Notes under the pieces: model-generated
Seen by the model: the letters and a program-made list of their open reading frames with translations, nothing else
Database searches by the model: none
Told to the model about the DNA's origin: nothing
Program-made: the position numbers and the translations under genes
Part shown: piece by piece, positions 1-64,000 of the stretch
Position numbering within the stretch: position 1 is the stretch's first letter
Layout of the letters: the number at the start of each line of letters is the position of its first letter
NCBI GenBank assembly: GCA_017621415.1
Contig: JAGATD010000045.1
Span: 9,270-73,269, forward strand
Direction of reading: 5' to 3'
Origin: Clostridia bacterium
GTDB taxonomy: Bacteria; Bacillota; Clostridia; Oscillospirales; CAG-272
DNA length: 64,000 nt

Positions 1-1230
1 GACAATACCGAGGACCTTAAGAGATACTATCCCACCGACACGCTTGTTACAGGCTACGACATAATCACATTCTGGGTTTCCCGTATGATATTCTCGGGTC
101 TTGAGCATATGAACGAGAAGCCGTTCTCTACCGTATTTATCCACGGTCTTGTAAGAGATGCGCAAGGGCGCAAGATGTCCAAGTCTCTCGGCAACGGCAT
201 TGACCCCTTAAAGGTTATTGAGGAATACGGCGCTGATGCTTTGAGATTTGCGCTTGCGACCGGTAATGCCCCAGGAAACGATATGAGATTCTCTGATGAG
301 AAGATTGAGGCGGCAAGAAACTTTGCAAACAAGCTCTGGAACGCGTCGAGATTTGTGCTTATGAATCTTACCGAGAGTGACGAGGAGCTTCTTGGGGAAG
401 TAGAGGAAGATGAGCTTGCTATCGAGGACAAGTGGATTCTTTCTAAGTTCAACGCTCTTGCAAAAACTGTAAACGATAATGTAGCAAACTACGAGCTCGG
501 TGTTGCTCTGGCTGAGATTTATTCGTTCAGCTGGGATACATTCTGCGACTGGTATATCGAGATGGCAAAGAGCCGTATCTTTGAGGGCGGCGCTCCCGCT
601 CTTACCGCAAAGAGAGTTCTTGTTAAGGTTCTTAGCGGTATATTAAAGCTGCTTCATCCTTATATGCCTTTCATCACCGAGGAAATTTATCAAGCTATAC
701 CTCACAACGGCGAGTCTATTATGATTGCGGAATATCCTGCATTTGACCCTGCTGTTTCCTACAAGGCAGAAGAGACGGATGTTGAGAGAATTATCGGCGC
801 TATAACCGCGATCCGCGCACGCAGAGCTGAAATGAATGTTCCCCCATCGAAGAAGGCAAAGCTCTTTGTTGTTACAAAGTATGAGGACACATTCAAAAAG
901 GCTGAGAAGATGCTTATCAAGCTTGCATCGGCTTCAGAGGTTATAATCACAAACGAATACTCGTCTGACGATGCGGTTATGATTGCTACCGATGCAGGAA
1001 GACTCTACATTCCTCTTGCTGAGGTTATCGACTTTGAAAAGGAAAGAGCAAGACTTACCGCCGAGATGAAGAAGAACGACGGCGAGATTGAGAGAATAGA
1101 AAAGAAGCTTGCAAACGAGGGATTTGTAGCTAAGGCTCCCGCTCAGGTTATTGAGGGCGAAAAGGCTAAGCTTGCAAAATATCTCGAAGTTCGTGAGTCT
1201 CTAAAGATAGCTCTTGCTAAGCTTTCATAA
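1..1230 (+). CDS. valS: valyl-tRNA synthetase, C-terminal part (5' end outside window)
   Basis: Frame 1 is open from nt 1 (DNTEDLKRYYPTDTLVTGYDIITFWVSRM...). It has the class I KMSKS loop (GRKMSKSLGN) and a C-terminal coiled coil typical of ValRS. Confidence 0.9.
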   Translation, partial: DNTEDLKRYYPTDTLVTGYDIITFWVSRMIFSGLEHMNEKPFSTVFIHGLVRDAQGRKMSKSLGNGIDPLKVIEEYGADALRFALATGNAPGNDMRFSDEKIEAARNFANKLWNASRFVLMNLTESDEELLGEVEEDELAIEDKWILSKFNALAKTVNDNVANYELGVALAEIYSFSWDTFCDWYIEMAKSRIFEGGAPALTAKRVLVKVLSGILKLLHPYMPFITEEIYQAIPHNGESIMIAEYPAFDPAVSYKAEETDVERIIGAITAIRARRAEMNVPPSKKAKLFVVTKYEDTFKKAEKMLIKLASASEVIITNEYSSDDAVMIATDAGRLYIPLAEVIDFEKERARLTAEMKKNDGEIERIEKKLANEGFVAKAPAQVIEGEKAKLAKYLEVRESLKIALAKLS

Positions 1231-1233
1231 GAT

Positions 1234-2124
1234 ATGGAAAAGAAAGAAAAAAATATCGAGGAGCTGGTGATTTTCTCTGGCTCCTTTGAGGATATACCCG
1301 AAAACAAAAATATTATAATTCCCGAGGGATTTGAGGAGATTGGCGAGAACGCCTTTCGCGATTTTGAAAATCTTGAGTCAATCGCTCTGCCGAAGAGCTT
1401 AAAAAAGATTTCCGCTTGCGCCTTTTCGGGCTGCAAAAACCTAAAAAAGGTTGTTATGAGCTTCGGTATTGAGGAAATTCTTGACGAGGCATTTTCATCC
1501 TGCCCGTCCCTTACCGAAATTACAATTCCCGACTCGGTAAAAAGAATTGGCGAGGGCTGCTTTGAGGCATGCGCCTCTCTTTCGAGAATTAAGCTTTCAG
1601 AGTCTGTTACCATGATTGGCTCGGGGGCTTTTGCATTCTGCTTTAACCTTACCGATGTAACAATTCCCGACTCCTGTATCCTTGTTGAGTTCAACGCATT
1701 TTCTAACTGCTTTAACCTTGAAGCAATAAAGCTCTCGGACAACATGGGGCTTATTGATGAGTCCACATTTGAGGGCTGTAGGTCGCTAAAAGTGGTAGAT
1801 ATGCCAACAAAACTTGTCAAAATCGGTCGAAGAGCCTTTAAAGGCTGCTCATCTCTTGCAAATCTTATTTTACCGTTTGACGTAAGAAGCATTGGTTTTG
1901 ACGCCTTTGCAGACTGCTCTTCACTCTCACGAATTGCTATCCCCAAGGACCTTTTTGAAATTGAGGATTTTGACATTTTTGGCGGATGCGACACTCTTAG
2001 TGAAATATCCTTTGGCGGAACGAGAGAAAAATGGGAATCCATAATGCACGGACGTGCCCTTACTCTGCAAAAAAGCGACCTTACGGTCGTAACACCTAAA
2101 ATCAGCTTTATGGGGCTTGAATAA
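1234..2124 (+). CDS. leucine-rich repeat protein (BspA/LRR_5-like), no signal peptide
   Basis: Tandem ~23-aa units of pattern IP.SV..IG..AF..C..L repeat throughout the 296 aa. Confidence 0.7.
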   Translation: MEKKEKNIEELVIFSGSFEDIPENKNIIIPEGFEEIGENAFRDFENLESIALPKSLKKISACAFSGCKNLKKVVMSFGIEEILDEAFSSCPSLTEITIPDSVKRIGEGCFEACASLSRIKLSESVTMIGSGAFAFCFNLTDVTIPDSCILVEFNAFSNCFNLEAIKLSDNMGLIDESTFEGCRSLKVVDMPTKLVKIGRRAFKGCSSLANLILPFDVRSIGFDAFADCSSLSRIAIPKDLFEIEDFDIFGGCDTLSEISFGGTREKWESIMHGRALTLQKSDLTVVTPKISFMGLE

Positions 2125-2783
2125 TGAAGTATAAATGTCTTGTACTAGACCACGACGATACTGTGGTAAACAGTACTGCCACAATACACTACCCTTGCTT
2201 TGTCGAATATCTTGAAAAATATTATCCTCATCTTTCAAAAAACTACACCCTGGAGAGCTATTTTGTAAAGAACTTTCACCCGGGTGTTGTCGAGCTTTTT
2301 GTAGACGAGATAGGCATGTCACCGGAAGAGCTTGCCCACGAGGAAGCATACTGGCAGGAGTATGTTAAAGGGCATATTCCGTCGGCTTACGAGGGAATAA
2401 GAGAAATTATTTTTGATTTCAAGAAAGAGGGCGGTATTATTGCCGTTGACTCACATTCATTTACCGAATATATTGTAAGAGACTGGAAGAAAAACTCTCT
2501 TCCCGACCCCCATATAATTTACGGCTGGGATATTCCGAAAAATATGCGAAAGCCGGCTCCTGACACGCTTTTTGACCTTATGAAGAGATTCGACCTTAAG
2601 CCGGAAGAGGTGCTTGTGGTTGATGACCTTAAGCCGGGATATGATATGGCGAAAGGAGCTGGTGTAACCTTTGCTGCGGCAGGCTGGGCTTATAATATTC
2701 CCGAAATTGAAAACTTTATGAGAAAAAATTGTGACTTTTATCTTAAGTCGGTTAGTGATTTAAGAAATATTTTATTTTCATAG
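2124..2783 (+). CDS. HAD-superfamily phosphatase/hydrolase
   Basis: DxDxT nucleophile motif (LVLDHDDTVVNS) and distal VVDDLKPG..GAG motif. The start abuts the upstream stop. Confidence 0.75.
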   Translation: MKYKCLVLDHDDTVVNSTATIHYPCFVEYLEKYYPHLSKNYTLESYFVKNFHPGVVELFVDEIGMSPEELAHEEAYWQEYVKGHIPSAYEGIREIIFDFKKEGGIIAVDSHSFTEYIVRDWKKNSLPDPHIIYGWDIPKNMRKPAPDTLFDLMKRFDLKPEEVLVVDDLKPGYDMAKGAGVTFAAAGWAYNIPEIENFMRKNCDFYLKSVSDLRNILFS

Positions 2784-2837
2784 AATAAAAGCGGTGTAAA
2801 CGAACACCTAGCGTAAAGCAGTTTTTTATTGATATCA

Positions 2838-2866
2838 AAAGGGGCGAGATTTTCTCGTCCCTTTTG
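2838..2866 (+). terminator. rho-independent terminator after the HAD gene
   Basis: GGGGCGAGA-tttt-CTCGTCCC stem-loop followed by CTTTT, about 55 nt after the stop codon. Confidence 0.6.
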
Positions 2867-2926
2867 CACACGACATTTCCCTGCAAGTATAGTGCGTTAT
2901 ACCTTTTCATTTTTCGTGTGGTAATA

Positions 2927-3122
2927 AGTGAAGTTTTCACTAACGTGAAAGTGAAGTTGCAACGCAGTGAAGTTTGTGCTTCGCACAAGTGAAGTTAAGT
3001 TTGCCCACTTTGCCGAAGGCAAAACTTCACTATCCGCAGGATAACTTCACTTACACAGTAAACTTCACTTGCCCGTATGGGCAAACTTAGTTGGGCGACC
3101 TACTTTATCGCGAGTCGCCCAA
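2927..3122. repeat. array of AGTGAAGTT (x4) then inverted AACTTCACT (x3) with interleaved mini-hairpins, closed by a 9-bp hairpin
   Basis: AGTGAAGTT at 2927, 2950, 2966 and 2988; AACTTCACT at 3023, 3043 and 3061. Mini-hairpins are TGTGCttcGCACA, ATCCgcaGGAT and TGCCCgtatGGGCA. TTGGGCGAC(3091)/GTCGCCCAA(3114) is followed by a T-rich run. Confidence 0.8.
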
Positions 3123-3164
3123 AAGCCGCTTTTGTTTTCCCTTTTTGACTATAATTCAGACATC

Positions 3165-3193
3165 TTGACATTAAAGAAGAAAAAGTGTAAAAT
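3165..3193 (+). promoter_or_regulatory. sigma-A type promoter (TTGACA-N17-TAAAAT)
   Basis: TTGACA at 3165-3170, a 17-nt spacer ending in TG, and TAAAAT at 3188-3193, about 50 nt upstream of the next start. Confidence 0.55.
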
Positions 3194-3244
3194 AATACTA
3201 TATAACTATTAATCTATTTTCACATAAAATGTTTGGAGAAATTA

Positions 3245-4177
3245 ATGGCAGAAATTGAGTTAAAGGATTTAAACGAATGGGCGAAGAGTCCTAAAGAGAT
3301 GATAAAAAGAGATGAAGATGTTTATCACGGACGTGTCGGACGTATTGCCGAGTATATTTGCGCTCATGACAGAATACGTCTTGTGCTGCTTGCAGGTCCC
3401 TCCGGTTCAGGAAAGACAACTACCGCAAATCTTATCGCTGACAGGGTGCGTCTTATGGGTGAGGAGGCTATGGTTATCTCTCTTGATGACTTTTACCTCG
3501 ACCACGAAGACCCCTCTTATCCTAAAAACCATCTTGGCAATCATGACTACGAGCGCCCCGAGTCGCTTGATTTAGCGAAACTCGAGACTACTCTCAAAAG
3601 AATTGTTGCGGGCGAGAGCTTTGAAGTTCCGAAATACGATTTTAAACTTGGAAAATGCGTAAGGACCAACCTCCACTCCGCTCTCGGTAAAGGCTGCGTT
3701 GTAATTGAGGGACTTCATGCATTAAACCCCATAATTTCCGAAAGTCTCCCGAAAGACAGAATATTGAAGATTTTTGTCAGTGTTTCAACAAACATAAATC
3801 ACGAGGGCAGCCGTATTCTCTCGGGAAGAAAAATAAGATTTTTACGCAGGATGGTTCGTGACAGTATATACCGCGGAGCCGATGCTTTCCGCACCCTTTC
3901 TATGTGGCGGGGAGTTCTTGAGGCAGAGGACATATATCTATATCCTTTCAAAGCTGCGGCAGACCTTGCATTTGACACATTCCATTCATTTGAGCTTGGC
4001 GCAATGAAAGCCGAGGCAACAAAGCTGCTCGCTCCCGATGTTACCGCATCCTCCGAATACGCAAAAATCGTGCGCTCGGCAATAGAATGCGTAAAGGAAA
4101 TCGACAATGAAAAAATTCCGAGAAATTCGCTGATACGCGAGTTTATTTCGGGCGGAATTTATAATGATATATATTAA
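3245..4177 (+). CDS. uridine kinase/phosphoribulokinase-family nucleoside kinase-like protein
   Basis: P-loop LLAGPSGSGKTTTANL. The ATG at 3245 has GGAG 6 nt upstream; the track start at 3233 is a TTG. Confidence 0.6.
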   Translation: MAEIELKDLNEWAKSPKEMIKRDEDVYHGRVGRIAEYICAHDRIRLVLLAGPSGSGKTTTANLIADRVRLMGEEAMVISLDDFYLDHEDPSYPKNHLGNHDYERPESLDLAKLETTLKRIVAGESFEVPKYDFKLGKCVRTNLHSALGKGCVVIEGLHALNPIISESLPKDRILKIFVSVSTNINHEGSRILSGRKIRFLRRMVRDSIYRGADAFRTLSMWRGVLEAEDIYLYPFKAAADLAFDTFHSFELGAMKAEATKLLAPDVTASSEYAKIVRSAIECVKEIDNEKIPRNSLIREFISGGIYNDIY

Positions 4178-4189
4178 AGGAAACTAAAA

Positions 4190-5317
4190 ATGACAGAGAG
4201 AGAACTAAGAGAAATAAAGCGGCGCTTCAGACCTGAGCGCTCAAATATACCGAGAATTGTCGGCTGCTTTGTCAACGGAGGCGGTCAGATAGTTTCAAAG
4301 ATTTCACAGTCACTTGGGCTTTCAGACGAGGCGGTTAACGAAAAGCTGCTTGGAGTAATGAAAAAAGCCCTCTCGGGAGGTCTCGGGACAAACCTTACCG
4401 AAATGTCCTTTTCTACAAAGGAGGTCTCGGAGGGGGAGGAGCACGCACTTCTTATGCGGCTTAGAAAGTCAGAATTAAAAGACGATGAAGCATTAAATAT
4501 ATTTTATAACAAGGTTATCGGCTCGGTAAAATTTGAGGGCAATTATGTAATTCTTTTGGCTAATGATATATACGATGTGTCAAGCCGCCATTCAGACGGC
4601 GAGGAGGGTGAGAGCTATACCCAGTTCTCTTATATTGTGTGCGCTATATGCCCATTAAAGGACTCGCCCGATACTCTCACATTCAGAGAGGCTGACAGTC
4701 TCTTCCATTCATCGGCGGCGGCATCCCTGCTTTGCCCTCCCGAGATAGGCCTTATGTTCCCGCTCTTTGACGACAGGGCGGCAAACATCTACGGCGCTCT
4801 TTATTACACAAAAAGTGTTGCCGAGAGCTACCCCGATTTTACCGGGAACATTTTCGGCAAGGGCGCTCCGATGCCCCCCAAAGCTCAAAAGGCGACATTC
4901 TCAGGGCTGCTCTCCGACACTCTCGGTGACGAGTGTGACCTTAACCTTGTTCGCTCGGTTCATGCTCAGGTTGCCGAAATGGTAGAGGTACACAAGGAGT
5001 CACGCGACCCCGAGCCACTGGTCATTACAAAATCAACCGCAAAAAGTATACTTGAAAACTGCGGTGTGGGTGAAGAAAGAATAGAAAAATTCTGCAAGGC
5101 ATTTGACGAGGGCTTTGGCAAAAACGCAACTCTTACACCGAAAAACATTGTTTCTCATTCAAAATTTGATGCCGAGATGCCCGAGGTTAAAATTAAGGTA
5201 TCTGCAGACCACCGTGACATTGTTTCTACCCAAGTAATAAACGGCGAAAAATACATAATGATAAAGGTTACAGGCCCTCTTGAGATAAACGGAATAAACG
5301 TAAATATCGACGACTGA
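4190..5317 (+). CDS. DUF4317-like conserved hypothetical protein
   Basis: 375-aa ORF whose N-terminus (EIKRRFRPERSNIPRIVGCFVNG) recalls the DUF4317 family. It is tightly packed after the kinase-like gene. Confidence 0.45.
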   Translation: MTERELREIKRRFRPERSNIPRIVGCFVNGGGQIVSKISQSLGLSDEAVNEKLLGVMKKALSGGLGTNLTEMSFSTKEVSEGEEHALLMRLRKSELKDDEALNIFYNKVIGSVKFEGNYVILLANDIYDVSSRHSDGEEGESYTQFSYIVCAICPLKDSPDTLTFREADSLFHSSAAASLLCPPEIGLMFPLFDDRAANIYGALYYTKSVAESYPDFTGNIFGKGAPMPPKAQKATFSGLLSDTLGDECDLNLVRSVHAQVAEMVEVHKESRDPEPLVITKSTAKSILENCGVGEERIEKFCKAFDEGFGKNATLTPKNIVSHSKFDAEMPEVKIKVSADHRDIVSTQVINGEKYIMIKVTGPLEINGINVNIDD

Positions 5318-5334
5318 AGCTGAGAGGAGAAAAT

Positions 5335-6738
5335 ATGTTTGAAAATATAATTGCAGGAATAAACGATGCTCTGTACACATATATACTGATAATTCTGCTT
5401 GTTGGCGGAGGAATTTATTTTACAGTACGTACAAGGTTTTCACAGTTTGGAATGCTTAAGGAGCAATTCAAAGTAGTTGGCGAGCGCCCATCCGAAAGCG
5501 GCAAGGTCTCCTCATTCCACGCGCTTATGGTTTCCACCGCCTCACGTGTAGGAACAGGAAACATTGTCGGAGTTGCTACCGCCCTTTGTCTTGGCGGATA
5601 CGGCTCGGTTTTCTGGATGTGGGTTATTGCTATTGTGGGCGCTGCCTCGGCATTTGTTGAAAGCACCCTCGCCCAGATTTACAAGAAGAGAGGTGCTGAC
5701 GGCTCATACGGCGGTCCCGCATACTATATTGAATCCGCATTGAAGTGCCGCCCCTTGGCTATTATCTTTTCTATACTGCTTATTGCCACATACGGCATAG
5801 GCTTTAACATGCTGGCTTCATACAATCTGCAGTCAACATTTTCTTCTTATAGCTTTTATACAAAGGATATTACCCCCTGGATAATCGGACTAATCTTAGC
5901 TGTTGTTGTTGGCTACTGCCTTTTCGGCGGAGGCTCAAGAGTTATTAAAATAACCAGTCTTTTGGTACCGTTTATGGGTGTTGCCTACATTCTTGTTGCC
6001 CTTGTTGTTGTTGCTCTTAATATTACCAGCCTGCCGGGAGTTTTCGCCCGCATATTCACCGAGGCATTTGACTTTGGGGCAATATTCGGTGGATTTACAG
6101 GCTCATGTGTTATGTACGGAATAAAGAGAGGTCTGTTCTCTAACGAAGCAGGTGTTGGCTCGGCTCCAAACGCATCTGCCTCAGCAGATGTCTCTCACCC
6201 GGCAAAGCAGGGTCTTGTTCAGGTCCTTTCGGTATTTATTGATACAATTCTTATCTGCTCGGCAACCGCATTTATGTGCCTTTGCTCCGGAGTTGAGCCT
6301 ATACAGGGACTTAAAGACGGAGGTATTTACGTTCAGGCGGCATTGCAAAATACTCTGGGCGACTTTGGCCCCATATTCATTACTGTAGCAATGGTGCTCT
6401 TTGCGTTTACAACACTCCTTGGCAACCTTTATTACGTAAATCAGGCGCTTTCTCACATTCTCGGTCACGAGCCGGGCAAATACTTTAACTATGTTTATTA
6501 TATTATAGCCTCACTCGTCATCTTTGTAGGCGCGGGACTTAGTGCCGGACTGCTTTGGGATATTGCGGATATAACAATGGGTCTTATGGCTCTTATCAAT
6601 ATGCCTACCATAATTATTTTAGGAAAGTATGCTTTCAGAGCGCTTGCCGACTACCGAAGACAGAAAAAGGCAGGATTCTCTCCCGTATTCCACGCAAAGG
6701 ATATAGGGCTGCCCCACGAGGTCGATTATTGGGATTAA
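5335..6738 (+). CDS. alanine/glycine:cation symporter (AGCS family)
   Basis: Polytopic 467-aa protein with the N-terminal GGIYFTVRTRFSQF motif and later GLFSNEAG.GSAP motif typical of sodium:alanine symporters. Confidence 0.85.
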   Translation: MFENIIAGINDALYTYILIILLVGGGIYFTVRTRFSQFGMLKEQFKVVGERPSESGKVSSFHALMVSTASRVGTGNIVGVATALCLGGYGSVFWMWVIAIVGAASAFVESTLAQIYKKRGADGSYGGPAYYIESALKCRPLAIIFSILLIATYGIGFNMLASYNLQSTFSSYSFYTKDITPWIIGLILAVVVGYCLFGGGSRVIKITSLLVPFMGVAYILVALVVVALNITSLPGVFARIFTEAFDFGAIFGGFTGSCVMYGIKRGLFSNEAGVGSAPNASASADVSHPAKQGLVQVLSVFIDTILICSATAFMCLCSGVEPIQGLKDGGIYVQAALQNTLGDFGPIFITVAMVLFAFTTLLGNLYYVNQALSHILGHEPGKYFNYVYYIIASLVIFVGAGLSAGLLWDIADITMGLMALINMPTIIILGKYAFRALADYRRQKKAGFSPVFHAKDIGLPHEVDYWD

Positions 6739-6921
6739 CTAAGATTCTTTAATAAGAACACACCCTGGCTGGGCGGATTTAGAGCAGAAATCGTCGGCTG
6801 ACGAGCGAAAGGTGTACGATGGTACACCGAGTGAGGAAACGGCGATAAAACAAAAAACTTAATAGAAACGGAGAAAACCGCAGGTTTTCAACCTTGATTT
6901 TCTCCCTAAACATAAAAACAC

Positions 6922-6965
6922 ACGGTAGAAGCAGAGATTTTTTCTTTACTTCTACCGTTTTTGTT
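6922..6965. terminator. bidirectional rho-independent terminator
   Basis: ACGGTAGAAG(6922)/CTTCTACCGT(6949) 10-bp stem. A TTTTTG run lies on the + side and an A-run precedes it, between convergent genes. Confidence 0.75.
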
Positions 6966-6988
6966 TGGTTATGCCTAAATGCAGCACC

Positions 6989-7633
6989 TTATTTTGCATA
7001 GAGACTTTCCCATATATCCCTCTCGGGCATTTTGCCCTCGGCTTTGATGCGCCTCACCTCTCGGTCAACAAAGTTCTCAAAGGTTGAGGTAGTAAATATT
7101 TTTCTTCCGTAAACCTCATCCCCGGTAAATGCTACCTTAATCGAGGTTTTTTCCTCGGTAACATAGCTTACTTCACCCGGTGCAGGATTAAAAATAATAA
7201 CCTCTTTAAAGTCCCTTAAGCTAAGCTCGGGGGGAAGAGATATCGGTTCAACTGTTTTTATTTTTCCGCCGACACTAAAGCCTCTGACGGTGAAAAATCT
7301 ACCTCTCGGCGCTCTGAACGTTGCGGTCTTAAAGCGTGAAAACCTTACTGTAAAGCGCTCTGACGCAAAATGAACAACATTGCCCGCACCGCCGCCGTTG
7401 TATGTACGCACAAGGTATATATCCCCCAGAATATCTACCAAAATCTCTGGTTCTCTTGGCACTTTAGCGAGAGAAAGCAGCGGATTTTTCAGCATTTTGA
7501 CACCGACTCCCGAAATCTTTGATATTCGCTTTATGCTTCTTAAAAGATTTATTCTCTTTATAACCAGGGAGCAAAAAACGGCAATCCACGCAAGGATGAC
7601 GACAGTTAAAATAAACTCAATTATTTTTGTCAT
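6989..7633 (-). CDS. hypothetical membrane-anchored protein
   Basis: The track ORF was trimmed to the ATG at 7633 (MTKIIEFILTVVILAWIAVF...), 4 nt after the upstream stop. It has a single N-terminal TM helix. Confidence 0.5.
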   Translation of the reverse strand: MTKIIEFILTVVILAWIAVFCSLVIKRINLLRSIKRISKISGVGVKMLKNPLLSLAKVPREPEILVDILGDIYLVRTYNGGGAGNVVHFASERFTVRFSRFKTATFRAPRGRFFTVRGFSVGGKIKTVEPISLPPELSLRDFKEVIIFNPAPGEVSYVTEEKTSIKVAFTGDEVYGRKIFTTSTFENFVDREVRRIKAEGKMPERDIWESLYAK

Positions 7634-7637
7634 ACCA

Positions 7638-8246
7638 TCACCCCACATACTGAATATCCGAGAGCCAAAGCACTCGCCATATATCAAGGGCGCGAAGTCC
7701 TGCCAAAAGCCTTGATAAAAAGAATAATACAGCCATAAAGAGGTAGCCAAAGACTATTCCGAATGCCTCGCATACTATTCTTGTTGGCTCAAAAGGCATA
7801 TTGATAAGCGACAAGAGTCCCTCGGGCAAAAATCCAAGAAAAGGCAATGCAAAAATATCTATCAGCAAAAGTGGCAGAGGTATCACCGCAGCCGCTAAAA
7901 CATCGGGATAAAAATATCTCGGAAAATAGATAGAAACACCCTCGCCTAAAGTATATTTTCCCTCGGTTTTTGTTATCATATACTCCATTCTCTCGTTATC
8001 AAGCCTTACCGAGGCATAAGAGAGAATAAAAATAGAAACCGCGACGGCTATCACACTTAACGCAAGATAAAAGCGCTCGTAATCCTCACGCTCGTTGACA
8101 AAATTATACTCGGGAACAAGCCTCGGGAACCACTGAAGAAAGGCGGGATAAAGCAGTGAGTTAATTACAAACGAAACGGCACCTAATATGAGAAATGCAA
8201 GACACCATATTAAAAAGCCGATAAATACAGCTCTAAGATACTTCAT
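7638..8246 (-). CDS. hypothetical polytopic membrane protein
   Basis: 202-aa ORF with several hydrophobic helices. No recognisable motif. Confidence 0.5.
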   Translation of the reverse strand: MKYLRAVFIGFLIWCLAFLILGAVSFVINSLLYPAFLQWFPRLVPEYNFVNEREDYERFYLALSVIAVAVSIFILSYASVRLDNERMEYMITKTEGKYTLGEGVSIYFPRYFYPDVLAAAVIPLPLLLIDIFALPFLGFLPEGLLSLINMPFEPTRIVCEAFGIVFGYLFMAVLFFLSRLLAGLRALDIWRVLWLSDIQYVG

Positions 8247-8247
8247 A

Positions 8248-9009
8248 TCAGTACATCTTTATGCAGTTGGATACAGCTATCTCAACGTACATCTCAGGGT
8301 CAAAGTCAATAAGCAGCTCCTGGAAAAAGTCGGTTACAGGCTGCTCGGTAAAGTAGTGGCCGGCTTCAACAAGATTTATGCCCATTTCCGCCGCCTCAAC
8401 CATCATATTATAGCTTATTCTGCCCGAGAGATAGGTGTCCGCACCTGCGTCTATTGCCGACTTTACAAAGTCCTTACCGTCGCCGCCTACCAAAGCAACA
8501 CGCCTTACGGGATTTAACCCGTCGGAGTACCTGACCATATCAGAGCCTAAGGTCTGCTTTACCCTGTAAACGAAGTCCTCAAGAGCTATCTCCTCGTCTA
8601 TCTCTCCTATTCTGCCAAGCTCACCCTCGCCAAAGCTCTCTGCATTAAAGATACCAAGCAGGTCGCAGAGAATGTCGTTTACTCCCCCGACAACCTTATC
8701 AGCTCTTGAATGGAACGAGAAAACGCTGACTCCGCTTTCAATAAGCTTAATAATCTTTCTCGAAACATTACCCGAGTCGGTAACCGAGGATACAGGCTTA
8801 AATATCAGTGGGTGGTGTGAGATGATAAGGTCAAAGCCTCTGTCTATTGCATAATCAACTATCTCCTCGGTTACATCAAGACTGACAAGCACTCGCTTTA
8901 CCTCAGCCTTAGTATCGGGGCAGCACATCATTCCGTCGTTGTCCCAATCCTCACGGAGAGAGGGGGGCATTTTTTCTTCAAGATAGTCGTAAAGCTCCTT
9001 TAAGGTCAT
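8248..9009 (-). CDS. Nif3-family dinuclear metal centre protein (YqfO/YbgI-like)
   Basis: N-terminal EDWDNDG motif and ISHHPLIF motif. Sits next to trmK as in Bacillus yqfN-yqfO. Confidence 0.8.
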   Translation of the reverse strand: MTLKELYDYLEEKMPPSLREDWDNDGMMCCPDTKAEVKRVLVSLDVTEEIVDYAIDRGFDLIISHHPLIFKPVSSVTDSGNVSRKIIKLIESGVSVFSFHSRADKVVGGVNDILCDLLGIFNAESFGEGELGRIGEIDEEIALEDFVYRVKQTLGSDMVRYSDGLNPVRRVALVGGDGKDFVKSAIDAGADTYLSGRISYNMMVEAAEMGINLVEAGHYFTEQPVTDFFQELLIDFDPEMYVEIAVSNCIKMY

Positions 9010-9011
9010 AT

Positions 9012-9716
9012 TTATTTCCTTTCGTTCTTTAAATTACTCACGGCATCTCTTAATCCCGCGAGAAGCTCCTCTTCGGCAGAAGACACAGAACCGCTCTGTT
9101 TTTTTCCCTCGACCATACGCAATGTAGACTTGATTTTACCCTCAAGATAGGCGATTTGAGAACTTTTATTTACAAAATCCAAGTAATTTGTTCCTGTTTC
9201 GGCTTCTGTCTCAGAGAGGGTACGGCGCTCTCCCGTATAGCTTACCAGCATGGCAACATAATGTCTGTGCCCCTCTGAGGAATAGCTTTCATGAGTTATA
9301 CAAAATCCGTTTTCAGCAAGGAATTTGCGCAAATGTGCCTGCCTTGTCATAGGCTGAAGTATCAGGCTCACCCCCGGATTTTTAAGCTCGGGAGCTTTGT
9401 CAACAATTTCGGCAATAAGCTCACCGCCCATACCGCATATTGCATAGCAGTTAATACCCTTGCCCGAAAGAGCCGCAGCTCCGTCAGTAAGGATAAACTC
9501 CATTTTGTCTGAAAGACCGGCTTCTTTAGCATTTCTCTCGGCAGACTCAAGAGGGCCTTTATTTATATCAGAGCATACTGCGCGCTCGATACGCTTTTCT
9601 CTTAGCAAAAAGATAGGCAGGTGCGCGTGGTCAGTACCGATATCGGCAAACACTGCGCCCTGCCCTACAAGCTCTGCGACAGAGAAAAGGCGCGCATTCA
9701 GTGCGCCAAGACTCAT
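9012..9716 (-). CDS. trmK: tRNA (adenine22-N1)-methyltransferase
   Basis: RL..VAELV..GAVFADIGTDHAHLPIFLL N-terminus typical of TrmK/YqfN. Confidence 0.75.
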   Translation of the reverse strand: MSLGALNARLFSVAELVGQGAVFADIGTDHAHLPIFLLREKRIERAVCSDINKGPLESAERNAKEAGLSDKMEFILTDGAAALSGKGINCYAICGMGGELIAEIVDKAPELKNPGVSLILQPMTRQAHLRKFLAENGFCITHESYSSEGHRHYVAMLVSYTGERRTLSETEAETGTNYLDFVNKSSQIAYLEGKIKSTLRMVEGKKQSGSVSSAEEELLAGLRDAVSNLKNERK

Positions 9717-9916
9717 TTCTTCGACTCGAGGTATGCGTTGATCTTAGCTACCAGCTCGTCAGCATTTGTGCCGTGAACGAGGCAGGCATCCTCAATAGAC
9801 TCGCCTCTGGAGTGAGGACAGCCAAGGCAGTGCATTCCAATCTCAAAGAAGAAGCGAGCGGTCTCAACATCAAAGTCAAGAATGTCGCCGATAAGTGTGT
9901 CTTTTGTTACTTTCAT
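9713..9916 (-). CDS. DUF1858 / hybrid-cluster-associated redox disulfide domain protein
   Basis: 67 aa from the ATG at 9916, with AGGAAGG upstream. Contains the MHCLGCP motif. ATGA overlap with the trmK start. Confidence 0.6.
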   Translation of the reverse strand: MKVTKDTLIGDILDFDVETARFFFEIGMHCLGCPHSRGESIEDACLVHGTNADELVAKINAYLESKK

Positions 9917-10215
9917 TTTCTTTTTCCTTCCTGTAACTGTTTTAACGAGAATAGTATAGCATAGATAAGCGGAAAAATCAATATTTATTTTAAAGTTTTG
10001 CACCAAGGTAAAAATTTTCATCTTTTCTATTTACAAGTATGGATTTTTGTGGTAGGCTTGTTTTTTAGGTTTCCACTTAGGAAAGCTATCACGCAGTGAC
10101 TGATGAAGTAAGAGTTAAACAGTATATTCCATCTTCACTCATGTTTTCGCACTGAGTTAGCTTCTCTGATACCTCATACGTCAGGCTACGCCTGCCACCT
10201 TCCCCAAGGGGAAGG

Positions 10216-10382
10216 CTATAAAATGTGTATACATCTCATGCATCCGTTGAAAAAATGTGTATACACCCCAAATATTCGTCGAGAAAAATGTATGCAACTT
10301 ACAAATATTGGTTAGGAAAAATGTATCAAAATTTCTAATGTTCGTTGCTAAAATGCATTTTTTTACGCTGAAACATATTGAC
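10216..10382. repeat. five degenerate ~33-bp tandem repeats (AAAAATGTaTaCA-N7-9-AAtATTcGTTg)
   Basis: Units start near 10216, 10250, 10284, 10317 and 10350. The last unit runs into the -35 box of the adjacent promoter. Confidence 0.7.
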
Positions 10383-10406
10383 ATTTTTGCCACTTGGGTG
10401 TATAAT
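10378..10406 (+). promoter_or_regulatory. consensus sigma-A promoter TTGACA-N17-TATAAT
   Basis: TTGACA at 10378-10383, an exact 17-nt spacer, and TATAAT at 10401-10406. Confidence 0.6.
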
Positions 10407-10440
10407 ATTGTTGAGATTTGTGTATATAATATGTGATATT

Positions 10441-11763
10441 ATGCGGAGGAGTGTTCCCTTGTACAGATTTGCAATTGAAGAATTATATAAATGGAAAACG
10501 AGCGCCAACCGCAAGCCCATGATTATTGAGGGGGCAAGACAGGTTGGCAAGACTTGGCTTATGAAAGAGTTCGGTAAGCAAGCCTACGAGAAGACTATAT
10601 ATATTAATTTTGACTCTAATTCGAGAATGGCAGAGTTGTTTTCTTCTGACCTCGAAACCAGCAGAATTATTATGGGCTTGGAGCTTTACTCTGATGTTAA
10701 AATAACTGCCGAAAATACTCTTATCATTTTTGACGAGGTGCAGGAAGTACCTCGCGCTTTGGCGAGCCTGAAGTATTTTTACGAAAATGCTCCCGAATAT
10801 AATATTATTTGCGCAGGCTCTTTACTTGGAATTGCGTTACACGGCGGTACATCATTCCCTGTAGGCAAGGTAGATTTTCTTAATTTATATCCGCTTTCCT
10901 TTAAGGAATTTCTTATAGCTGTGGGAAAAGAAAAATACGTTAATTTAATGAATGCCGAGGATTACGAAATGATGGCGGCATTCAAGCAGGATTTAATTGA
11001 CTCCTTGAAGCATTATTATTTTGTCGGCGGTATGCCTGAAGCGGTAATGTCGTTTGCTAATGAAAAGGACTTTAACAAGGTTCGCAGAATACAGAAAAGA
11101 CTGCTTGAAGCCTATGAGCAGGATTTCTCCAAGCACGCTCCGGGCGAATCTGTGCCTAAGCTACGTATGCTTTGGAACAGTATCCCCTCTCAGCTTGCAA
11201 AGGAAAACAAAAAGTTTATTTACGGCTTAGTACGCGAGGGCGGCAGGGCTAAGGATTATGAAAGCGCTATTATGTGGCTCTGCGACTCGGGGCTTGTTCA
11301 TAAGGTAAGCCGCGTAACGGTCGGTCATTTACCTCTCAAGGCATATGAGGATATGAAAGCCTTTAAAATGTTTGTTTTGGATGTTGGATTGCTTGGCTGT
11401 ATGGTTGGTCTGAACAAAAAGATATTGCTTGACGGAAATGACCTTTTTGTGGAATTCAAGGGAGCGCTTACTGAGCAGTATGTGCTTCAGCAGCTGATTA
11501 CCAATCCCGATTTGAACATTTATTATTATACCAATGACAACGGCAGTTGCGAGGTTGATTTCCTTGTGGATACAGGTGATACCATTATCCCTGTAGAAGT
11601 AAAAGCGGAGGTAAATCTTCGTGCCAAGAGTCTTAAGGTCTACGCTGATAAGTTTGCCCCCGATGTTTCTGTCAGAACATCAATGCAGGACTACAAAAAG
11701 GAATCTTGGCTTGTAAATCTCCCGCTTTATGCCATTGAGAACTTAACGAAAGAATCTGTATAA
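10441..11763 (+). CDS. AAA+ ATPase (DUF4143-type ATP-binding protein)
   Basis: Walker A GARQVGKTW and Walker B IIFDEVQ. The start was moved to the ATG at 10441 because the track start at 10378 lies inside the promoter. Confidence 0.7.
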   Translation: MRRSVPLYRFAIEELYKWKTSANRKPMIIEGARQVGKTWLMKEFGKQAYEKTIYINFDSNSRMAELFSSDLETSRIIMGLELYSDVKITAENTLIIFDEVQEVPRALASLKYFYENAPEYNIICAGSLLGIALHGGTSFPVGKVDFLNLYPLSFKEFLIAVGKEKYVNLMNAEDYEMMAAFKQDLIDSLKHYYFVGGMPEAVMSFANEKDFNKVRRIQKRLLEAYEQDFSKHAPGESVPKLRMLWNSIPSQLAKENKKFIYGLVREGGRAKDYESAIMWLCDSGLVHKVSRVTVGHLPLKAYEDMKAFKMFVLDVGLLGCMVGLNKKILLDGNDLFVEFKGALTEQYVLQQLITNPDLNIYYYTNDNGSCEVDFLVDTGDTIIPVEVKAEVNLRAKSLKVYADKFAPDVSVRTSMQDYKKESWLVNLPLYAIENLTKESV

Positions 11764-11803
11764 CTATTTTGCTTAAAATTTAGTTCAAAATTATAGTCCG
11801 CTA

Positions 11804-11832
11804 TTTACATTTTCATTATTTTATGATAAAAT
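11804..11832 (+). promoter_or_regulatory. sigma-A type promoter (TTTACA-N17 with TGn-TAAAAT)
   Basis: TTTACA at 11804-11809, a 17-nt spacer ending TGA, and TAAAAT at 11827-11832. Confidence 0.45.
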
Positions 11833-11896
11833 ATATCGGTATAGTTATAATTATCTAAAAATGACAGTCGCCGTGGGCGGCGGAACGGAGAAAAAA

Positions 11897-13018
11897 ATGA
11901 TTGTTGCGCTTGAAGAAGCGAAGAGAAAGCTGACGGCTCTTTTTGATGTTGTAAAGGAGCTTGGAAATCAGTTAAGAATAGAGGAAGCTAAAGAGAGGTG
12001 CGCAGAGCTTGAACGTGAGACTCTGGTGCAGGATTTCTGGAACGATGCAGAAAAGTCATCAAAGAAGCTTCAGGAAATAAAGCAGTTAAAGGACAAGTAT
12101 GAGAGCTACGAGGCTCTTGTCTCAAAGCTTGAGGACACGTTTACCCTTTGCGAGATGGCAATTGAGGCAAATGACGAGGACTCTGTTGAGGAGGTTGTTA
12201 CCGAGACCGAGTTTATCGAGACCGAGGCTGAAAAGAAGAGAATTGAGGTTCTGCTTTCGGGTCAATATGACAAAAATAATGCAATTCTCTCGCTGCACCC
12301 GGGTGCGGGCGGTACCGAGGCTCAGGACTGGGCTTCTATGCTTTACCGTATGTATACCCGTTGGGGCGAGGCTCACGGCTTTAATGTTAAGCTTATTGAC
12401 TGGCTTGACGGCGACGAGGCGGGAATTAAGTCTGCTACCATTATGATTGAGGGTATGAATGCTTACGGCTATCTTAAGAGCGAAAACGGTGTTCACCGCC
12501 TTGTAAGAGTTTCGCCATTTGACGCATCGGGCAGACGCCACACCTCCTTTGCCTCTGTTGAGGTTATGCCCGAATTTGATGACGATGATACAATTGTTAT
12601 CCGTGACGAGGATATTGAGGTAACAGCTCATCGTTCCTCGGGTGCGGGCGGTCAGCACATTAACAAGACCGACTCGGCTATTCGTATTGTTCACAAGCCT
12701 ACGGGTATCGTTGTTGGTTGTCAGACCGAGAGAAGCCAGCTTCAGAACAAGGAAACGGCTATGAAAATGCTGAAAGCGAAGCTTATGGAAATTAAGCTCC
12801 GTGAAAAGCTTGACAGAATTGAGGACATTCAGGGCAACAAGGCAAACATTGAATGGGGCAGCCAGATTCGAAGCTATGTATTTATGCCCTACACTCTCGC
12901 TAAGGACACCAGAACAGGCTACGAAGACGGAAACATCGACGCGGTTATGGACGGTGAAATAGACGGATTTATTAACGCATATCTTAAACACATTTCAGCT
13001 AACGGTGAGGAAAAATAA
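11897..13018 (+). CDS. prfB: peptide chain release factor 2 (single uninterrupted frame)
   Basis: SPF tripeptide (VSPFDASGRRHTSF) and GGQ motif (SGAGGQHINKT). The ATG at 11897 has GGAG upstream. Confidence 0.9.
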   Translation: MIVALEEAKRKLTALFDVVKELGNQLRIEEAKERCAELERETLVQDFWNDAEKSSKKLQEIKQLKDKYESYEALVSKLEDTFTLCEMAIEANDEDSVEEVVTETEFIETEAEKKRIEVLLSGQYDKNNAILSLHPGAGGTEAQDWASMLYRMYTRWGEAHGFNVKLIDWLDGDEAGIKSATIMIEGMNAYGYLKSENGVHRLVRVSPFDASGRRHTSFASVEVMPEFDDDDTIVIRDEDIEVTAHRSSGAGGQHINKTDSAIRIVHKPTGIVVGCQTERSQLQNKETAMKMLKAKLMEIKLREKLDRIEDIQGNKANIEWGSQIRSYVFMPYTLAKDTRTGYEDGNIDAVMDGEIDGFINAYLKHISANGEEK

Positions 13019-13947
13019 TGAAAAACGGTCAAATTTGGTACGACACAGACGGAAATGATATACAAGCCCACGGTGGATGTATAATCAAGCATGGCGACAC
13101 CTACTACTGGTACGGCGAGCACAAGGGCGGAGAAACTAAAGTTACCCATCTCGTTTCGGGAGCTGAGGTAGCGAGAGTTGACGTCATTGGTGTTTCCTGT
13201 TATTCTTCAAAAAATCTCAGAGACTGGAAATATGAGGGCCTTGCTCTTGAGGCTGACAAGGATAACGAAAACAGCCCTATCCATACGTCAAAGGTCCTCG
13301 AGCGTCCCAAGGTAATTTATAACGAAAAGACAAACAAGTTTGTTATGTGGTTCCATGCTGAGAGACCCGACTATTCCCTTGCGGGAGTTGGCGTTGCGGT
13401 CTCGGACTCGCCCCTCGGTCCCTTTGAATTTAAGTTTGCAAAGGTGCCAAACAAGCAGGACTCCCGTGATATGACTATTTTCAAGGACAACGACGGCACA
13501 GCCTATCTCTTCCACTCCGCCAACCGCAACAAGACAATGAACATCGCCCGCCTTACTGAGGATTATACCGATGTTGACGGCTTTTATGTCTCGGTGCTGG
13601 AGGACCAGGAGCGCGAGGCCCCTGCCCTCTTCTATAAAGACGGAATGTACTATATGATAAGCTCCGGCTGCACAGGCTGGGCTCCCAATGCGGCGCTCTT
13701 TGCTATTTGCCCCCACCTACTCGGAAAATGGAAGCTTATCGACAATCCCTGCGAGGGTAAATTCGCGAGGCAGACCTTCTTCGGTCAGTCAAGCTACATA
13801 TTTGAGGCTGAGGGCAAGTTTTACCTTATGCTCGACCACTGGAAGCCTGATGATTTAAGAAACTCGGGCTACTCAATACTGCCTATTGAGATTACCGATG
13901 ACAACTGTCTCATCGTTCCCTGGCAGGAAGAGTGGCAGGGCATTTAA
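13018..13947 (+). CDS. GH43 glycoside hydrolase, exo-beta-1,3-galactanase-like (GH43_24-like), cytoplasmic
   Basis: N-terminus WYDTDGNDIQAHGGCIIKHGDTYYWYGEHK and VSCYSSKNLRDW resemble fungal and clostridial 1,3-galactanase GH43 enzymes as I remember them. No signal peptide. TAATG overlap with prfB. Confidence 0.6.
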   Translation: MKNGQIWYDTDGNDIQAHGGCIIKHGDTYYWYGEHKGGETKVTHLVSGAEVARVDVIGVSCYSSKNLRDWKYEGLALEADKDNENSPIHTSKVLERPKVIYNEKTNKFVMWFHAERPDYSLAGVGVAVSDSPLGPFEFKFAKVPNKQDSRDMTIFKDNDGTAYLFHSANRNKTMNIARLTEDYTDVDGFYVSVLEDQEREAPALFYKDGMYYMISSGCTGWAPNAALFAICPHLLGKWKLIDNPCEGKFARQTFFGQSSYIFEAEGKFYLMLDHWKPDDLRNSGYSILPIEITDDNCLIVPWQEEWQGI

Positions 13948-14004
13948 ACTTTTTCTCAAAAACAAAAAAACAGCCGATAGCAACATTTATATATAAAAAA
14001 TCAA

Positions 14005-14040
14005 GGCAGAGAACGTCAAAATTCTCTGCCTTTTTGTTTT
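14005..14040. terminator. bidirectional rho-independent terminator
   Basis: GGCAGAGAA/TTCTCTGCC stem with TTTTTGTTTT on the + side and an A-run upstream, between convergent genes. Confidence 0.75.
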
Positions 14041-14053
14041 GAAAATACTTTTA

Positions 14054-17000
14054 TTATTTTGCTCCGCTCACAAATGCTTCCGGGCTATAGCCAATGTAAA
14101 CATTGTCTATACACATATAATAGTCTACGTCGCCCTGAAGGTAGAACAGAACACGCTCATTACCTACTGTTCCGCAGATGAATTGCATATCACATTGCCA
14201 TACATTGTCAACATACAGCTTAACATCTACAAGAGTTGATGTGTCAGTATCCAGGGAATACTCAAGTCTGTAATTGTGCCACTCGCCTTGTGAAATTGAA
14301 ATATTCTCTCCGCTGACTATAGCATCGCTTCCGATAGTTATAAGCCCATTTGCATCGGTTTTTAAATACAAATCCGCACGGCAAGCTCCGCTTTGCATCA
14401 AAATTCGCATAAATGTTTTGCTATTTGCGATATTTCCAAACGCAGCGTCAAATTCGATAATATTTACAACCCGATCGCTAGGAACACTATCAAAGGTATA
14501 TGTTATGCTCTTTGTCGACGTACCGCCCTTATGGAACCAAACATATTTGCCTTCGGTTACCTCGCATACATCAGGAAGAGAGGTGCTTGGAGCTTGCGCT
14601 CCCAATGCGTTATAGTCAATTTTTTTACCGACCGTTGTTTCATCGTTAAAGTATTTTCCGTTATCCTTTGTTCCCTTTAACTCAGGACCTTTTATTCCCG
14701 GAAGCTCCTCGTAAACGGCATCGATATATCCAAGATAAAGATTATCATATGCAATCCAGGAATCTTCATCGGTATACTGAAGCTGTATTTCAACCCTGCT
14801 GTTATCGTTTTGTGATACATCAAGTCCATCAACCTCAGCAACAAATTTTCCATTGATATAAATCTTAAATCTCACAACCGAATTGTCAAAATTATAGACT
14901 TCTATACGGAGATTATACCAAGTATTAGGCTGAAGAATTGCGTCTTCTGTTGAGTAAACGGTATTACGAAACTCTATCTTGCTTCCGTCAGCCGATGCAT
15001 TCAAATAAAGACCCGCGCGCATACCCAACGAGTAAAACTTAAATAACAGGAAGTTGTTTGCATTGGCGTTTCCAAATGCAACATCCGCCTCAAAAACGGC
15101 ATGTGGGTAAGATAATCCCTCTGAAGCCACATTGTAAGAATATGTTATGTACTCATGCTTTCCGCTCGTATTTCCAAGTCGGTAATAATGAACGTAATTC
15201 TCCGATGTAATGAATGTCTTTGCATCCTTTTTAGCTGAGGTGCTCGGAGCCTTTTCGCCCTGATCGTAATTATATCTCTTTCCTATGGCTTCGCTATTTT
15301 TGTAATAATCACCGCCAATATGAGTTCCCTCTATTGTCGGCAAGCTCTGCGGAATATCCTCAGGCTTAACAGGGAACAACGGAGATTCCGCAACATAAGC
15401 ATCGTTTGTGCGCTCGGCTTTGACATTATCAATATATAATTCGTTATTGCTCTTTCTTGAGTGAGCAATAGCAATCGCTCCTACGGCAAAGTCCACAACA
15501 GAGCCGTCTTCAACCCTTGAGGATGAGCTGATGCCCACATATTCTCCGTTTATGAAAATCTTACCTAAAATATTTAGCTTGCGACTACCGCTAGCATCCT
15601 CCTCGTATATTTTGTAGACCTCAACCGCAACATTAAACCATGTATTAAGCGATATTCCGTCAGCGAGGTTATTATCTCTATCTCCGTCAGGCCCAGCCTT
15701 GTAGTCAGCTATTCTTACATATTTCTCACCGTTTTCTTCGTACATCTGAAAATCAAGCCCGAAACAATCGTATGCCGCTCCCACTGTCCTGCTAAACAGA
15801 AGCTGAACAAATGAGCCGCTGCCACTCTTAACCATAAAATCACCGCTGAATTTATAACAATTTCCGGTGAGAAATGAGTTTGATACGCTTATGAATGTAT
15901 AAAGGGGATTTGCCGCAAAATCGTTATCAGTCGCATAAGTTTTTACGAGCAATGCCTTATCATTATTATCGCTTGGCACAGGATCGGCTACCACGTCGCT
16001 TTGATAGTATTTGTACTTTCCGTCACTTTGGGTTATATCCGTTAATTGGTTTTCAACTGTGTCGGCAGGATATTTAACGACACCGTACTCCTCTTCTCCA
16101 AAACCGTCTTCATAGTTGTCAAACTTTTCGGCATAAACAGGCTGAGGCTCGTTCTTTATTATTGTTCCCATATCCTCAAGTGTTCTTAAGAAATAATAGT
16201 AATCCGCGCTTGTGAACATAGGTACTCTGGTAACACCGAAGGTATCTAACATACTGATTGCTATTCCCGTGGATGAAATGCATGTTGCGTTTACATCACT
16301 CTCAGGGGAGGTCGCGCAAGCCACGAGGGCCTTTTGGGAGGTTAACTGAACCGTATCTCCTCTATATGAGAAAGCACCGTCCTCCTCTTTGTAATCGATT
16401 ATTTTTTCATAAGTGGCAGTCACAAGAGCTTCACCGTTCTCGATAAGCATCGCCCTTACTTCATCGGCTCTTTTACTGCCTTCGGTTTCCTCAATGCAGT
16501 CAAGCAAAAGCTCAAATGTTATCCAGGGATTATATACCGAGCAGACGTGTGTGTCTCCGGAATCCTGAAGAACCACGTCGATAACGCTCTGAATGGCAGC
16601 TTCCGCATTGGGCACCGGAATACCCATATAGTAATAAAAATGAGTGATTTTAAAGAGACCGTTTATCGCATTGTAGGAATTAATGATTTCACCCTGATGT
16701 TCGGTCATATTTGGCTCCCAGAGACCTGTTTCGGGATTTTGATGCTCGTTAAGATAATTTATAACATAGTCAATATATTCTTGACCTGCCATAGTTATCT
16801 GTGTGTGCATTGCCGCAATATCGTTGCCGGCGGTGTAAGAGTCTTTATCAAATCCAAGTTCATCTATATATTTTTCCCAAGCTTCTATACTTTGCAAGAA
16901 ATAAGGAAGATTAGATTTTGAAGCAGCGATCACATATGCAGCTGCAACCACAGCAGAGTTTGACCTGAGATTTCCGGTAATTAAAGAAGCAGGTGACACA

Positions 17001-18010
17001 CCCGGAGCGCCAAGCAAGCCTTTTATTCCATCAGGTGTATTGTAAAGAGGCATCTCACCGAATTTCTCTAGCATCTGTGTTGCCCAACCGAGGTCACGGC
17101 TGCGGCGCGCGTTAATGATATTATCGCCCCACTGAGGATGATAAAAATAACCGTCCTCCGAGCTTTGAAGCCCTATGGCAAAGTTAACCAGCTGCTCTCT
17201 TACAGTAGCAGGAATGCCAATGCCATAACTGCCTCCATACGACGAAAGCATTCCGGACTCGCTAAGGAAATTCAACACCTGCACAGTAGACTCGATGTCA
17301 GGTAAAAAGCCTACATTGTTTCTGCCGGAATTGGAAAAATAGAAGCCTCCTATATCAGGGTCATAAAGATTTGCCATCCATATGTATATTTCTTCGGTAT
17401 AAAGGGAGTACAGCTTCTTGATTGCCTCTATCGTTCCGTCATCAAGAGTTGCCTCTAGTTTTTCAAAGGCCTTATCTCTGCTTTCTTCTCTTATGGCTCT
17501 GATATGCTCAGAAAGATCAAACTGATTTGATGCTATCACACCGTCGCCAAATATCCTACTGCTTTTGTTACAGTAATTAGCAACAAAATAATCTATTGCC
17601 TCATCTGCTGCCATCGGGCTGTCGTATGCTATAGCTATCGAACCGCCTTCGCCAGCAATGCACCAGCCGCTGATGTCTTCTTTACCTTCAAGCATACTTT
17701 CAAGTTTTTGGTATGCCTTCTGCGACATTTCGCGCTCAGACCTTCCGATAACAATCTCGTGCTCATGGGAAACAGATGCATCGTAAAACACCGACACCTG
17801 TCTTCCCGTAAGGGTACTTATAGAAGAAATCAGTTCGGACGCATCTATGTCATCCTCTTCAGCAAAGACCACGGTGGTATTCGAGTCAGGAGACCACAGA
17901 GCATTTTCCACCTTCGGTGTAGTATCATTCTTGTCGATATCTTTTACTCTGCACGAGGCAAACAAAGAGAGTGCCGTAAAAAGCAAAATTGCGACTAATA
18001 TTTTCTTCAT
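14054..18010 (-). CDS. giant lipoprotein A: N-terminal alpha/beta domain + alpha/alpha-toroid-like domain + 3 LamG/ConA-like modules
   Basis: Lipobox LSLFAS-C. The toroid motif set spans roughly aa 170-640. Three modules end in the KIFINGEYV...LYIDNVKAE, KIYINGKFV...AYDNLYLGY and KLYVDNVWQ...CIDNVYIGY signatures. Confidence 0.85.
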   Translation of the reverse strand: MKKILVAILLFTALSLFASCRVKDIDKNDTTPKVENALWSPDSNTTVVFAEEDDIDASELISSISTLTGRQVSVFYDASVSHEHEIVIGRSEREMSQKAYQKLESMLEGKEDISGWCIAGEGGSIAIAYDSPMAADEAIDYFVANYCNKSSRIFGDGVIASNQFDLSEHIRAIREESRDKAFEKLEATLDDGTIEAIKKLYSLYTEEIYIWMANLYDPDIGGFYFSNSGRNNVGFLPDIESTVQVLNFLSESGMLSSYGGSYGIGIPATVREQLVNFAIGLQSSEDGYFYHPQWGDNIINARRSRDLGWATQMLEKFGEMPLYNTPDGIKGLLGAPGVSPASLITGNLRSNSAVVAAAYVIAASKSNLPYFLQSIEAWEKYIDELGFDKDSYTAGNDIAAMHTQITMAGQEYIDYVINYLNEHQNPETGLWEPNMTEHQGEIINSYNAINGLFKITHFYYYMGIPVPNAEAAIQSVIDVVLQDSGDTHVCSVYNPWITFELLLDCIEETEGSKRADEVRAMLIENGEALVTATYEKIIDYKEEDGAFSYRGDTVQLTSQKALVACATSPESDVNATCISSTGIAISMLDTFGVTRVPMFTSADYYYFLRTLEDMGTIIKNEPQPVYAEKFDNYEDGFGEEEYGVVKYPADTVENQLTDITQSDGKYKYYQSDVVADPVPSDNNDKALLVKTYATDNDFAANPLYTFISVSNSFLTGNCYKFSGDFMVKSGSGSFVQLLFSRTVGAAYDCFGLDFQMYEENGEKYVRIADYKAGPDGDRDNNLADGISLNTWFNVAVEVYKIYEEDASGSRKLNILGKIFINGEYVGISSSSRVEDGSVVDFAVGAIAIAHSRKSNNELYIDNVKAERTNDAYVAESPLFPVKPEDIPQSLPTIEGTHIGGDYYKNSEAIGKRYNYDQGEKAPSTSAKKDAKTFITSENYVHYYRLGNTSGKHEYITYSYNVASEGLSYPHAVFEADVAFGNANANNFLLFKFYSLGMRAGLYLNASADGSKIEFRNTVYSTEDAILQPNTWYNLRIEVYNFDNSVVRFKIYINGKFVAEVDGLDVSQNDNSRVEIQLQYTDEDSWIAYDNLYLGYIDAVYEELPGIKGPELKGTKDNGKYFNDETTVGKKIDYNALGAQAPSTSLPDVCEVTEGKYVWFHKGGTSTKSITYTFDSVPSDRVVNIIEFDAAFGNIANSKTFMRILMQSGACRADLYLKTDANGLITIGSDAIVSGENISISQGEWHNYRLEYSLDTDTSTLVDVKLYVDNVWQCDMQFICGTVGNERVLFYLQGDVDYYMCIDNVYIGYSPEAFVSGAK

Positions 18011-18011
18011 A

Positions 18012-19430
18012 TTACTGCATCTCCCTTATTTTATTCGGATTTATTGCATCATCAAACCAATCGGGCTTTACGTATATCTTTTGTGTTTGTATCGCATTAT
18101 CGATAATATCAAAAAATATTTTGGCATCCTTATCACAGAAAATGGGAATTCTGCGAATACCGAGAACCTTACATAAATTAGAAGTGACACCCGTGGAACA
18201 AATAGCGGAGGCATTCACATCTCCCTCATCAAGTCCAAGCCCCACCGGCGCCTTTTGCGATAAGCGAGAACGAGGCTCAGGATTATATGAAAACGATCCG
18301 TCTGCACGCTTGCAAGTCAAAACCTTTTCGCGTGTTACCCGTATCAGGTCCGCAGCGCGCTCTAAGATTATTTTCTGCAGCTTATGCGCCTCGAACTCAT
18401 CTCCGTGCAATCTCATATTTTCAAGCACGTTACTCATAGTTGCAAAGGGGTTGTAGAACTGACAGCAAAAGACTATTGGTTCATTGGAAAGCGCCACCGT
18501 TATAGCGCTCTTGATAGCCTTGTCAGCATTTGGCATACATACACCGAGATTGCTGTAAAGAAGACTAAGCTTCATAAGACCGTTTACCGAAGCGTAATTA
18601 ACCTGTGGCTCCCAAAGACCGTTGTCACTGCGCTGACAGTCTGCCAGCCACTGGAAAAGCGTGTTAATAAATTCAGGTCCTGCAGCTCCTATCTGTATTG
18701 CCTGCGATGAAATCATGTTGGCCGACCAGTAGGATTTGGTCTTCATATCAAATGATGCCAAATAATTTTTCCACTCGTTTATATCCTGAAGATATTTGGG
18801 AAGCAACGCGGAGCTTGAACCGTCATCGTTTTTGTCAATGGGAGTCGGATAATAGGGCTTATCCCCAAACCGTGAAATCATATCTGTTGCCCATCTGAGA
18901 TCTCTTGAACGCCTTGGAGTAATTATATTTTTACCCCATTGAGGATGATAAAAGAATCCGTCCTCGGGATCCTGAAGCCCCTTAGCGAATTTTAGTAAGG
19001 ATTCTCGCATACTGCCAGGAACGGCCTGAGCATAGGTCTTTCCCATTCCTGATATAAGACCTGAGCTTTCGGTGAAGCGTAGTATCTGTACCGTTGACTC
19101 TATGTCAGGCAAAAAGGCATCGCAATCCCTACCTGATGAGGAGAAATAAAAACCTCCTATTTTCGGATCCCAGAGAGTTGCCATCCATACATATAAACGC
19201 TCGTCATAAATATCGTAGAGCCTCTCAAGCTCCACTGCCGCATCCTTGCCGATAATCGGAACAATCTCTTTGTAGTACCTGCTTCGCATATCTTCTCGTG
19301 AAATGATTGCTTCCACAATACGTTCCTTGGTTACTTCGTTTCTACCACTCATATTTATAAAATCCATCCTTTCACGACTTAAATGTACTTTCTTTGAAAT
19401 GCAATCGTTACAATTAATAATATTATCCAT
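18012..19430 (-). CDS. signal-less alpha/alpha-toroid-like protein A (paralog of the giant lipoprotein toroid domain)
   Basis: Motifs LWDPKIGGFYFS, LPDIESTVQ, DGFFYHPQWG, RRSRDLRWA, NGLWEP, DGSFSY and EGDVNAS. No hydrophobic N-terminus. The stop lies 1 nt before the next ATG. The exact start is uncertain. Confidence 0.8.
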   Translation of the reverse strand: MDNIINCNDCISKKVHLSRERMDFINMSGRNEVTKERIVEAIISREDMRSRYYKEIVPIIGKDAAVELERLYDIYDERLYVWMATLWDPKIGGFYFSSSGRDCDAFLPDIESTVQILRFTESSGLISGMGKTYAQAVPGSMRESLLKFAKGLQDPEDGFFYHPQWGKNIITPRRSRDLRWATDMISRFGDKPYYPTPIDKNDDGSSSALLPKYLQDINEWKNYLASFDMKTKSYWSANMISSQAIQIGAAGPEFINTLFQWLADCQRSDNGLWEPQVNYASVNGLMKLSLLYSNLGVCMPNADKAIKSAITVALSNEPIVFCCQFYNPFATMSNVLENMRLHGDEFEAHKLQKIILERAADLIRVTREKVLTCKRADGSFSYNPEPRSRLSQKAPVGLGLDEGDVNASAICSTGVTSNLCKVLGIRRIPIFCDKDAKIFFDIIDNAIQTQKIYVKPDWFDDAINPNKIREMQ

Positions 19431-19450
19431 TTTGATATCCCAAATACCTT

Positions 19451-19491
19451 TTCAGCCCCGCGACACCGCAATTCTGCGCCGCGAGGCTGAA
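19451..19491 (-). other. GC-rich intergenic stem-loop
   Basis: TTCAGCCCCGCG/CGCGAGGCTGAA is a 12-bp stem with one mismatch, between the 496-aa and 472-aa genes. No clear T-tract. Confidence 0.5.
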
Positions 19492-19501
19492 GTGCATACG
19501 T

Positions 19502-20992
19502 TTACTGTGCGTTAGTTGCTACAGCCTCAGTACTGTAGCCAAGATAAATGTTGTCAAGCGAAAGCTTGGAGCTCAAGCCCTTGTTAGCGTAAATAAGCGC
19601 TCTGTAGCTACTGTTTGTTTCGGTAGATGTTCCGTTGGTGTAGAAGTCGCACTGCCACTCGTTATCTATATAAAGCTTAACGAGTATCAGCTTTGCATCT
19701 GCGATGTAATTATACTCAAAGCGGAAGTTATGCCACTCGCCCTGCTTAACCGAAATGTTTTCACCTGCCAGAATGGTATGGTTTGAGCTGTGAATAGAGA
19801 TTTTCCCATCAGAGCCCGAAAGATATACCGAGCTTCTCGCACCCTGGACATCACCGCCGTTTATCTTATCGGCAAGCATAATGTAACCGAAGGTTCCGTC
19901 AACGCCCTCAAACATAGCATCAAACTCCATAATAAAGGATTTATCTGTGGCTGATGGAGTATTAAACGTAAGTGTTGTGTTTAGGTTAGAGGTTATACTC
20001 GAAAAATCAGCATAAGAGTATTTGTCATCAGCGCCTACTATTTCACCTACCGGAGCAAGGCTGCCTGTTTTAAACTGGATAGCACTTTCACCGTTATCAA
20101 AGCTTATTTCCTTACCTGTATAATTACCTGAGTAATACTTACCCGAGCCCTTTGTGTAGGTGGTAGGAACAAATACGCTTGCAGAGCAAACCATATTTCC
20201 GGTAACGGGAATCTCAACTCCGTTCTCCGCCTCGGTAACCATGCCGTTGCCGTTCTCATCATAGGTGGTGATGCTCCATGTGCAGGTCGCACCTGCGGCA
20301 AGCTCACCTGAATATTTAAGGGTCACGGTATCTTGAGTGCTTATAACACTTTCAAGTCCGGTATCGTCTATAGTGCCGCCATCAACGACTATCATGTGAT
20401 AATCGGTGATAAGAGTCTCATTTTTGCCGCCGTCAAAGTTATCAATGGCTATCTGCGCCTTTTCGGCATAATCTATGAGTGAAAGATAAAGCTCTTTATA
20501 AACGTATCCTCTCTGTGTAGGATTCGTATTTCTGATGTAGTTATCCTTAAAGAGCTTGGTATAAAGGAACTGCATTACACTGTATGTTTCTACATCCACA
20601 GGACGGGTATCTCCTGTGTAAGCAACCGCATATACGGTCTCGGTGAAATCCTGAGCGGGCATTCCCTCGGTTGCGTAAATAGGATATTCCGCAGATGTAT
20701 CGTCTTCATTTTCTACGGTTAAGGTTTCTGCACGCTTTAACGCATTTTTCCATTCACCGCTCTCACCGATCTTATACTCAACCTTGAGGTCGGATATAGC
20801 GGCTTCTCCTGATGATATATCGATTTTAGGGGCATATGCTATTGCTATTCTGTCATTGTGTATTATGGTTTGCGCATAAAAATCAACCTTACTGTCGTTC
20901 TCTGCCGATGCGGTAATGCCTATCACCGCTCCAACAAGAAGAGCAAACGAAAGCACTGCCAAAAAAATTTTTTTGAGATTGTTTGTTTTCAT
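19502..20992 (-). CDS. Sec-secreted beta-sandwich protein A with C-terminal LamG-like module
   Basis: Signal peptide ...GITASA/END. Shares the YSV.(Q/E)(F/Y)...(K/R)L(F/Y) region with 28059-29567 and 61635-63050. The C-terminus (QGEWHNFRFEY...KLYIDNEWQCD...LDNIYLGYS) resembles the last module of giant A. Confidence 0.8.
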   Translation of the reverse strand: MKTNNLKKIFLAVLSFALLVGAVIGITASAENDSKVDFYAQTIIHNDRIAIAYAPKIDISSGEAAISDLKVEYKIGESGEWKNALKRAETLTVENEDDTSAEYPIYATEGMPAQDFTETVYAVAYTGDTRPVDVETYSVMQFLYTKLFKDNYIRNTNPTQRGYVYKELYLSLIDYAEKAQIAIDNFDGGKNETLITDYHMIVVDGGTIDDTGLESVISTQDTVTLKYSGELAAGATCTWSITTYDENGNGMVTEAENGVEIPVTGNMVCSASVFVPTTYTKGSGKYYSGNYTGKEISFDNGESAIQFKTGSLAPVGEIVGADDKYSYADFSSITSNLNTTLTFNTPSATDKSFIMEFDAMFEGVDGTFGYIMLADKINGGDVQGARSSVYLSGSDGKISIHSSNHTILAGENISVKQGEWHNFRFEYNYIADAKLILVKLYIDNEWQCDFYTNGTSTETNSSYRALIYANKGLSSKLSLDNIYLGYSTEAVATNAQ

Positions 20993-21027
20993 TTCAATTA
21001 TAATCCTTTCTTAACTGTTTGCTTTGG

Positions 21028-21165
21028 TCAGTCGTTTACATCCCAGTTGTCATCAATAATGCCATTTCCTTCGCCTGACGTTTCTCCGCCGGAGGACGTA
21101 ACAATGTCTGAAAATTCTAGCAGAATAATTTGAATGTCTGCGTTTTCATATGTTTTTTGTTTCAC
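21028..21165 (-). CDS. conserved micro-ORF A (45 aa, GTG start), below the ORF-track cutoff
   Basis: Hand translation gives (M)KQKTYENADIQIILLEFSDIVTSSGGETSGEGNGIIDDNWDVND*. It is homologous in sequence and position to 29599-29727 and lies 35 nt upstream of the secreted-protein gene. Confidence 0.55.
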   Translation of the reverse strand: MKQKTYENADIQIILLEFSDIVTSSGGETSGEGNGIIDDNWDVND

Positions 21166-21457
21166 TTTTCAAGTTTTTCCTTTCTTCGCCAAAACTGAAA
21201 TATTCTCTGCGGCATGACGATTTTATTTGGGTTAGCACAGATAAATCTTACGGCTACGTACTAAGAATATCACAATTTTTATACCATTTCAATGAGTAAA
21301 ATCAATATTTGTTAACCTCGACGAAAAAATTTGTAGACTTATACAAAACAGCTTTTATACTCTCAAAAATCTCTTTAAAATCATATAAAATTCCGGCTAA
21401 TTTTCCCTGCGAAAAATTGAAAAAGTGACTTTTCAAAGGCATTAAAATAACAAAAAA

Positions 21458-21500
21458 GAGGCAGGCTCCAGGTTAAAAAACTTGAGCTAACCTCTTTTTC
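21458..21500 (-). terminator. imperfect hairpin with flanking T/A runs after the radical SAM gene
   Basis: AGAGG...CCTCT outer stem with partial inner pairing. A T-run follows on the minus strand. Confidence 0.4.
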
Positions 21501-21517
21501 GATGTTTTTTAATTTTT

Positions 21518-22138
21518 CTACTTACCTATGTACTTCCTCACACGGAGCTTTACACCGCAGGAGTCGGCGATTTTTTTGCATTCCTCGATTTCTTCGTCTG
21601 TCAGCGCCTCGTCAACTACCGAAAACGCAACATTTGGCACATAGTTTTTTACCTTTTTGGCAAAATCCAAAATGCTATCAAAGGCAGCCTTGCCAAAGGC
21701 GCTCTGGCAAACCTTAGCATATTTTTCGGCAGTTGGGGCATTCAGGCTTATTGATACCGCATCAAACGCATCCTTATAAAAGGGCGCTGTATCATAGCCC
21801 AAGATAAGGTCGGACTGACCGTTTGTGTTTATCCTGATTTTTACCTCAGGGTGCTTTTCCTTTACCGCAAGAGAAGCGGCTCTTGCTTCACGAAGCCTTA
21901 CACTTGGCTCACCGTAGCCGCAAAAAACTATCTCTGAATACCTGCTTAGGTCTCGTGAGAGAATTGAGTCTACAATCTCCTTGAGGGTGGGCTCCCTCTC
22001 AAGCCAGAGTGGATCCGAGCCGTAAGCCGAGTCACCGTTGTTGCGAATGCAGAAAACGCAACGGTTTGAGCACTTGTTTGTTATGTTGACATAGAGTGAA
22101 TTCTCTACCTCATAGGTTATACACATTGATTTTTTCAT
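21518..22138 (-). CDS. radical SAM protein, TatD-associated type
   Basis: CX3CX2C cluster motif (CSNRCVFC) near the N-terminus. ~200 aa and immediately downstream of tatD. Confidence 0.7.
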   Translation of the reverse strand: MKKSMCITYEVENSLYVNITNKCSNRCVFCIRNNGDSAYGSDPLWLEREPTLKEIVDSILSRDLSRYSEIVFCGYGEPSVRLREARAASLAVKEKHPEVKIRINTNGQSDLILGYDTAPFYKDAFDAVSISLNAPTAEKYAKVCQSAFGKAAFDSILDFAKKVKNYVPNVAFSVVDEALTDEEIEECKKIADSCGVKLRVRKYIGK

Positions 22139-22151
22139 AATTATTTCTCTT

Positions 22152-22940
22152 TTATTTTATACCAAAGAAGCGCTTAGCATTCTCGGCGGTAAGGGCGGCG
22201 CACTCCTCTTCGGTAATGCCGAAAATGCCGGCAAGAGCAGCATTTGTGTACTTTAGATTTCCCGAGTGGTTAAGGCTGCCGCGCAGCGGGTGGGGGGCAA
22301 GATATGGACAGTCGGTTTCTATCATTACAAATTCCTTCGGAATTCTTGCGGCTACCTCTCTCGGCTTTTTCGCATTGGTAAATGTAAGTGTTCCGGAGAA
22401 TGAAATCATCCAGCCGAGTCGGACAAGCTCCTCTGCCATCTCGGCAGAGCCCGAGAAGCTGTGAAGAACACCCCTGACATTCGGATGACGTTTTATGACC
22501 TCCATAATATCTCCGTGTGATTCCCTATCGTGGATGCAGACAGGAATACTAAGCTTTTCGGCAAGGAGCATCTGGGCTTCAAAATAGCGGTGCTGCCTTT
22601 CCTTATCTGTATCGGGGTAATGGTAGTCAAGTCCTATTTCACCAAGACATACACACTTATTGGTTTTATCTAGAATTAGGGCTTCAATATCCGCAATTTC
22701 CGATTCCATATCTGAGAGAAAGCGGGTATCTGAGGGGTGAATACCTATTGCGGTATACATATTCTCGTATTTTTTCGCCTGCTCTGCCGCTTGTCTTGAT
22801 GTGGTGGGGTCTGTGCCTACATTTATTATATGAGAGACGCTTTCCGAAAGGAGGGTGTCAAGCAAAACGCCGACACCCTCCGCACATTCCTCGGAAAATC
22901 TCTCGTCATAGTAATGAGCGTGAGAATCGAAGTATTTCAT
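22152..22940 (-). CDS. tatD: TatD-family metal-dependent hydrolase/DNase
   Basis: N-terminal FDSHAHY motif and a TIM-barrel metal ligand pattern (GEIGLDYH, HDR, HSFSG, ETDCPYL). Confidence 0.85.
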   Translation of the reverse strand: MKYFDSHAHYYDERFSEECAEGVGVLLDTLLSESVSHIINVGTDPTTSRQAAEQAKKYENMYTAIGIHPSDTRFLSDMESEIADIEALILDKTNKCVCLGEIGLDYHYPDTDKERQHRYFEAQMLLAEKLSIPVCIHDRESHGDIMEVIKRHPNVRGVLHSFSGSAEMAEELVRLGWMISFSGTLTFTNAKKPREVAARIPKEFVMIETDCPYLAPHPLRGSLNHSGNLKYTNAALAGIFGITEEECAALTAENAKRFFGIK

Positions 22941-24877
22941 CAGTGTATTCTGTCTCCGTTCTTTGCCTCAGGGTCAAGGAACACAACCCTTACATCCTCC
23001 TCGCCTGACGCAAGAAGCATGCCGTAGCTGTCAACTCCGCAAAGCTTTGCGGGCTTTAAGTTGGTAACAAGACATACCTTTTTACCTACGAGCTGGTCGG
23101 GCGTATAGAACTTTGCAATTCCCGAAACCACCTGGCGCTTCTCGTAGCCGAGGTCCACCTGGAGCTTAAGAAGCTTCTTTGCCTTGGGAACAGGCTCGGC
23201 AGATAGAATTTCGGCAACGCGGAGCTCAACTGCAGAAAATGCGTCAATGCCGATTTCAGCCTCGTGCTCGGGCTCCTCTATGGGCTTTGCTGCCTCGGCT
23301 GCCGCCTTTATTTTAGCTTCCATTTCCTCAAGGAATTTCTTCTCGTCAATTCTTGCAAAAAGGGTGAAGGCTTCGCCAAGAGGCTTTCCTGCCTCGAGGG
23401 CGCCAAAGGAAGAAACAGAGGCGAAATCGGTCTTATCTGTTCCAAGCTGAGAGAAGATGTTCTTTGCGGTCTGTGGGATATAGGGAGCCAGAAGCACAGC
23501 TCCGACTCTGATTGTTTCAAGAAGATTATAGATTACAGTTGCAAGACGTGGCTTATCCTCTTCGTTTTTAGCAAGCGCCCATGGCATTGTTTCGTCAATG
23601 TACTTATTGGCGCGTCTGAGCATTGTGAATATCTCGTCAAGAGAGTCTGCAACGTGATATGCGTTCATAAGCTTTACAGACTCGCTTATACCCTTAGCCA
23701 CTGCTGCTTTGAGCTCGTCGTCGATAGGCTCACACTTTTCGGGCGCGGGCACTATGCCACCGAAGTACTTCTTAGTCATTGCGTGGGTACGGCTGACAAG
23801 GTTGCCGAGGTTGTTTGCAAGGTCGTTATTATATCTTGAAATAACCGACTCATAGGTGATAGAGCCGTCGGAATTATAGGGCATCTCGGAGAGAGCATAA
23901 TATCTTACCGCATCAACACCGAATGTCTCGGCAAGCTCGTCGGCAAATACCACGTTACCCTTGGATTTTGACATCTTGTCATTACCGAAGTTGAACCAGG
24001 GGTGACCGAATACCTTTTTAGGCAAAGGCAGGTCAAGAGCCATAAGGAAGATAGGCCAGTAGATAGTGTGGAATCTAAGAATATCCTTACCGATAATATG
24101 AACATCGGCAGGCCACCACTTCTTAAACTTCTCGGACTGCTCCTCAAAGGACTTGTCGGGGTCGTAGCCTATTGCGGTAATGTAGTTTGTAAGAGCATCA
24201 AGCCAAACGTAGGTTACGTGCTTTTCGTCAAAGTCAACGGGGATACCCCACTTAAACGATGTTCTGGAAACACAGAGGTCCTGAAGGCCCGCATTAAGGA
24301 AGTTGTTTACCATTTCCTTTTTACGGCTCTCGGGCTCGATAAAGCCGGGGTTGTCCTCAATGTGCTTAATAAGGCGGTCTGCATATTTCGACATCTTAAA
24401 GAAGTATGCCTCTTCTCTAGCCTGGGTTACGGGACGTCCGCAATCGGGACAAATGCCGCCTGCCGCCTGAGTCTCGGTAAAGAATGACTCACAGGGGGTG
24501 CAGTACCAGCCCTCATAGAAGCCCTTGTAAATATCGCCCTTGTCATAAAATTTCTTGAATATCTTTTTAACAGCGGCTACATGGTAGTCGTCTGTGGTGC
24601 GGATGAAGTGGTCGTACTCAACACCCATAAGGTCCCAAATCTTCTTGATTTCACCCGAAACCCCGTCAACATAAGCCTGGGGAGTAATTCCTGCCTCGGT
24701 TGCCAGATTTTCAATCTTCTGTCCGTGCTCGTCTGTACCTGTGCAGAGAAAAACATCCTTGCCCTGGCTCTTCTGGAACCTTGCAAACGCGTCGGACATA
24801 ATAATTTCGTAAGTGTTGCCGAAGTGGGGCTTACGTGATGCGTAAGCTATGGCTGTTGTGAGATAAAACTTTTCCAT
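22940..24877 (-). CDS. metG: methionyl-tRNA synthetase with C-terminal tRNA-binding domain
   Basis: KMSKS loop (DKMSKSKGN), a zinc knuckle (CTPCESF...CPDCGRP) and a C-terminal EMAP/Trbp111-like domain. The start was moved to the ATG at 24877, which has AGGAGA upstream. Confidence 0.9.
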   Translation of the reverse strand: MEKFYLTTAIAYASRKPHFGNTYEIIMSDAFARFQKSQGKDVFLCTGTDEHGQKIENLATEAGITPQAYVDGVSGEIKKIWDLMGVEYDHFIRTTDDYHVAAVKKIFKKFYDKGDIYKGFYEGWYCTPCESFFTETQAAGGICPDCGRPVTQAREEAYFFKMSKYADRLIKHIEDNPGFIEPESRKKEMVNNFLNAGLQDLCVSRTSFKWGIPVDFDEKHVTYVWLDALTNYITAIGYDPDKSFEEQSEKFKKWWPADVHIIGKDILRFHTIYWPIFLMALDLPLPKKVFGHPWFNFGNDKMSKSKGNVVFADELAETFGVDAVRYYALSEMPYNSDGSITYESVISRYNNDLANNLGNLVSRTHAMTKKYFGGIVPAPEKCEPIDDELKAAVAKGISESVKLMNAYHVADSLDEIFTMLRRANKYIDETMPWALAKNEEDKPRLATVIYNLLETIRVGAVLLAPYIPQTAKNIFSQLGTDKTDFASVSSFGALEAGKPLGEAFTLFARIDEKKFLEEMEAKIKAAAEAAKPIEEPEHEAEIGIDAFSAVELRVAEILSAEPVPKAKKLLKLQVDLGYEKRQVVSGIAKFYTPDQLVGKKVCLVTNLKPAKLCGVDSYGMLLASGEEDVRVVFLDPEAKNGDRIH

Positions 24878-25000
24878 TTTACTGTCTCCTTCAATATGCC
24901 GGCTAATGGAACCCGCATAGTATTTCATTCTATTATTTTAACACAGTTTTATAGAAAATACAATAGCAAATTTAAAATTCGAAATTCGGAATTCTAAATC

Positions 25001-25030
25001 CGAGAAAAAAGGCTTCCCCTTGGGGAAGTC
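25001..25030 (-). terminator. rho-independent terminator after the MFS gene
   Basis: Minus strand reads GGACTTCCCCAAGGGGAAGCC followed by TTTTTTCTC. Confidence 0.7.
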
Positions 25031-25120
25031 CTTTCATGTTACGGTGGCTTTCCCACAAAAATCTCGTCAAAAACTTTACAGAGGGGAAATGTTAAAGTAT
25101 ATTCACAGAATATTAATGAG

Positions 25121-26419
25121 TCACATCTCACTGCTTGAAGACAGGGTAAGGTCGCTTTTTACACTTTTCATCTTTCTTACAACTTGGTTAATATAGACAT
25201 AAGCGAGAATAACAACTATCAGCGAAGCAAAAGAGAGGACCTGTTGGGCATACAAGTTAACTCCGAAAATTGTTACTCCCCCACTTTGCTGAATTTGCTC
25301 CAGCATATATCCCGAAACAAGCGCTGAGCCAAAGCCTGCGAAGCCTCCCACGGCGGCTTTAACACCGATTGCCACAGTTCTGTCCTCGGGGCTGACAAAG
25401 TCATAAACCAGGTTTAAGGAGCCGCTATTCATTCCCGCCATAGCAAATCCGTAGAAGCAGGAGTATATTACATAAAACCATTTTGTCCAACCGGGAGCTG
25501 TGAATATTACTCCGACGAATGCAATGCCCTGCATAACCAGACAGAGCATTATAGAATATGTAAAGGACTTTTTGTCGGCTATTTTACCCATTAATGGTGA
25601 TAAAATAAGTCTCGAAATCAAGCCCAGCGTAGTAATAATAGTTATTACTGTAAAGCTCATAGACAGCTCCTGGCGCAAATATGAGGGATAAAAGGGTGTT
25701 GACAGCCCGAGAGATATCTGCCAGAGTATGTCTATCACCATTATTTTAGCAATACTTTTGTTCTTTAAAAGTGATTTTGCCGAATCCTTTACAGATATTT
25801 TTTCACTTTCTACTTCGTCCTCGTGGCATACAGCCAATGACACCGTATGCATAACCGTCATTATTATCAATGCAACTAAGCATATTGTATAATACTCTGC
25901 TGTGGGGTTGCCTAAGGAATCACGGTATGTATCGGCAATATTGCCAAGAAGCATTGAAACTATCACTCCGCCTGCCAGCGAAATCATTTCCTTTACCGCT
26001 GTAAATCTTCCTCTTTTTTCATCATCAACCGAGCGCATAAGCCAAACCATTCTGGCAGGCAGTACGGCATTTGTAACAAGGTTACCTGCTACAAGAAAAA
26101 TAACGAACAAAAGCGATTTTGCTCCCGATGAAAAGTTAGATATAGGCAAAAGATAAACCGCAATAAATGCAATTTGACTGAAGAGCATGGCAAAAGTTAC
26201 GGTTCTCTTTGCTTTTCTTCCGGAAAGAAAAAGGGCAAAAATCTGCGCTCCGCAGGAAAGGGTAGCTACATTGTTGATTATACCCTGAGTTGCATCATTA
26301 AATCCTAACGCAGCTAAAAGATAGCCCAAAAAGGTGCTGGTAACAAATATTGATATAAAGTAGTTTAGAGACTCTTCCGCCACAAAAGCGACACGCATTA
26401 TTTTTCTTTTATTTTCCAT
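25121..26419 (-). CDS. MFS transporter (glycoside/oligosaccharide-type suspected)
   Basis: 432 aa with about 12 predicted hydrophobic helices and a central cytoplasmic loop. The position suggests co-transcription with the upstream hydrolase. Confidence 0.7.
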   Translation of the reverse strand: MENKRKIMRVAFVAEESLNYFISIFVTSTFLGYLLAALGFNDATQGIINNVATLSCGAQIFALFLSGRKAKRTVTFAMLFSQIAFIAVYLLPISNFSSGAKSLLFVIFLVAGNLVTNAVLPARMVWLMRSVDDEKRGRFTAVKEMISLAGGVIVSMLLGNIADTYRDSLGNPTAEYYTICLVALIIMTVMHTVSLAVCHEDEVESEKISVKDSAKSLLKNKSIAKIMVIDILWQISLGLSTPFYPSYLRQELSMSFTVITIITTLGLISRLILSPLMGKIADKKSFTYSIMLCLVMQGIAFVGVIFTAPGWTKWFYVIYSCFYGFAMAGMNSGSLNLVYDFVSPEDRTVAIGVKAAVGGFAGFGSALVSGYMLEQIQQSGGVTIFGVNLYAQQVLSFASLIVVILAYVYINQVVRKMKSVKSDLTLSSSSEM

Positions 26420-26562
26420 TTGAAAGCTCCGTTATTTCTCTTTAGCTTACTAAAAAAAGCAGGCTGAAAGCTGTAAGACATATATGTACCCCAAAAGCCT
26501 TTGGCTTTTGGGGTTTAGGGCAAAGCGGACTCTGCCCTGAAATTTCTATCATTTTTTGTTTT

Positions 26563-27960
26563 TTAGAACACAACTCTTATTTCTACACAAGAGTGAGCCT
26601 TAACCGTATAGGTAGAGTTCTTTATTACCTCGCCTACTGCTGTGTAGAGGTACTCGTCATCTGTAACTATTACCTCGCCGGAGTTTACATCAGCGCCTGT
26701 AACATCAAGCTCTAGGGTCAGCGGCTGGTCTTTATCGTTTGCTATGAGGATTATGCCCTTTTTGTCATTTCTTGCGGCAAGGGTATAAACGTCCTTGTTG
26801 TCGGAGCAGTTTTCTACCTCACATCCGAGCTTGTAAGCCTGACCGAAGGATTTGAATGCATAGTAGGTTTTATAGGGCTCGAATGTATCGGGATTAAACA
26901 TACCGTGATAAACACTTATGCCTATTTCTCCTATATAGTAACAGAGAACAGATGTCTCGGACTTCTGCATTCCAAGCATTACGGCAAGGTTTCTCGCAGA
27001 ATATTCTGCCTCAGAGCGCAGCTTTACCTTACGGAAGCAGGTATTCCACTCCTCCAAGATATCGGGAATATGCTCAAAGCCGTATTTTTTAAGAAGCGCT
27101 CTACAATACTTTGCTCTGTCAACAATATTTTCTACAAGGGCTATGTAGCCGTGCCAGCAGAAGAAATCAAGGGGACAGTCATGCTCCTTAACATACTGTA
27201 AGAAGCGGTGTACAAAATCTATTCTGTAAGCCCAAACATGTTCCTTGTTTGCATACTGCGGGTCAACGCCTTTTAGCTCGGGGTCCCAGATTTCATGCTC
27301 CTTAAAGCCCATTGCGCCGGGGCCGCCAAGCATTATGCTGTCGCCGAAGCACTTCTTTATATGCTTTGAGGATATTTCGTAAAACTTAAAGAATTCTTCA
27401 CGTCCGCCGTGCCAGGTCTGCGCAATATTATTAGGGTCAAAGTCAACGTCTGCCTCATTCCATATTGTCCAGTATTTTATTCCGTAGTGATATCCGTCTG
27501 CCCAACCCTCATTATAGTGGCGGATTATATGCTCGCATATTTCTGCCCACTTCTGAAAATCCTTTGGGGGATAGACGTGATAAGCCTTAATGTTTGCCCA
27601 GTTCTCAATGGTAATTCCAAGGCGGTAGATAGGCTCTACTCCATAGTCTCGAAGAGTCTTTATAAGTACGTCGGTATGAGCGAAGTCATAGGATGCGGGG
27701 TCATTTACGTCAGCATCAAAGTTGCGGAAGATGTTAGGAATATCAACAAATCTGCCGCCGCCAAAATAGCCTGCCACATCGTGAAATCTGGAATAAGGAA
27801 TTGCCGCTTCATCAAGATAGTGGAAAAGCGCAGGTCCAACACTGGATTCTCCGCCAAGAATAGGAGCGGAGCAAATTCCGTGCATAGGTTTAATTTTGTT
27901 TCCTGTTTTTTTAGTAAAATCTGCTGTTATTTTAACTGTTTCAAGTTTTACGGCGCTCAT
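26563..27960 (-). CDS. clan GH-A-like (beta/alpha)8 glycoside hydrolase (GH39-like), cytoplasmic
   Basis: YWTIWNEAD resembles the clan GH-A acid/base NE motif. There is a C-terminal beta-sandwich tail and no signal peptide. The family cannot be resolved by eye. Confidence 0.55.
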   Translation of the reverse strand: MSAVKLETVKITADFTKKTGNKIKPMHGICSAPILGGESSVGPALFHYLDEAAIPYSRFHDVAGYFGGGRFVDIPNIFRNFDADVNDPASYDFAHTDVLIKTLRDYGVEPIYRLGITIENWANIKAYHVYPPKDFQKWAEICEHIIRHYNEGWADGYHYGIKYWTIWNEADVDFDPNNIAQTWHGGREEFFKFYEISSKHIKKCFGDSIMLGGPGAMGFKEHEIWDPELKGVDPQYANKEHVWAYRIDFVHRFLQYVKEHDCPLDFFCWHGYIALVENIVDRAKYCRALLKKYGFEHIPDILEEWNTCFRKVKLRSEAEYSARNLAVMLGMQKSETSVLCYYIGEIGISVYHGMFNPDTFEPYKTYYAFKSFGQAYKLGCEVENCSDNKDVYTLAARNDKKGIILIANDKDQPLTLELDVTGADVNSGEVIVTDDEYLYTAVGEVIKNSTYTVKAHSCVEIRVVF

Positions 27961-28006
27961 GGCACGTCTCCTTTGAATTTTAGAAAGAAATTTTGCTTTT
28001 TTTATC

Positions 28007-28033
28007 GGGTTACCGCATAAGGCGCGGTAACCC
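28007..28033 (-). other. 10-bp GC-rich intergenic stem-loop
   Basis: GGGTTACCGC-ataaggc-GCGGTAACCC lies between the secreted-protein gene and the hydrolase gene. On the mRNA strand it is followed by an A-run, so it is not a canonical terminator. Confidence 0.6.
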
Positions 28034-28058
28034 TGTTTTAGTTTTTACTTATTTTGAA

Positions 28059-28751
28059 TTACTCTGCAGGCTCTGCAACGTAAGTCTTGTTTATTGCCTT
28101 GAAAACGGTGTTGTCGAAATAAATGGAAACCGAGTAAACATCCCATTTTGTAATAAAAGCACCGAAATAATTCATCTCACTTGTAGGAGCAAAATTGCTG
28201 ATAGTGGCAAAGCAAGCACCGCCAATATAATATTTTACAACATTCGCATCGGTGTAATACTCCATAGTTAGGGTGTACCATTTGTTTGCATCGATACGAG
28301 TACCGTCGGCAAGAGAATAGTGAGAAAATGCCCCGTCAACAGCTTTTGCCGTAATAGCTATTTCCGCATTTCTTATGGGATTTTGGTTTTGGTTGTTATA
28401 GTTACTAGACAAGAATAAATAAATACCCGTTTTATCTGCCGTAACACTCGTAGAACTAAGCATTATGTCCGTTTCAAATACAATACAATTTCCTGTAGCA
28501 TCAGTCTGCTTTTTGAAGTACATATCGGTAGAATTGACATTTTGGTGCTTATACATAAGAAGATATTTATCATCACCGTCGGTAATCACCTGAGTACGGC
28601 TACCGGTAGCAGTGGCTGCTGTACTTCCTTTAGAAGCATTATAATATACAAAATCATCCATACTATAGAGACTCGACACTCCGCTTACTGCGCTATATCC
28701 GATTGATGATTGGAAATTGTTTCCGCCGAGAAGCTCGTAGTAATTGCCTGC
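28059..28751 (-). repeat. coding module copy 1 of 3 (others at 31154-31850 and 31893-32530)
   Basis: Shared runs include LLMYKHQNV, DMYFKKQ.D..GNCIVFETDI.LSSTSVTADKTGIYLFL and WYTLTMEYYTD. Long near-identical nucleotide stretches occur, e.g. around 28440-28500 against 31545-31620. Confidence 0.85.
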
Positions 28752-29567
28752 TTCTGCCTTTGCGGGAGTGATTATAGTTGTGCCGGCTAAGTTAAAGCTT
28801 TCACCGTTGTTTACTGTTCTGGAGGCTGTTCCCTCCGCTGTAGTTTCTTCAACATTCCACATTGCTACGCTCTCGTCTGTCGAGTTAGGAGTAATGGTTG
28901 ATTCGAGAGCATACATACCCGAGGAGTACTTGCCGTCGATGGTTGCGTTACCGTCAATGTAAACATAAGCTGTTTCGCTGAGGGTATTTTCAACATTATT
29001 ATTTTCGTTTGTATCTGTGTTAAGTATTGTCTGAAGATAACCCGCTGACTCAAGAAGAGATGCGTAGAAGTTATCCTGAAGCTCGGTTGCATCATCAACG
29101 TAGAGGCGCTTGTTGAGATACTCTGCAACACTGTATCTAACAACAGGGCTGTAAATCTCGGTGTCTACAATATGAGCCTTTGCGTACACTGTTTCGCCGA
29201 TTCTGGCAAGGGGGAAGCCTGCGGTAAAGAAAGCGGGATATGTAACATCATCTGATGTATCTTCTGTGCCCTTGTTATCGGTGTAGCCCTTTTCATAGGT
29301 TGCGCCCTTGTATGCGGTTGCTTCGGGGTTAACGGAGGGGTCCTCAAGGTAGTAGAGGAGCTCAATTACGGCGCCCTCGCCTGCCTTTGTGTGGTCAACC
29401 GCAAACATAACCTTTATAACATCGTTATAGGCTACGTTCTTTAAGGTAATTTCTACCGAGGGAGTCTCGGAGGTTTCGGCGCTAGCGGAAATTCCTACCG
29501 CTGCGGCTATTATAACAACCAGCGCTAAAGAGAGAGTTATGAGCTTTAAGACTTTTTTGTTTTTCAT
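28059..29567 (-). CDS. Sec-secreted beta-sandwich protein B with C-terminal LamG-like module
   Basis: Signal peptide ...GISASA/ETS and the shared YSVAEYLNKRLY region. The C-terminal ~230 aa closely match modules 5 and 6 of giant B. Confidence 0.8.
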   Translation of the reverse strand: MKNKKVLKLITLSLALVVIIAAAVGISASAETSETPSVEITLKNVAYNDVIKVMFAVDHTKAGEGAVIELLYYLEDPSVNPEATAYKGATYEKGYTDNKGTEDTSDDVTYPAFFTAGFPLARIGETVYAKAHIVDTEIYSPVVRYSVAEYLNKRLYVDDATELQDNFYASLLESAGYLQTILNTDTNENNNVENTLSETAYVYIDGNATIDGKYSSGMYALESTITPNSTDESVAMWNVEETTAEGTASRTVNNGESFNLAGTTIITPAKAEAGNYYELLGGNNFQSSIGYSAVSGVSSLYSMDDFVYYNASKGSTAATATGSRTQVITDGDDKYLLMYKHQNVNSTDMYFKKQTDATGNCIVFETDIMLSSTSVTADKTGIYLFLSSNYNNQNQNPIRNAEIAITAKAVDGAFSHYSLADGTRIDANKWYTLTMEYYTDANVVKYYIGGACFATISNFAPTSEMNYFGAFITKWDVYSVSIYFDNTVFKAINKTYVAEPAE

Positions 29568-29598
29568 TTTTATTTTTTCCTTTCAGTTAAATAATAAT

Positions 29599-29727
29599 TT
29601 AAGTGGTCCACGAATCGTCAACAACACCGCCATCTTCCTCAAAAGGCGTTGACGTTTGGATAACATCCTTGTTATCCATAAAGATAAGTTGAAGCTCTGC
29701 TTTTTTGTAGATTAACTTATTATCCAT
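29599..29727 (-). CDS. conserved micro-ORF B (42 aa), below the ORF-track cutoff
   Basis: Hand translation gives MDNKLIYKKAELQLIFMDNKDVIQTSTPFEEDGGVVDDSWTT*. AAAGGAAAG sits 2 nt before the ATG. It lies 31 nt upstream of the secreted-protein gene. Confidence 0.6.
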   Translation of the reverse strand: MDNKLIYKKAELQLIFMDNKDVIQTSTPFEEDGGVVDDSWTT

Positions 29728-29773
29728 AGCTTTCCTTTCTGCGGAATTTTTCCGCGTTATTTTATTTTTGCTT

Positions 29774-31063
29774 TTATTTTGTGGGTCTTTTTAAGGCTGC
29801 GAGAAATTTGTCATATGCATTCGGAGAGAAGAGAGGAATTTTGTAATCCTCAAGCTCAAGGGCGCGGAACATAAACGCAACAGTTCCCGTAGAGCAAATG
29901 CCGTTTGCGTTTATATCACCCTCGTTTGTTCCGAAGATTGCCACAGGCATTCCCTGGCTTGTACCTGAGGTGTTATTTTCGCAATAGGAGAAGCAGCCCT
30001 CCTTTTTCTTAAAGATTTTCACCTTTCTCGCGGTTGACCTTATTGCCTCGGGAGCTGCAAGAAGAAGCTCCTTCGAAATCTCGTCTGCCTTAGCTTTTCC
30101 CTCATCTCCGCCAAAATTGCGCAAATCGAGGAGTATGTTATGTATAGAGAACCAGTTGTTGTAGGTGGTACAGACGTGTATGGGGTGGTCGGTGCTGTTT
30201 ATGCACTCAAGGCAGGTTCTTACCGCCTTTTCAACATGGGGTACGGAATGACCCACTGACCTATAGAAGCAGGAAATTTTAAGAAATGCGTTTATTGAAT
30301 CATATCCGCCTGTTTTTCCCCAAAGTCCTGTCTCGGGGTCCTGGATGCTGTTAAGGAATTTTACCGCAACGTCGCCAAGGCCTGCCGCTTTTACCTGGGT
30401 TGCCTGAGCCGCCATACGGTTACCCGACCAGTACTCTCTGTGGTCCCAGTCATAGGATTTAAGATGCTCCATAAAGGCTTCCTCAGAGAGGAGATAATCG
30501 GGGAGAACATTTTCCGCTGTATCGTTACCGACCTTTTCCTCTTTGGTTTTTCTCAGCCTCTCGTTTGCTGTCGGGTACGGGAGCTTGAAGTTAAACTTAT
30601 CTGCCATATCCTCAGCCCACATAAGGTCTCTGCCCCGTCTTGCAAGCTTGGTATCGGTGTATTCCTTGCCCCACTGGGGGTGATAGAAATATCCTGTCTC
30701 GGGGTCCTCGCAGGAGCAGATAAACTCTGCCATTTTGTCTCTCATCCATGAGGGGACTTCATCAAAGGAGCTTATCATTTTTGAGCTTTGTAAAAAGTTT
30801 GTTGCCTGCTCGGTGCTCTCGATATCGGGGAGGAGCTTACTTACCCTTCCATCGTACTCTATCTCTTCGTTATCTCTTGCCGATTCGGAAAAATAGAAGC
30901 CGCCTATGTCGGGGTCATAAAGGCTCGCCAGCCACTCAACGGCACCGTCATCAAAGTTTGAATAAAGCTCCTTGATAGCTGCGACAACCTCTCTGCCGTC
31001 TCCGCCGCGTCTGTTTACTTCGGCTTCAAGGGCTTGCCATTTTTCCTCATAAAAATTGTTCAT
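29774..31063 (-). CDS. signal-less alpha/alpha-toroid-like protein B
   Basis: Same motif set (LYDPDIGGFYFS, LPDIESTEQ, GYFYHPQWG, RRGRDLMWA, GLWGK, EGCFSY, EGDINAN). The start was set to the ATG at 31063 (MNNFYEEKWQAL, GAAGGAAAT upstream) by analogy with the 416-aa paralog. Confidence 0.8.
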   Translation of the reverse strand: MNNFYEEKWQALEAEVNRRGGDGREVVAAIKELYSNFDDGAVEWLASLYDPDIGGFYFSESARDNEEIEYDGRVSKLLPDIESTEQATNFLQSSKMISSFDEVPSWMRDKMAEFICSCEDPETGYFYHPQWGKEYTDTKLARRGRDLMWAEDMADKFNFKLPYPTANERLRKTKEEKVGNDTAENVLPDYLLSEEAFMEHLKSYDWDHREYWSGNRMAAQATQVKAAGLGDVAVKFLNSIQDPETGLWGKTGGYDSINAFLKISCFYRSVGHSVPHVEKAVRTCLECINSTDHPIHVCTTYNNWFSIHNILLDLRNFGGDEGKAKADEISKELLLAAPEAIRSTARKVKIFKKKEGCFSYCENNTSGTSQGMPVAIFGTNEGDINANGICSTGTVAFMFRALELEDYKIPLFSPNAYDKFLAALKRPTK

Positions 31064-31116
31064 TGGTATTTCCTTCTTTCTTTTTGCGATCATTTTCGCA
31101 CTTGACCGCGGTGGTG

Positions 31117-31142
31117 CCTGCCGTGCCGTATGACACGGCAGG
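31117..31142 (-). other. 9-bp GC-rich intergenic stem-loop
   Basis: CCTGCCGTG/CACGGCAGG in the gap after the giant B stop codon. Confidence 0.5.
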
Positions 31143-31153
31143 CTTAAATTTAA

Positions 31154-34100
31154 TTATTCTGCGGGGGGTGTTTCAGACTCTGAGGTGTAGGTTTTGTCTA
31201 TTGCCTTGTAAACTACGTTGTCGAAATGAATAGAAACCGAATAAAACTCCCATTTTGATACATAAGCTCCAAAATAATCCATCTCACTTGCCGGTTCAAA
31301 ATCGTTGATAGTGGCAAAGCAAGTGCCGTTAAGATAATATTTTACAATATTCGAGTCGGTATAATATTCCATCGTCAGAGTGTACCATGTGTCTGCATCG
31401 AGACGGGTACCGTCGCTAAGCTCGTAATGAGAGAAGACTCCGTCAACAGCTTTTGCCGTAATAGCCATTTCTGCATTTCTCGTAGGAGCAGTTCCCGTAT
31501 TGTTATAGCTGCTTGCCAAGAAAAGATAAATACCCGTTTTATCTGCCGTAACACTCGTAGAACTGAGCTTTATATCCGTCTCAAATACAATACAGTTGCC
31601 TACGGTATCTGACTGCTTCTTGAAATACATATCTGACCAAGCGACATTTTGATGCTTATACATAAGGAGATGTTTATTACCGGCATCAGTATCGAGAATA
31701 GTGTAATTTGAACCATCCTTTTTATATGTGTTGCCCTTGTTTGTATTGTAATATACAAGTCCGTCAAGTGTCTGATATCCGCTGCCGCCGGTTACGTATC
31801 CTGAGGAATTTGTGAAATTAAGTCCGCCGAGAGCCTCATAATAATTTTCGGGCTCCTCGGGCACAGGCTCCTTTTCCTCTTCTGAAATCTCCTCTGACAC
31901 ATAAACAACATTATCAAGGCTTACCGTGGGAGCTACCGCATTATTATCCATAAAGATTCCGAAATAGGGCATTTCTGTTTCGGTATCGAGAGTATCGGTG
32001 TCGTAGCACACACCGTTAATATAATACTTAACGGTATTTGTATCGGTATAATACTCAACGGTTACGGTATACCACTTCTCAGCCTCTACCTTTTGGCCGA
32101 GGAACTCATAATGGGTGAACGCGCCGTCGGTTGCCTTAGCAACAAAGATTCTCGCCGCGTTTCTTGTGGGAGCGGTGGTTGACGCATTGTAATTGCTTGC
32201 AAAGAACAGAGCAGGACCGTTAGCATCCTTAGAGCAAATCACCGCGCTAAGCTTAATATCGGCTTCGAATACGTAACAGTTACCTGTCTTGTCATTTTGC
32301 AGCTTGAAGTACATATCCGACCAGCTGGTGTTTCTTGTCATTGTAAGAATTTTGTTTGTGCCGTCGGTTCCAAGAATAACGTAATTCTTTCCTGCGTTGC
32401 TAAATGTATAACCCTTTGATGCATTGTAATATACAAGTCCGTCGAGTGTCTGACATCCGCTGCCGCCCGACACAAAGCCTGTTGAGCCTGTGAAGCCAAG
32501 ACCGCCAAATCCTTCGTAGTACTTTCCTGGAGCTGCCAACGAGGAATCAATGCTGGGCTTATCCAAAGGAGTAGCGGGAGTCTCGGGAGTGGTGGGAGTA
32601 GAGGTTGTCAGCTCATCATCCTTAAGTGTGAGGGTAGACTTGTAGAGAGATACGTTGTCAAGCATCACAATACCGTCGGTTGAGGTATAAGAGCTGACGC
32701 GCGCCTGTGTGATGTCGGTTTTCGGAACAGCCACATTATCGGGCGCTGTCTTGCCGTAGAAGTTGTCACTTACCAGGATAAGCTCGTTATTAACATAGGT
32801 CTTTGCTCTTACGGTTTCCGCATCGCCGAAGTAATATTCAATCTTGATATTAAACCAAGTGGCTTCCGCAACACCCGTATTAACTCCAATACCCCAAATT
32901 CTGCCGGGAACCGCCTGGCTTGATGCGCCTGAAATATCGCCAAGCCACAGTGTTCCGTCTTTAAAGGTCACTGTCAGAAGATACACGAAATTATTATTAT
33001 CGCCTGTGAGATAAATCTCATAAAATGTATCCTTGTAGGTGTTGTAATCGATGTACAGGTCAGCTTCAAATACAACAGCGTTACCCTTGGCTGCCTTGTT
33101 CGCCATATCAAAGTAGATAGCATCCTGCGCGCCTGTAAGGGTTGTGAAGGCTAGGGCCTTTGAATACACCTCGTTAAATATTTCAACTATCTTGAGATTT
33201 GCTCCTGTGCTCTTTAGGCTTGTTGTAATTCCCGAGGGGATATTTCCTGTAGACGAATGCTCAAAGGTGAGCTTTTCCGCTCCGTCCTCTTTGTTTTGTC
33301 CGTCGGTCTTTTCTTCCTCGTAGAACTTGTTGTAGCTTTCTATTATTATGTTGTCAAACAAGGTATCAGCGCTTCCCTCTACTGAGGAAATCAGAAGCTC
33401 TTTTATGCCGTTTTTCGCATTTTTCTCACTGTACTGAAGGCTGCTTATTGCTACGCACTCGCCGTCTAGATAAATGTTAGCAGTATCCTTTTCTGCAAAG
33501 TATTCAATGCCAAGCTTCACAGCGCTTCCCTTGCCGAATGAAGCAAGAGGAGTTTCATATGCTTTGCCTTCGGTCACCTCGTGAATACCGACGCTGTCGC
33601 CTGAGGTAATAAGGTCATAGCAAAGAACGGTATTGCCGTTTGCATCCTTAAAGGCTATTCTGTATTTAACACCGTCAGAGGCATTCTTAGGTACTGTTAT
33701 TTCAGCCTCGAACAAGAATGCTGAAAGAATTACACTTCTTTCATTAACGGGAATAGATATAGCCGAGCCGGTATCTGCAAGCTCCAGCTTTCCGTCCTTT
33801 ATTTCCGCGCCGCCGCTTAACACAACACCCTCAGAGAGTGAAGAGTCAAAGCCGTGAACTGTTTGACCAACCTGGGGCTGAACAGCAGCATTAAAGGAAT
33901 CTATGTTACGTTCTACCTTAAGATTATCTATGTAAATAAGCGATGAAACAGAGGCGGAATTTACTATTTCCACTTCTCCTACGTTCCAAAGGTTTGAAAC
34001 ACTCGAGCAAAGCGATGTGTTTGTTGCAAGCAGGATATCATCAACATAGATAAGAGCTGCCAAAACATCTCTGTAATACTTAATCATAAGCTTTTTCTCT

Positions 34101-37100
34101 TCGCCGAGAGGAATCTTTATACCGTCAACTATATCAAGCGCAACTCCGTTTGGAGCTTCGATAAGAGTGAGATATTTGTTTCCGGACTCCTCGACCACCT
34201 TAAACTGCATACGCATAATCGAGGGGGCTGCAGTTATATCTCTTCTCAGTATAATTTCGGCTACTGTACCTACCTCGGTGGACTTATCCACTAGGATGTC
34301 AGCGCTTATGATGGCGCAGTTTGCGCCCTTTGTACGAAGATTTACGGGAATGTCCAGAGTGTACCCGCTGCCTTTTGCACCGCTAAGCTTAAGCGCCTTG
34401 TCAACCGCGCCGTTAGTACCTGTAATCTCGGCTATATCAACCGAGCCGCCGCTTTCGGTAACTGTTATTCCCTCGGGGTAATTCTTTCCTGTCTCTTGCT
34501 TTTCAAAGTCGAAGATAAGCTCATCTTTGTCGGGGGGATCAACATTAAAGGCAGGCTGATTATTTATATCAAGAGCCGGAGTATACTGAAGGTTTGATTT
34601 ATACGAAACCACATTGTCCATCAGCACCTTGGCATTATAATCACTCATAACAAGGAACTGAGAATATGTAAAGTAGGAAGACGGAACACCTGCTCCGGTA
34701 AGCTTTTTACCCGTAGAATCGTAGTAGTTATCGCTGACAGCCATAAGCTTATTGTCAACATAAATCTTTATACGAACTGTCTCATGGTCGCCGGGGTAAT
34801 ACTCTATCTTAAGGTTGAACCACTCACCAAGGGGCGCCGAGAAGCGAAGATCCTGGTCCTTTGAGGTTTTCCAGCTCTGAGAAGAGGAATCTCCAAACCA
34901 GACCTTGTCACCGGAAACCGTTACCGTCAGCATATAGGCTCTGTCAAGCAGAATCTGCGCGAAATACGCCTTATCTGTTGAAGAATCTATAAGTATATCC
35001 GCCTGGAAGGTATAGCAGTTTGCCGAAAGATTCAGGCTCTTGCAATTAACATTTACCTGGTCTCCGCCGCCCTTGTATGAGGTGAGCTCAATAACATTGT
35101 TGCCCGCTTTTTTCGGGTCTTCAACTACCTCTACCTTTCCGCTTGAGCGCACAACATAGGGAACGTCGGGGTTGCCAAGAGGCTGCCAGAGAGCCTCGTC
35201 CTCAAAGTCTATAATCTCAGGCGCCGGCTCCTCGTCTTTAATAATAGGACCGAGCTCCTCTATAACCGAAAGGAATGTAAACAGCTCTGCCTTACCGAAA
35301 AGCGGAGGTCTCTCAAGTCCCAAAACCGAGAACATATGGTTTGCGACACCATTTACGCAAATAACCGTTGAGTTTACGTCACCCTCGTTTGTGTTGGGGA
35401 GAGCAACCTGCATTCCCTGGCTTGTTTGGCAGGATGCATGCTCTGTATACGAGAATGAGCCGTCATCCTTTTTAAATATAGATACCTGCTCCATTGTTCT
35501 CTTTATTGAAACGGGAGCATTCTGAATAAGCCTTGCTCTGATATCGCTTATGGTTTTTGCCGTTTGGGAAGAATCTTTACTGTTGTATGTAAGGTTATCA
35601 AAGAGAAGATCCACTGCGTACCACGCGTTGTAAGGGTAGCATACGTGTACCGCCCTTTCGTCACAGGTTATGGACTCTATTGCGGATTCGCAGGCGGCAA
35701 GAGCATTGGGGAACTCAAGACCGCATCTGTTATAGAGGTCAACGATTTTAAGAAGACCGTTTACTCCGTCAAAGAGGTGATAGCCGTACTCCCCTTTTTC
35801 AACCCAATACCACATTCCGTTCTTGGGGTTCTGGTTTTCGAGAAGCCACTCCTCAAGTATTGCGACAAGAGAATAGCCCTTGCCCTGCTCCTTAAGCTGC
35901 TTATCACGGTAAACAAACTGCTCTGACTGAGCGGTAAGTGTGTTTCCTACAGCGTAAGAATTGCCACGTATGTCAAGAGTAGCAAGATATTCTTTAAAGG
36001 TTATGTCGCTCACAAGATGAGGAGCAACATAATCGCTGTCGGCAACCGAAACAACCTTTGATACGGCAGCCGCCTTTGATGAGCCGAGCCTTGATGTCAG
36101 CTTTGATGCCTCGGAGACACCGCCGTCAACTCTTGAGCCGTCTGCCTTAATGCCGTCGCCCTCTACTCCTGTAGGGGTATCATATGTAGGAGCTGAGCCG
36201 CAAACTCTGAGAATTGACAGAGCATGGCCCATATCTCTTCCTCGGCGGCTGAGCTTTGTATCTGTCAGGTCCTTAGGCCACTGGGGGTGATAAAAATATC
36301 CGTTAGGGTCCTGGAGCGACTTTGCGAAATATACAAGCTTTGCTTTCATTTCGTCAGGAATAACACTTCCCCAAGAGCTGCCCTCTATCATTCCGGAGGT
36401 TTCAAGGAAGCCTAAAGCCTGACCAGTTGTTTCAAGGTCTGCGCCGTAGCCGTGGGTATTACGTCCCGAGTTTGAATAATAGAAGCCTCCGCTTACAGGG
36501 TCATAGAGGTTGGCAAGCCAGGTAACAACGTCGGATGAATACATTGAATAGTATTCTCTTATCGCCGCAACAACCTCTTTGCCAAGCTCGCCGCCAATCT
36601 GCGCTTCAATACGGGCATAGGCTTCCTCGCGTTTTTGGTCATCCAATGCCTTCTGAGTTACCAGGGGGTCTACCGCATTGCTTGCTACAACTCCGTCTTT
36701 CAGAATAAGCGTTGATGCGGGAGCTATATACTCATCCGAAAGAAGTGTAACAGCTACCTGCAGCGCTGAATTTATGCCGAATTTATCAGCATCATAGGCA
36801 ATGGCTACCGAGCCGCCCGAGGCATAAATAACATATCCTACATCGGTCTCGTTTTCTTTATCCAATCTGCTAAGCTTCTTGTAAGCTTCCTCGGAAATCG
36901 GTCTGTTTGTTTTTCCCACAACTATTTCGTGCGCCTTTTTCTCAGAGCTGTCACTTACTATTGTGGGAAGAGTTTTTTCAAGATGAAGCGACAACGCATA
37001 GTGAATATCATTAAGTTTATTTATGCTTTCACTGTTAAACTCGCTGCCATACACTATCTGAACGGCGCTATTAGGGTCATATATAAGGCTTTCGCCTGCT

Positions 37101-37213
37101 TGAAGCTGTCCTGTTACGTCGTCTGTAGATGACTGACCGTCACCTGTTTTACAGGAAAACAGCAAGGACGATACAAGCAATACTAAAATAGCGATAGTTA
37201 AATTTCTTTTCAT
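31154..37213 (-). CDS. giant lipoprotein B: N-terminal alpha/beta domain + alpha/alpha-toroid-like domain + 6 LamG/ConA-like modules
   Basis: Lipobox SLLFS-C. The toroid spans roughly aa 190-655. Six modules each end in an (I/V)Y(V/L/I)(D/N)(N/G/D)...DN(V/I/L) signature. Confidence 0.85.
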   Translation of the reverse strand: MKRNLTIAILVLLVSSLLFSCKTGDGQSSTDDVTGQLQAGESLIYDPNSAVQIVYGSEFNSESINKLNDIHYALSLHLEKTLPTIVSDSSEKKAHEIVVGKTNRPISEEAYKKLSRLDKENETDVGYVIYASGGSVAIAYDADKFGINSALQVAVTLLSDEYIAPASTLILKDGVVASNAVDPLVTQKALDDQKREEAYARIEAQIGGELGKEVVAAIREYYSMYSSDVVTWLANLYDPVSGGFYYSNSGRNTHGYGADLETTGQALGFLETSGMIEGSSWGSVIPDEMKAKLVYFAKSLQDPNGYFYHPQWPKDLTDTKLSRRGRDMGHALSILRVCGSAPTYDTPTGVEGDGIKADGSRVDGGVSEASKLTSRLGSSKAAAVSKVVSVADSDYVAPHLVSDITFKEYLATLDIRGNSYAVGNTLTAQSEQFVYRDKQLKEQGKGYSLVAILEEWLLENQNPKNGMWYWVEKGEYGYHLFDGVNGLLKIVDLYNRCGLEFPNALAACESAIESITCDERAVHVCYPYNAWYAVDLLFDNLTYNSKDSSQTAKTISDIRARLIQNAPVSIKRTMEQVSIFKKDDGSFSYTEHASCQTSQGMQVALPNTNEGDVNSTVICVNGVANHMFSVLGLERPPLFGKAELFTFLSVIEELGPIIKDEEPAPEIIDFEDEALWQPLGNPDVPYVVRSSGKVEVVEDPKKAGNNVIELTSYKGGGDQVNVNCKSLNLSANCYTFQADILIDSSTDKAYFAQILLDRAYMLTVTVSGDKVWFGDSSSQSWKTSKDQDLRFSAPLGEWFNLKIEYYPGDHETVRIKIYVDNKLMAVSDNYYDSTGKKLTGAGVPSSYFTYSQFLVMSDYNAKVLMDNVVSYKSNLQYTPALDINNQPAFNVDPPDKDELIFDFEKQETGKNYPEGITVTESGGSVDIAEITGTNGAVDKALKLSGAKGSGYTLDIPVNLRTKGANCAIISADILVDKSTEVGTVAEIILRRDITAAPSIMRMQFKVVEESGNKYLTLIEAPNGVALDIVDGIKIPLGEEKKLMIKYYRDVLAALIYVDDILLATNTSLCSSVSNLWNVGEVEIVNSASVSSLIYIDNLKVERNIDSFNAAVQPQVGQTVHGFDSSLSEGVVLSGGAEIKDGKLELADTGSAISIPVNERSVILSAFLFEAEITVPKNASDGVKYRIAFKDANGNTVLCYDLITSGDSVGIHEVTEGKAYETPLASFGKGSAVKLGIEYFAEKDTANIYLDGECVAISSLQYSEKNAKNGIKELLISSVEGSADTLFDNIIIESYNKFYEEEKTDGQNKEDGAEKLTFEHSSTGNIPSGITTSLKSTGANLKIVEIFNEVYSKALAFTTLTGAQDAIYFDMANKAAKGNAVVFEADLYIDYNTYKDTFYEIYLTGDNNNFVYLLTVTFKDGTLWLGDISGASSQAVPGRIWGIGVNTGVAEATWFNIKIEYYFGDAETVRAKTYVNNELILVSDNFYGKTAPDNVAVPKTDITQARVSSYTSTDGIVMLDNVSLYKSTLTLKDDELTTSTPTTPETPATPLDKPSIDSSLAAPGKYYEGFGGLGFTGSTGFVSGGSGCQTLDGLVYYNASKGYTFSNAGKNYVILGTDGTNKILTMTRNTSWSDMYFKLQNDKTGNCYVFEADIKLSAVICSKDANGPALFFASNYNASTTAPTRNAARIFVAKATDGAFTHYEFLGQKVEAEKWYTVTVEYYTDTNTVKYYINGVCYDTDTLDTETEMPYFGIFMDNNAVAPTVSLDNVVYVSEEISEEEKEPVPEEPENYYEALGGLNFTNSSGYVTGGSGYQTLDGLVYYNTNKGNTYKKDGSNYTILDTDAGNKHLLMYKHQNVAWSDMYFKKQSDTVGNCIVFETDIKLSSTSVTADKTGIYLFLASSYNNTGTAPTRNAEMAITAKAVDGVFSHYELSDGTRLDADTWYTLTMEYYTDSNIVKYYLNGTCFATINDFEPASEMDYFGAYVSKWEFYSVSIHFDNVVYKAIDKTYTSESETPPAE

Positions 37214-37284
37214 TTTTTGTCTCCTTTGTCTGTCTCTTATGAGGTTGCCTTAATGCAACACGGCTATCTTTTACTCTTTCAGCT

Positions 37285-38112
37285 TCACATATTGCTATAC
37301 TCCTTTCTAAACTGCTGAGGCGAATGCTTTGTCAGCTTTTTAAACACTCTTCCAAAGTAATCGGGACTTGAATATCCGCATTTTTTCGATATCTCATCCA
37401 CCGTCATATCGGTTTGAGTAAGCATGCGCTTTGAATTCTCTATCCTCTGTTTATTTACATAATCACTTACGGTACACTCAAGCGCACCGCTGAAAAGCTT
37501 ATACAGAACACTCTTTGAAACATTGGTGTTCTTACATATAGCCTTTACGGACAAATCCTTATCAAGATTTTCCGAAATATACTTCTTTATTCTCTCAAGG
37601 TTTTCGTTGGTCTTAAGCCCGATAAGATTTTCAAGCATAACATACTTTGCAACTATAGTGGCTATATTGCAAGCGGCCTCATACTCTCTCGTATTGAATT
37701 TTTTCACATTATTATAAAGGTACTCAAGATTTATACCGTCAACCGAGTATCCCGAAATACATTCGGGTACACCCTGAAAATCATCTGTTCTTATACTGTA
37801 AAAGACAACATATCCTAATATTTCATTTTCATGCTTTATAGGCGCCGCTATGTTCAAAAGACCGCCGTGACATCTCTCGGCTATCATTTTTCCCGCTTCC
37901 TTACATTTCACCAAAAGAGATGTATCGAACCTTGCGCACATTACAGTTACGCCCGGATACTTTCTTATAGCCTTGCAATAATCGCTTGTAACGGTTTTTT
38001 GCGCATTGCAGTAAGTAAAGTTGCTTTCAAAAAAGCCAACACTTATCCCGGTTGAGAAATAAATGTCTGATGCTATGCGCTGAAGCTCGTCTGTATTATA
38101 TTTCAATTCCAT
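37285..38112 (-). CDS. AraC-family transcriptional regulator with N-terminal PocR-like sensor domain
   Basis: The Cys-containing N-terminal domain (CKAIRKYPGVTVMCARFD...CHGGLLNIAAPI) matches the PocR pattern. The C-terminal HTH_18 region includes SPQQFRKEY. Confidence 0.8.
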   Translation of the reverse strand: MELKYNTDELQRIASDIYFSTGISVGFFESNFTYCNAQKTVTSDYCKAIRKYPGVTVMCARFDTSLLVKCKEAGKMIAERCHGGLLNIAAPIKHENEILGYVVFYSIRTDDFQGVPECISGYSVDGINLEYLYNNVKKFNTREYEAACNIATIVAKYVMLENLIGLKTNENLERIKKYISENLDKDLSVKAICKNTNVSKSVLYKLFSGALECTVSDYVNKQRIENSKRMLTQTDMTVDEISKKCGYSSPDYFGRVFKKLTKHSPQQFRKEYSNM

Positions 38113-38399
38113 AAGCTCTACCTCCGCTTTTATTGTACATTATCGACAAACCGATGTAAATATCTTTTTGGATTTAAGGAACATTGTACGGATTTTGAGG
38201 AAAAGATGCACGTCTGGTGCTTTTAAATTTTAAATAATTTAAATTTTTTTACTACACCTGTCAAAATATGCTCTCGGACTTTAAGACCGTCGGCAGGAAA
38301 ATCCCCAAAACGAAAAAAGAAATATTGACTTTTCGGACAAACGATGATACAATATATATTGGTTTAATGTTTGTATTTACAGAAGGGCGGGTGCGCTTT

Positions 38400-39434
38400 G
38401 TGAAAAGATATTTTCCTAAGCTTTTGGGAAATGATAAAACTAAAGAGCGCATTGGCGCAGCTATCGAGTGCGGAACTCTGCCTCACGCTTTTCTTATAGG
38501 CGGTGAGTCGGGCTCAGGCAAGACAACTCTGGCAACCGAGATTGCGGCGGCGCTGAACTGTGAAAAGAAAAAAGAATCCAGCACACCTCTTCCCTGCGGT
38601 GAATGCAACTGCTGTAAAAGGATTTATTCGGGCAACTTCCCCGATCTTAAGGTTTTGTCAAAGCCCAAAGACAGAGCCACTCTGGGTGTTGATTCGATAA
38701 AGGATTTCAGAGAGGATATGTTTCTCTCATCAACCGAGTCTGACTACAAGATTTATGTTATAGACGATGCGGAATGTATGACCACCGAGGCGCAAAACGC
38801 GCTTCTTAAAGTGCTTGAGGAGCCGCCTAAAAGTGTTATAATTATGATACTTGCCAGGGAGTGCGACAAAATTCTCACCACCATTAAGAGCAGAGCGCAG
38901 TATATACCAATGGCTCGCTTTAACGAAAGAGAGCTTGAAAAGTATCTTTTGAGCATGTCAAGCGAAGCAAGGGAGCTTAAGGCAACCGACCCCGAGGGCT
39001 TTGGCGCGGTGCTTATGAGCGTTGACGGCAGACTGGGACAGGCATTTCGGCTTTCTGATAAAAAATATGCCGCAGAGTGCGCCGAGGAGCGTTCAGACAC
39101 TATACGCATAACAAAGTGCATTACGGGAAAACGCAGCTACAAGGAGATAAACGAGGCTCTGTCTTATCTGCCTACGAAGCGCCAGGAGCTGCTCCTCTCC
39201 TTAGAGAGACTGATATCGGCTCTCAGAGACCTTGTCGTAATAAAGTCATCTGCCACAGCATCGCTGTTATTCTTTACATCGGCGGAGGAGGCAAAGTCGG
39301 TTTTGGGACAGGCTTCACTGAAGCGGCTTATGAGCGCTTATGACGAGGTGTGTAAGACTCACGAGCTTTGCTCAAAGAATGCAAATATTACAAATCTTGT
39401 TGCAAGTCTTGCGGCAAGCATAAGATTTATCTAG
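38400..39434 (+). CDS. holB: DNA polymerase III delta' subunit
   Basis: LPHAFLIGGESGSGKTTLA P-loop, a zinc module (CGECNCCKR) and the typical SRAQ motif. A GTG start at 38400 was chosen by alignment logic and is uncertain. Confidence 0.75.
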   Translation: MKRYFPKLLGNDKTKERIGAAIECGTLPHAFLIGGESGSGKTTLATEIAAALNCEKKKESSTPLPCGECNCCKRIYSGNFPDLKVLSKPKDRATLGVDSIKDFREDMFLSSTESDYKIYVIDDAECMTTEAQNALLKVLEEPPKSVIIMILARECDKILTTIKSRAQYIPMARFNERELEKYLLSMSSEARELKATDPEGFGAVLMSVDGRLGQAFRLSDKKYAAECAEERSDTIRITKCITGKRSYKEINEALSYLPTKRQELLLSLERLISALRDLVVIKSSATASLLFFTSAEEAKSVLGQASLKRLMSAYDEVCKTHELCSKNANITNLVASLAASIRFI

Positions 39435-39453
39435 TTATTGAAAGGAAAAAAAT

Positions 39454-40368
39454 ATGTCTGATGAAATAAAGAGCACCCCCGAGCTCTCCCCTCAAAGCGA
39501 GACTGTGGAGGTTGTGGGAATAAACTTCCGTGAAGCGGGAAAGGTTTATTACTTCTCTCCCGGAAAGTTTAAGCTTAAGGCAGGAGAAAGTGTTATAGTT
39601 GAGACGGCAAGAGGTGTTGAGCTCGGTGTCGTTAAGCTTCCTAATAAGATTATATCCACAAAGGATATTGTTTCTCCCTTAAAGCCCATTACCAGAATTG
39701 CGACTAAGGAAGACCTTATTAAAAATGAAAAAAACCGCAAGGCCGAGGAGGATGCTGCGGTTATATGCAAGAAGAAAATTGAGGCTCACGGGCTTGAAAT
39801 GAGCCTTGTGGGAGTTGAATACACCTTTGACAACTCAAAGCTCATATTCTACTTTACCTGCGAGTCGCGTGTTGACTTCAGAGAGCTTGTAAAGGACCTT
39901 GCATCCACATTCAGAACAAGAATAGAGCTTCGTCAGATTGGAATACGCGATGAAGCAAAGATGATGGGAGGTCTTGGCGTTTGCGGCAGAAAATTCTGCT
40001 GCGCGGGCTTCCTTTCCGACTTTGTGCAGGTGTCTATCAAGATGGCAAAGGAGCAAAACTTTTCTCTGAACTCGGCTAAGGTATCGGGCGCGTGCGGCAG
40101 GCTTATGTGCTGTCTAAGATACGAGCACGAGACATATGAGGAGGCTATAAGAAATACTCCCCCTGTGGGCTCGGTTGTTTCCACAAAAGACGGAACAGGC
40201 ACCGTAGTTGAGACAAAGCCTCTTACTAAGGACCTTAAGGTTAAGTTCTCGGATAACGAAAAGGATGTTATAAAGCCCTACAAGTGTGATGACGTAAAGG
40301 TTATTTCCCGTCCTCAGAAAAAGCAATCAAAGGACGAGCAGGATGAGGAACTAATAGAAGAGGACTGA
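39454..40368 (+). CDS. ricT: PSP1-domain protein RicT/YaaT
   Basis: RVDFRELVKDLASTFRTRIELRQIGIRDEAKMMGGLGVCGRKFCC...CGRLMCCLRYE is the PSP1 C-terminal signature. It follows holB as in Bacillus. Confidence 0.85.
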   Translation: MSDEIKSTPELSPQSETVEVVGINFREAGKVYYFSPGKFKLKAGESVIVETARGVELGVVKLPNKIISTKDIVSPLKPITRIATKEDLIKNEKNRKAEEDAAVICKKKIEAHGLEMSLVGVEYTFDNSKLIFYFTCESRVDFRELVKDLASTFRTRIELRQIGIRDEAKMMGGLGVCGRKFCCAGFLSDFVQVSIKMAKEQNFSLNSAKVSGACGRLMCCLRYEHETYEEAIRNTPPVGSVVSTKDGTGTVVETKPLTKDLKVKFSDNEKDVIKPYKCDDVKVISRPQKKQSKDEQDEELIEED

Positions 40369-40478
40369 TTTAAGTATTGTAATTTTTGACTGTTTTTTCA
40401 CTTTTTTTCGAAAAACTATTGATTTTTTTCGAAGATATGTTAGAATATATGTGACAACTAATTATGGAGGTTATCAAA

Positions 40479-40649
40479 ATGGCATACAAGATTTCCGATG
40501 AATGCATCAGCTGTGGCGCTTGCCAGGATGCTTGCCCTACCGGCTGCATCTCCGAGGGTGATGGCAAATACGTAATCAACGCTGACGAGTGCGTTAGCTG
40601 CGGTTCTTGCGCAGACGCATGTCCTGTTGGCGCACCCGCTGAGGAATAA
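40479..40649 (+). CDS. 2x[4Fe-4S] ferredoxin
   Basis: Two CxxCxxCxxxCP motifs in 56 aa. GGAGG lies 7 nt upstream of the ATG at 40479. Confidence 0.85.
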   Translation: MAYKISDECISCGACQDACPTGCISEGDGKYVINADECVSCGSCADACPVGAPAEE

Positions 40650-40669
40650 TTTTTCCTTTGCAGGAACAT

Positions 40670-40700
40670 AAAAAAAGCGGGGTTGCTCTCCGCTTTTTTT
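40670..40700. terminator. rho-independent terminator (A-run/hairpin/T-run)
   Basis: AAAAAAAGCGG...CCGCTTTTTTT directly after the ferredoxin gene. Confidence 0.6.
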
Positions 40701-40720
40701 AATATAAACCGAGGTTTTTT

Positions 40721-41455
40721 ATGGAACGCTGCGACTATGTTAACGACTCGTTAAGGCTTATTCAGAATACAGATGGCTTAACCTTTGGCACCGATGCCCT
40801 TTTGCTTGCAGGATATATTACAGGCAAGCGCCAGAGGGGGCTTGAGCTTGGGGGCGGCAGCGGCATAATTTCTATGCTTCTTTTAACAAGAAATAAGCTT
40901 GAAAATGCTACTGCTCTTGAGGTACAGGAGGAATATTCCGAGCTTATTCTGCGCAACGCAGAGCTTAATTCTTTAAGCGGCAGGCTGACTTCGCTAAACT
41001 GTGATTTAAGGGAATATAAACCAAGTCAAGAATATGACCTTGTTTTTACAAATCCCCCTTATATGAAGACAACAAGCGGAAGAGCGAACGATCTTGATAA
41101 AAAGAATATTGCACGCCATGAGGTTAAGGGAGACATCGGCGATTTTTGTCTTGCGGCAGGCAGGTGCCTTAAATTCGGCGGCTCATTTGCTGCAGTTTAC
41201 CGACCTGACAGACTCACCGACCTTATGGCTGCTCTCAGAGGGGCATCTCTTGAGGTAAAGAGAATGACATTTGTTCATGCCGACACAGAGTCAGAGTCAT
41301 CTATGGTGCTGCTGGAAGCGAAAAAGGGCGCAAAGAGCGGAATGCAGCTTACAAGGCCGCTGATAATCTACACAGACAAAAGCCACAGCGAATATTCACC
41401 CGATATGAAATATATAATGGAAAACGGAAGCTTTCCCGATTATTTTAAAAGGTAG
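40721..41455 (+). CDS. SAM-dependent N6-adenine methyltransferase (YabB / tRNA1(Val) m6A37 methyltransferase-like)
   Basis: LELGGGSG SAM motif and FTNPPYM catalytic motif. The position corresponds to Bacillus yabB. Confidence 0.7.
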   Translation: MERCDYVNDSLRLIQNTDGLTFGTDALLLAGYITGKRQRGLELGGGSGIISMLLLTRNKLENATALEVQEEYSELILRNAELNSLSGRLTSLNCDLREYKPSQEYDLVFTNPPYMKTTSGRANDLDKKNIARHEVKGDIGDFCLAAGRCLKFGGSFAAVYRPDRLTDLMAALRGASLEVKRMTFVHADTESESSMVLLEAKKGAKSGMQLTRPLIIYTDKSHSEYSPDMKYIMENGSFPDYFKR

Positions 41456-41463
41456 CTTTATTT

Positions 41464-42318
41464 ATGGATAATACAAAAAACAAGGTGGAGGCATCTACCC
41501 TATATTTGGTAGCAACTCCAATAGGAAATCTGGCAGATGTGTCAGACAGAGCCAAAAAGGTGCTCTCTGAGGTAAGCTTTGTTGCCGCTGAGGATACAAG
41601 AAATTCCTTTAAGCTGCTGTCAGCTCTCGGAATACAGGCAGAGCTTGTCAGCTATCACGAGCACAACAAGCACTCGAGCGGAGAAAGAATAATAGCAAGG
41701 CTGCTTTCGGGTGAGTCCTGCGCTCTTATTACAGACGCGGGTATGCCTGCCATAAGCGACCCCGGCGAGGATATCGTAAGACTTGCGGCGGATGCGGGAA
41801 TTAAGGTTACTGTGGTTCCCGGTGCCTGCGCTGCGGTTTCTGCCCTTTCGCTCTCGGGGCTTTCTACCTCAAAATTTGTATTTGAGGGATTTTTACCTGT
41901 CAAGGGCAGCGAGAGAAAAAAACGCCTTGACCTGCTCGCAAAAGAGGAGCGCACAATGATTGTTTACGAGGCGCCCCACAAGCTGAAAAATACTCTCGAG
42001 GACCTGATGAAGGTTTTTGGGGAAGAGAGAAAAATATCGCTCTGCCGCGAATTAACCAAGCTAAATGAAGAAATCGAGAGAACAACTCTTGGAGAAGCGG
42101 TTAAAAGGTATAACGAAAAGGAGCCTCGCGGTGAGTATGTTCTGATAATTGAGGGGGGCACTCAAAAAAGCGACTCCGACTTTAGTTCCCTCTCACCCGA
42201 GGAGCATATTGAAAGATATATCGCCCTTGGAATGTCAAAAATGGATGCCATAAAGCAGGCGGCAAGGGACAGAGGGGTTCCTAAATCCGAGCTTTACAAG
42301 CTTGTGACAAACGACTGA
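41464..42318 (+). CDS. rsmI: 16S rRNA (cytidine1402-2'-O)-methyltransferase
   Basis: LYLVATPIGNLADVS...VAAEDTRNS N-terminus and a tetrapyrrole-methylase fold pattern. Confidence 0.85.
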   Translation: MDNTKNKVEASTLYLVATPIGNLADVSDRAKKVLSEVSFVAAEDTRNSFKLLSALGIQAELVSYHEHNKHSSGERIIARLLSGESCALITDAGMPAISDPGEDIVRLAADAGIKVTVVPGACAAVSALSLSGLSTSKFVFEGFLPVKGSERKKRLDLLAKEERTMIVYEAPHKLKNTLEDLMKVFGEERKISLCRELTKLNEEIERTTLGEAVKRYNEKEPRGEYVLIIEGGTQKSDSDFSSLSPEEHIERYIALGMSKMDAIKQAARDRGVPKSELYKLVTND

Positions 42319-42332
42319 TTTAGTTATAATTT

Positions 42333-42364
42333 TGACCGTGCGTTTTTTGCTCGGTCATTTTTTT
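42333..42364 (+). terminator. rho-independent terminator after rsmI
   Basis: TGACCG-loop-CGGTCA followed by TTTTTTT. Confidence 0.55.
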
Positions 42365-42452
42365 CACTTTTTTACCGAATTTTCTTTTTTTCTGACAAAA
42401 AGTGTGCTATAATTGTTATGACTAATTAACACATATCGGAGAAATCACTTTT

Positions 42453-43190
42453 ATGACTGTTAACGAGAATACAAAAAAGACTCTAATTCGCCTTGTTGTT
42501 TCGGGTATTGCGATTGGCGCTGTAATCCTTGCCGGATACTTTATTTTAAAGCACTTCGGAATAACAAATCTCTCACAAGAGGAGATACAAACCACAATAG
42601 CTTCCACAGGAGCTATCGCACCGCTTGTTTTTGTTTTTGCATCATTTATGCAGGTTACATTTATTCCGATTCCCAGCACAGTAACGATTCTTGCGGGCAG
42701 CTTTCTCTTTGGACCCTTGCCCTCTTTCTTCTATTCGTTTATAGGCATACTGCTCGGCGCTCTTTTGGCATTTGCTCTCGGCAGGCTTATCGGACGTCCT
42801 TACATAAACTGGGTTGCGGGAAGCCGCGAGACTGCTGACACCTGGCTTGCAAAGCTTAAAGGAAGAGAGAATGTTTTTCTTTTCTTCGCCTTTCTGCTTC
42901 CCGTTTTTCCCGATGACCTGCTCTGCTCGGTTGCGGGAATGCTTCCTGTTAAATTTCCTGTATTCGTTATAATGCAGGTAATTACCAGAATAACCTCCAT
43001 AGGCGCCACTCTGATATTTATGTCGGGCGCTATAATACCTTATGAGGGGTGGGGACTTTGGGTCATTGGAGCTCTGATTATAGTGGCGCTTGCGGCATTT
43101 GTGCTCAGTATGATCTATGCCGTTAAGCTTAATGAAATGTTTGACGCAATGATTCAGAAAATAAGCGCAAGATTTAAAAAAGAAAAATGA
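42453..43190 (+). CDS. TVP38/TMEM64 (DedA-related) family membrane protein
   Basis: Polytopic protein with the FLLPVFPDDLLCSVAGM motif. Confidence 0.7.
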   Translation: MTVNENTKKTLIRLVVSGIAIGAVILAGYFILKHFGITNLSQEEIQTTIASTGAIAPLVFVFASFMQVTFIPIPSTVTILAGSFLFGPLPSFFYSFIGILLGALLAFALGRLIGRPYINWVAGSRETADTWLAKLKGRENVFLFFAFLLPVFPDDLLCSVAGMLPVKFPVFVIMQVITRITSIGATLIFMSGAIIPYEGWGLWVIGALIIVALAAFVLSMIYAVKLNEMFDAMIQKISARFKKEK

Positions 43191-44059
43191 GTATACAGTC
43201 TTACTTAAAAAAATACGCACCCCCTCTTTCGGGCAGGACTGTCGCCATAAGCGGAGCAACCGGAGGACTTGGAAACGCGCTGTGCCGCCACCCTGCCTCC
43301 CTTGGCGCGTCTCTTGTTATGCTTGACAGAAACGAGGAGCGCTCGCTGAAATTCGCCCAAATATTAAAGTCTGAATATCCCGGCCTAAAAACAAGCTATA
43401 TTCACCTTGACCTTGAGGATATTTCCTCGGTAAAAGAAGCAGCATTAAGGCTTGAAAGAGATGTTCCCGATTACCTTATACTCAATGCGGGCGCATACCA
43501 TATTCCGAGAAAAAAATGCAAAACAGGCTATAACAATGTTTTTCAGATTAATTTTTCATCCCCTTATTATCTCGCTGAAAGACTCAGAGAAAAAATAGCA
43601 AAAAGAGGCGGAAAAATAATTGCCGTTGGCAGTATTGCCCACTCCTATTCCAAGGCTGACCCCAAAGATGTAGATTTTTCTTCGAGAAAAAAATCCAGTC
43701 TGGTTTACGGAAACGCAAAGCGCTATCTTATGTACTCGCTTTCTGCCCTAAATGACAAATCGGTGGCAATCGCCCACCCTGGTATAACCTTTACTAACAT
43801 TACAGCCCATTATCCGAAGCCGGTTTTTGCCATTATAAAGCACCCTATGAAAATTATTTTCATGAAGCCCAAATCCGCCTCTCTCAGCATAATTTATGCT
43901 ATGGGCAGAGATGTTCCTCAAGGCTCTTGGGCAGGTCCAGGATTATTTAACATTTGGGGAAGACCGAGTGTAAAAAAGCTGAAAACGATTGCCCAAAATG
44001 AATACTCCCACATAAGGTCGATTGCCGACAAAAACAGAGAAATAATTGAAAATTCTTAA
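43187..44059 (+). CDS. short-chain dehydrogenase/reductase family protein
   Basis: ISGATGGLGNAL Rossmann motif and YGNAK resembling the YxxxK catalytic motif. ATGA overlap with the upstream gene. Confidence 0.6.
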   Translation: MSIQSYLKKYAPPLSGRTVAISGATGGLGNALCRHPASLGASLVMLDRNEERSLKFAQILKSEYPGLKTSYIHLDLEDISSVKEAALRLERDVPDYLILNAGAYHIPRKKCKTGYNNVFQINFSSPYYLAERLREKIAKRGGKIIAVGSIAHSYSKADPKDVDFSSRKKSSLVYGNAKRYLMYSLSALNDKSVAIAHPGITFTNITAHYPKPVFAIIKHPMKIIFMKPKSASLSIIYAMGRDVPQGSWAGPGLFNIWGRPSVKKLKTIAQNEYSHIRSIADKNREIIENS

Positions 44060-44063
44060 AGAA

Positions 44064-44110
44064 AAAGGCAGCCCTGCCAAAGCCTAAAGCCCGCGGGACT
44101 GCCTTTGTTT
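44064..44110. terminator. hairpin between convergent genes
   Basis: AAAGGCAG/CTGCCTTT stem with a large loop, followed by GTTTTTT. Confidence 0.4.
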
Positions 44111-44111
44111 T

Positions 44112-44795
44112 TTATGCCGTTTTTTGCTTTTTCTCTCTTATTCTCCAACAAACAAAGCTGTAACTGTCGTTCAGCAAAAATCCGAGAAAGCAAAACACCA
44201 TTGATACAGCTGAGGGGTCGCTGAGCGCTGCTGTTATCCACAAGACTATCAGGACAATATCGTTAAACACATACCCCAGCGCAAAGTACGGTGAGCGCAG
44301 GACAGTAAGTCCCGCCGCAAGGAATGATGTCGCAATGGAGAAGGTGCTCCACACTATATTTGCCGTTCCTATATATGAGAGCAGAAAATACATGAGGACC
44401 GTAACTATCACCGTAAGAGGCAATAGCAAAAGCATATCCCTGCCCTTAAGCCTTCTTATACTTACCTCACCGCTATCCTCGTAAGGATTTTTGTACCATG
44501 TGATTATGGCAAATGCGGCAAGAGGGAGCGAGAGGAAAATACATATTGCCGTCTCGCCGTAATAGCTTTGAAAGTAAGAAACAATTCCGTAAAGCACCGC
44601 AAAGGATGCGAGAAGCACCTGCCCCAACACCTGCCCCCGCGCTACAAAAATGATTGCGGTAACACCGAGCAGTGAGGTTATACTGTTCATAAGTCCCCTG
44701 TCGGGAGACAAAAAATAGGATATTACAATCAGCAGAACTGAAATGCACCAAACTATGATATCTGTTCGCCCAATAGAGCTAAAAGCCTTTTTCAT
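44112..44795 (-). CDS. pnuC: PnuC-like nicotinamide riboside transporter
   Basis: About 7 TM helices with W-containing motifs (ITWYKNPY, FNDIVLIVLW, LNDSYSFVCW) resembling the PnuC family. The start was set to the ATG at 44795 (MKKAFSS). Confidence 0.5.
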   Translation of the reverse strand: MKKAFSSIGRTDIIVWCISVLLIVISYFLSPDRGLMNSITSLLGVTAIIFVARGQVLGQVLLASFAVLYGIVSYFQSYYGETAICIFLSLPLAAFAIITWYKNPYEDSGEVSIRRLKGRDMLLLLPLTVIVTVLMYFLLSYIGTANIVWSTFSIATSFLAAGLTVLRSPYFALGYVFNDIVLIVLWITAALSDPSAVSMVFCFLGFLLNDSYSFVCWRIREKKQKTA

Positions 44796-44962
44796 AAAAC
44801 ACCTTGAATTTAAACACTTTTTGAAATTCTTATGTAATTTTAGCACAAAAAACATGCTTTGTCAATTCAAATATTTTTTATTAACATTTAAAATATATAT
44901 TGTTTTTTGAGTCGGTTTGTGGTACAATTAAAATTGTATAATTATCGAAAGGCGGTAAGCTT

Positions 44963-46054
44963 ATGCCAGATGAAGAAAAAATCACCGCAAATACCGACGA
45001 AAATCCGAGTACCGTAGAGGCTGCAGCCCTGCCCGAGGATAGCAAGGACAAAGAAAGCGCAAAGCCTAAAACCCGACGCAAAAAAAGAACAGATGCATCT
45101 GTTACGGAACTTGAAGATAAAAATCAGCTCAAAGCCGAAGAAATAAACGAAAATAATAACAAATCAGAGGATTTCGACACAATACTCGATGCTCCCTCTC
45201 TTGATTCGCTTATTATCGACGATGCGCCTATTTCATCTGTTGATAAACAGGAAGAGAGCGGAGGCTTTGATGCTTTTCTTGCGGATTACAGGAATGCAAT
45301 TAAAAAGACTCTGTCTGCGGCAAGATCGGCTTTTAACAAAAGCAGCTCTGATGAAGCAGAGCCTATTCAAGGCGGCGAAGAGCCGGAGCTGTCCGATAAT
45401 GAGGAGCCCGATGCTCAAGATGAAGAAAATACTCAGTTTGCTATGGATATCGGCGGCGAATTTATTCCCGAAGAGGAGCCTGTTTTTGAGGACCCCGAGG
45501 AGTCAAAGAACACCTACGACCCCGAAAAGCCGAGGGTTATCGATAATGTTTTTGACTTCGTGGAATTGTTTGTTTTTACCCTTGCCGCGGTGCTTATTTT
45601 AACAACATTCCTGTTCAAGCACACGATAGTAGACGGACCGTCTATGATGAATACACTGCAGCACCGTGACCATCTTATTATTTCCGACCTGTTCTATACT
45701 CCCGAGAGGGGCGATATTATCGTGTTCCAGGATCCCGTGATTACAGGCAACGAGCCATATGTTAAGCGTGTTATCGCGATTGCGGGCGACACAGTAACGG
45801 TTGACGGGAACGGACAGGTGACCGTAAACGGTGAAAAAATCGACGAGAGCGATTACGTATTTATTGACGGAAATGTGCCCTATAACGGAAAAACGGTAGT
45901 CGTGCCCGAGGGCGAGGTCTTTGTTCTCGGAGACCATAGAAATAATTCCCGAGACTCGGCATCCTTCCCTGAGGGAACGATAAAGATTGAAAGTATTCTC
46001 GGAAAGGTGCTTCTTCGCATTTATCCCTTTGACAAAATAGGAACAGTTGATTAA
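44963..46054 (+). CDS. lepB: signal peptidase I with ~190-aa acidic N-terminal extension
   Basis: GPSMMNTL (Ser box), VKRVIAIAGDTV (Lys box) and GDHRNNSRDS motifs lie in the C-terminal half. Confidence 0.85.
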   Translation: MPDEEKITANTDENPSTVEAAALPEDSKDKESAKPKTRRKKRTDASVTELEDKNQLKAEEINENNNKSEDFDTILDAPSLDSLIIDDAPISSVDKQEESGGFDAFLADYRNAIKKTLSAARSAFNKSSSDEAEPIQGGEEPELSDNEEPDAQDEENTQFAMDIGGEFIPEEEPVFEDPEESKNTYDPEKPRVIDNVFDFVELFVFTLAAVLILTTFLFKHTIVDGPSMMNTLQHRDHLIISDLFYTPERGDIIVFQDPVITGNEPYVKRVIAIAGDTVTVDGNGQVTVNGEKIDESDYVFIDGNVPYNGKTVVVPEGEVFVLGDHRNNSRDSASFPEGTIKIESILGKVLLRIYPFDKIGTVD

Positions 46055-46078
46055 TTACTAAAAAGGAGACTCGGACAA

Positions 46079-46939
46079 GTGGCAACAAATCCTATACAAT
46101 GGTTCCCCGGCCATATGGCAAAAACAAAGCGCTTGATGCGCGAGTGCTTGCCTGAGGTTGATATAATTCTCGAGCTGCTTGACGCGAGAATTCCATACAG
46201 CTCAAAGAACCCCGAAATTGAGGGGCTTATAGGCTCAAAGCCTAAAATTACGGTTTTAACAAAAGCCACCCTTGCCGACCCGGAAATCAGCCGCCTGTGG
46301 CGAGACTGCTATTCGGAAAAGGGACAAAAAACAGTTAACATCGACTCTACCGCAAATATCGGTATAGATCTGCTTGAAGCTGCTGTAAAAGAGGTGCTCG
46401 CCGAAAAGATAGAGCGCTATAACGATAAGGGTATGTCAGGCAGACGCCTTAAGGCTATGATAGTAGGTATCCCAAATGTAGGAAAATCCTCGCTTATCAA
46501 CCGCATTGCCGGCAGTAAAAAGGCAAAGGTTGAGGACAGACCCGGTGTTACAATGACAAAGCAATGGGTTCCTACCAGCATCGGTCTTGACCTCTTGGAT
46601 ATGCCCGGTGTTCTCTGGCCTAAGTTTGAAGATGCGAGGGTTGGCGAAAACCTTGCTATGACAGGTGCAATACGTGACAGAATTCTCGACACCGAGGAGA
46701 TTGCTATGCTCCTGTGCTTAAGGCTTTACGAAACCGCAAAAGACGCCTTTCTCACAAGATACAAGCTGAAAGACGAAGAGTGTCAGGGGCTTGACGGCTA
46801 TGACCTTTTTGAGCTTGTTGGCAGAAAGCGGGGCTTCCTTATCAGCGGAGGCGAAATAAATCACCGAAGAACGGCTGAGATGCTTCTTGACGAATTCAGA
46901 GGCGGAAAGATTGGCCGCATATCGCTTGAAAAACCATAA
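46079..46939 (+). CDS. rbgA: ribosome biogenesis GTPase A
   Basis: IQWFPGHMAKTKR N-terminus and circularly permuted G motifs (LTKATL, GIPNVGKSS). GTG start. Confidence 0.85.
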   Translation: MATNPIQWFPGHMAKTKRLMRECLPEVDIILELLDARIPYSSKNPEIEGLIGSKPKITVLTKATLADPEISRLWRDCYSEKGQKTVNIDSTANIGIDLLEAAVKEVLAEKIERYNDKGMSGRRLKAMIVGIPNVGKSSLINRIAGSKKAKVEDRPGVTMTKQWVPTSIGLDLLDMPGVLWPKFEDARVGENLAMTGAIRDRILDTEEIAMLLCLRLYETAKDAFLTRYKLKDEECQGLDGYDLFELVGRKRGFLISGGEINHRRTAEMLLDEFRGGKIGRISLEKP

Positions 46940-46959
46940 AAGTCAAATCAGAGGAAAAT

Positions 46960-47559
46960 ATGCCAAGCTTTGAATTTGAAGAAAAACTTTATACCCAAGG
47001 CTACACCGCGGTTTGCGGCTGTGACGAGGCAGGCAGAGGCCCATTATGCGGTCCTGTTGTAGCGGCGGCGGTCATACTGCCGAGAGGGCTCATTATTGAG
47101 GGGCTTAACGACTCAAAAAGGCTGACCGAGAAGAAAAGAGAGGCGCTTTTTGAGATAGTCAAGGAAAAGGCTGTCGCCTATGCTATTGCCGAGGCTTCGC
47201 CCGAGGAAATAGACGAAATAAATATACTTAACGCTTCTATGCTGGCTATGCGCAGGGCGGTGGAGGCTCTTAATGTTCCTGCCGACTTTGCGCTTATAGA
47301 CGGCAACTGCTCAAGAGGATTTAAAATCCCTACCGAAACGGTGGTAAAGGGTGATTCTAAAAGTTATTCCATAGCGGCGGCATCAATACTCGCAAAGGTT
47401 ACAAGGGACAGGCAGTGCATAGAGCTTGATAAATTATATCCCCAATACGGAATCGCTAAGCATAAGGGCTATCCCACAAAGGAGCATATGGATGCGGTAA
47501 GACAGTACGGTCCTGCTCCGATCTACAGAAAAAGCTTTCTTAAATTTCTTGACAAATGA
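46960..47559 (+). CDS. rnhB: ribonuclease HII
   Basis: CGCDEAGRGPLCGPVVAAAV and DSKRLT motifs. Confidence 0.9.
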   Translation: MPSFEFEEKLYTQGYTAVCGCDEAGRGPLCGPVVAAAVILPRGLIIEGLNDSKRLTEKKREALFEIVKEKAVAYAIAEASPEEIDEINILNASMLAMRRAVEALNVPADFALIDGNCSRGFKIPTETVVKGDSKSYSIAAASILAKVTRDRQCIELDKLYPQYGIAKHKGYPTKEHMDAVRQYGPAPIYRKSFLKFLDK

Positions 47560-47987
47560 AAATTCTTGAAATACTTACTCCAAAGCGCAAAACCGGCAAC
47601 ATTGGTGAGGCGGCTGCCGCAAAATATCTGAAGAAACAGGGCTATCGCATACTTGAAAGAAACTTTTCCACCGACAATGCCGAAATAGACATAATCGCAA
47701 AGAAAGACAACCTTATCGCCTTTGTTGAGGTAAAGACGAGGACCTTAGGGCACGAGAGTCCAAGGGAGCCCCGCCCCGCATCGGCAGTTACTCAAGAAAA
47801 GCAACGAAAGATTATCCGCGCAGCCTCATATTATCTGAGCCGAAACAGACAAAGCGCAAGGTCGAGATTTGATATTATTGAGGTTTTTCTTGAAGAGAAC
47901 AGAAAAAAGCCAAAGGAAATAAAGCATCTTTTGGGCACATTTGATTTAAATACAGCATACACAAAACCCCATCCAGAAAGGAAATAA
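47556..47987 (+). CDS. YraN-family (UPF0102) endonuclease-like protein
   Basis: GE.AAAKYLKKQGYRILERNF...EIDIIA...FVEVKTR pattern. ATGA overlap with rnhB. Confidence 0.75.
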   Translation: MKILEILTPKRKTGNIGEAAAAKYLKKQGYRILERNFSTDNAEIDIIAKKDNLIAFVEVKTRTLGHESPREPRPASAVTQEKQRKIIRAASYYLSRNRQSARSRFDIIEVFLEENRKKPKEIKHLLGTFDLNTAYTKPHPERK

Positions 47988-47988
47988 A

Positions 47989-49473
47989 ATGAAATACGTA
48001 AGCACAAGAGGCGCAGAGGCGCAGGGTGTCAGCTCTGCATATGCAATAAAGACAGGACTTGCTTCAGACGGCGGTCTTTATATGCCCGAGAGCATTCCCG
48101 AAATAGGGCTTGACTTTATAAAGGAGCTCGCAGGTCTTACCTACCCTGAGCGCGCCGCAAAAATTCTTTCGCTCTTCCTTACAGACTATACCTACGAGGA
48201 GCTTCTTGAGGATGCGAAAGGCGCATATGCCGAGGACAAGTTCACCCCCTCCCCGGCGCCTGTCAGCTCTCTCGGCGGCGGAAGATATATGCTTGAGCTT
48301 TGGCACGGACCTACCTGCGCCTTTAAGGATATGGCTCTTCAGATAATGCCCAGACTCTTCTCACGGGCATTAAGAAAGTGCGACGAGAGCCGCGAGGCGC
48401 TTATTCTTGTCGCAACCTCGGGAGATACCGGAAAGGCTGCTCTTGAGGGATACCGCGACGTTCCCGGCACAAAGATAAAGGTATTTTATCCTATTGACGG
48501 AGTAAGCCGTGTTCAAAAGCTCCAGATGCAGACCCAAGAGGGTAACAATGTTTCTGTCTCGGGAATTGTCGGTAACTTTGACGATGCCCAGACAGGTGTT
48601 AAGACTATATTCTCCGACTCTGATTTTTCAAAGGAGCTTTCGGATGGCGGAGTGTTCCTCTCCAGCGCAAACTCCATTAACTGGGGCAGACTTGTTCCTC
48701 AGATAGTCTATTACATTTCCGCATACTGCGATATGTACAAAAACGGCATTATAGAGCTTGGCGAAAGGATAGACGTTTGTGTTCCTACCGGAAACTTCGG
48801 TAATATTTTTGCGGGCTTTATCGCAAAGCTTATGGGAGTAAGGATAGGAAAGCTTGTTTGCGCATCAAATATGAACAACGTGCTGACAGACTTTATAAGA
48901 ACCGGTGAGTATAACAAAAACCGTGACTTCCACCCAACTATCTCTCCATCTATGGATATTCTTATCTCATCTAATCTCGAGCGTCTCCTTTATGTTCTTT
49001 TGGGCAAGGAGAAAACCGCGGAATATATGAAAAAGCTTTCCGACGAAGGCAGATATCAGCTCACCGCCGATGAGCTCTCCAAGGTGCAGGAGCACTTTGT
49101 GGGCTACTTTACCGATGAGGATATGTGCAAGGCGACCGTTGCCCGGGTTTACAAAGAGACAAACAGCCTTATAGACACCCACACCGCCGTTGCCGTAAAT
49201 GCGGCAGAGCGATATGCGGATGACTACAAGGCTGAAAGTAAGATGCTTGTTGTTTCTACCGCATCTCCTTATAAATTTGCGGCAGACGTTCTTCTTTCGC
49301 TTAAGGGCACAAAGCCCTCAGATGACCTTATGGCTCTTGAGGAGCTTAACAAATACACCTCTGTTGATATTCCGGCGCCTCTTGCAAAAGTTCTTACAAA
49401 GAAGGCGGTTCATACCGAGATTATAGAGCGCACCGAAATGAAGAACGCCGTCAAAGGCTTTGCGCTGAAGTAA
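47989..49473 (+). CDS. thrC: threonine synthase (long form)
   Basis: MKYVSTRG N-terminus and the PLP-lysine context PTCAFKDMALQ. Confidence 0.85.
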   Translation: MKYVSTRGAEAQGVSSAYAIKTGLASDGGLYMPESIPEIGLDFIKELAGLTYPERAAKILSLFLTDYTYEELLEDAKGAYAEDKFTPSPAPVSSLGGGRYMLELWHGPTCAFKDMALQIMPRLFSRALRKCDESREALILVATSGDTGKAALEGYRDVPGTKIKVFYPIDGVSRVQKLQMQTQEGNNVSVSGIVGNFDDAQTGVKTIFSDSDFSKELSDGGVFLSSANSINWGRLVPQIVYYISAYCDMYKNGIIELGERIDVCVPTGNFGNIFAGFIAKLMGVRIGKLVCASNMNNVLTDFIRTGEYNKNRDFHPTISPSMDILISSNLERLLYVLLGKEKTAEYMKKLSDEGRYQLTADELSKVQEHFVGYFTDEDMCKATVARVYKETNSLIDTHTAVAVNAAERYADDYKAESKMLVVSTASPYKFAADVLLSLKGTKPSDDLMALEELNKYTSVDIPAPLAKVLTKKAVHTEIIERTEMKNAVKGFALK

Positions 49474-49671
49474 TCAGCACTCCTTGGGCTTAAAGGTTGC
49501 GCAGTTGGTGTTTGCCGAGCATGTAGCATCCTTAGGACCTACGGCAATTGTACCTGCGCAGCAGCTATTGTGGGTTGTGTGGTATACGCAATTCTTTACG
49601 TCACACACAATGCCCTTGATCTGCTTGTTCATATCGCAGCTTGCATCTGTTTTCTGATTCTTGTTTTCCAT
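49474..49671 (-). CDS. DUF1540 domain protein
   Basis: 65-aa Cys-rich protein with the pattern V.NCVYH....CCA..I.V....A.C...T.CATF. Confidence 0.65.
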   Translation of the reverse strand: MENKNQKTDASCDMNKQIKGIVCDVKNCVYHTTHNSCCAGTIAVGPKDATCSANTNCATFKPKEC

Positions 49672-49839
49672 TTTGTGTACCTCTCTTTACTTTTTGCCTT
49701 TTGGCATAGTAATTATTACCCCGATTTATGTCAATTATTCCGTAAACACAAAAAAACTGAGAGAAAGGAGTGATGTTTTACGGCTCTTTACGCAATAGCA
49801 GACCTGCATCTCTCCACTCTTGATAAGACTAACAAGTCT

Positions 49840-50502
49840 ATGGAGGTTTTTGGGCAAAGGTGGGCTGACTATATTAACAGGATAGAGGTCAACTGGCGCC
49901 GCCTTGTCGAAGAGGGCGACACGGTTATTATCCCCGGGGATGTATCCTGGGCGCTGTCTCTTGAGGAGGCGGAGTCTGACCTTAAATTTCTTGACTCGCT
50001 GCCGGGCAGAAAAATTCTCGGCAAGGGCAACCACGATTTTTGGTGGTGCACTATGAAAAAGCACAGGGCATTTTTCGAAAAGTGCGGCATTACAACCGTT
50101 GATTTTCTTTTCAACAACGCGATAGAGCTTGACGATTTCATAATAGCAGGCACCCGAGGCTGGTACAATGACAGCGATGCCGCAAATGCCCCCGACAATG
50201 CCGATTTTGAAAAGCTCTCCAACAGAGAGTCCCTAAGACTTAAGACAAGCCTTGATGCGGCATTAAAGCTCAAAGAAGTGTCCGGCAAGGAAATAATAGT
50301 TTTTATGCACTTTCCACCATACTGGAACGGCAAGGAATCCGAGGGGCTTATGAGCTTGCTCAGAGAGTACGGCATAAAAAAGGTATACTACGGTCACATA
50401 CACGGAAATTACACAGTAGCCCCATGCTTTACTTATGACGGTATAGAAATGAGCATTGTGTCGGCAGACTACTTAAAGTTTATTCCAAAAATCGTTAAAT
50501 AG
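49840..50502 (+). CDS. metallophosphoesterase, apparently 5'-truncated or frameshifted
   Basis: GD.SWA, GNHDFWW and MHFPP motifs are present. The first metal motif (AIADLHLS) is encoded upstream at 49792-49815 in the same frame, but after a TGA and without a start codon. Confidence 0.6.
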   Translation: MEVFGQRWADYINRIEVNWRRLVEEGDTVIIPGDVSWALSLEEAESDLKFLDSLPGRKILGKGNHDFWWCTMKKHRAFFEKCGITTVDFLFNNAIELDDFIIAGTRGWYNDSDAANAPDNADFEKLSNRESLRLKTSLDAALKLKEVSGKEIIVFMHFPPYWNGKESEGLMSLLREYGIKKVYYGHIHGNYTVAPCFTYDGIEMSIVSADYLKFIPKIVK

Positions 50503-50533
50503 TAACGAAAATTATAAAATTTATTTAGACACC

Positions 50534-50562
50534 TTGACAAAAACCAAAATTTGGTGTAAAAT
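50534..50562 (+). promoter_or_regulatory. sigma-A type promoter TTGACA-N17-TAAAAT upstream of tig
   Basis: TTGACA at 50534-50539, a 17-nt spacer ending TG, and TAAAAT at 50557-50562. Confidence 0.55.
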
Positions 50563-50622
50563 GGTGTGGTTAACTGATATCATTATAAAAATAAAATAAA
50601 TGTCTCTCTTGGAGGAAAAGAA

Positions 50623-52050
50623 ATGAGCCTTATTAAAAAGGAACTTACCGAGAAGTCCGGCTTTACAATGGAGTTCTCTGTAAGTAAGGAAGTTTACGCA
50701 AAAGCAGAAATGGAAGCATATAAGAAGAACGTTAAGTCCATTAACATTCCCGGCTTCAGAAAGGGTAAAGCCCCCAAGGCAATTATCGAAAAGTATTACG
50801 GCAAGGGCGTTTGGTTTGAGGATGCTATCAACGCATGCATTCCCGATGCTTTTGAAGAGGCTGTTAAGGAAGCAGGCCTTGATATTGTAGGTCAGCCCCA
50901 GTTTGACCTTGTTTCAGACGAGGGTGATATAGTTCTTAAGGCTATCGGCTTTGTTAAGCCCGAGGTTACTATCGAGGGTTATGCAGGTATAGCTGTTGAG
51001 AAAAAGGTTGATGCGGTTTCCGACGCTGACGTTGACGCAGAGGTTGAAAACGCAAGAAAGAGAAACGCAAGAACTGTTGAGGTAACCGACAGAGCTGCTG
51101 CTATGGGCGATATTGCCAACATCGACTACGAGGGCGCGGTTGACGGTGTTCCCTTCGATGGCGGCAAGGGCGAGGGCCACGACCTTACTCTCGGCTCGGG
51201 CGCGTTCATTCCCGGCTTTGAGGACCAGATCGTTGGCAAGACTGTTGGTGAGGAGTTTGACGTTAACGTTACCTTCCCCGAGGAGTATCACGCAAAGGAG
51301 CTTGCAGGCAAGGCAGCTGTATTTAAGACCAAGCTCAACGCTCTTAAGGTTGAGGAACTTCCCGCTCTTGATGACGAATTTGTAAAAGATGTTTCAGAAT
51401 TTGATACTCTTGATGAATATAAAGCCGACATCAAGGCTAAAATGGTAAAGAGAAATGAGGATAAGGCAGACGCAGAGGTTGAAAATGCTCTTGCTGAGGC
51501 TATTATGGAGAAGCTCGTTGCTGAGATTCCCGAGGTTATGTTCCAGGCTGAAACCGAGAACTTTGTTCGTGACTATGACAACCGTCTCCGCCAGAACGGC
51601 CTTGACCTTTCTACTTACTTTAAGTATACCGGCCTTACTCTCGAGGCTCTCAGAGAGCAGATGAGACCCCAGGCTGAAAAGCAGGTTAAGATGCGCCTTG
51701 CTCTTGAGAAGATTGCTTCTCTTGAAAATCTTCAGGTTTCTGAGGAGGAGATCGAGGGCGAATACAAGAGAATTTCTGAGGCTTACGGCGTAGAGCTTGA
51801 CCAGGTTAAGGGAATGATCGCTGCTGAGGACATCAAGGCTGACATGCTTGTTGGCGCTGCTATGAAGTTCGTTAAGGACAATGCTAAGATCGGCGCTAAG
51901 AAGAAGGCTGCTCCCAAGAAGAAGGCTGCCGAGAAGCCCGCTGAGGATGCCGCTGAGGCTCCCGCAGAGGAAAAGCCCGCAGCAGCAAAGAAGCCTGCCG
52001 CAAAGAAGACCTCTACCGCTAAGAAAAAGGCAGAGCCCAAGGCAGAATAA
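50623..52050 (+). CDS. tig: trigger factor with Lys/Ala/Pro-rich C-terminal tail
   Basis: GFRKGKAP ribosome-binding motif, an FKBP-type PPIase core (IDYEG.VDG..FDGG) and a tail AKKKAAPKKKAAEKPAE... Confidence 0.9.
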   Translation: MSLIKKELTEKSGFTMEFSVSKEVYAKAEMEAYKKNVKSINIPGFRKGKAPKAIIEKYYGKGVWFEDAINACIPDAFEEAVKEAGLDIVGQPQFDLVSDEGDIVLKAIGFVKPEVTIEGYAGIAVEKKVDAVSDADVDAEVENARKRNARTVEVTDRAAAMGDIANIDYEGAVDGVPFDGGKGEGHDLTLGSGAFIPGFEDQIVGKTVGEEFDVNVTFPEEYHAKELAGKAAVFKTKLNALKVEELPALDDEFVKDVSEFDTLDEYKADIKAKMVKRNEDKADAEVENALAEAIMEKLVAEIPEVMFQAETENFVRDYDNRLRQNGLDLSTYFKYTGLTLEALREQMRPQAEKQVKMRLALEKIASLENLQVSEEEIEGEYKRISEAYGVELDQVKGMIAAEDIKADMLVGAAMKFVKDNAKIGAKKKAAPKKKAAEKPAEDAAEAPAEEKPAAAKKPAAKKTSTAKKKAEPKAE

Positions 52051-52066
52051 TTTAATATAATAACAT

Positions 52067-52110
52067 CAGCCGACGGTCGTAACACATAGCTTTGACTGTC
52101 GGCTGTTATA
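52067..52110 (+). other. intergenic stem-loop between tig and clpP
   Basis: CAGCCGAC/GTCGGCTG 8-bp stem with a ~23-nt loop and weak T content after it. It could be a partial terminator. Confidence 0.4.
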
Positions 52111-52137
52111 AAATAATAATAAAGGTAGGAAAAACAC

Positions 52138-52725
52138 ATGGCACTTGTACCTGTTGTTGTTGAGCAGACCTCCAGAGGTGAGCGCTCTTATGACATTTAT
52201 TCACGACTTTTAAATGACAGAATAATCTTTCTCTCCGATGAAGTAAACGACGTTACCGCATCCTTGGTTGTGGCTCAGCTTCTTTATCTTGAGGCACAGG
52301 ACCCTGACAAGGACATACATCTTTATATAAACAGCCCTGGCGGCTCTATCTCTGCGGGTATGGCTATTTATGACACTATGAACTACATTAAGTGCGACGT
52401 ATCCACAATCTGTGTAGGTATGGCTGCGTCTATGGGCGCATTTCTTCTCTCCAGCGGAGCAAAGGGTAAAAGATACGCTCTCCCCAACGCTGAGGTTATG
52501 ATACACCAGCCTCTCGGCGGTATGCAGGGTCAGGCAAGCGACATTAAGATTCACGCAGACCATATTATAAGGATAAGAGCAAAGCTTAATCAGCTTCTCT
52601 CCGAGCAGACAAGCAAGCCTCTTAAGACTATTGAGAAGGATACCGAGCGCGACAACTTTATGACAGCAGACGAGGCTCTTGAATACGGTCTTGTAGACAA
52701 GGTTATTACTAAAAAGGATATTTAA
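52138..52725 (+). CDS. clpP: ATP-dependent Clp protease proteolytic subunit
   Basis: The Ser-His-Asp triad context ([18 protein letters not shown]) is highly conserved. Confidence 0.95.
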
Positions 52726-52728
52726 GTT

Positions 52729-54057
52729 ATGGCTGAAAAGGAAACCGACGTACTTCGCGAATGTTCTTTTTGTGGCAGGAGCGAGCAAGAGGTCAGCTTT
52801 CTTATTCCCGCAAGGGACGGAAAGACATATATTTGCGACAGCTGCATTGAGCTGTGCTCTGATTTTATCGAGGAGCATTTAAAGTCGTTTGAGCAGCCCG
52901 ACGAAAATGAGGAATTGAGCTTTGACACCCTGCCCCGCCCAAAAGAAATCAAGGCGATGCTTGACGAGCATGTTATAGGGCAAAATGACGCAAAGCTGGC
53001 TCTTGCCGTTGCGGTATACAATCACTATAAGCGCATTCTCACTATCGAGGAGGCCGAAAAGAATCGCAAAAAGGCGGGCAAGCTTGTAAACGATACCCCC
53101 GACGACGGAGTTGAAATTCAAAAATCGAACGTGCTTCTTCTTGGTCCGACAGGCGTAGGTAAAACCTATATTGCGCAAACTCTGGCAAAGAGCTTTAAGG
53201 TTCCCTTTGCTATTGCTGACGCTACCACACTTACCGAGGCGGGATATGTTGGCGAGGATGTCGAAAACATTCTTTTAAGACTTATTCAGGCTGCCGACTA
53301 TGATGTTGAGCGCGCCGAGCACGGAATTATCTATATTGACGAGATAGACAAGATTGCGAGAAAAGGCGAAAACCGCTCTATCACCCGTGACGTTTCAGGT
53401 GAGGGTGTTCAGCAGGCTCTTCTTAAAATTCTTGAGGAAACAACGGCGAACGTACCTCCCCAAGGCGGCAGAAAGCACCCCAACCAGGAGTTTATTCAGA
53501 TAAACACAAAGAATATTCTATTTATCTGCGGAGGCGCGTTTGACGGAATTGAGTCAATTATCGAAAAGCGCAAGGGCTCTCAGCAAATAGGCTTCAGCAC
53601 CGACAAAACCACCAAGAAAGAAAAGGTGGAAAAGGGTGTTTACAAGGATGTTATCGCCCACGACGTTGTAAAATACGGCATTATCCCCGAGCTTGTAGGC
53701 AGACTTCCTGTTATTGTGTCGCTTGACAATCTTGACAAGGATGCTCTTGTCAGAATTATAAAAGAGCCCAAAAACGCTCTTTCAAAGCAGTATGTAAAGC
53801 TTCTCAAAATGGACGGAATAGAGCTTGAATTTGAGGACGGCGCATTTGATGCTATCGCCCAGCTCGCGGTTGAGAGAGAAACAGGCGCAAGAGGACTCCG
53901 CTCTATTATGGAGTCAATAATGCTTGAGCCTATGTATTCCCTGCCCTCCGAAAAGGATGTTGAGAAAATAATTATTACCGCAGATTTTGTTAACAAAAAG
54001 GCACCTCTTACGGTTATAAGAAACACAGAGGCTCTCCCGAGCCCCGAGCAGAAATAA
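52729..54057 (+). CDS. clpX: ATP-dependent Clp protease ATP-binding subunit
   Basis: N-terminal zinc finger (CSFCG...CDSC), Walker A GPTGVGKT, Walker [10 protein letters not shown] and a GYVGEDV pore loop. Confidence 0.95.
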
Positions 54058-54085
54058 TTCATTTTGTTTCGAAATATAATATCGA

Positions 54086-54122
54086 AAGCGCTCCAACAAA
54101 ACAAGTTCGGAGCGCTTTTTGT
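54086..54122 (+). terminator. rho-independent terminator after clpX
   Basis: AAGCGCTCC/GGAGCGCTT stem followed by TTTTTG. Confidence 0.75.
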
Positions 54123-54216
54123 GTAATAAAAACAGTTTTATACAGCATTTTTTAGCTATTATGTATAATTCCAAAAAATATTTCAAAAAAACTTTAGATA
54201 TTTTTCAAAAAAACTA

Positions 54217-54245
54217 TTGACAAACAAAAACAAATATGGTATATT
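54217..54245 (+). promoter_or_regulatory. strong sigma-A promoter TTGACA-N17(TGg)-TATATT with an upstream A-tract
   Basis: TTGACA at 54217-54222, a 17-nt spacer ending TGG, and TATATT at 54240-54245. No annotated gene lies downstream. Confidence 0.55.
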
Positions 54246-54384
54246 TAAGGTGCAAGAAGCCAAAGGGACAATCAAAATAGCGAAAGTTAAAAGCGAAAGT
54301 TAAAATCAAAACAAAAAAACAGAAAAGGAAAAATTATTTAAGATTGTTTTAAGGGCTCAATTTAAAGAAACGGAGGATACGCCA

Positions 54385-54492
54385 ATGCAGCTTAACGAAG
54401 AACCTTTCCACTTTATAACCTGCCGTTATGAGAATGGCAAAATAGCGCGTGTTTTGTGCATTGCGGCAGGTATCCGAAAAACAGAATATTAA
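54385..54492 (+). CDS. possible 35-aa small protein in the orphan transcription unit
   Basis: GGAGGA lies 7 nt upstream of the ATG. The product is MQLNEEPFHFITCRYENGKIARVLCIAAGIRKTEY*. No homology evidence is available. Confidence 0.25.
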   Translation: MQLNEEPFHFITCRYENGKIARVLCIAAGIRKTEY

Positions 54493-54671
54493 CAGGGTGA
54501 TAGTAGAACACGTTGTTTAAGGTCTGCAATAGCAGACATACGAGAGAAACGGTACTTTATATCGAAGTGGTTTTATATATCACAAAACAATTAAACGCGA
54601 ATATATATAATATAGTAATTAATTATGAAATGTTTCAAAAGAGGCTTTGACGCCGAAAAATGAGATAATTT

Positions 54672-54713
54672 AGCGGGTAGCACAGATGTGAGTTTGGGCT
54701 ACCCGCTTTTTTG
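54672..54713 (+). terminator. rho-independent terminator closing the orphan unit
   Basis: AGCGGGTAGC/GCTACCCGCT 10-bp stem followed by TTTTTTG. Confidence 0.7.
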
Positions 54714-54790
54714 CTTTGAATTTTCAAAAAATACTTTCGAATATAGGTATCCCTCACCCCGAAAACAGAGTGAGGGACTTTTTGAATTTA

Positions 54791-57700
54791 TCAGTTGGTT
54801 GTTTCTTCTACATATGCTTTATCCATATGACCAAAGAACATATTGTCGATATTAACAACAGTAGTATCTACTACAATCTGCTTTGCAAGATAAACAAGAA
54901 GTCTGCCGTTATATCCGCTAGCAGTAGCAAGCTGTTTTGTGGTTGCATACTCATTATCAATATAAACCTTTGCGTATTCGCGGTTTCCGTTAGCAGAATC
55001 CTCGATAAAGTATATCTCAAATCTTATGTTATGCCACTTCCCTACTTCAATAGCGGCAGTATCCTTTGCACCTATGGAATAGGTCTCTGTGTCACTGTTA
55101 AGGTAGAGATCGAGATAATCGCTGGAATCGAGTCTGAATCGGTGATGATAATATGTAGTTATCGCTGTCTCTGTATCAAGCTTATAATCAAACTCAATAA
55201 CAGTGCAGTAGTTGTCGGCATCCCAGTTCTGCCCACCCTTGCTGAACTTTAAATATGACTCTCCATCATTAGTGGTCTTTTTGAATACCGCAACTCCGTC
55301 GGAAAGCTCTGAGGTACAGTGTGACGCGCCATCTCCGATAGTAGGAGCTACGGCATCAGCTTCATCATAAGAATAACGGTCACCATCTACCGACTTATCG
55401 TTATAGTATACACCTGTTCCCTTGTTTGTCGCGGGAGCCTCGGGCTCTTCAGGCTCTACAGCTACGTTCTCATCAATAAAGCCGAAGTAGTAGTTATCAA
55501 TGTAGAAGTATGCCTTCTCCTGCTCTTTTGCAAGATAGTAGAGGTTTCTCGCATTGGTCCAGCTTCTGGCGGTGACACCTATACCTGTCATTGTGCAAGC
55601 AAACTCATTGTTTACATAAAGGTCAACAGTGTTTGTGTTTCCTGCCGCCGCTTCATGGTATGCATACTCAAGTCTGATGTTATACCACTTACCTGCTTCA
55701 AATGCGGGAGAATTTTCTGCGGCAGCCTTCTCTGCTCCGAGATAGATCTTTCCGTCTTCGCCTGCGTGAATTCCAACAACAAGCTCAAGTCCGTTTGCGC
55801 AAATAGTCATTCTTCCTATAACACCTGCAGCGGCATCACCAAAGGAAACATCAGCTTCCCAGATTGCTACGCCCTTTACAAGATCAGCGGGAATATCTCC
55901 GGAATACAAGAAGTACTCTTCGTAATCGGTTGCCGTCTTATAGAACTTAAGCATACCGTCGGTAATTTCCGCAACAGCATTAGGAGTTCTGTCAGTAGGC
56001 CAAAGCTGAAGCGCGGGAGCGGTGCCCGATGTAAAATCATTCTTAATTAAGTTTGTTCCGGTAAGAGCGCCGGTGTAATAAGCGCCCTTGCCATTGTTTG
56101 CGGTTGCATCATCTTCATCTCCGGGGTTGTCGGGGTTAACCTCGGGATCGGGTGTTCTCTGCATATCGTCAAAGCCGAGATAAAGGTTATCAATAAACAG
56201 GTATGCCGATTTCTGCGGACCTGCAAGGTACATAAGGTTACGTATATCTGTCCAGCTGCTTCTGGCATTAACTCCAACGCCTGTCATAGTACAAGCAAAC
56301 TCGTTGTTCAAATATACCTTAACAACACCGGTTGCACCGGATTTTGTAGTTTCGTGATAGTAATACTCAAATCTTACGTTGTACCACTTACCTGCATCAA
56401 GGGCGGGAGAGTCAGCCCACACGTTATGCTCGGTACCGAAGTAAAGCTTTCCGTCATTACCTACGTGAAGTCCTATTACAACCTCGAGGCCGTTTACGCA
56501 AACGGTAATTCTTCCAAGCTTGCCCTCGGTTGCGTTACCGAATGAAAGATCAGATTCCCAAATAGCAACTCCGTTTGTAAGAGTAGTGGAAGGAGTTGTA
56601 TAGCTCTGTTTGAAGTATTCTTCGTTATCAGTATTTATCTTGTAGAACTTTAGAACACCGTCGGCTATTTCAGCAACTGCGGAAGCCACTCTGCTTGATG
56701 GAACCTCAAGCTTCGGAGCTGTGCCGGATGCATAATCCTTAGTTGCACCGGAGATACCTGCGACAGTACCGCTGTAATAATCTCCCTTACCGTTGTTCTC
56801 TGTTCCGCTAACTGCGGGAGGAAGAACTATTTCGGGAGTTACAGGTTCGTCGGAACCATCGGGGATAACGGTTTCGAAGCTACCATCCTCTACAAGTCCG
56901 TAGAAGATGTTGTCCATAAGGACTGCGCCCTTTGTCTCTGCTCTATAGAGATAAACAAGTATCCTTCTTGAACCGGGTTGGTCGGTGAACTTTACTTTTG
57001 TCCAGGTGTTAATATGCTTGTTATCAACAAATATATGAATCGTTGAGGATGTGTAATCAACCTCAAATCTTAAGTTGTGCCATTCTTCAACAGGGATTGT
57101 AACCTTATCGGTCTTTTGCGCTGTACCGCTCATAGGCGAGATAGTTACAAGTCCATCCTTAAGAGTGGTTGTAAAGGTAATTTCCTTATCCTTGGAATAA
57201 AGTCTTATCTTACCGAAGCTTGCCGCAGTAATACCCGAGAACTTAATATCGCTTTCAAAAATAAGTATGGGTGTCGTAAATGTTGAATTTGCCGGAACGT
57301 CCCACTGAATGCAGGATTCGCCGTCACCGTTTAGCTTCTTGAATTCAAGGTCGCCGTCAACAATATTAAGGCTTGAGAAAGCGGAGCCGGAAGCTAGGTT
57401 GGGAACAGTCGCAAACATTGCGTCATAGTCTTTTCTTGTACCCTTATTTTCCGCATTCTTGTAGAAGTCGCCTTTTGCATCACCTATTTCGAGAGGCGGC
57501 TCAACGTAATCCTCTTTCTCTTTCTTTACCAGAATATCATCAAAGTAGAAGGAAGCGGTACTCTGATTTTTAAGTTCTAAGAGGGCTCTCGCGTAACCGT
57601 TATCATTCTTAGATGTATCGACAACACCCGCCTTGCCTATATGCTTGCCGTTTGCATAGAAGTGACACACGTTTTCTTCCGCAAAATACTCAAAGGTGAG

Positions 57701-60022
57701 TGTGTACCAGGTGTTTTGCTCAAGAATTGCCACAGGAGCGGATTTGCTTCCTACCGCAAGTCTGCCATCTGCAAGAGGATAGAAGCAAACAGTCCAGAAT
57801 CTTGCGCCGTCGTTATACATTGCAAGTCTTGCATTCCAGGGATCGTTAGTCGAAGCAGTACCGCCAAGATACTTCATCTTTAATTGCAGCGTGTACTTCT
57901 TACCGCTAAAGCCGGTTGCAACCTTTCCTAAATAAGACTCGTAGCCTTCGTTAAGCTTACCGTAATGAAGCACATTACTATTGTTATTATCAGTTATGTA
58001 AGCGTAAGAATACTTTTCATCCTCAAGGGCTTCGGGCTCTGTGTCAAACTCAACATGGCTCGACGAACCAAAGATATCTTTAAGCTCAGCTGTCTCAAAG
58101 TCTGCAGCATTGTACATGTTGAATCTTGTTTTGATAATGGTGCCCATGGAGCTTAAAAGCTCTTCGAACTGATACCAGTCGTATTTTGTATAAATAGATG
58201 GCTGATAGTCTCTTAAACCAAGAGCATTAAAGAGATAACCCGCAATACCCGCTATAGAAATATTAGTAGCGTTTACGTCACCCTCATTCATTCCCTGAAT
58301 AGCAACGGGCATACCCTGAGAAAAGGCGGAAGTTGCATCAGGTGTAAAGGAGAACGATCCGTCTTCCTTTCGGAAAGGAGCGTATTTTTCTGCTCCGACT
58401 TCAATATACTCGGCAGCATTTGTGAGAAGCTCATCTCTAATATCAGCAGCGAGGGCCCTGTCTTCGTCACTTGCCTGTGATCCGTTAAGCGAATTTATGA
58501 TATTGTCCAGAGCAAACCATACGTTATACACCCAACAGACAGTGCCTGCGGGAGTATCCGAGGTAAGAGTATCTATACATGTTTTTGCCGCATTTTCCGC
58601 ATTAGGAATCGCATATCCGCCCTCAACATACACAGCGCTTACTTTAAGGAAGCCGTTGACAGCCTCGTCGCTGTAACCGGGGGTAAAGCTTTCAAACATA
58701 CCTGTTTCGGGATTTTGGAGATTATTAAGGAAGTTGATACAAACATCCATACGACCCTTAGCCTTTATCTGCTTTGCCTGAGCGGCAAGAGTGTTTCCGG
58801 GTTCGTAAGAGCCCGACTTCCAATCAAAGTGATTAAGGTATGCAAGGAACGCCTCATCGCTTTCAAGATAATCGGCAGCGGCAGGAGTTACCTTTGAAAC
58901 CTTGGAAACAAGAGAGCGTACCGGAGTGGCTAAGGATGCGGTAAGAGCCGCCCCTGAGTTCGAGCCCGGCGCACCGAGAGTTCCATTAACGCCGTTCGGG
59001 GTATCGTAAAGAGGCTTTGCGCCAAACATACCGAGAGTATTCTCTGCCCAGGTAAGGTCACGTCCTCTTCTGTTATCGGTAGTAACAAATTCTACCCATT
59101 GGGGATGGTAAAAATAGCCGTCTTCAGAGCTCTGAAGTCCCTGAACAAAGGAGACTATCTGTTTGCTTATCTCCTTAGGAAGATTGGCGTTGAGATTAGA
59201 CTGCATACCAGTGTTTATTATAAAGTTAAGCGCCTGGTTTGTAGACTCTATATCAGGAAGAAAGCCTACAGTATCGCGGGCAGAAACAGAATAATAAAAT
59301 CCTCCGATATCGGGGTCATAGAGGTTGGCGAGCCAAACATACGCATCGGGAGAATAAAGTGAGTAAAGCTTCTTTACAGCCGCTACGATAGCGTCGCCGT
59401 CATAGCCGAGAGTATCTATACGGTTCTTAAGAGCCTCGTACTCATCGTTTCTAATCTTGTTAGAAAGCTCGGCATATTTTTCTTTAAGATCAAAAAAGTC
59501 GCTTACATCAGTGCCTGCATCCATTTTAACCCTGCCACCTGAGTCGGGGACTAAAATCTCGTTAAGAAGCGCATCAAAAGCCACATCAAGAGCAACATCG
59601 TAATCAAAGGCAATACCAATTGAATTACCGTCTGAATATATTGCGTACCCTGCGTAAAGAGCGCCCTTGTCCTGAAGCTCCATATTGCTTAGCTTACGGT
59701 AAGCCTTCTGAGAAATCTCACGGTTCTCAACCTTGCCTATTACTATTTCGTGAGCACCGGCAGGAGCAGAACCGTCAACCAGAATAGGGTCTTTTTCTGT
59801 TGCATACCAAATTGCATCGTACAGTTCATCGGGAAGACTGCGGTCTTTATCAAGCACAATGTAGACCTGGCTGCCGCTCTCCATAATAAAATCCTCGACT
59901 ACAGCTTGCTCGCCGCTGTCAGGCTTCTTATCAGTTTCGTCAACCGCGCATGACGCAAGGGTCAACACTATGATTAAGAGGAGAGAAAGTAGCGTAAAAT
60001 AGCGTTTTTCAAATTTCTTCAT
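54791..60022 (-). CDS. giant lipoprotein C: N-terminal alpha/beta domain + alpha/alpha-toroid-like domain + 5 LamG/ConA-like modules
   Basis: Lipobox LTLAS-C. The toroid motif set spans roughly aa 180-640. There are five beta-sandwich modules, and modules 3 and 4 are a tandem duplicate. Confidence 0.85.
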   Translation of the reverse strand: MKKFEKRYFTLLSLLLIIVLTLASCAVDETDKKPDSGEQAVVEDFIMESGSQVYIVLDKDRSLPDELYDAIWYATEKDPILVDGSAPAGAHEIVIGKVENREISQKAYRKLSNMELQDKGALYAGYAIYSDGNSIGIAFDYDVALDVAFDALLNEILVPDSGGRVKMDAGTDVSDFFDLKEKYAELSNKIRNDEYEALKNRIDTLGYDGDAIVAAVKKLYSLYSPDAYVWLANLYDPDIGGFYYSVSARDTVGFLPDIESTNQALNFIINTGMQSNLNANLPKEISKQIVSFVQGLQSSEDGYFYHPQWVEFVTTDNRRGRDLTWAENTLGMFGAKPLYDTPNGVNGTLGAPGSNSGAALTASLATPVRSLVSKVSKVTPAAADYLESDEAFLAYLNHFDWKSGSYEPGNTLAAQAKQIKAKGRMDVCINFLNNLQNPETGMFESFTPGYSDEAVNGFLKVSAVYVEGGYAIPNAENAAKTCIDTLTSDTPAGTVCWVYNVWFALDNIINSLNGSQASDEDRALAADIRDELLTNAAEYIEVGAEKYAPFRKEDGSFSFTPDATSAFSQGMPVAIQGMNEGDVNATNISIAGIAGYLFNALGLRDYQPSIYTKYDWYQFEELLSSMGTIIKTRFNMYNAADFETAELKDIFGSSSHVEFDTEPEALEDEKYSYAYITDNNNSNVLHYGKLNEGYESYLGKVATGFSGKKYTLQLKMKYLGGTASTNDPWNARLAMYNDGARFWTVCFYPLADGRLAVGSKSAPVAILEQNTWYTLTFEYFAEENVCHFYANGKHIGKAGVVDTSKNDNGYARALLELKNQSTASFYFDDILVKKEKEDYVEPPLEIGDAKGDFYKNAENKGTRKDYDAMFATVPNLASGSAFSSLNIVDGDLEFKKLNGDGESCIQWDVPANSTFTTPILIFESDIKFSGITAASFGKIRLYSKDKEITFTTTLKDGLVTISPMSGTAQKTDKVTIPVEEWHNLRFEVDYTSSTIHIFVDNKHINTWTKVKFTDQPGSRRILVYLYRAETKGAVLMDNIFYGLVEDGSFETVIPDGSDEPVTPEIVLPPAVSGTENNGKGDYYSGTVAGISGATKDYASGTAPKLEVPSSRVASAVAEIADGVLKFYKINTDNEEYFKQSYTTPSTTLTNGVAIWESDLSFGNATEGKLGRITVCVNGLEVVIGLHVGNDGKLYFGTEHNVWADSPALDAGKWYNVRFEYYYHETTKSGATGVVKVYLNNEFACTMTGVGVNARSSWTDIRNLMYLAGPQKSAYLFIDNLYLGFDDMQRTPDPEVNPDNPGDEDDATANNGKGAYYTGALTGTNLIKNDFTSGTAPALQLWPTDRTPNAVAEITDGMLKFYKTATDYEEYFLYSGDIPADLVKGVAIWEADVSFGDAAAGVIGRMTICANGLELVVGIHAGEDGKIYLGAEKAAAENSPAFEAGKWYNIRLEYAYHEAAAGNTNTVDLYVNNEFACTMTGIGVTARSWTNARNLYYLAKEQEKAYFYIDNYYFGFIDENVAVEPEEPEAPATNKGTGVYYNDKSVDGDRYSYDEADAVAPTIGDGASHCTSELSDGVAVFKKTTNDGESYLKFSKGGQNWDADNYCTVIEFDYKLDTETAITTYYHHRFRLDSSDYLDLYLNSDTETYSIGAKDTAAIEVGKWHNIRFEIYFIEDSANGNREYAKVYIDNEYATTKQLATASGYNGRLLVYLAKQIVVDTTVVNIDNMFFGHMDKAYVEETTN
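55478..56797 (-). repeat. tandem in-frame duplication of a ~625-nt LamG-like module (55478-56100 and 56171-56797)
   Basis: Both copies start NNGKG(D/A)YY(S/T)G and end (L/F)(F/Y)IDN(L/Y)Y(L/F)GF. Shared runs include KGVAIWE(S/A)D, AGKWYN(V/I)R(F/L)EY and NNEFACTMTG(V/I)GV. Confidence 0.85.
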
Positions 60023-60046
60023 AACAATTTCCTTTCATATAATATT

Positions 60047-61297
60047 TTAATCTAATTTAAGGTTTGCAAGGAAAATTTCATAGTCCTCATCCGAGAACAG
60101 AGGAACTCTATATTCTCCCGCGTCAAATGCCTGATAAATATTATTTATAAGTCCCGATGTACAAAGAACACTGGCATTCACATCACTCTCGGGAGTGTTC
60201 TGAACCGCAACCCAAGCCTGTTGAGACTTGAATGCCGAATACTCCCTGTGATAAGAGAATGCGCCGTCTGCCTTGCGGAATACCTCGGTCTTAAACCTTG
60301 CTGAGCGAATTGCCTCGGGGGCAACCGCTATCAGCTTCTTTGCTACCCTGTCTGCTGTTTCGTTGTCGCCTACCTTTCTAAGCGAACGAAGAATGTTATA
60401 GAGCGCATAATAACAGTTATATAGGTGACAAACGGTTGTGCCTATTTCGTCAGAGGTAAGTAATGCTATGGTAGAATCTGCCGCAAGCTCTGCCATATTT
60501 ATAGGCGCTCCCGCATCGATATAAAATGCCGTTATTTTAAGGAAGCCGTTTATACCATAGTGCATATCCGATTTTTCGCTCCAATATCCATTCTTTGGAT
60601 TTTGGAACCTGTTAAGATATTCAACACAGGTATCCGCAAGACCTGCGGCAATTATCTGCCTACCCTGAGCTGCTACGGTATTTCCGGCATAGTATGAATC
60701 CTTTTCCCAATCAAAGCTCTCGAGATACTGAATGAATTTTTCTTTCGAGGTAAGATGCTCAGGAAGCACCGATGCCGCAGCCTTCTTTTCCTCCTCGGTT
60801 TTTGCTGCCGCAAGAGCCTTAAGCCTGTCATTCGCGGTAGGATACGGGAGAGCAAAGCCGAGCTTCTTTGACATATCTACCGCCCACATAAGGTCCCTGC
60901 CCCTGCGGGAATTTGAAATATCCTTGCCCCACTGGGGATGATATATATATCCGTCATCCGGGTCAAGAAGAGAACAAACGAACTCTGCCATTTTCTTTTT
61001 CATAGCATCGGGGAGCTTATCCGGTGAGCTTACCATTCCGGAATTAACAAGAAGATTTACTGCCTGGTTTGTAGACTCTATATCCGGCAGGAACGGCTCA
61101 TTGTCTCTTGCCGAATTTGAATAATAAAATCCGCCCGTTTTGTGGTCATAAAGCCCTGCAAGCCATTTAGGCAGAGCCTCTGTATACATAGCGTATACTT
61201 CCTTAAACGCGCTGACGACCGCAGCGCCGTCTGCCCCTCTGGAGTCAAAATGCTCCTTAAGAGCCTGCCATTTTAGTTCAATTTCCTGTCTTGTCAT
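60047..61297 (-). CDS. signal-less alpha/alpha-toroid-like protein C
   Basis: Motifs LYDHKTGGFYYS, LPDIESTNQ, DGYIYHPQWG, RRGRDLMWA, NGYWSE, DGAFSY and ESDVNAS. It lies 24 nt upstream of giant C. Confidence 0.8.
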   Translation of the reverse strand: MTRQEIELKWQALKEHFDSRGADGAAVVSAFKEVYAMYTEALPKWLAGLYDHKTGGFYYSNSARDNEPFLPDIESTNQAVNLLVNSGMVSSPDKLPDAMKKKMAEFVCSLLDPDDGYIYHPQWGKDISNSRRGRDLMWAVDMSKKLGFALPYPTANDRLKALAAAKTEEEKKAAASVLPEHLTSKEKFIQYLESFDWEKDSYYAGNTVAAQGRQIIAAGLADTCVEYLNRFQNPKNGYWSEKSDMHYGINGFLKITAFYIDAGAPINMAELAADSTIALLTSDEIGTTVCHLYNCYYALYNILRSLRKVGDNETADRVAKKLIAVAPEAIRSARFKTEVFRKADGAFSYHREYSAFKSQQAWVAVQNTPESDVNASVLCTSGLINNIYQAFDAGEYRVPLFSDEDYEIFLANLKLD

Positions 61298-61574
61298 TTT
61301 GTTTGCCCCTTGCTAAATAGTACTTGATAGTTGCACAAATCGCCTTGTACAGAGAAAACGAAAAGCGCTTTATACAATAATATTTTATCATAGTATTTAG
61401 TTATTTGTAAATGCATTTTTTCACTGTTTTGAACAAAAATGGTGGACTATTTTACTGACAAAATGTGGATAATATAAGACAAAATATCTAATATATTAAT
61501 GTTCTGTTTGTAATTAACAAAAATTCTTCTTCTTTTTTGTATACATTTAACAATTGCATTTTTTAACTGCAAAA

Positions 61575-61610
61575 AGCAAAAAAACACCCGACAGCCGAAA
61601 GCTGTCGGGT
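61575..61610 (-). terminator. rho-independent terminator after the 471-aa gene
   Basis: Minus strand reads ACCCGACAGC-tttcg-GCTGTCGGGT followed by GTTTTTTTGC. Confidence 0.8.
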
Positions 61611-61634
61611 AAGCATAAAGCAAGGTTGTATTTA

Positions 61635-63050
61635 TTATTTCGGGTCGCCTTTAACAAAGGTCTTTGTAAAATGACCAACGTAGACGTTATCTACATATAG
61701 GTCAGCATCAGAGTCTGCACCCCGCTCGTTTGAGGTAAGGCATATCTCCGAGGTTCCCTCACTTCCTTTATTGGTAGCAATGTCAAAAACAAACTCATTG
61801 TTGACAAACACCTTTAGAACCGCCTTGTCATAATAATGCTCAAATCTTATGGTGGACCACTGTCCGACAGGTGTGCCAAGTGGTACATATTCGCTGCCAA
61901 CATTCATACATAGCTTGTAGCCTGTGCCATAGGATTCATCATATGTATTTTTATAAAACACGGGGTAGGTCTGCTTTGCCATCTTTATCTGAATGGGATA
62001 AGAGCTTATCGCCTGATTAAGCTTAAAGTCAAATTCGAATACTGTTACATTATACGATGCAGGGTATGAGAGCGAATATTTTGCGCTCATTTCCTTAGAT
62101 TCGGCGCTTCCGTCTTCAAAGTGAAGAGCGCCGTCTGCAATCTCGAACTTACCTGTACTGCCGCTATATGAGATATCGCCCGAGGAAATAGCCCCAAGTG
62201 TATCATAATCAACACGCCTGCCCGCCTCGTCAGAGAGATAGTAATCTCCCTTTGCATCTGTGTAAGCAGGAGATACGGAAATTATGCCCAAAACCTCAAC
62301 CGTGTCTCCGTTTTCCACCGATGCGGTTGTTATCTCATCACCGTAGTAAGTAACAGTCCACTTGTTCAAAAATCTTTTATCAGCGGAGAGTGTTTCGTCT
62401 GCGGTAACCGCCGTGTAAAAGCTGCCCGAAGACAGCATTGAGTCCTTTCCGTTAGCAAAAACGGCATTTGCGCCTCCTATAAAGCTATAGTCAGAAACAA
62501 GCGTAATGCCCTGTTCTCCGTAATAATTTCTGAACAGCTCCTGCGAGCTTTCAGCATAAGCAAGATAGTCGAGATAAAGAGATTTCTGCCTTATAGCAAG
62601 TGCATTGTCGAAAGATGCGTTTATTATACCGTCAGAATAAAGACGCTCAAAGAAATATTCAGCTACACTGTACTTTAGAGGCTCGCTTTCCCTGCCGCCC
62701 GACCTGACAACAACGGAATATTCGTCGCATACAGCGCTTGCGGGAACTCCCTCCATGGTAAAAATGAGCGCTCCGTCTACTCCGTTTATTGCTACGTCAG
62801 ACTCCTCGTAGCTTGATATTGTTTTTTCGGTGCCGTCAGGCTTTGTTAATATTAACTTTATGTCATTTTTATCAACACCTATGGGAGATACTGCAAATCT
62901 AAGCGCTGTTTTGTCGGTATATACAATATTTTTGCCTATAATTTCGGGAATACAGTCCTCACTTGCCGTGCTTGAAACCGCAAAGACAGACACAATGATA
63001 ATAAAGGAAACTGCGAAAACAAAAAGCTTTAAAGATTTTGAACTGAACAT
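61635..63050 (-). CDS. Sec-secreted beta-sandwich protein C1 with C-terminal LamG-like module
   Basis: Signal peptide ...VSSTAS/ED and the shared YSVAEYFFERLY region. The C-terminus reads WSTIRFEHYY...KVFVNNEFV...LYVDNVYVGH. Confidence 0.8.
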   Translation of the reverse strand: MFSSKSLKLFVFAVSFIIIVSVFAVSSTASEDCIPEIIGKNIVYTDKTALRFAVSPIGVDKNDIKLILTKPDGTEKTISSYEESDVAINGVDGALIFTMEGVPASAVCDEYSVVVRSGGRESEPLKYSVAEYFFERLYSDGIINASFDNALAIRQKSLYLDYLAYAESSQELFRNYYGEQGITLVSDYSFIGGANAVFANGKDSMLSSGSFYTAVTADETLSADKRFLNKWTVTYYGDEITTASVENGDTVEVLGIISVSPAYTDAKGDYYLSDEAGRRVDYDTLGAISSGDISYSGSTGKFEIADGALHFEDGSAESKEMSAKYSLSYPASYNVTVFEFDFKLNQAISSYPIQIKMAKQTYPVFYKNTYDESYGTGYKLCMNVGSEYVPLGTPVGQWSTIRFEHYYDKAVLKVFVNNEFVFDIATNKGSEGTSEICLTSNERGADSDADLYVDNVYVGHFTKTFVKGDPK

Positions 63051-63089
63051 TATTCTTTTTCCTCTTAAGTTATTTGTAATACGTCACCT

Positions 63090-63118
63090 ATTTTATCATA
63101 TTTTGTCGAATTTGTAAA
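63090..63118 (-). promoter_or_regulatory. sigma-A type promoter (TTTACA-N17 with TGa-TAAAAT) for the 471-aa gene
   Basis: On the minus strand, TTTACA lies at 63118-63113, followed by a 17-nt spacer ending TGA and TAAAAT at 63095-63090. Confidence 0.45.
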
Positions 63119-63146
63119 TATATTTAGCATTCTTTGGCAAAAATCC

Positions 63147-63184
63147 GCAAAAAACACCCGACAGACCGTGAAGCCTGTCGGGTG
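63147..63184 (-). terminator. rho-independent terminator after the partial paralog
   Basis: Minus strand reads CACCCGACAG-loop-CTGTCGGGTG followed by TTTTTTGCGG. The stem sequence is nearly identical to the terminator at 61575-61610. Confidence 0.8.
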
Positions 63185-63199
63185 GGGTGGATTTATATT

Positions 63200-64000
63200 T
63201 TAGTTTGTTGGAGTTCCATCTTCAACAATTCCTAGGTAAATGTTATCAATAGTGAACTTCTGTCCGCCATATCCTGATGAAGCATGCTTAAGAATAATGC
63301 GTTTACTTGATGATGTGGAATAAGTCACATCTGCTACTTTTACTACTTCATTATCTACGCAATACACAAGCTTATTATTAGAATAGTCACACTCAAATCT
63401 TATATTTTTAAGTTCATTTATTTTAACAGATATTCCATTAGCTTCTGAACCTGTATATATCTTCACTTCGCCTGAAACAAGTTTCATATTCACGGTGATT
63501 GTATATCCACAATTTGACAATTCAAGTTGAGCAAATGCTCCTCCGGTATATGTAGCATAGAAAGATATATCCGACTCAAACACATAAACAGGAGTGGAAA
63601 AATCGTCGGTTGGAACATCATAGTTGTATCTAATATAGGATTCTGTACCGCTACCATTTTGAAGTTTTTTTAAACTTAGCGCACCATCAGCAACACTAAG
63701 TTCTGCTACAGCGGTTTCATTCTTGTTGGGGATACTAACAGTAGGCATGCTAGGATTTTCTGCGTCAAAATCAATGCGAGTTCCCGCATTCTCGCTGAGA
63801 TAAAAATCACCTGTAGCATCTGTATAAACAGGAGTTACGGCTATGATGCCATTTGCGGTAACGGTTGCGCCGTTTTCAACAGTTTCGGTAGTTACGGTCT
63901 CGCCGTAAGTAGTAACAGTCCACTTGCCTGTAAAGGTCTTATCAGCTGCGAGGTCTGCATTTGCGGTAACTGTGGTGGTGAAGCTTTCGGGGGAAATCAT
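63200..64000 (-). CDS. Sec-secreted beta-sandwich protein C2, C-terminal part (5' end outside window)
   Basis: It aligns to residues ~200-471 of the 61635-63050 product (KWTVTTYGETVTTETVENGATV... against KWTVTYYGDEITTASVENGDTV...). The M at the window edge is not the true start. Confidence 0.75.
   Translation of the reverse strand: MISPESFTTTVTANADLAADKTFTGKWTVTTYGETVTTETVENGATVTANGIIAVTPVYTDATGDFYLSENAGTRIDFDAENPSMPTVSIPNKNETAVAELSVADGALSLKKLQNGSGTESYIRYNYDVPTDDFSTPVYVFESDISFYATYTGGAFAQLELSNCGYTITVNMKLVSGEVKIYTGSEANGISVKINELKNIRFECDYSNNKLVYCVDNEVVKVADVTYSTSSSKRIILKHASSGYGGQKFTIDNIYLGIVEDGTPTN

Follow-up and report, generated by a model that had tools for sequence, protein, structure and literature searches.

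In the starch system of Bacteroides, the surface lipoprotein SusG and the periplasmic protein SusA both belong to GH13, and endo-cleavage outside is combined with trimming inside. The window analyzed here, a 64,000-nucleotide stretch of DNA from a Clostridia bacterium, carries three loci that resemble this arrangement: each pairs a lipid-anchored outer copy with a soluble inner copy of one protein family, a toroid domain whose catalysis is putative. The loci differ from the starch system in that the organism is monoderm, which would place the inner copy in the cytoplasm, in that the toroid is not a TIM barrel, and in that they have no SusC/D-type transporter.

The gpPULs of gut Firmicutes (Roseburia/Eubacterium rectale) place a few multimodular, cell-attached enzymes with signal peptides outside the cell and keep most glycosidases in the cytoplasm; in their loci, enzyme genes stand together with genes for a transporter and an AraC-type regulator (PMC5320581). 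The window loci follow the same outside/inside logic, and locus 2 has an enzyme, a transporter, and a regulator. They depart from gpPULs in that the toroid paralogs and a third protein, S, could not be placed in a known CAZyme or binding-protein family by Pfam, NCBIfam, or PDB profile searches, in that loci 1 and 3 lack a transporter or regulator, and in that the three-gene core recurs 6 to 8 or more times per genome. Of the degrading enzymes expected in a Gram-positive PUL (PMC5320581), a GH39-like protein is present in locus 2 and a GH43 protein beside locus 1; no recognized polysaccharide-degrading enzyme was found in locus 3 within the window. The original prediction called the pairing of a surface copy and an intracellular copy unusual. 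This was overstated, since a surface enzyme with a cytoplasmic paralog of the same family is a normal design in Gram-positive gut glycan catabolism and the gene neighborhoods here are of the same catabolic kind as known Gram-positive glycan loci. The novelty lies in the toroid family, in how its domains are arranged, and in the core of three genes; the outside/inside enzyme design is already known.

Layout of the three toroid loci

The open reading frames of the window include a long gene and an adjacent short gene, both encoding the toroid, in all three minus-strand loci (3/3), as had been claimed. The features are given by window coordinates.

13018..13947, plus strand: GH43-family gene, 309 aa, without a signal peptide, convergent to locus 1 (Pfam Glyco_hydro_43, E value of 1.9e-20)
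14003..14032, no strand: bidirectional terminator-like hairpin shared by the ends of locus 1 and the convergent GH43 gene
14054..18010, minus strand: LONG1, locus 1, 1318-aa lipoprotein, lipobox MKKILVAILLFTALSLFAS-C20 (LFAS-C), with a GH20b-like N-domain (residues ~21-165), toroid (residues 168-629, nucleotides 16124-17509, HMM envelope), and a C-terminal part of three ConA/LamG-like modules (residues 650-1318, nucleotides 14057-16063)
18012..19430, minus strand: short1, locus 1, stand-alone leaderless toroid protein, 472-aa ORF (assigned from sequence)
19502..20992, minus strand: S1, locus 1, 496-aa secreted partner
25121..26419, minus strand: MFS transporter, 432 aa, last gene of locus 2 (MFS_1, E value of 4.5e-26; MFS_2 sugar transport, E value of 3e-11)
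26563..27960, minus strand: GH39-like glycoside hydrolase, locus 2, 465 aa, without a signal peptide (Glyco_hydro_39, E value of 1e-14)
28059..29567, minus strand: S2, locus 2, 502-aa secreted partner
29774..31093, minus strand: short2, locus 2, stand-alone toroid protein, 439-aa ORF, with an alternative start MNNFYEEKWQAL at 31063
31154..37213, minus strand: LONG2, locus 2, 2019-aa lipoprotein, lipobox ...SSLLFS-C21, with an N-domain, toroid (residues 193-668, nucleotides 35210-36637), and six ConA-like modules
37285..38112, minus strand: AraC-type regulator with a PocR sensory domain, head of locus 2
54791..60022, minus strand: LONG3, locus 3, 1743-aa lipoprotein, lipobox ...LTLAS-C25, with a GH20b-like N-domain (residues 24-192, nucleotides 59447-59953), toroid (residues 190-632, nucleotides 58127-59455), and five ConA-like modules
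60047..61297, minus strand: short3, locus 3, 416-aa stand-alone toroid protein, separated by 24 nt from LONG3 downstream of it
61411-61382: promoter-like site at short3, locus 3
61635..63050, minus strand: S3, locus 3, 471-aa secreted partner; a strong terminator-like hairpin lies behind it at 61611-61585
63200..64000, minus strand: second S-like gene, cut by the window end; the terminator hairpin behind it, at 63184-63155, is near-identical

The stop of short1 precedes the start codon of LONG1 by 1 nt. The loci have housekeeping genes on their flanks, and a defense or phage origin was rejected on this ground and for want of PADLOC or PHROGs matches. The long forms carry lipoprotein signals with lipobox cysteines at positions 20, 21, and 25, and the short forms are leaderless, in agreement with the original prediction. 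The start that it gave for short1 (MDNIINCNDC...) probably lies 26 codons upstream of the true one: both the deposited annotation and the alignment of the family have it at MSGRNEV, and the likely true start at 19352 gives a protein of 446 aa (18012-19352), which matches at 100% a "hypothetical protein" of the same length deposited for a Clostridia MAG. Neither start yields a signal peptide.

Each locus also contains a third conserved gene that had escaped attention, encoding a secreted protein with a ConA-like module. In S1, a cleavable signal peptide (ITASA/E) is combined with an N-terminal region specific to the family and with one such module at residues 291 to 496, which is closest to the last LONG1 module (37%); the module of S2 is 67% identical to the last one of LONG2. 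ConA/LamG-like modules number three in LONG1, six in LONG2, and five in LONG3, with one in each S. One LONG3 module passes Pfam Laminin_G_3 (E value of 2.4e-7; 31.4 bits against a cutoff of 27.6), and the remaining modules are tied to this match through a family HMM built here; scans of the long and S proteins against Pfam, NCBIfam, PADLOC, and PHROGs gave nothing else usable. Weak matches of toroid, long, and S proteins to TBP-TOTE, HpiC1, and COPA were noise.

Conservation, distribution, and neighborhoods

Between a long protein and its adjacent short protein (416 to 472 aa), the common domain is 33 to 46% identical and carries the same polar motifs. The six window copies are 33 to 38% identical to short1, with 59 invariant columns in the six-way alignment, and profile E values of 1e-112 to 1e-238 among the family members listed exclude chance similarity. 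As predicted, the stand-alone copies keep the charged motifs: the invariant columns of this alignment take in PDIEST (which reads ADLETT in LONG2), YHPQW, RRxRD, and E-x-D-x-N. RRxRD holds for the window copies; family-wide, the second Arg falls below 85%, and the motif is R-x-x-R-D. Numbered on the 446-aa short1, residues D83, E85, S86, T87, Q89, Y135, H136, Q138, W139, R147, R150, D151, K261, N301, K343, S365, Q366, E376, D378, and N380 are each 89 to 100% conserved both in 93 short forms and in 63 long forms, bearing out the claim that the stand-alone copies have not decayed. In neither class of this set does any Cys reach 85% conservation. A LanC-like reading was rejected on this ground, as was an alpha-2-macroglobulin/complement thioester domain (CxEQ), for which the fold matches were also weak (E values of 0.045 to 0.12).

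The family comprises about 1,369 clusters at 50% identity, none annotated. Pfam and NCBIfam scans gave no sequence match to the toroid domain, and profile searches with 6 and with 70 sequences detected no relatives in the PDB, which, at the sequence level, argues against CAZy families with a solved structure. Pfam, NCBIfam, the PDB profile searches, and hhalign gave no sequence link to known CAZyme families. When the family profile was aligned by hhalign with a GH88 neighbor and with a heparinase II/III-like neighbor, the probabilities were 0.15 and 0.10, placing the toroid outside GH88/GH105 and Hepar_II_III_N by sequence. Word searches of the literature for an already described toroid family returned nothing relevant.

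Matches in the genome collection, at roughly 231 loci, all came from uncultured Clostridia MAGs, mostly labeled animal or ruminant gut, with 6 to 8 or more toroid loci per genome. We sampled 94 short and 63 long forms in 76 loci. A lipoprotein signal was defined as a basic n-region, a hydrophobic h-region, and the lipobox [LVI][ASTVI][GAS]-C. The lipobox pattern was matched by 59 of the 63 long forms and was evident on reading in 3 more, the last being an N-truncated ORF; by these signals, the long forms are predicted lipoproteins. No short form in the 76 loci has a hydrophobic N terminus: the highest Kyte-Doolittle 15-residue mean was 1.28 for short forms, versus a median of 2.84 for long forms. 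Short and long forms cluster mostly by class. The claim that every locus pairs the two is correct within the window and does not extend to the family, in which a long form adjoins 45 of the 94 short forms and the other 49 occur singly or in tandem arrays with as many as six members.

Among same-strand mates in the 76 loci, S-like genes are the commonest (35 in 33 loci), and the others include GH20C (8), GH106-like (4), GH2, DUF4838, GH39-like, GH20, GH88, heparinase II/III-like, DUF4832, and SGNH esterase genes. A recognized CAZyme-type neighbor occurs in at least 29 of the 76 loci and relatives of the AraC regulator occur in 25, with an AraC/PocR regulator in locus 2 and none adjoining loci 1 or 3. 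The cluster to which the GH43 gene belongs, c24, recurs beside toroid loci in three loci. An MFS transporter was found in 1 of the 76 loci, namely, locus 2, and has no relative in the other 75. Many short/long/S triads lie among unrelated genes (e.g., L005), and an adjacent enzyme gene is often missing.

Predicted fold and function of the toroid domain

The AF2 model of short1 (pLDDT of 96.3) is an all-alpha toroid of 21 helices with three beta-hairpins. We assign it to the general class of alpha/alpha toroids, which are defined by a closed barrel with a double layer of about 12 helices; all significant Foldseek matches were alpha/alpha toroid proteins, in support of the predicted domain type. 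These matches to solved folds are weak (squalene-hopene cyclase, GH76, GH88, and GH105; TM scores of ~0.3 to 0.4). The best is squalene-hopene cyclase 8pak (E value of 5.6e-4; TM score of 0.29 to 0.35), and the glycosidases GH76, GH105, GH88, GH15, GH9, and GH127 are also among them. With GH76 (E value of 6e-3; TM score of 0.34 to 0.43; 11% identity), the similarity is one of fold; membership, judged by a profile match and adjacent catalytic Asp-Asp, was rejected, with no Pfam match. The toroid shares with GH76, GH88, and GH105 the (alpha/alpha)6-type fold class (E values of 6e-3 to 6e-2; TM scores of 0.30 to 0.43) and, in the model, conserved carboxylates at helix N termini, and it differs from them in having no sequence or profile similarity and in its three conserved beta-hairpins. 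A secondary-structure map places the invariant polar residues on the hairpins and at the N-terminal ends of alternate helices, from which we infer that they sit at the pocket-forming end of the predicted fold.

The N-domain that precedes the toroid in long forms was modeled on LONG3 (pLDDT of 88.6), and that of LONG1 is assigned from this fold. Foldseek matched it almost only to the N-terminal accessory domains of GH20, GH84, GH67, and GH115 (E values of 4e-4 to 2e-2; TMq of 0.36 to 0.52), including GH20 BT0459 (E value of 4e-4) and GH115 (TMq of 0.52). The model thus resembles a Glyco_hydro_20b accessory domain at the level of fold, in its alpha/beta sandwich and N-terminal position; the N-domain has no Pfam match, and hhalign gave no link to the N-terminal region of DUF4838 neighbors (probability of 0.3). 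A profile search for homologs returned only 7 fragments, and the N-domain alignment was built from a further search that used LONG3 residues 1 to 640. In GH20, GH84, GH67, and GH115, the catalytic domain after the accessory domain is a (beta/alpha)8 barrel. The long forms resemble these enzymes in the fold of the N-domain and in its position directly N-terminal to the presumed catalytic domain, and they differ in having a toroid instead of the barrel. We know of no GH20b-like N-domain in GH76, GH88, or GH105.

We lean toward a catalytic role for the toroid, as the active domain of a glycoside hydrolase or lyase family so far unclassified among carbohydrate-active enzymes, with a division of labor between outside and inside. 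The N-domain supports a catalytic toroid, since in GH20, GH84, GH67, and GH115 this domain directly precedes the catalytic one. The glycosidases among the nearest folds, the conserved polar residues, the ConA/LamG-like modules, the catabolic neighborhoods, and the codiversification of adjacent partners also speak for this reading. The invariant carboxylates D83/E85 and E376/D378 are candidate catalytic acids, and the invariant basic residues H136, R147, R150, K261, and K343 suggest an anionic substrate, such as a glycan containing uronic acid and hexosamine. Against a catalytic toroid stand the lack of a sequence link to known CAZyme families in the searches above, the weakness of the fold matches, the best of which is to a terpene cyclase and not to a glycosidase, the scarcity of transporters in the loci (MFS in 1 of 76), and the many triads that lie among unrelated genes.

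About 20 invariant polar residues beside very different glycosidases are more uniform than expected if the glycan differs per locus, and one invariant pocket in such company would suit recognition of a single common moiety. The toroid might accordingly be a noncatalytic binder, SusD- or transcobalamin-like at the surface, with the cytoplasmic copy a sensor, store, or hand-over protein for the same imported glycan or nutrient. Alpha/alpha toroids do include pure binders, transcobalamin and intrinsic factor are among the fold matches (E values of 0.06 to 0.8), and the triad often has no adjacent enzyme gene. Yet the transcobalamin-type matches (TM scores of 0.24 to 0.26) are weaker than those to GH76 or the cyclase, paired invariant carboxylates with His, Tyr, Arg, and Lys at some 20 positions are typical of catalytic sites, and N-domains of the GH20b-like kind are known to precede catalytic domains. 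The lipoprotein already bears three to six ConA-like binding modules, and the AraC/PocR regulator has its own sensor domain. We regard a pure binder as unlikely.

The top Foldseek match, together with a further match to drimenyl diphosphate synthase, would also fit a terpenoid-cyclase/prenyltransferase-type enzyme acting on a lipid, isoprenoid, or glycolipid, with copies at the outer membrane face and in the cytoplasm. Sub-threshold hits to Prenyltrans in 4 of 70 members (best E value of 0.0036) and to SQHop_cyclase_C in 2 of 70 point the same way, as do ceramidase-like genes adjoining three loci. The toroid further resembles class II terpene cyclases in having aromatic-Gly hairpins before inner helices and an acidic motif at an inner-helix N terminus; we see in its hairpin motifs GGFY, DGYFY, NGLW, and DGSFSY a likeness to the DGGW/F repeats of the superfamily, with D-I-E-S-T in the position that DxDD(T) has in class II cyclases. 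However, the DxDD general-acid motif itself is absent, the invariant sequence being D-I-E-S-T; the window proteins gave no hit to Prenyltrans or SQHop_cyclase_C/N, no hit among the 70 members reaches the Pfam gathering score, and the TM score to the cyclase is low. The neighbors are overwhelmingly glycosidases rather than isoprenoid genes, a context of glycan catabolism, and the fusion of the extracellular copy to a GH-type N-domain and lectin-like (ConA-like) modules points to soluble glycans. Such an enzyme seems very improbable.

Least credible is a short form without a substrate of its own that serves the lipoprotein as a dedicated cytoplasmic partner (chaperone, export/assembly factor, or pre-export decoy): the two genes are very closely coupled (spacing of 1 nt in locus 1 and 24 nt in locus 3; 45 directly adjoining pairs) and adjacent partners codiversify (mirror-tree r of 0.75; Mantel test, 0/2000 permutations), but whole-locus duplication explains the codiversification equally well, a chaperone or decoy need not retain every putative catalytic residue at 92 to 100%, and no long form adjoins 49 of the 94 short forms. 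Some solitary short forms share operons with cytoplasmic GH88, GH20C, or heparinase-like enzymes, and arrays in which six short forms stand in tandem and no long form accompanies them fit diversified enzymes rather than dedicated lipoprotein partners.

A proposed glycan utilization core

If the toroid is the catalytic domain of a carbohydrate-active family, the long form would be exported, lipidated on the lipobox Cys, and anchored at the cell surface, where its three to six ConA/LamG-like modules would grip a polysaccharide and the toroid behind the GH20b-like accessory domain would cleave it. S, bearing the same kind of ConA-like module, may aid capture of the same glycan. Import of the fragments could fall to the MFS transporter in the case of locus 2 and to unlinked transporters for the other loci, and the leaderless short form would apply the same bond chemistry to the imported oligosaccharides. 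Cytoplasmic exo-enzymes would complete the breakdown, with GH39-like and GH43 proteins in this role in the window and GH20C, GH2, GH88, heparinase-like, and GH106-like enzymes in sister loci, and AraC/PocR regulators would turn the locus on.

More tentatively, the short toroid, long toroid, and S could form the core of an unrecognized glycan utilization system of gut Clostridia, a Gram-positive counterpart of the SusC/D "signature pair," in which the toroid would represent a family of glycoside hydrolases or lyases not described before, in an architecture likewise new (toroid behind a GH20b-like N-domain) and directed at acidic, hexosamine-containing glycans. The likeness to a signature pair is based on the recurrence of the triad beside a varying set of glycosidases, with 6 to 8 or more occurrences in a genome. 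The GH20C, GH2, GH39-like, GH88, and heparinase-like neighbors suggest host-type or acidic microbial glycans, whose breakdown by animal-gut Firmicutes is poorly mapped. Since the core genes are all annotated as "hypothetical," these loci are invisible to CAZyme-based annotation. Were the toroid only to bind a ligand, a matched pair of surface and cytoplasmic binders would itself be unusual. If it is catalytic, the approximately 1,369 unannotated clusters would constitute a new carbohydrate-active enzyme family, and the three genes would provide a signature for locating glycan utilization loci in uncultured gut Clostridia.

Organization of the three toroid loci

Each of the three window loci encodes the toroid domain twice, as the original prediction held: once in a leaderless stand-alone protein (short1 to short3), for which the expected hydrophilic N terminus was borne out, and once in a lipoprotein (LONG1 to LONG3) whose signal peptide ends LFAS-C20, LLFS-C21, and LAS-C25, respectively, the locations being predicted from these signals. 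Because gene layout, signals, and a six-way alignment agree with it, that observation is confirmed, with four corrections; its interpretation is partly supported. A third conserved gene, absent from the original prediction, is present in each locus and encodes a secreted partner protein (S1 to S3).

Genes of the three loci (window coordinates)
14054-18010, minus, LONG1, locus 1
18012-19430, minus, short1 (ORF), locus 1
19502-20992, minus, S1, locus 1
25121-26419, minus, MFS transporter, locus 2
26563-27960, minus, GH39-like gene, locus 2
28059-29567, minus, S2, locus 2
29774-31093, minus, short2, locus 2
31154-37213, minus, LONG2, locus 2
37285-38112, minus, AraC/PocR regulator, locus 2
54791-60022, minus, LONG3, locus 3
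60047-61297, minus, short3, locus 3
61635-63050, minus, S3, locus 3

The short1 protein is leaderless as claimed, with a signal peptide predicted from neither possible start; MDNIINCNDC is probably too early a start, since both the deposited gene model and the alignment of the family begin at MSGRNEV (446 amino acids [aa], 18012-19352). Locus 1 has 1 nt between its short and long genes, and locus 3 has 24 nt. Since a strong terminator-like hairpin marks the end of the S3 gene and a promoter-like site precedes short3, short3 and LONG3 look like a two-gene operon. Two strong terminator-like hairpins (61585-61611 and 63155-63184) have nearly identical stems (CACCCGACAG...CTGTCGGGTG, then a T-run), and each lies 3' of one of two consecutive S-like genes; this suggests tandem duplication of the S gene along with its terminator. 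A GC-rich hairpin without a T-run (CAGCCTCGCG...CGCGGGGCTG) lies between S1 and short1 (19431-19501), and a similar palindrome occupies the LONG2/short2 gap (31116-31143); both could serve in processing, stabilisation, or attenuation.

Locus 2 in its entirety (AraC/PocR to MFS, window 25000-38200, about 12.7 kb) is absent from three same-species contigs (L001 to L003) that are otherwise 99.4% identical to the window, and at their junction a 111-aa PocR fragment directly adjoins the methionyl-tRNA synthetase gene. On a fourth contig, L004, the downstream part of the locus (S2, GH39-like, MFS) is present up to the contig end. Judged from these contigs, locus 2 is a strain-level presence/absence polymorphism. 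The LONG1 orthologue (window 14054-18010) is split into two ORFs in two metagenome assemblies (L002, 11343-15336; L004, 11343-15298), with an indel region within the toroid in one and a 1-bp deletion in the other, which may reflect real inactivation or assembly errors.

Fold and extent of the toroid family

The six copies, aligned as originally proposed, are 33 to 38% identical to short1 and share 59 invariant columns, including P-D-I-E-S-T, Y-H-P-Q-W, R-R-x-R-D, and E-G/S-D-x-N. In the wider family, conservation of RRxRD does not extend to its second Arg. An AlphaFold2 model of short1 (70-sequence alignment; mean pLDDT 96.3, pTM 0.94) is all-helical, with three beta-hairpins inserted ahead of alternate helices. 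Foldseek searches of the PDB returned alpha/alpha toroid proteins alone, every match weak: squalene-hopene cyclase 8pak (E 5.6e-4, TM 0.29-0.35), GH76 alpha-mannanase (E 6e-3, TM 0.34-0.43), and, with weaker E and lower TM, GH105, GH88, drimenyl diphosphate synthase, the alpha-2-macroglobulin thioester domain, transcobalamin, GH15, GH9, and GH127. The domain matched no Pfam or NCBIfam model, and scanning the full 70-member set at E up to 10 turned up nothing beyond stray hits below threshold, to Prenyltrans (4 members) and SQHop_cyclase_C (2 members). A cyclase or prenyltransferase-like lipid enzyme, toward which the 8pak match and these stray hits might point, is a less supported reading. Profile searches of all PDB sequences with the family found nothing, and hhalign gave probabilities of 0.15 against GH88 and 0.10 against a heparinase II/III-like protein, both encoded in sister loci. 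Because the fold matches are weak and these searches empty, we conclude from the model that the toroid label is correct, yet that the family lacks annotation and is remote from every solved structure.

Searched with the family profile, 1.84 billion representatives yielded 1,369 proteins at E ≤ 1e-3 (961 at 1e-30) in two architectures: stand-alone proteins of 390 to 480 aa and proteins of 800 to 2700 aa with the toroid at about residues 170 to 650. All named matches are hypothetical proteins from Clostridia MAGs. Scanning a single genome for each species gave 231 matches, of which 74 loci were kept. The kept loci derive from some 20 uncultured Clostridia, Eubacteriales, or Oscillospiraceae MAGs, mostly labelled as coming from animal or ruminant guts (roe deer, goat, water deer); several of these MAGs account for 6 to 8 kept loci apiece. 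Three further ENA metagenome assemblies have contigs near-identical to the window. Tandem two-toroid proteins without a signal peptide also occur (P0027, P0028, P0032, P0038, P0039, and P0042, about 805 to 814 aa; L059, 4855-7296), and some long forms of about 950 to 985 aa (P0283, P0190, P0288, P0292) carry Listeria-Bacteroides repeats (PF09479).

Constraint and pairing of short and long forms

Across 76 loci there are 94 short and 63 long forms. The lipobox pattern matched 59 of the 63 long forms; a lipobox was recognized by eye in three more, and the last is a truncated ORF. None of the 94 short forms has a hydrophobic N terminus (top Kyte-Doolittle 15-residue mean 1.28, versus a median of 2.84 in long forms). 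With both classes aligned to the family HMM (short1 446-aa numbering), 89 to 100% conservation was found in each class at D83, E85, S86, T87, Q89, Y135, H136, Q138, W139, R147, R150, D151, K261, N301, K343, S365, Q366, E376, D378, and N380; neither class has a conserved Cys. By this measure the same constraint acts on both classes, in line with the earlier view that the stand-alone copies are probably functional rather than decayed. On the secondary-structure map, the conserved residues fall on the three hairpins and the N-terminal ends of helices 84-96, 145-161, 253-268, 297-316, and 379-397. Alpha/alpha toroid enzymes build their active-site funnel from the N-terminal ends of inner helices, so the conserved polar residues likely surround a single barrel opening. 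Every long form has a Ser/Ala/Val-rich insertion of 30 to 45 residues between the YxTP motif and the next helix (for example, LONG1 residues ~325-370), in a loop that is short in stand-alone forms.

The nearest neighbour belongs to the same class for 83/93 short and 59/63 long forms, and short-short distances track partner-partner distances (r = 0.75; Mantel, 0/2000 permutations), to which shared species history contributes; together these fit whole-locus duplication after an old short/long split. Even so, adjacent partners are closer to each other than expected: for 15 of 45 pairs, a short form's own partner ranked first to third among the 63 long forms. Pairing "in every locus" holds throughout the window but not across the family, where 49 of the 94 short forms have no adjacent long form and six-gene arrays of stand-alone toroids lack any lipoprotein partner (L045, 307-8219; L057, 5828-14142; L059, 3576-12533). 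The pair is an evolutionary unit but not an obligate one, as the short form also stands alone; that the short form is a dedicated partner or chaperone is less supported. The L045 and L059 arrays, two of the three, are flanked by hprK on one side and a SipL/LysM gene on the other.

Accessory modules, neighbours, and proposed role

The long-form N-domain (roughly 150 residues; model pLDDT 88.6, 44 sequences) best matches, almost exclusively, N-terminal accessory domains of glycoside hydrolases: GH20 (BT0459, E 4e-4; a Paenibacillus hexosaminidase; Akkermansia enzymes), GH84 (CpGH84A, CpGH84D), GH67 alpha-glucuronidase, and GH115 (TMq 0.52). The likeness is at fold level only, with no Pfam match or hhalign link. 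C-terminal to the toroid are ConA/LamG-like modules, three in LONG1, six in LONG2, and five in LONG3 (where Pfam Laminin_G_3 is above cut-off). S proteins comprise a cleavable signal peptide, a family-specific N-terminal region, and one such module, which is closest to a module of the own-locus long form: the last for S2 (67%; 28059-29567 versus 31154-31774) and S1 (37%; 19502-20120 versus 14054-14644), while S3 matches two LONG3 modules about equally (27 to 28%). This suggests exchange or co-evolution of the module within a locus.

Among same-strand mates of the toroid genes, S-like genes are the most frequent (35 in 33 loci). The window's other neighbours are AraC/PocR, GH39-like, MFS, and GH43 genes, and none of the neighbour enzymes has a signal peptide. 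Recurrent or same-strand genes across loci include GH20C (15 genes in 12 loci), short, beta-glucuronidase-sized GH2 (8 loci), Gfo/Idh/MocA oxidoreductases (8 loci), DUF4838, GH106-like, GNAT, and ceramidase-like genes, with single cases of GH20, GH88, heparinase II/III-like, DUF4832, and SGNH esterase. A recognised CAZyme-type neighbour occurs in at least 29 of 76 loci, an AraC relative in 25, and MFS in the window alone; some triads are flanked by unrelated genes.

The best-supported reading is that the toroid is an unclassified catalytic domain of a glycan-catabolic system, used outside and inside the cell. The paired invariant carboxylates may serve as its catalytic residues, and a binding-only module is less supported. 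With H, R, R, K, and K invariant, the substrate may be anionic, and because GH20, GH2, GH39-like, GH88, and heparinase-like neighbours recur, we tentatively propose uronic-acid- and hexosamine-containing glycans as the target. The surface lipoprotein, aided by its own lectin-like modules and S, would cleave the polymer, and the cytoplasmic paralogue, with variable exo-glycosidases, would complete breakdown of imported fragments.

Such a system fits the gpPUL concept, in which enzyme, transporter, and regulator are combined and only a minority of glycosidases is exported (PMC5320581); of the window's loci, only locus 2 contains all three. Gram-positive gut bacteria are already known to deploy one family both outside and inside the cell, so the arrangement, originally called unusual, is not unusual in kind. 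What is new is a toroid family of about 1,369 clusters without annotation or solved relative, an architecture of GH20b-like N-domain, toroid, and ConA-like repeats, and a recurring three-gene core (short, long, S).

Follow-up and report, generated by a model that had tools for sequence, protein, structure and literature searches.

Two micro-ORFs of a Clostridia bacterium belong to a large family of short peptides encoded next to surface-protein genes

The window, i.e. the whole stretch of 64,000 nucleotides that was analysed, harbours two cassettes in which a micro-ORF lies directly 5' of a gene for a secreted protein. The relevant features are the following, with the basis of the short features given in brackets:

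14054-18010, minus strand: giant surface protein of the lipoprotein type, 1318 aa, with a toroid domain inside it, cassette 1
18012-19430, minus strand: 472-aa (alpha/alpha)6-toroid protein without signal peptide, cassette 1
19502-20992, minus strand: 496-aa secreted protein directly 3' of ORF 1, with signal peptide, domain X (~20360-20902) and a jelly-roll-like C-terminal part
21028-21165, minus strand: micro-ORF 1, 45 aa, GTG start, MKQKTYENADIQIILLEFSDIVTSSGGETSGEGNGIIDDNWDVND (ORF list, translation)
21091-21165, minus strand: leader-like part of ORF 1, residues 1-25, K-x-x-Y-E-N-A-D-I-Q-I-I-L-L-E-F-S-D-I-V-T-S-S (fits the family profile and the degenerate family pattern)
21031-21090, minus strand: putative core/tail of ORF 1, GGETSGEGNGIIDDNWDVND (sequence)
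21264-21292, minus strand: putative sigma-70-like promoter, TTGAAA-17-TATTCT with TG, located ~100 nt 5' of ORF 1 (consensus match only)
28059-29567, minus strand: 502-aa secreted protein directly 3' of ORF 2, with signal peptide, domain X (~28920-29477) and then a C-terminal module
29599-29727, minus strand: micro-ORF 2, 42 aa, ATG start, MDNKLIYKKAELQLIFMDNKDVIQTSTPFEEDGGVVDDSWTT (ORF list, translation)
29650-29727, minus strand: leader-like part of ORF 2, residues 1-26, ending in D-V-I-Q-T-S (alignment, family profile)
29602-29649, minus strand: putative core/tail of ORF 2, TPFEEDGGVVDDSWTT (sequence)
29733-29738, minus strand: Shine-Dalgarno-like AAAGGA, 5 nt ahead of the ORF 2 ATG (sequence)
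29774-31093, minus strand: 439-aa paralog of the toroid protein, with its end 46 nt 5' of ORF 2 (AF2 pLDDT 84.5)
31154-37213, minus strand: giant surface protein of the lipoprotein type, 2019 aa, with a toroid domain inside it, cassette 2
37285-38112: PocR/AraC regulator heading cassette 2

The initial annotation had placed micro-ORFs at 21165-21028 and 29727-29599, 31-35 nt upstream of the secreted-protein genes, and had called them unannotated. Both are present, their translations agree with the ORF list, and the gaps to the next genes amount to 35 nt for ORF 1 (gene start 20992) and 31 nt for ORF 2 (gene start 29567). The term unannotated, however, applies to the 60-aa ORF track only. In public MAG records both peptides are called hypothetical proteins, ORF 1 in the form of a 98% identical sequence (P0001, NCBI GCA_017624615.1) and ORF 2 as an identical one (P0002) that was read on 13 contigs. 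ORF 2 has a good ribosome-binding site (AAAGGA, spacing 5 nt). Since the AGGA of ORF 1 lies 12 nt from the GTG, the start codon of this ORF is less certain. Read from the sequence, neither micro-ORF contains a hydrophobic export signal, and an HMM of the pair, run against the six-frame translation of the window, revealed no third copy.

In a single BLASTP comparison, ORF 1 and ORF 2 proved to be 35% identical across 37 residues (E=2e-7), and the pairwise alignment bears out the three sequence blocks that had been described as common to both peptides. What had been missed is the identity of these blocks, namely a leader of the lasso/RRE type that ends in D-[IV]-[IV]-x-[TS]-S, together with a C-terminal motif containing Trp. 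The flanking large genes had been regarded as substantially diverged, and indeed the paralogy of the two secreted proteins is limited to the N-terminal ~160 residues at 29% identity. Yet the peptides are about equally diverged, and therefore they are not better conserved than their neighbours.

Concerning these neighbours, the C-terminal module of the 502-aa protein is also found in the 2019-aa protein. The toroid and the 502-aa protein gave no match when searched by sequence against the PDB, nor did the first 186 aa of the 496-aa protein in a word-index protein search. Scanning metagenomes with two aligned sequences of the 496-aa subfamily yielded a single locus (L145), at which the peptide is present. 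We also considered the toroid proteins as peptide modifiers of the LanC or prenyltransferase type. Because the same domain is embedded in the extracellular giant lipoproteins, a carbohydrate-active role is favoured. The AF2 model of the toroid is good, but Foldseek gave only weak, unspecific matches to it (class II terpene cyclases, GH76 and GH105, TM ~0.37).

When the two-peptide profile was used in a word-index protein search, only the peptides themselves were matched. With the two-sequence profile, HMMER run in full against 1.84e9 representative proteins gave 62 hits (clusters) at E<1e-3, nearly all of them 38-61 aa in length and the best non-self hits at 5e-13 and 4e-11. The profile hits are reciprocal, and both window ORFs align along the entire N-terminal motif. 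A degenerate DNA pattern, made by hand from the family and fitted by ORF 1, occurs 124 times in 119 Clostridia genome tiles, compared with a chance expectation of ~4 matches; all 124 fall inside ORFs of 33-63 aa. Neither Pfam nor NCBIfam holds a model for the family: scans of both peptides and RiPP-type relatives matched no family, 119 further family hits are devoid of Pfam domains, and in the literature we found no published description. The profile search suggested in the initial annotation uncovered a family of homologues. The peptide-then-secreted-protein layout is seen again in other species (L017, L040, L051, L052, L083, L137, L139, L141 and L145).

For 15 cassette-type homologs, pN is 0.44 versus a saturated pS of 0.78. 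At the strain level, ORF 2 has zero substitutions across 13 contigs, a comparison that is uninformative for dN/dS, and in the adjacent toroid gene up to 3.9% of the bases differ. Homologues of the same size, a pN below pS and the recurring layout lend good support, on sequence grounds, to the earlier proposal of a selected protein-coding product rather than chance. Both micro-ORFs are almost certainly real genes and members of the peptide family. This family of 33-60-residue peptides from gut and rumen Clostridia is very large and so far undescribed. Its micro-genes are easily overlooked, although at least hundreds of Clostridia from gut and rumen carry them, often with several in one genome, and a Pfam/NCBIfam model is warranted for consistent annotation. 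Cultured carriers are Anaerotaenia torta DSM 100431, Porcipelethomonas ammoniilytica and Clostridiales bacterium VE202-01.

Throughout the family, a conserved N-terminus of ~25 residues (K-x-x-Y-E-x-[A/P]-E-h-E-h-h-x-F-x3-D-V-I-T-T-S|G) is followed by a variable acidic tail. Conservation in the family profile reaches 93% for Y, 87% for A/P and 100% for both D and S. Both window ORFs fit a broader form of the leader motif, K-x-x-Y-x-x-[A/P]-x-h-x-h-h-x-h-x3-D-[IV]-[IV]-x-[TSA]-S in an ORF of ~33-60 aa; ORF 2 departs from the usual T/G with Q at -3 and T at +1. The tails span 8-40 residues and are rich in Gly, Ser and Asp (G 20%, D 12%, K+R 2.8%). Those of the window comprise 20 residues (ORF 1) and 16 residues (ORF 2) with zero K or R, and a Trp is aligned in all 15 cassette-type peptides. 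The C-terminal motif of ORF 1, [LI]-D-x-N-W-D-V-N, is seen again in other species (P0005, P0006, P0036, P0037, P0044, P0140, L052 and L145), and the nearest relatives of ORF 2, P0003 and P0004, terminate in MDDAWTS and MDDSWT. It is important to note that the same N-terminus precedes cores of different kinds. Cys-rich cores occur at L011-13 together with PqqD, an ScmC-like protein, an S26 peptidase and two rSAM/SPASM enzymes, and non-Cys cores occur in operons without rSAM. The family has a leader/core architecture. Leader-dependent processing and export appear evenly poised between probable and improbable, and that the architecture denotes precursors of processed, exported peptides is a tentative assignment which, judged from sequence, falls just short of that balance.

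The genomic surroundings of the peptide genes are dominated by surface proteins. For 83 of the 124 peptides, the gene is located a median of 24 nt downstream of a same-strand ORF, often encoding more than 1000 aa with Flg_new, BspA-LRR or CBM domains. Domain X is found at the end of 40 of these upstream proteins and at the N-terminus of the next protein for 9 peptides, including the window layout; it abuts the peptide gene in 49 of the 124 loci (40%). Domain X and the N-terminal domain of the window secreted proteins are homologous (hhalign probability 95.5%, E=1.5e-8), and both window ORFs precede signal-peptide/X-domain proteins within cassettes that hold giant lipoproteins. The tie between the peptide and the secreted-protein gene 3' of it, on which the initial annotation had relied, therefore recurs elsewhere but represents only one layout, as the family lies mostly 3' of a giant gene. 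X recurs, often in tandem, as a terminal domain of modular surface proteins, and the putative partner proteins bear a short motif at the end of a membrane-anchored stalk that is long, flexible and rich in Pro/Thr. An AF2 model of domain X from three sequences (pLDDT 55) is too poor for a fold search.

The peptide family also co-occurs with a putative maturation module of five genes, which encode an ScmC/HprK-like P-loop protein, PqqD, a Sec11/SipW-like S26 peptidase, an ABC exporter and NTP_transf_5. Module genes are near the peptide in 28 of 119 tiles; of the 47 peptides for which 4 kb or more of sequence is available on the downstream side, 15 are accompanied by such genes. In Anaerotaenia torta DSM 100431 (L074) the order is surface protein, peptide, P-loop protein, PqqD, S26, ABC and NTP_transf_5; a second locus (L143) has peptide, PqqD, S26, ABC and NTP_transf_5. 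The P-loop proteins match ScmC in seven of seven cases and HPr(Ser) kinase in four of seven, all under the curated cut-offs. A profile of the S26 peptidase matched SEC11A in the PDB (E=4.5e-4), with invariant G-x-S-M-x-P and His. rSAM/SPASM enzymes are present in only ~4 of 119 tiles. No homologs of PqqD, ScmC-like protein, S26, ABC or NTP_transf_5 were found anywhere in the 64-kb window, and module genes are absent within 10 kb of the cassette-type relatives L139, L141, L017 and L010. The window peptides are orphans in this respect, and therefore their maturation genes would have to be elsewhere in the genome. Since just 3 of the 28 tiles with Trp-tail members contain module genes, any processing of this subclass is suggested solely by leader homology.

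In loci outside the window, the peptide tails frequently mimic the very C-terminal end of a protein encoded nearby. Fourteen loci score at least 20 in this respect, versus 3.6 +/- 1.7 (maximum 8) in 200 permutations; examples are ELPFVPAE / ELPFVPAF, DDWS / DDWIQT and GGGWV / EDGWVEQ. In the window, no neighbouring protein terminates in a Trp tail, and a search of all window proteins gave no convincing tail-like motif; tail mimicry is therefore not seen here.

The best reading overall, which we propose with some reserve as its probability stays a little below even, is that the window micro-ORFs encode orphan precursors of exported Trp-tailed peptides working with X-domain surface proteins. In this scenario, the leader would be bound by PqqD as a beta-strand, the core might be phosphorylated or decorated in some other way, the S26 peptidase would cleave behind the small residues T-x-S, and the ABC transporter would export the core. 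From the window, acidic 16-20-residue peptides with a terminal Trp motif (..IIDDNWDVND and ..VVDDSWTT) would result. Outside the cell, the core would most likely act on co-encoded surface proteins. Because it directly abuts the peptide gene in 40% of the family loci, domain X is the best candidate target, but an action of the core on X is still a doubtful assumption. Processing, export, any modification and binding to X are steps that we infer from the sequences. On such binding, the core would behave as a free version of the flexible 'hook' tails that neighbouring surface proteins have at their C-termini in many loci. One may go further and propose that surface proteins themselves dock non-covalently on domain X via short C-terminal hooks, of which the core is an exported copy. 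Pairs of this kind could be a giant enzyme or adhesin on a membrane-anchored, Pro/Thr-rich stalk protein, or an X-domain protein on a giant lipoprotein. Once matured by a PqqD/kinase/S26/ABC module that is lasso-like but has no cyclase, the micro-peptide would serve as competitor, placeholder or regulator of a cohesin-dockerin-like surface assembly. This extension is speculative and rather unlikely to hold in full.

Several other scenarios have to be weighed against exported, Trp-tailed peptides. The peptide could be an unprocessed acidic micro-protein, intracellular or co-secreted, that is dedicated to X-domain proteins as their chaperone or as a partner in assembly; the two beta-strands conserved in it (h-E-h-h-x-F and D-V-I-T-T-S) would complement or cap domain X. 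Such a role would fit the observation that the conserved peptide part and domain X are the tightest co-occurring pair, and that about two thirds of the tiles are without the maturation module; moreover, the tight 24-nt spacing behind giant genes suggests co-translation in a fixed proportion. On the other hand, the same N-terminus is present in PqqD and rSAM clusters without X domain (L011, L111, L138 and L056), the X-domain proteins have Sec signal peptides and fold extracellularly whereas the peptide has no signal peptide, and it is the tail, not the N-terminus, that co-varies with the neighbouring proteins. We thus regard a chaperone as unlikely. An exported core might also be a signalling pheromone similar to PapR, Phr, ComX or XIP that reports on or autoinduces its own surface-protein or polysaccharide-utilisation operon, e.g. 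via the adjacent PocR/AraC regulator (37285-38112) at the head of cassette 2. A small peptide whose C-terminus has a conserved motif with aromatic residues (NWDVN, or else LPEDIF, the latter recalling LPFEF of PapR), one peptide gene per operon and operon-specific tails would be in line with this idea. However, clustering of the neighbours revealed no recurrent regulator family, and RRNPP-type, Rgg or histidine-kinase receptors do not recur beside the peptides. Signalling also offers no reason why tails should copy the C-termini of neighbouring structural proteins, which makes a pheromone improbable.

Given that maturation genes are missing from the window, and that cassette 2 resides on a 12.8-kb segment absent from a 98.7%-identical strain, the micro-ORFs could be decaying RiPP precursors, orphaned by loss of their biosynthetic cluster and functionless now. 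Yet start codon, frame and correct length are intact in all 124 genomic hits, pN is well under pS, the C-terminal NWDVN motif is kept across species, and ORF 2 is invariant next to a variable toroid gene; decay is accordingly very improbable. Barely credible is a cis-acting upstream ORF, by which translation itself and not the peptide would control the downstream secreted-protein gene. The position 31-35 nt 5' of the next gene at both window loci would suit this, but the family is conserved at the amino-acid level with saturated synonymous sites, and in most loci the peptide gene either closes its transcription unit or is followed by a gene on the other strand. A 5' position, as for an RNA-switch attenuator, is not family-wide, the usual place being 3' of a giant gene. 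Furthermore, a third paralog of the X-domain secreted protein (61635-63050) has no micro-ORF beside it, and between micro-ORF and next gene at the window loci neither an Rfam element nor a terminator-like structure was found, which includes the interval between ORF 1 and the 496-aa gene. Equally marginal is a classical lasso peptide or an rSAM cross-linked antimicrobial RiPP, in the case of ORF 1 with the radical SAM protein encoded 350 nt upstream as maturase. The leader is lasso-like, and some family members are clearly rSAM substrates. The putative core of ORF 1 could provide the G1...E7 pair expected of a lasso core and that of ORF 2 would begin with Thr, although the acid-rich tails make this criterion uninformative. 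A lasso peptide was rejected because the asparagine-synthetase-like cyclase (C) and the transglutaminase-like B2 protease are absent from the window ORFs as well as from the complete operons L074 and L143. The radical SAM gene, the sole one nearby, was dismissed as a maturase gene: its 206-aa product is of the housekeeping TatD-associated type TIGR04038 (210 bits versus a cut-off of 130), and the gene belongs to a metG-tatD-rSAM unit and is missing from cassette 2 and orthologous cassettes. Besides, the window cores lack Cys and are strongly acidic, unlike most bacteriocins.

If the family members are processed and exported, they would constitute a class of linear, leader-dependent peptides that is both new and abundant in the gut microbiome, with a maturation system related to the lasso-peptide machinery minus the cyclase. 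Their genes adjoin those for the largest surface proteins of these bacteria, adhesin-like and polysaccharide-degrading ones included. If the tail/domain-X idea proved true, it would represent a novel route by which Gram-positive gut bacteria assemble or regulate cell-surface enzyme complexes; with hooks docking as proposed, the assembly system would be a previously unrecognised one, widespread in gut Lachnospiraceae, Oscillospiraceae and Ruminococcus.

Among known systems, the SynChlorMet (SCM) cassette, along with other rSAM/SPASM RiPP systems that depend on PqqD, shares with the family the ScmC-like and ScmD/PqqD-like proteins and, at loci with Cys-rich family peptides (L011-13, L111, L138 and L056), two rSAM/SPASM enzymes; the window peptides differ in having neither Cys nor an rSAM/SPASM neighbour. 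Pheromone precursors (PapR, Phr, ComX, ComS/XIP) resemble the family in their size of 40-55 aa and in that the functional information apparently resides in a short C-terminal aromatic motif. Such motifs contain Trp in ComX and XIP and read LPFEF in PapR. The family has an RRE-type leader instead of a Sec signal or hydrophobic SHP-type sequence, and adjacent RRNPP/Rgg or ComQ genes are lacking. Cohesin-dockerin and donor-strand assembly bear no sequence relationship to the family, have no equivalent of a free motif copy that carries a leader, and binding would be purely hypothetical; by analogy, they may be likened to the recurrent terminal domain X and the short terminal motif on partner stalks.

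The main comparison is with the Firmicute lasso precursors of the paeninodin/pseudomycoidin type, whose clusters comprise A, B1 (PqqD), B2, C, D (ABC), an HPr-kinase-like K and a nucleotidyltransferase N. Their leaders include MKAWNTPVIETLEINETAA|GG and MKKFVNADIQEVAIEETAF|GP (PMC7533575). They have a YxxPxL motif and Thr(-2), and B1/PqqD is required for kinase action and leader removal alike (PMC10368454). Likewise, the family has a short leader with aromatic-x-x-P/A-x-h-E-x-h, a Thr near the presumed cleavage site and usually Gly at +1, and it is co-encoded with a PqqD-family RRE, an HprK-superfamily P-loop protein, NTP_transf_5 and an ABC exporter. The window leaders carry Y-x-x-A-x-[IL]; if cleavage occurred after Ser, Thr would be at -3 in ORF 1 and at -2 in ORF 2. 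In contrast to lasso precursors, the family leader is 3-4 residues longer (~20 residues from Tyr to the presumed cleavage site versus 17) and ends in an invariant D-[IV]-[IV]-x-x-S, and the cores show no consistent Gly1...Asp/Glu7-9 pair. In place of an asparagine-synthetase-like cyclase and a transglutaminase-like B2, the family is equipped with a Sec11/SipW-like S26 peptidase, and its genes are situated beside those for giant surface proteins.

Both minus-strand micro-ORFs proposed by the initial annotation are present precisely as described, according to the ORF list and translation:

21028-21165, minus strand: ORF 1, 45 aa, GTG start
29599-29727, minus strand: ORF 2, 42 aa, ATG start

Each lies directly 5' of a gene for a protein with a clear signal peptide (496 aa, 19502-20992, and 502 aa, 28059-29567), and the claimed spacing of 31-35 nt is exact, with 35 nt from the ORF 1 stop to the 496-aa start codon and 31 nt for ORF 2. 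The three sequence blocks said to be shared were found in both peptides upon alignment, and BLASTP gave 35% identity over 37 residues (E=2e-7). An HMM of the two revealed no third copy within the window. The term 'unannotated' is correct for the 60-aa ORF track then used, but public assemblies call both peptides 'hypothetical protein'. Pfam and NCBIfam lack a model for the peptides, and their genes overlap no Rfam family. Between the stop of the 439-aa toroid protein gene and the ORF 2 ribosome-binding site there is a GC-rich 7-bp hairpin (GCGGAA-AAA-TTCCGC, 29740-29756), with a terminator-like score on the plus strand only.

Both micro-ORFs are genuine genes and members of a large family. When the two-sequence profile was run against 1.84 billion representative proteins in a full HMMER search, 62 matched at E<1e-3, nearly all of 38-61 aa, and a word-indexed search with the 62-sequence alignment added 119 more, none with a Pfam domain or informative name. 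A degenerate DNA pattern encoding Y-E-x-[AP]-x-h-x-h-h-x-h-x3-D-[IV]-[IV]-[TA]-x-S, for which about 4 chance matches are expected in 596 Gb, matched at least 119 genome tiles; among the matches listed, 124 of 124 fall in 33-63-aa ORFs with a start codon few codons upstream. The family is carried by Lachnospiraceae, Oscillospiraceae, Ruminococcus, Christensenellales and other Clostridia, in some genomes at multiple loci and at some loci in tandem copies. Two or three peptides per locus, in tandem or interleaved with surface-protein genes, occur at L023:2481-2891(+), L038:266-810(+), L136:544-3858(-) and L020:35-1001(-), and several MAGs encode peptides in two or three different places.

The homology of the 496-aa and 502-aa proteins is confined to the first ~160 residues (29% identity). 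With 35% identity between the neighbouring 472-aa and 439-aa proteins, the peptides (35%) are roughly as diverged as their neighbours and no better conserved. For 15 peptides of window-like cassettes pN was 0.44 and median pS 0.78, synonymous sites being saturated; ORF 1 and ORF 2 alone gave pS 0.89 and pN 0.46. Judged from sequence comparison, the micro-ORFs are selected coding genes rather than chance ORFs, given the family of same-size ORFs and a pN below the saturated pS.

The family has a leader/core architecture, with an N-terminus conserved as follows.

Conservation over 167 profile-search proteins, relative to the invariant Asp (position 0)
-17: Lys, 75%
-14: Tyr, 93%
-11: Ala/Pro, 87%
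-7 and -6: aliphatic, over 90%
-4: Phe/Leu, 84%
0: Asp, 100%
+1 and +2: Val/Ile, 98%
+3 and +4: Thr, 85-89%
+5: Ser, 100%
+6: Gly, 65%

The tail that follows comprises 8-40 residues, rich in Gly, Asp, Asn, Ser and Glu and nearly without Lys and Arg. An aligned Trp near the C-terminus is found in 15/15 cassette-type peptides, and the ORF 1 ending NWDVN recurs in several species. Type I signal peptidases have small residues at -3/-1, a rule that the family junction between T-x-S and G would fit. The family N-terminus resembles Firmicute lasso leaders, e.g. MKAWNTPVIETLEINETAA before GG and MKKFVNADIQEVAIEETAF before GP (PMC7533575). Lasso leaders carry YxxPxL and a Thr beside the cleavage site, and in a lasso system both the HPr-kinase-like enzyme and removal of the leader depend on the PqqD-like B1 (PMC10368454).

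At loci L011-L013 a member with the Cys-containing tail CLTWSNQNGSGCYYGLTES resides in a textbook RiPP cluster encoding a ScmC/HprK-like P-loop protein, PqqD, an S26-like peptidase, the precursor, an rSAM/SPASM enzyme, a second precursor and a second rSAM/SPASM enzyme; the two precursors share the family N-terminus. Such clusters with two family-leader precursors lie at L011:5493-10507 and also in L012, L013, L111, L138 and L056. The precursor P0099 occurs in 234 indexed blocks of the assembly collection (24 contigs read) and therefore looks like an abundant, uncharacterised gut RiPP. Non-Cys members occur in operons with the same accessory genes, without the rSAM enzyme. In the cultured Anaerotaenia torta DSM 100431 (L074) the order is 929-aa beta-helix/CBM surface protein, peptide, P-loop protein, PqqD, S26 peptidase, ABC exporter and NTP_transf_5; at L143 the peptide precedes PqqD, S26, ABC and NTP_transf_5. 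Among the matches listed, HMMs detected at least one of these five module families (P-loop protein to NTP_transf_5) in 28/119 tiles, and for 15 of the 47 peptides with at least 4 kb downstream in the tile. Each of the seven P-loop proteins tested matches ScmC (best E=4e-8), and HPr(Ser) kinase is matched by four of them, all under curated cut-offs. The S26 peptidase profile matches SEC11A and bacterial signal peptidase I, and its invariant G-x-S-M-x-P and a His are also the pattern of Sec11/SipW-type enzymes.

Rival readings see the peptides as unprocessed chaperone-like partners, pheromones, relics, uORFs, or lasso or rSAM RiPPs. Neither the complete operons nor the window contain a lasso cyclase or B2 protease; therefore, going by gene content, the family would work like a lasso or RRE-dependent precursor, yet is not a lasso peptide. 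rSAM enzymes were found in only ~4 of the 119 tiles listed, and the radical SAM gene 5' of ORF 1 is of the TatD-associated housekeeping type. The main weakness of the precursor-peptide interpretation is the absent module: neither the 64-kb window nor the surroundings of orthologous cassettes contain module genes, and therefore maturation would need to be in trans.

Among the matches listed, 83/124 peptides are located a median 24 nt 3' of an ORF on the same strand. These ORFs are often longer than 1000 aa and often truncated by the end of the tile; the C-terminal 450 residues of their products include Flg_new, BspA-type LRR, CBMs and GDSL. Forty of the upstream proteins listed terminate in one ~170-residue domain, named X (..Y-S-[AV]-x-x-Y....L..A-L-Y-x-Y..[SA]-A..Y), frequently in tandem, for which neither Pfam nor NCBIfam has a model. 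Across L020-L138, at least 40 giant Clostridial surface proteins end in X, often as a tandem pair (e.g. L044:3619-4968(-) and L105:978-2327(+)). In an AF2 model of low confidence the domain appears as a seven-strand sandwich with two helices after it. Since hhalign identifies the N-terminal domain of the 496-/502-aa proteins and of their homologs as an X homolog (probability 95.5%, E=1.5e-8), X-coding DNA adjoins the peptide gene in 49/124 listed loci, with X either at the C-terminus of the protein encoded upstream or, in the layout of the window, after the signal peptide of the downstream one. The family is thus statistically associated with the RRE/kinase/peptidase/exporter module, giant surface proteins and domain X.

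In the window-type cassette, a toroid protein or toroid-containing giant lipoprotein precedes the peptide and the signal-peptide/X protein. This arrangement, with a family ORF at the equivalent position, recurs in L017-19, L024, L040, L051, L052, L066, L083, L113, L137, L139 and L141. L145, which was retrieved through its secreted protein and not through the peptide, likewise carries a family peptide (...HLDGNWDVN) ~40 nt upstream. Neither intergenic region of a third cassette in the window (54791-64000) holds a family micro-ORF:

54791-60022, minus strand: giant lipoprotein, 1743 aa
60047-61297, minus strand: toroid protein, 416 aa
61635-63050, minus strand: signal-peptide/X-domain protein, 471 aa
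63200-64000, minus strand: further paralog, cut by the window end

The paralogous (alpha/alpha)6-toroids of the window are distributed as follows:

18012-19430, 29774-31093 and 60047-61297: in proteins without signal peptide
inside 14054-18010, 31154-37213 and 54791-60022: embedded in giant lipoproteins

None of the six domains has a Pfam, NCBIfam or PDB sequence match. A toroid model (pLDDT 84.5) matches only generic (alpha/alpha)6 barrels, with class II terpene cyclases, GH76 and GH105 as weak structural neighbours. Cassette 2 with ORF 2 belongs to a 12.8-kb segment (24994-37819; MFS transporter, GH39, 502-aa protein, ORF 2, 439-aa toroid, 2019-aa giant and most of a PocR/AraC regulator gene) that MAG GCA_017624615.1 (L010), 98.7% identical elsewhere, does not have; the segment is therefore a strain-variable island. 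A Gut-1 sRNA at 3019-3093(-) (Rfam RF01706, 52.7 bits, above gathering score) is unrelated to the micro-ORFs.

At many loci the peptide ends like a neighbouring secreted protein, its last residues being a copy of that protein's extreme C-terminus.

Peptide tails and neighbouring C-termini
L044: peptide GELPFVPAE; neighbour ...IELPFVPAF, lipoprotein with long Pro/Thr-rich stalk
L109: peptide LPDDLF; neighbour LPEDSFF
L069: peptide SFNGGALH; neighbour TFNGGAIH
L139: peptide GGDDWS; neighbour KDDWIQT, giant toroid lipoprotein
L141: peptide SDWS; neighbour ESGWS, giant toroid lipoprotein
L017: peptide GGGWV; neighbour EDGWVEQ, giant toroid lipoprotein

When tails were scored against the C-termini of same-strand neighbours, 14 loci reached a score of at least 20, versus 3.6 +/- 1.7 (maximum 8) in 200 permutations across loci. 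Peptide tails of other loci mimic neighbouring C-termini; in the window this is not seen, as the three giant proteins and the other neighbours all lack a Trp-motif C-terminus. Small lipoprotein or TM-anchored proteins, consisting nearly entirely of a Pro/Thr/Glu-rich low-complexity stalk, end in ELPFVPA[EFD] or LPEDSFF (L044:2857-3360(-), L091:4872-5354(+), L036:2092-2775(-), L076:400-981(+), L109:2919-3626(-)); this end motif is the tail motif of the adjacent micro-peptide.

For the window peptides we infer that a PqqD protein would bind them, that cleavage would follow T-S-S (ORF 1) or Q-T-S (ORF 2), and that they would be exported. The acidic, Trp-ended cores would then act outside the cell together with X-domain proteins and may be free copies of docking 'hooks'. 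RRE-dependent leader peptides are already known as a kind of object. Literature searches found no published description of this peptide family, and what appears new is the family itself, the cyclase-less module with a Sec11/SipW-like peptidase, the regular siting next to genes for giant surface proteins, and the mimicry by the tails.
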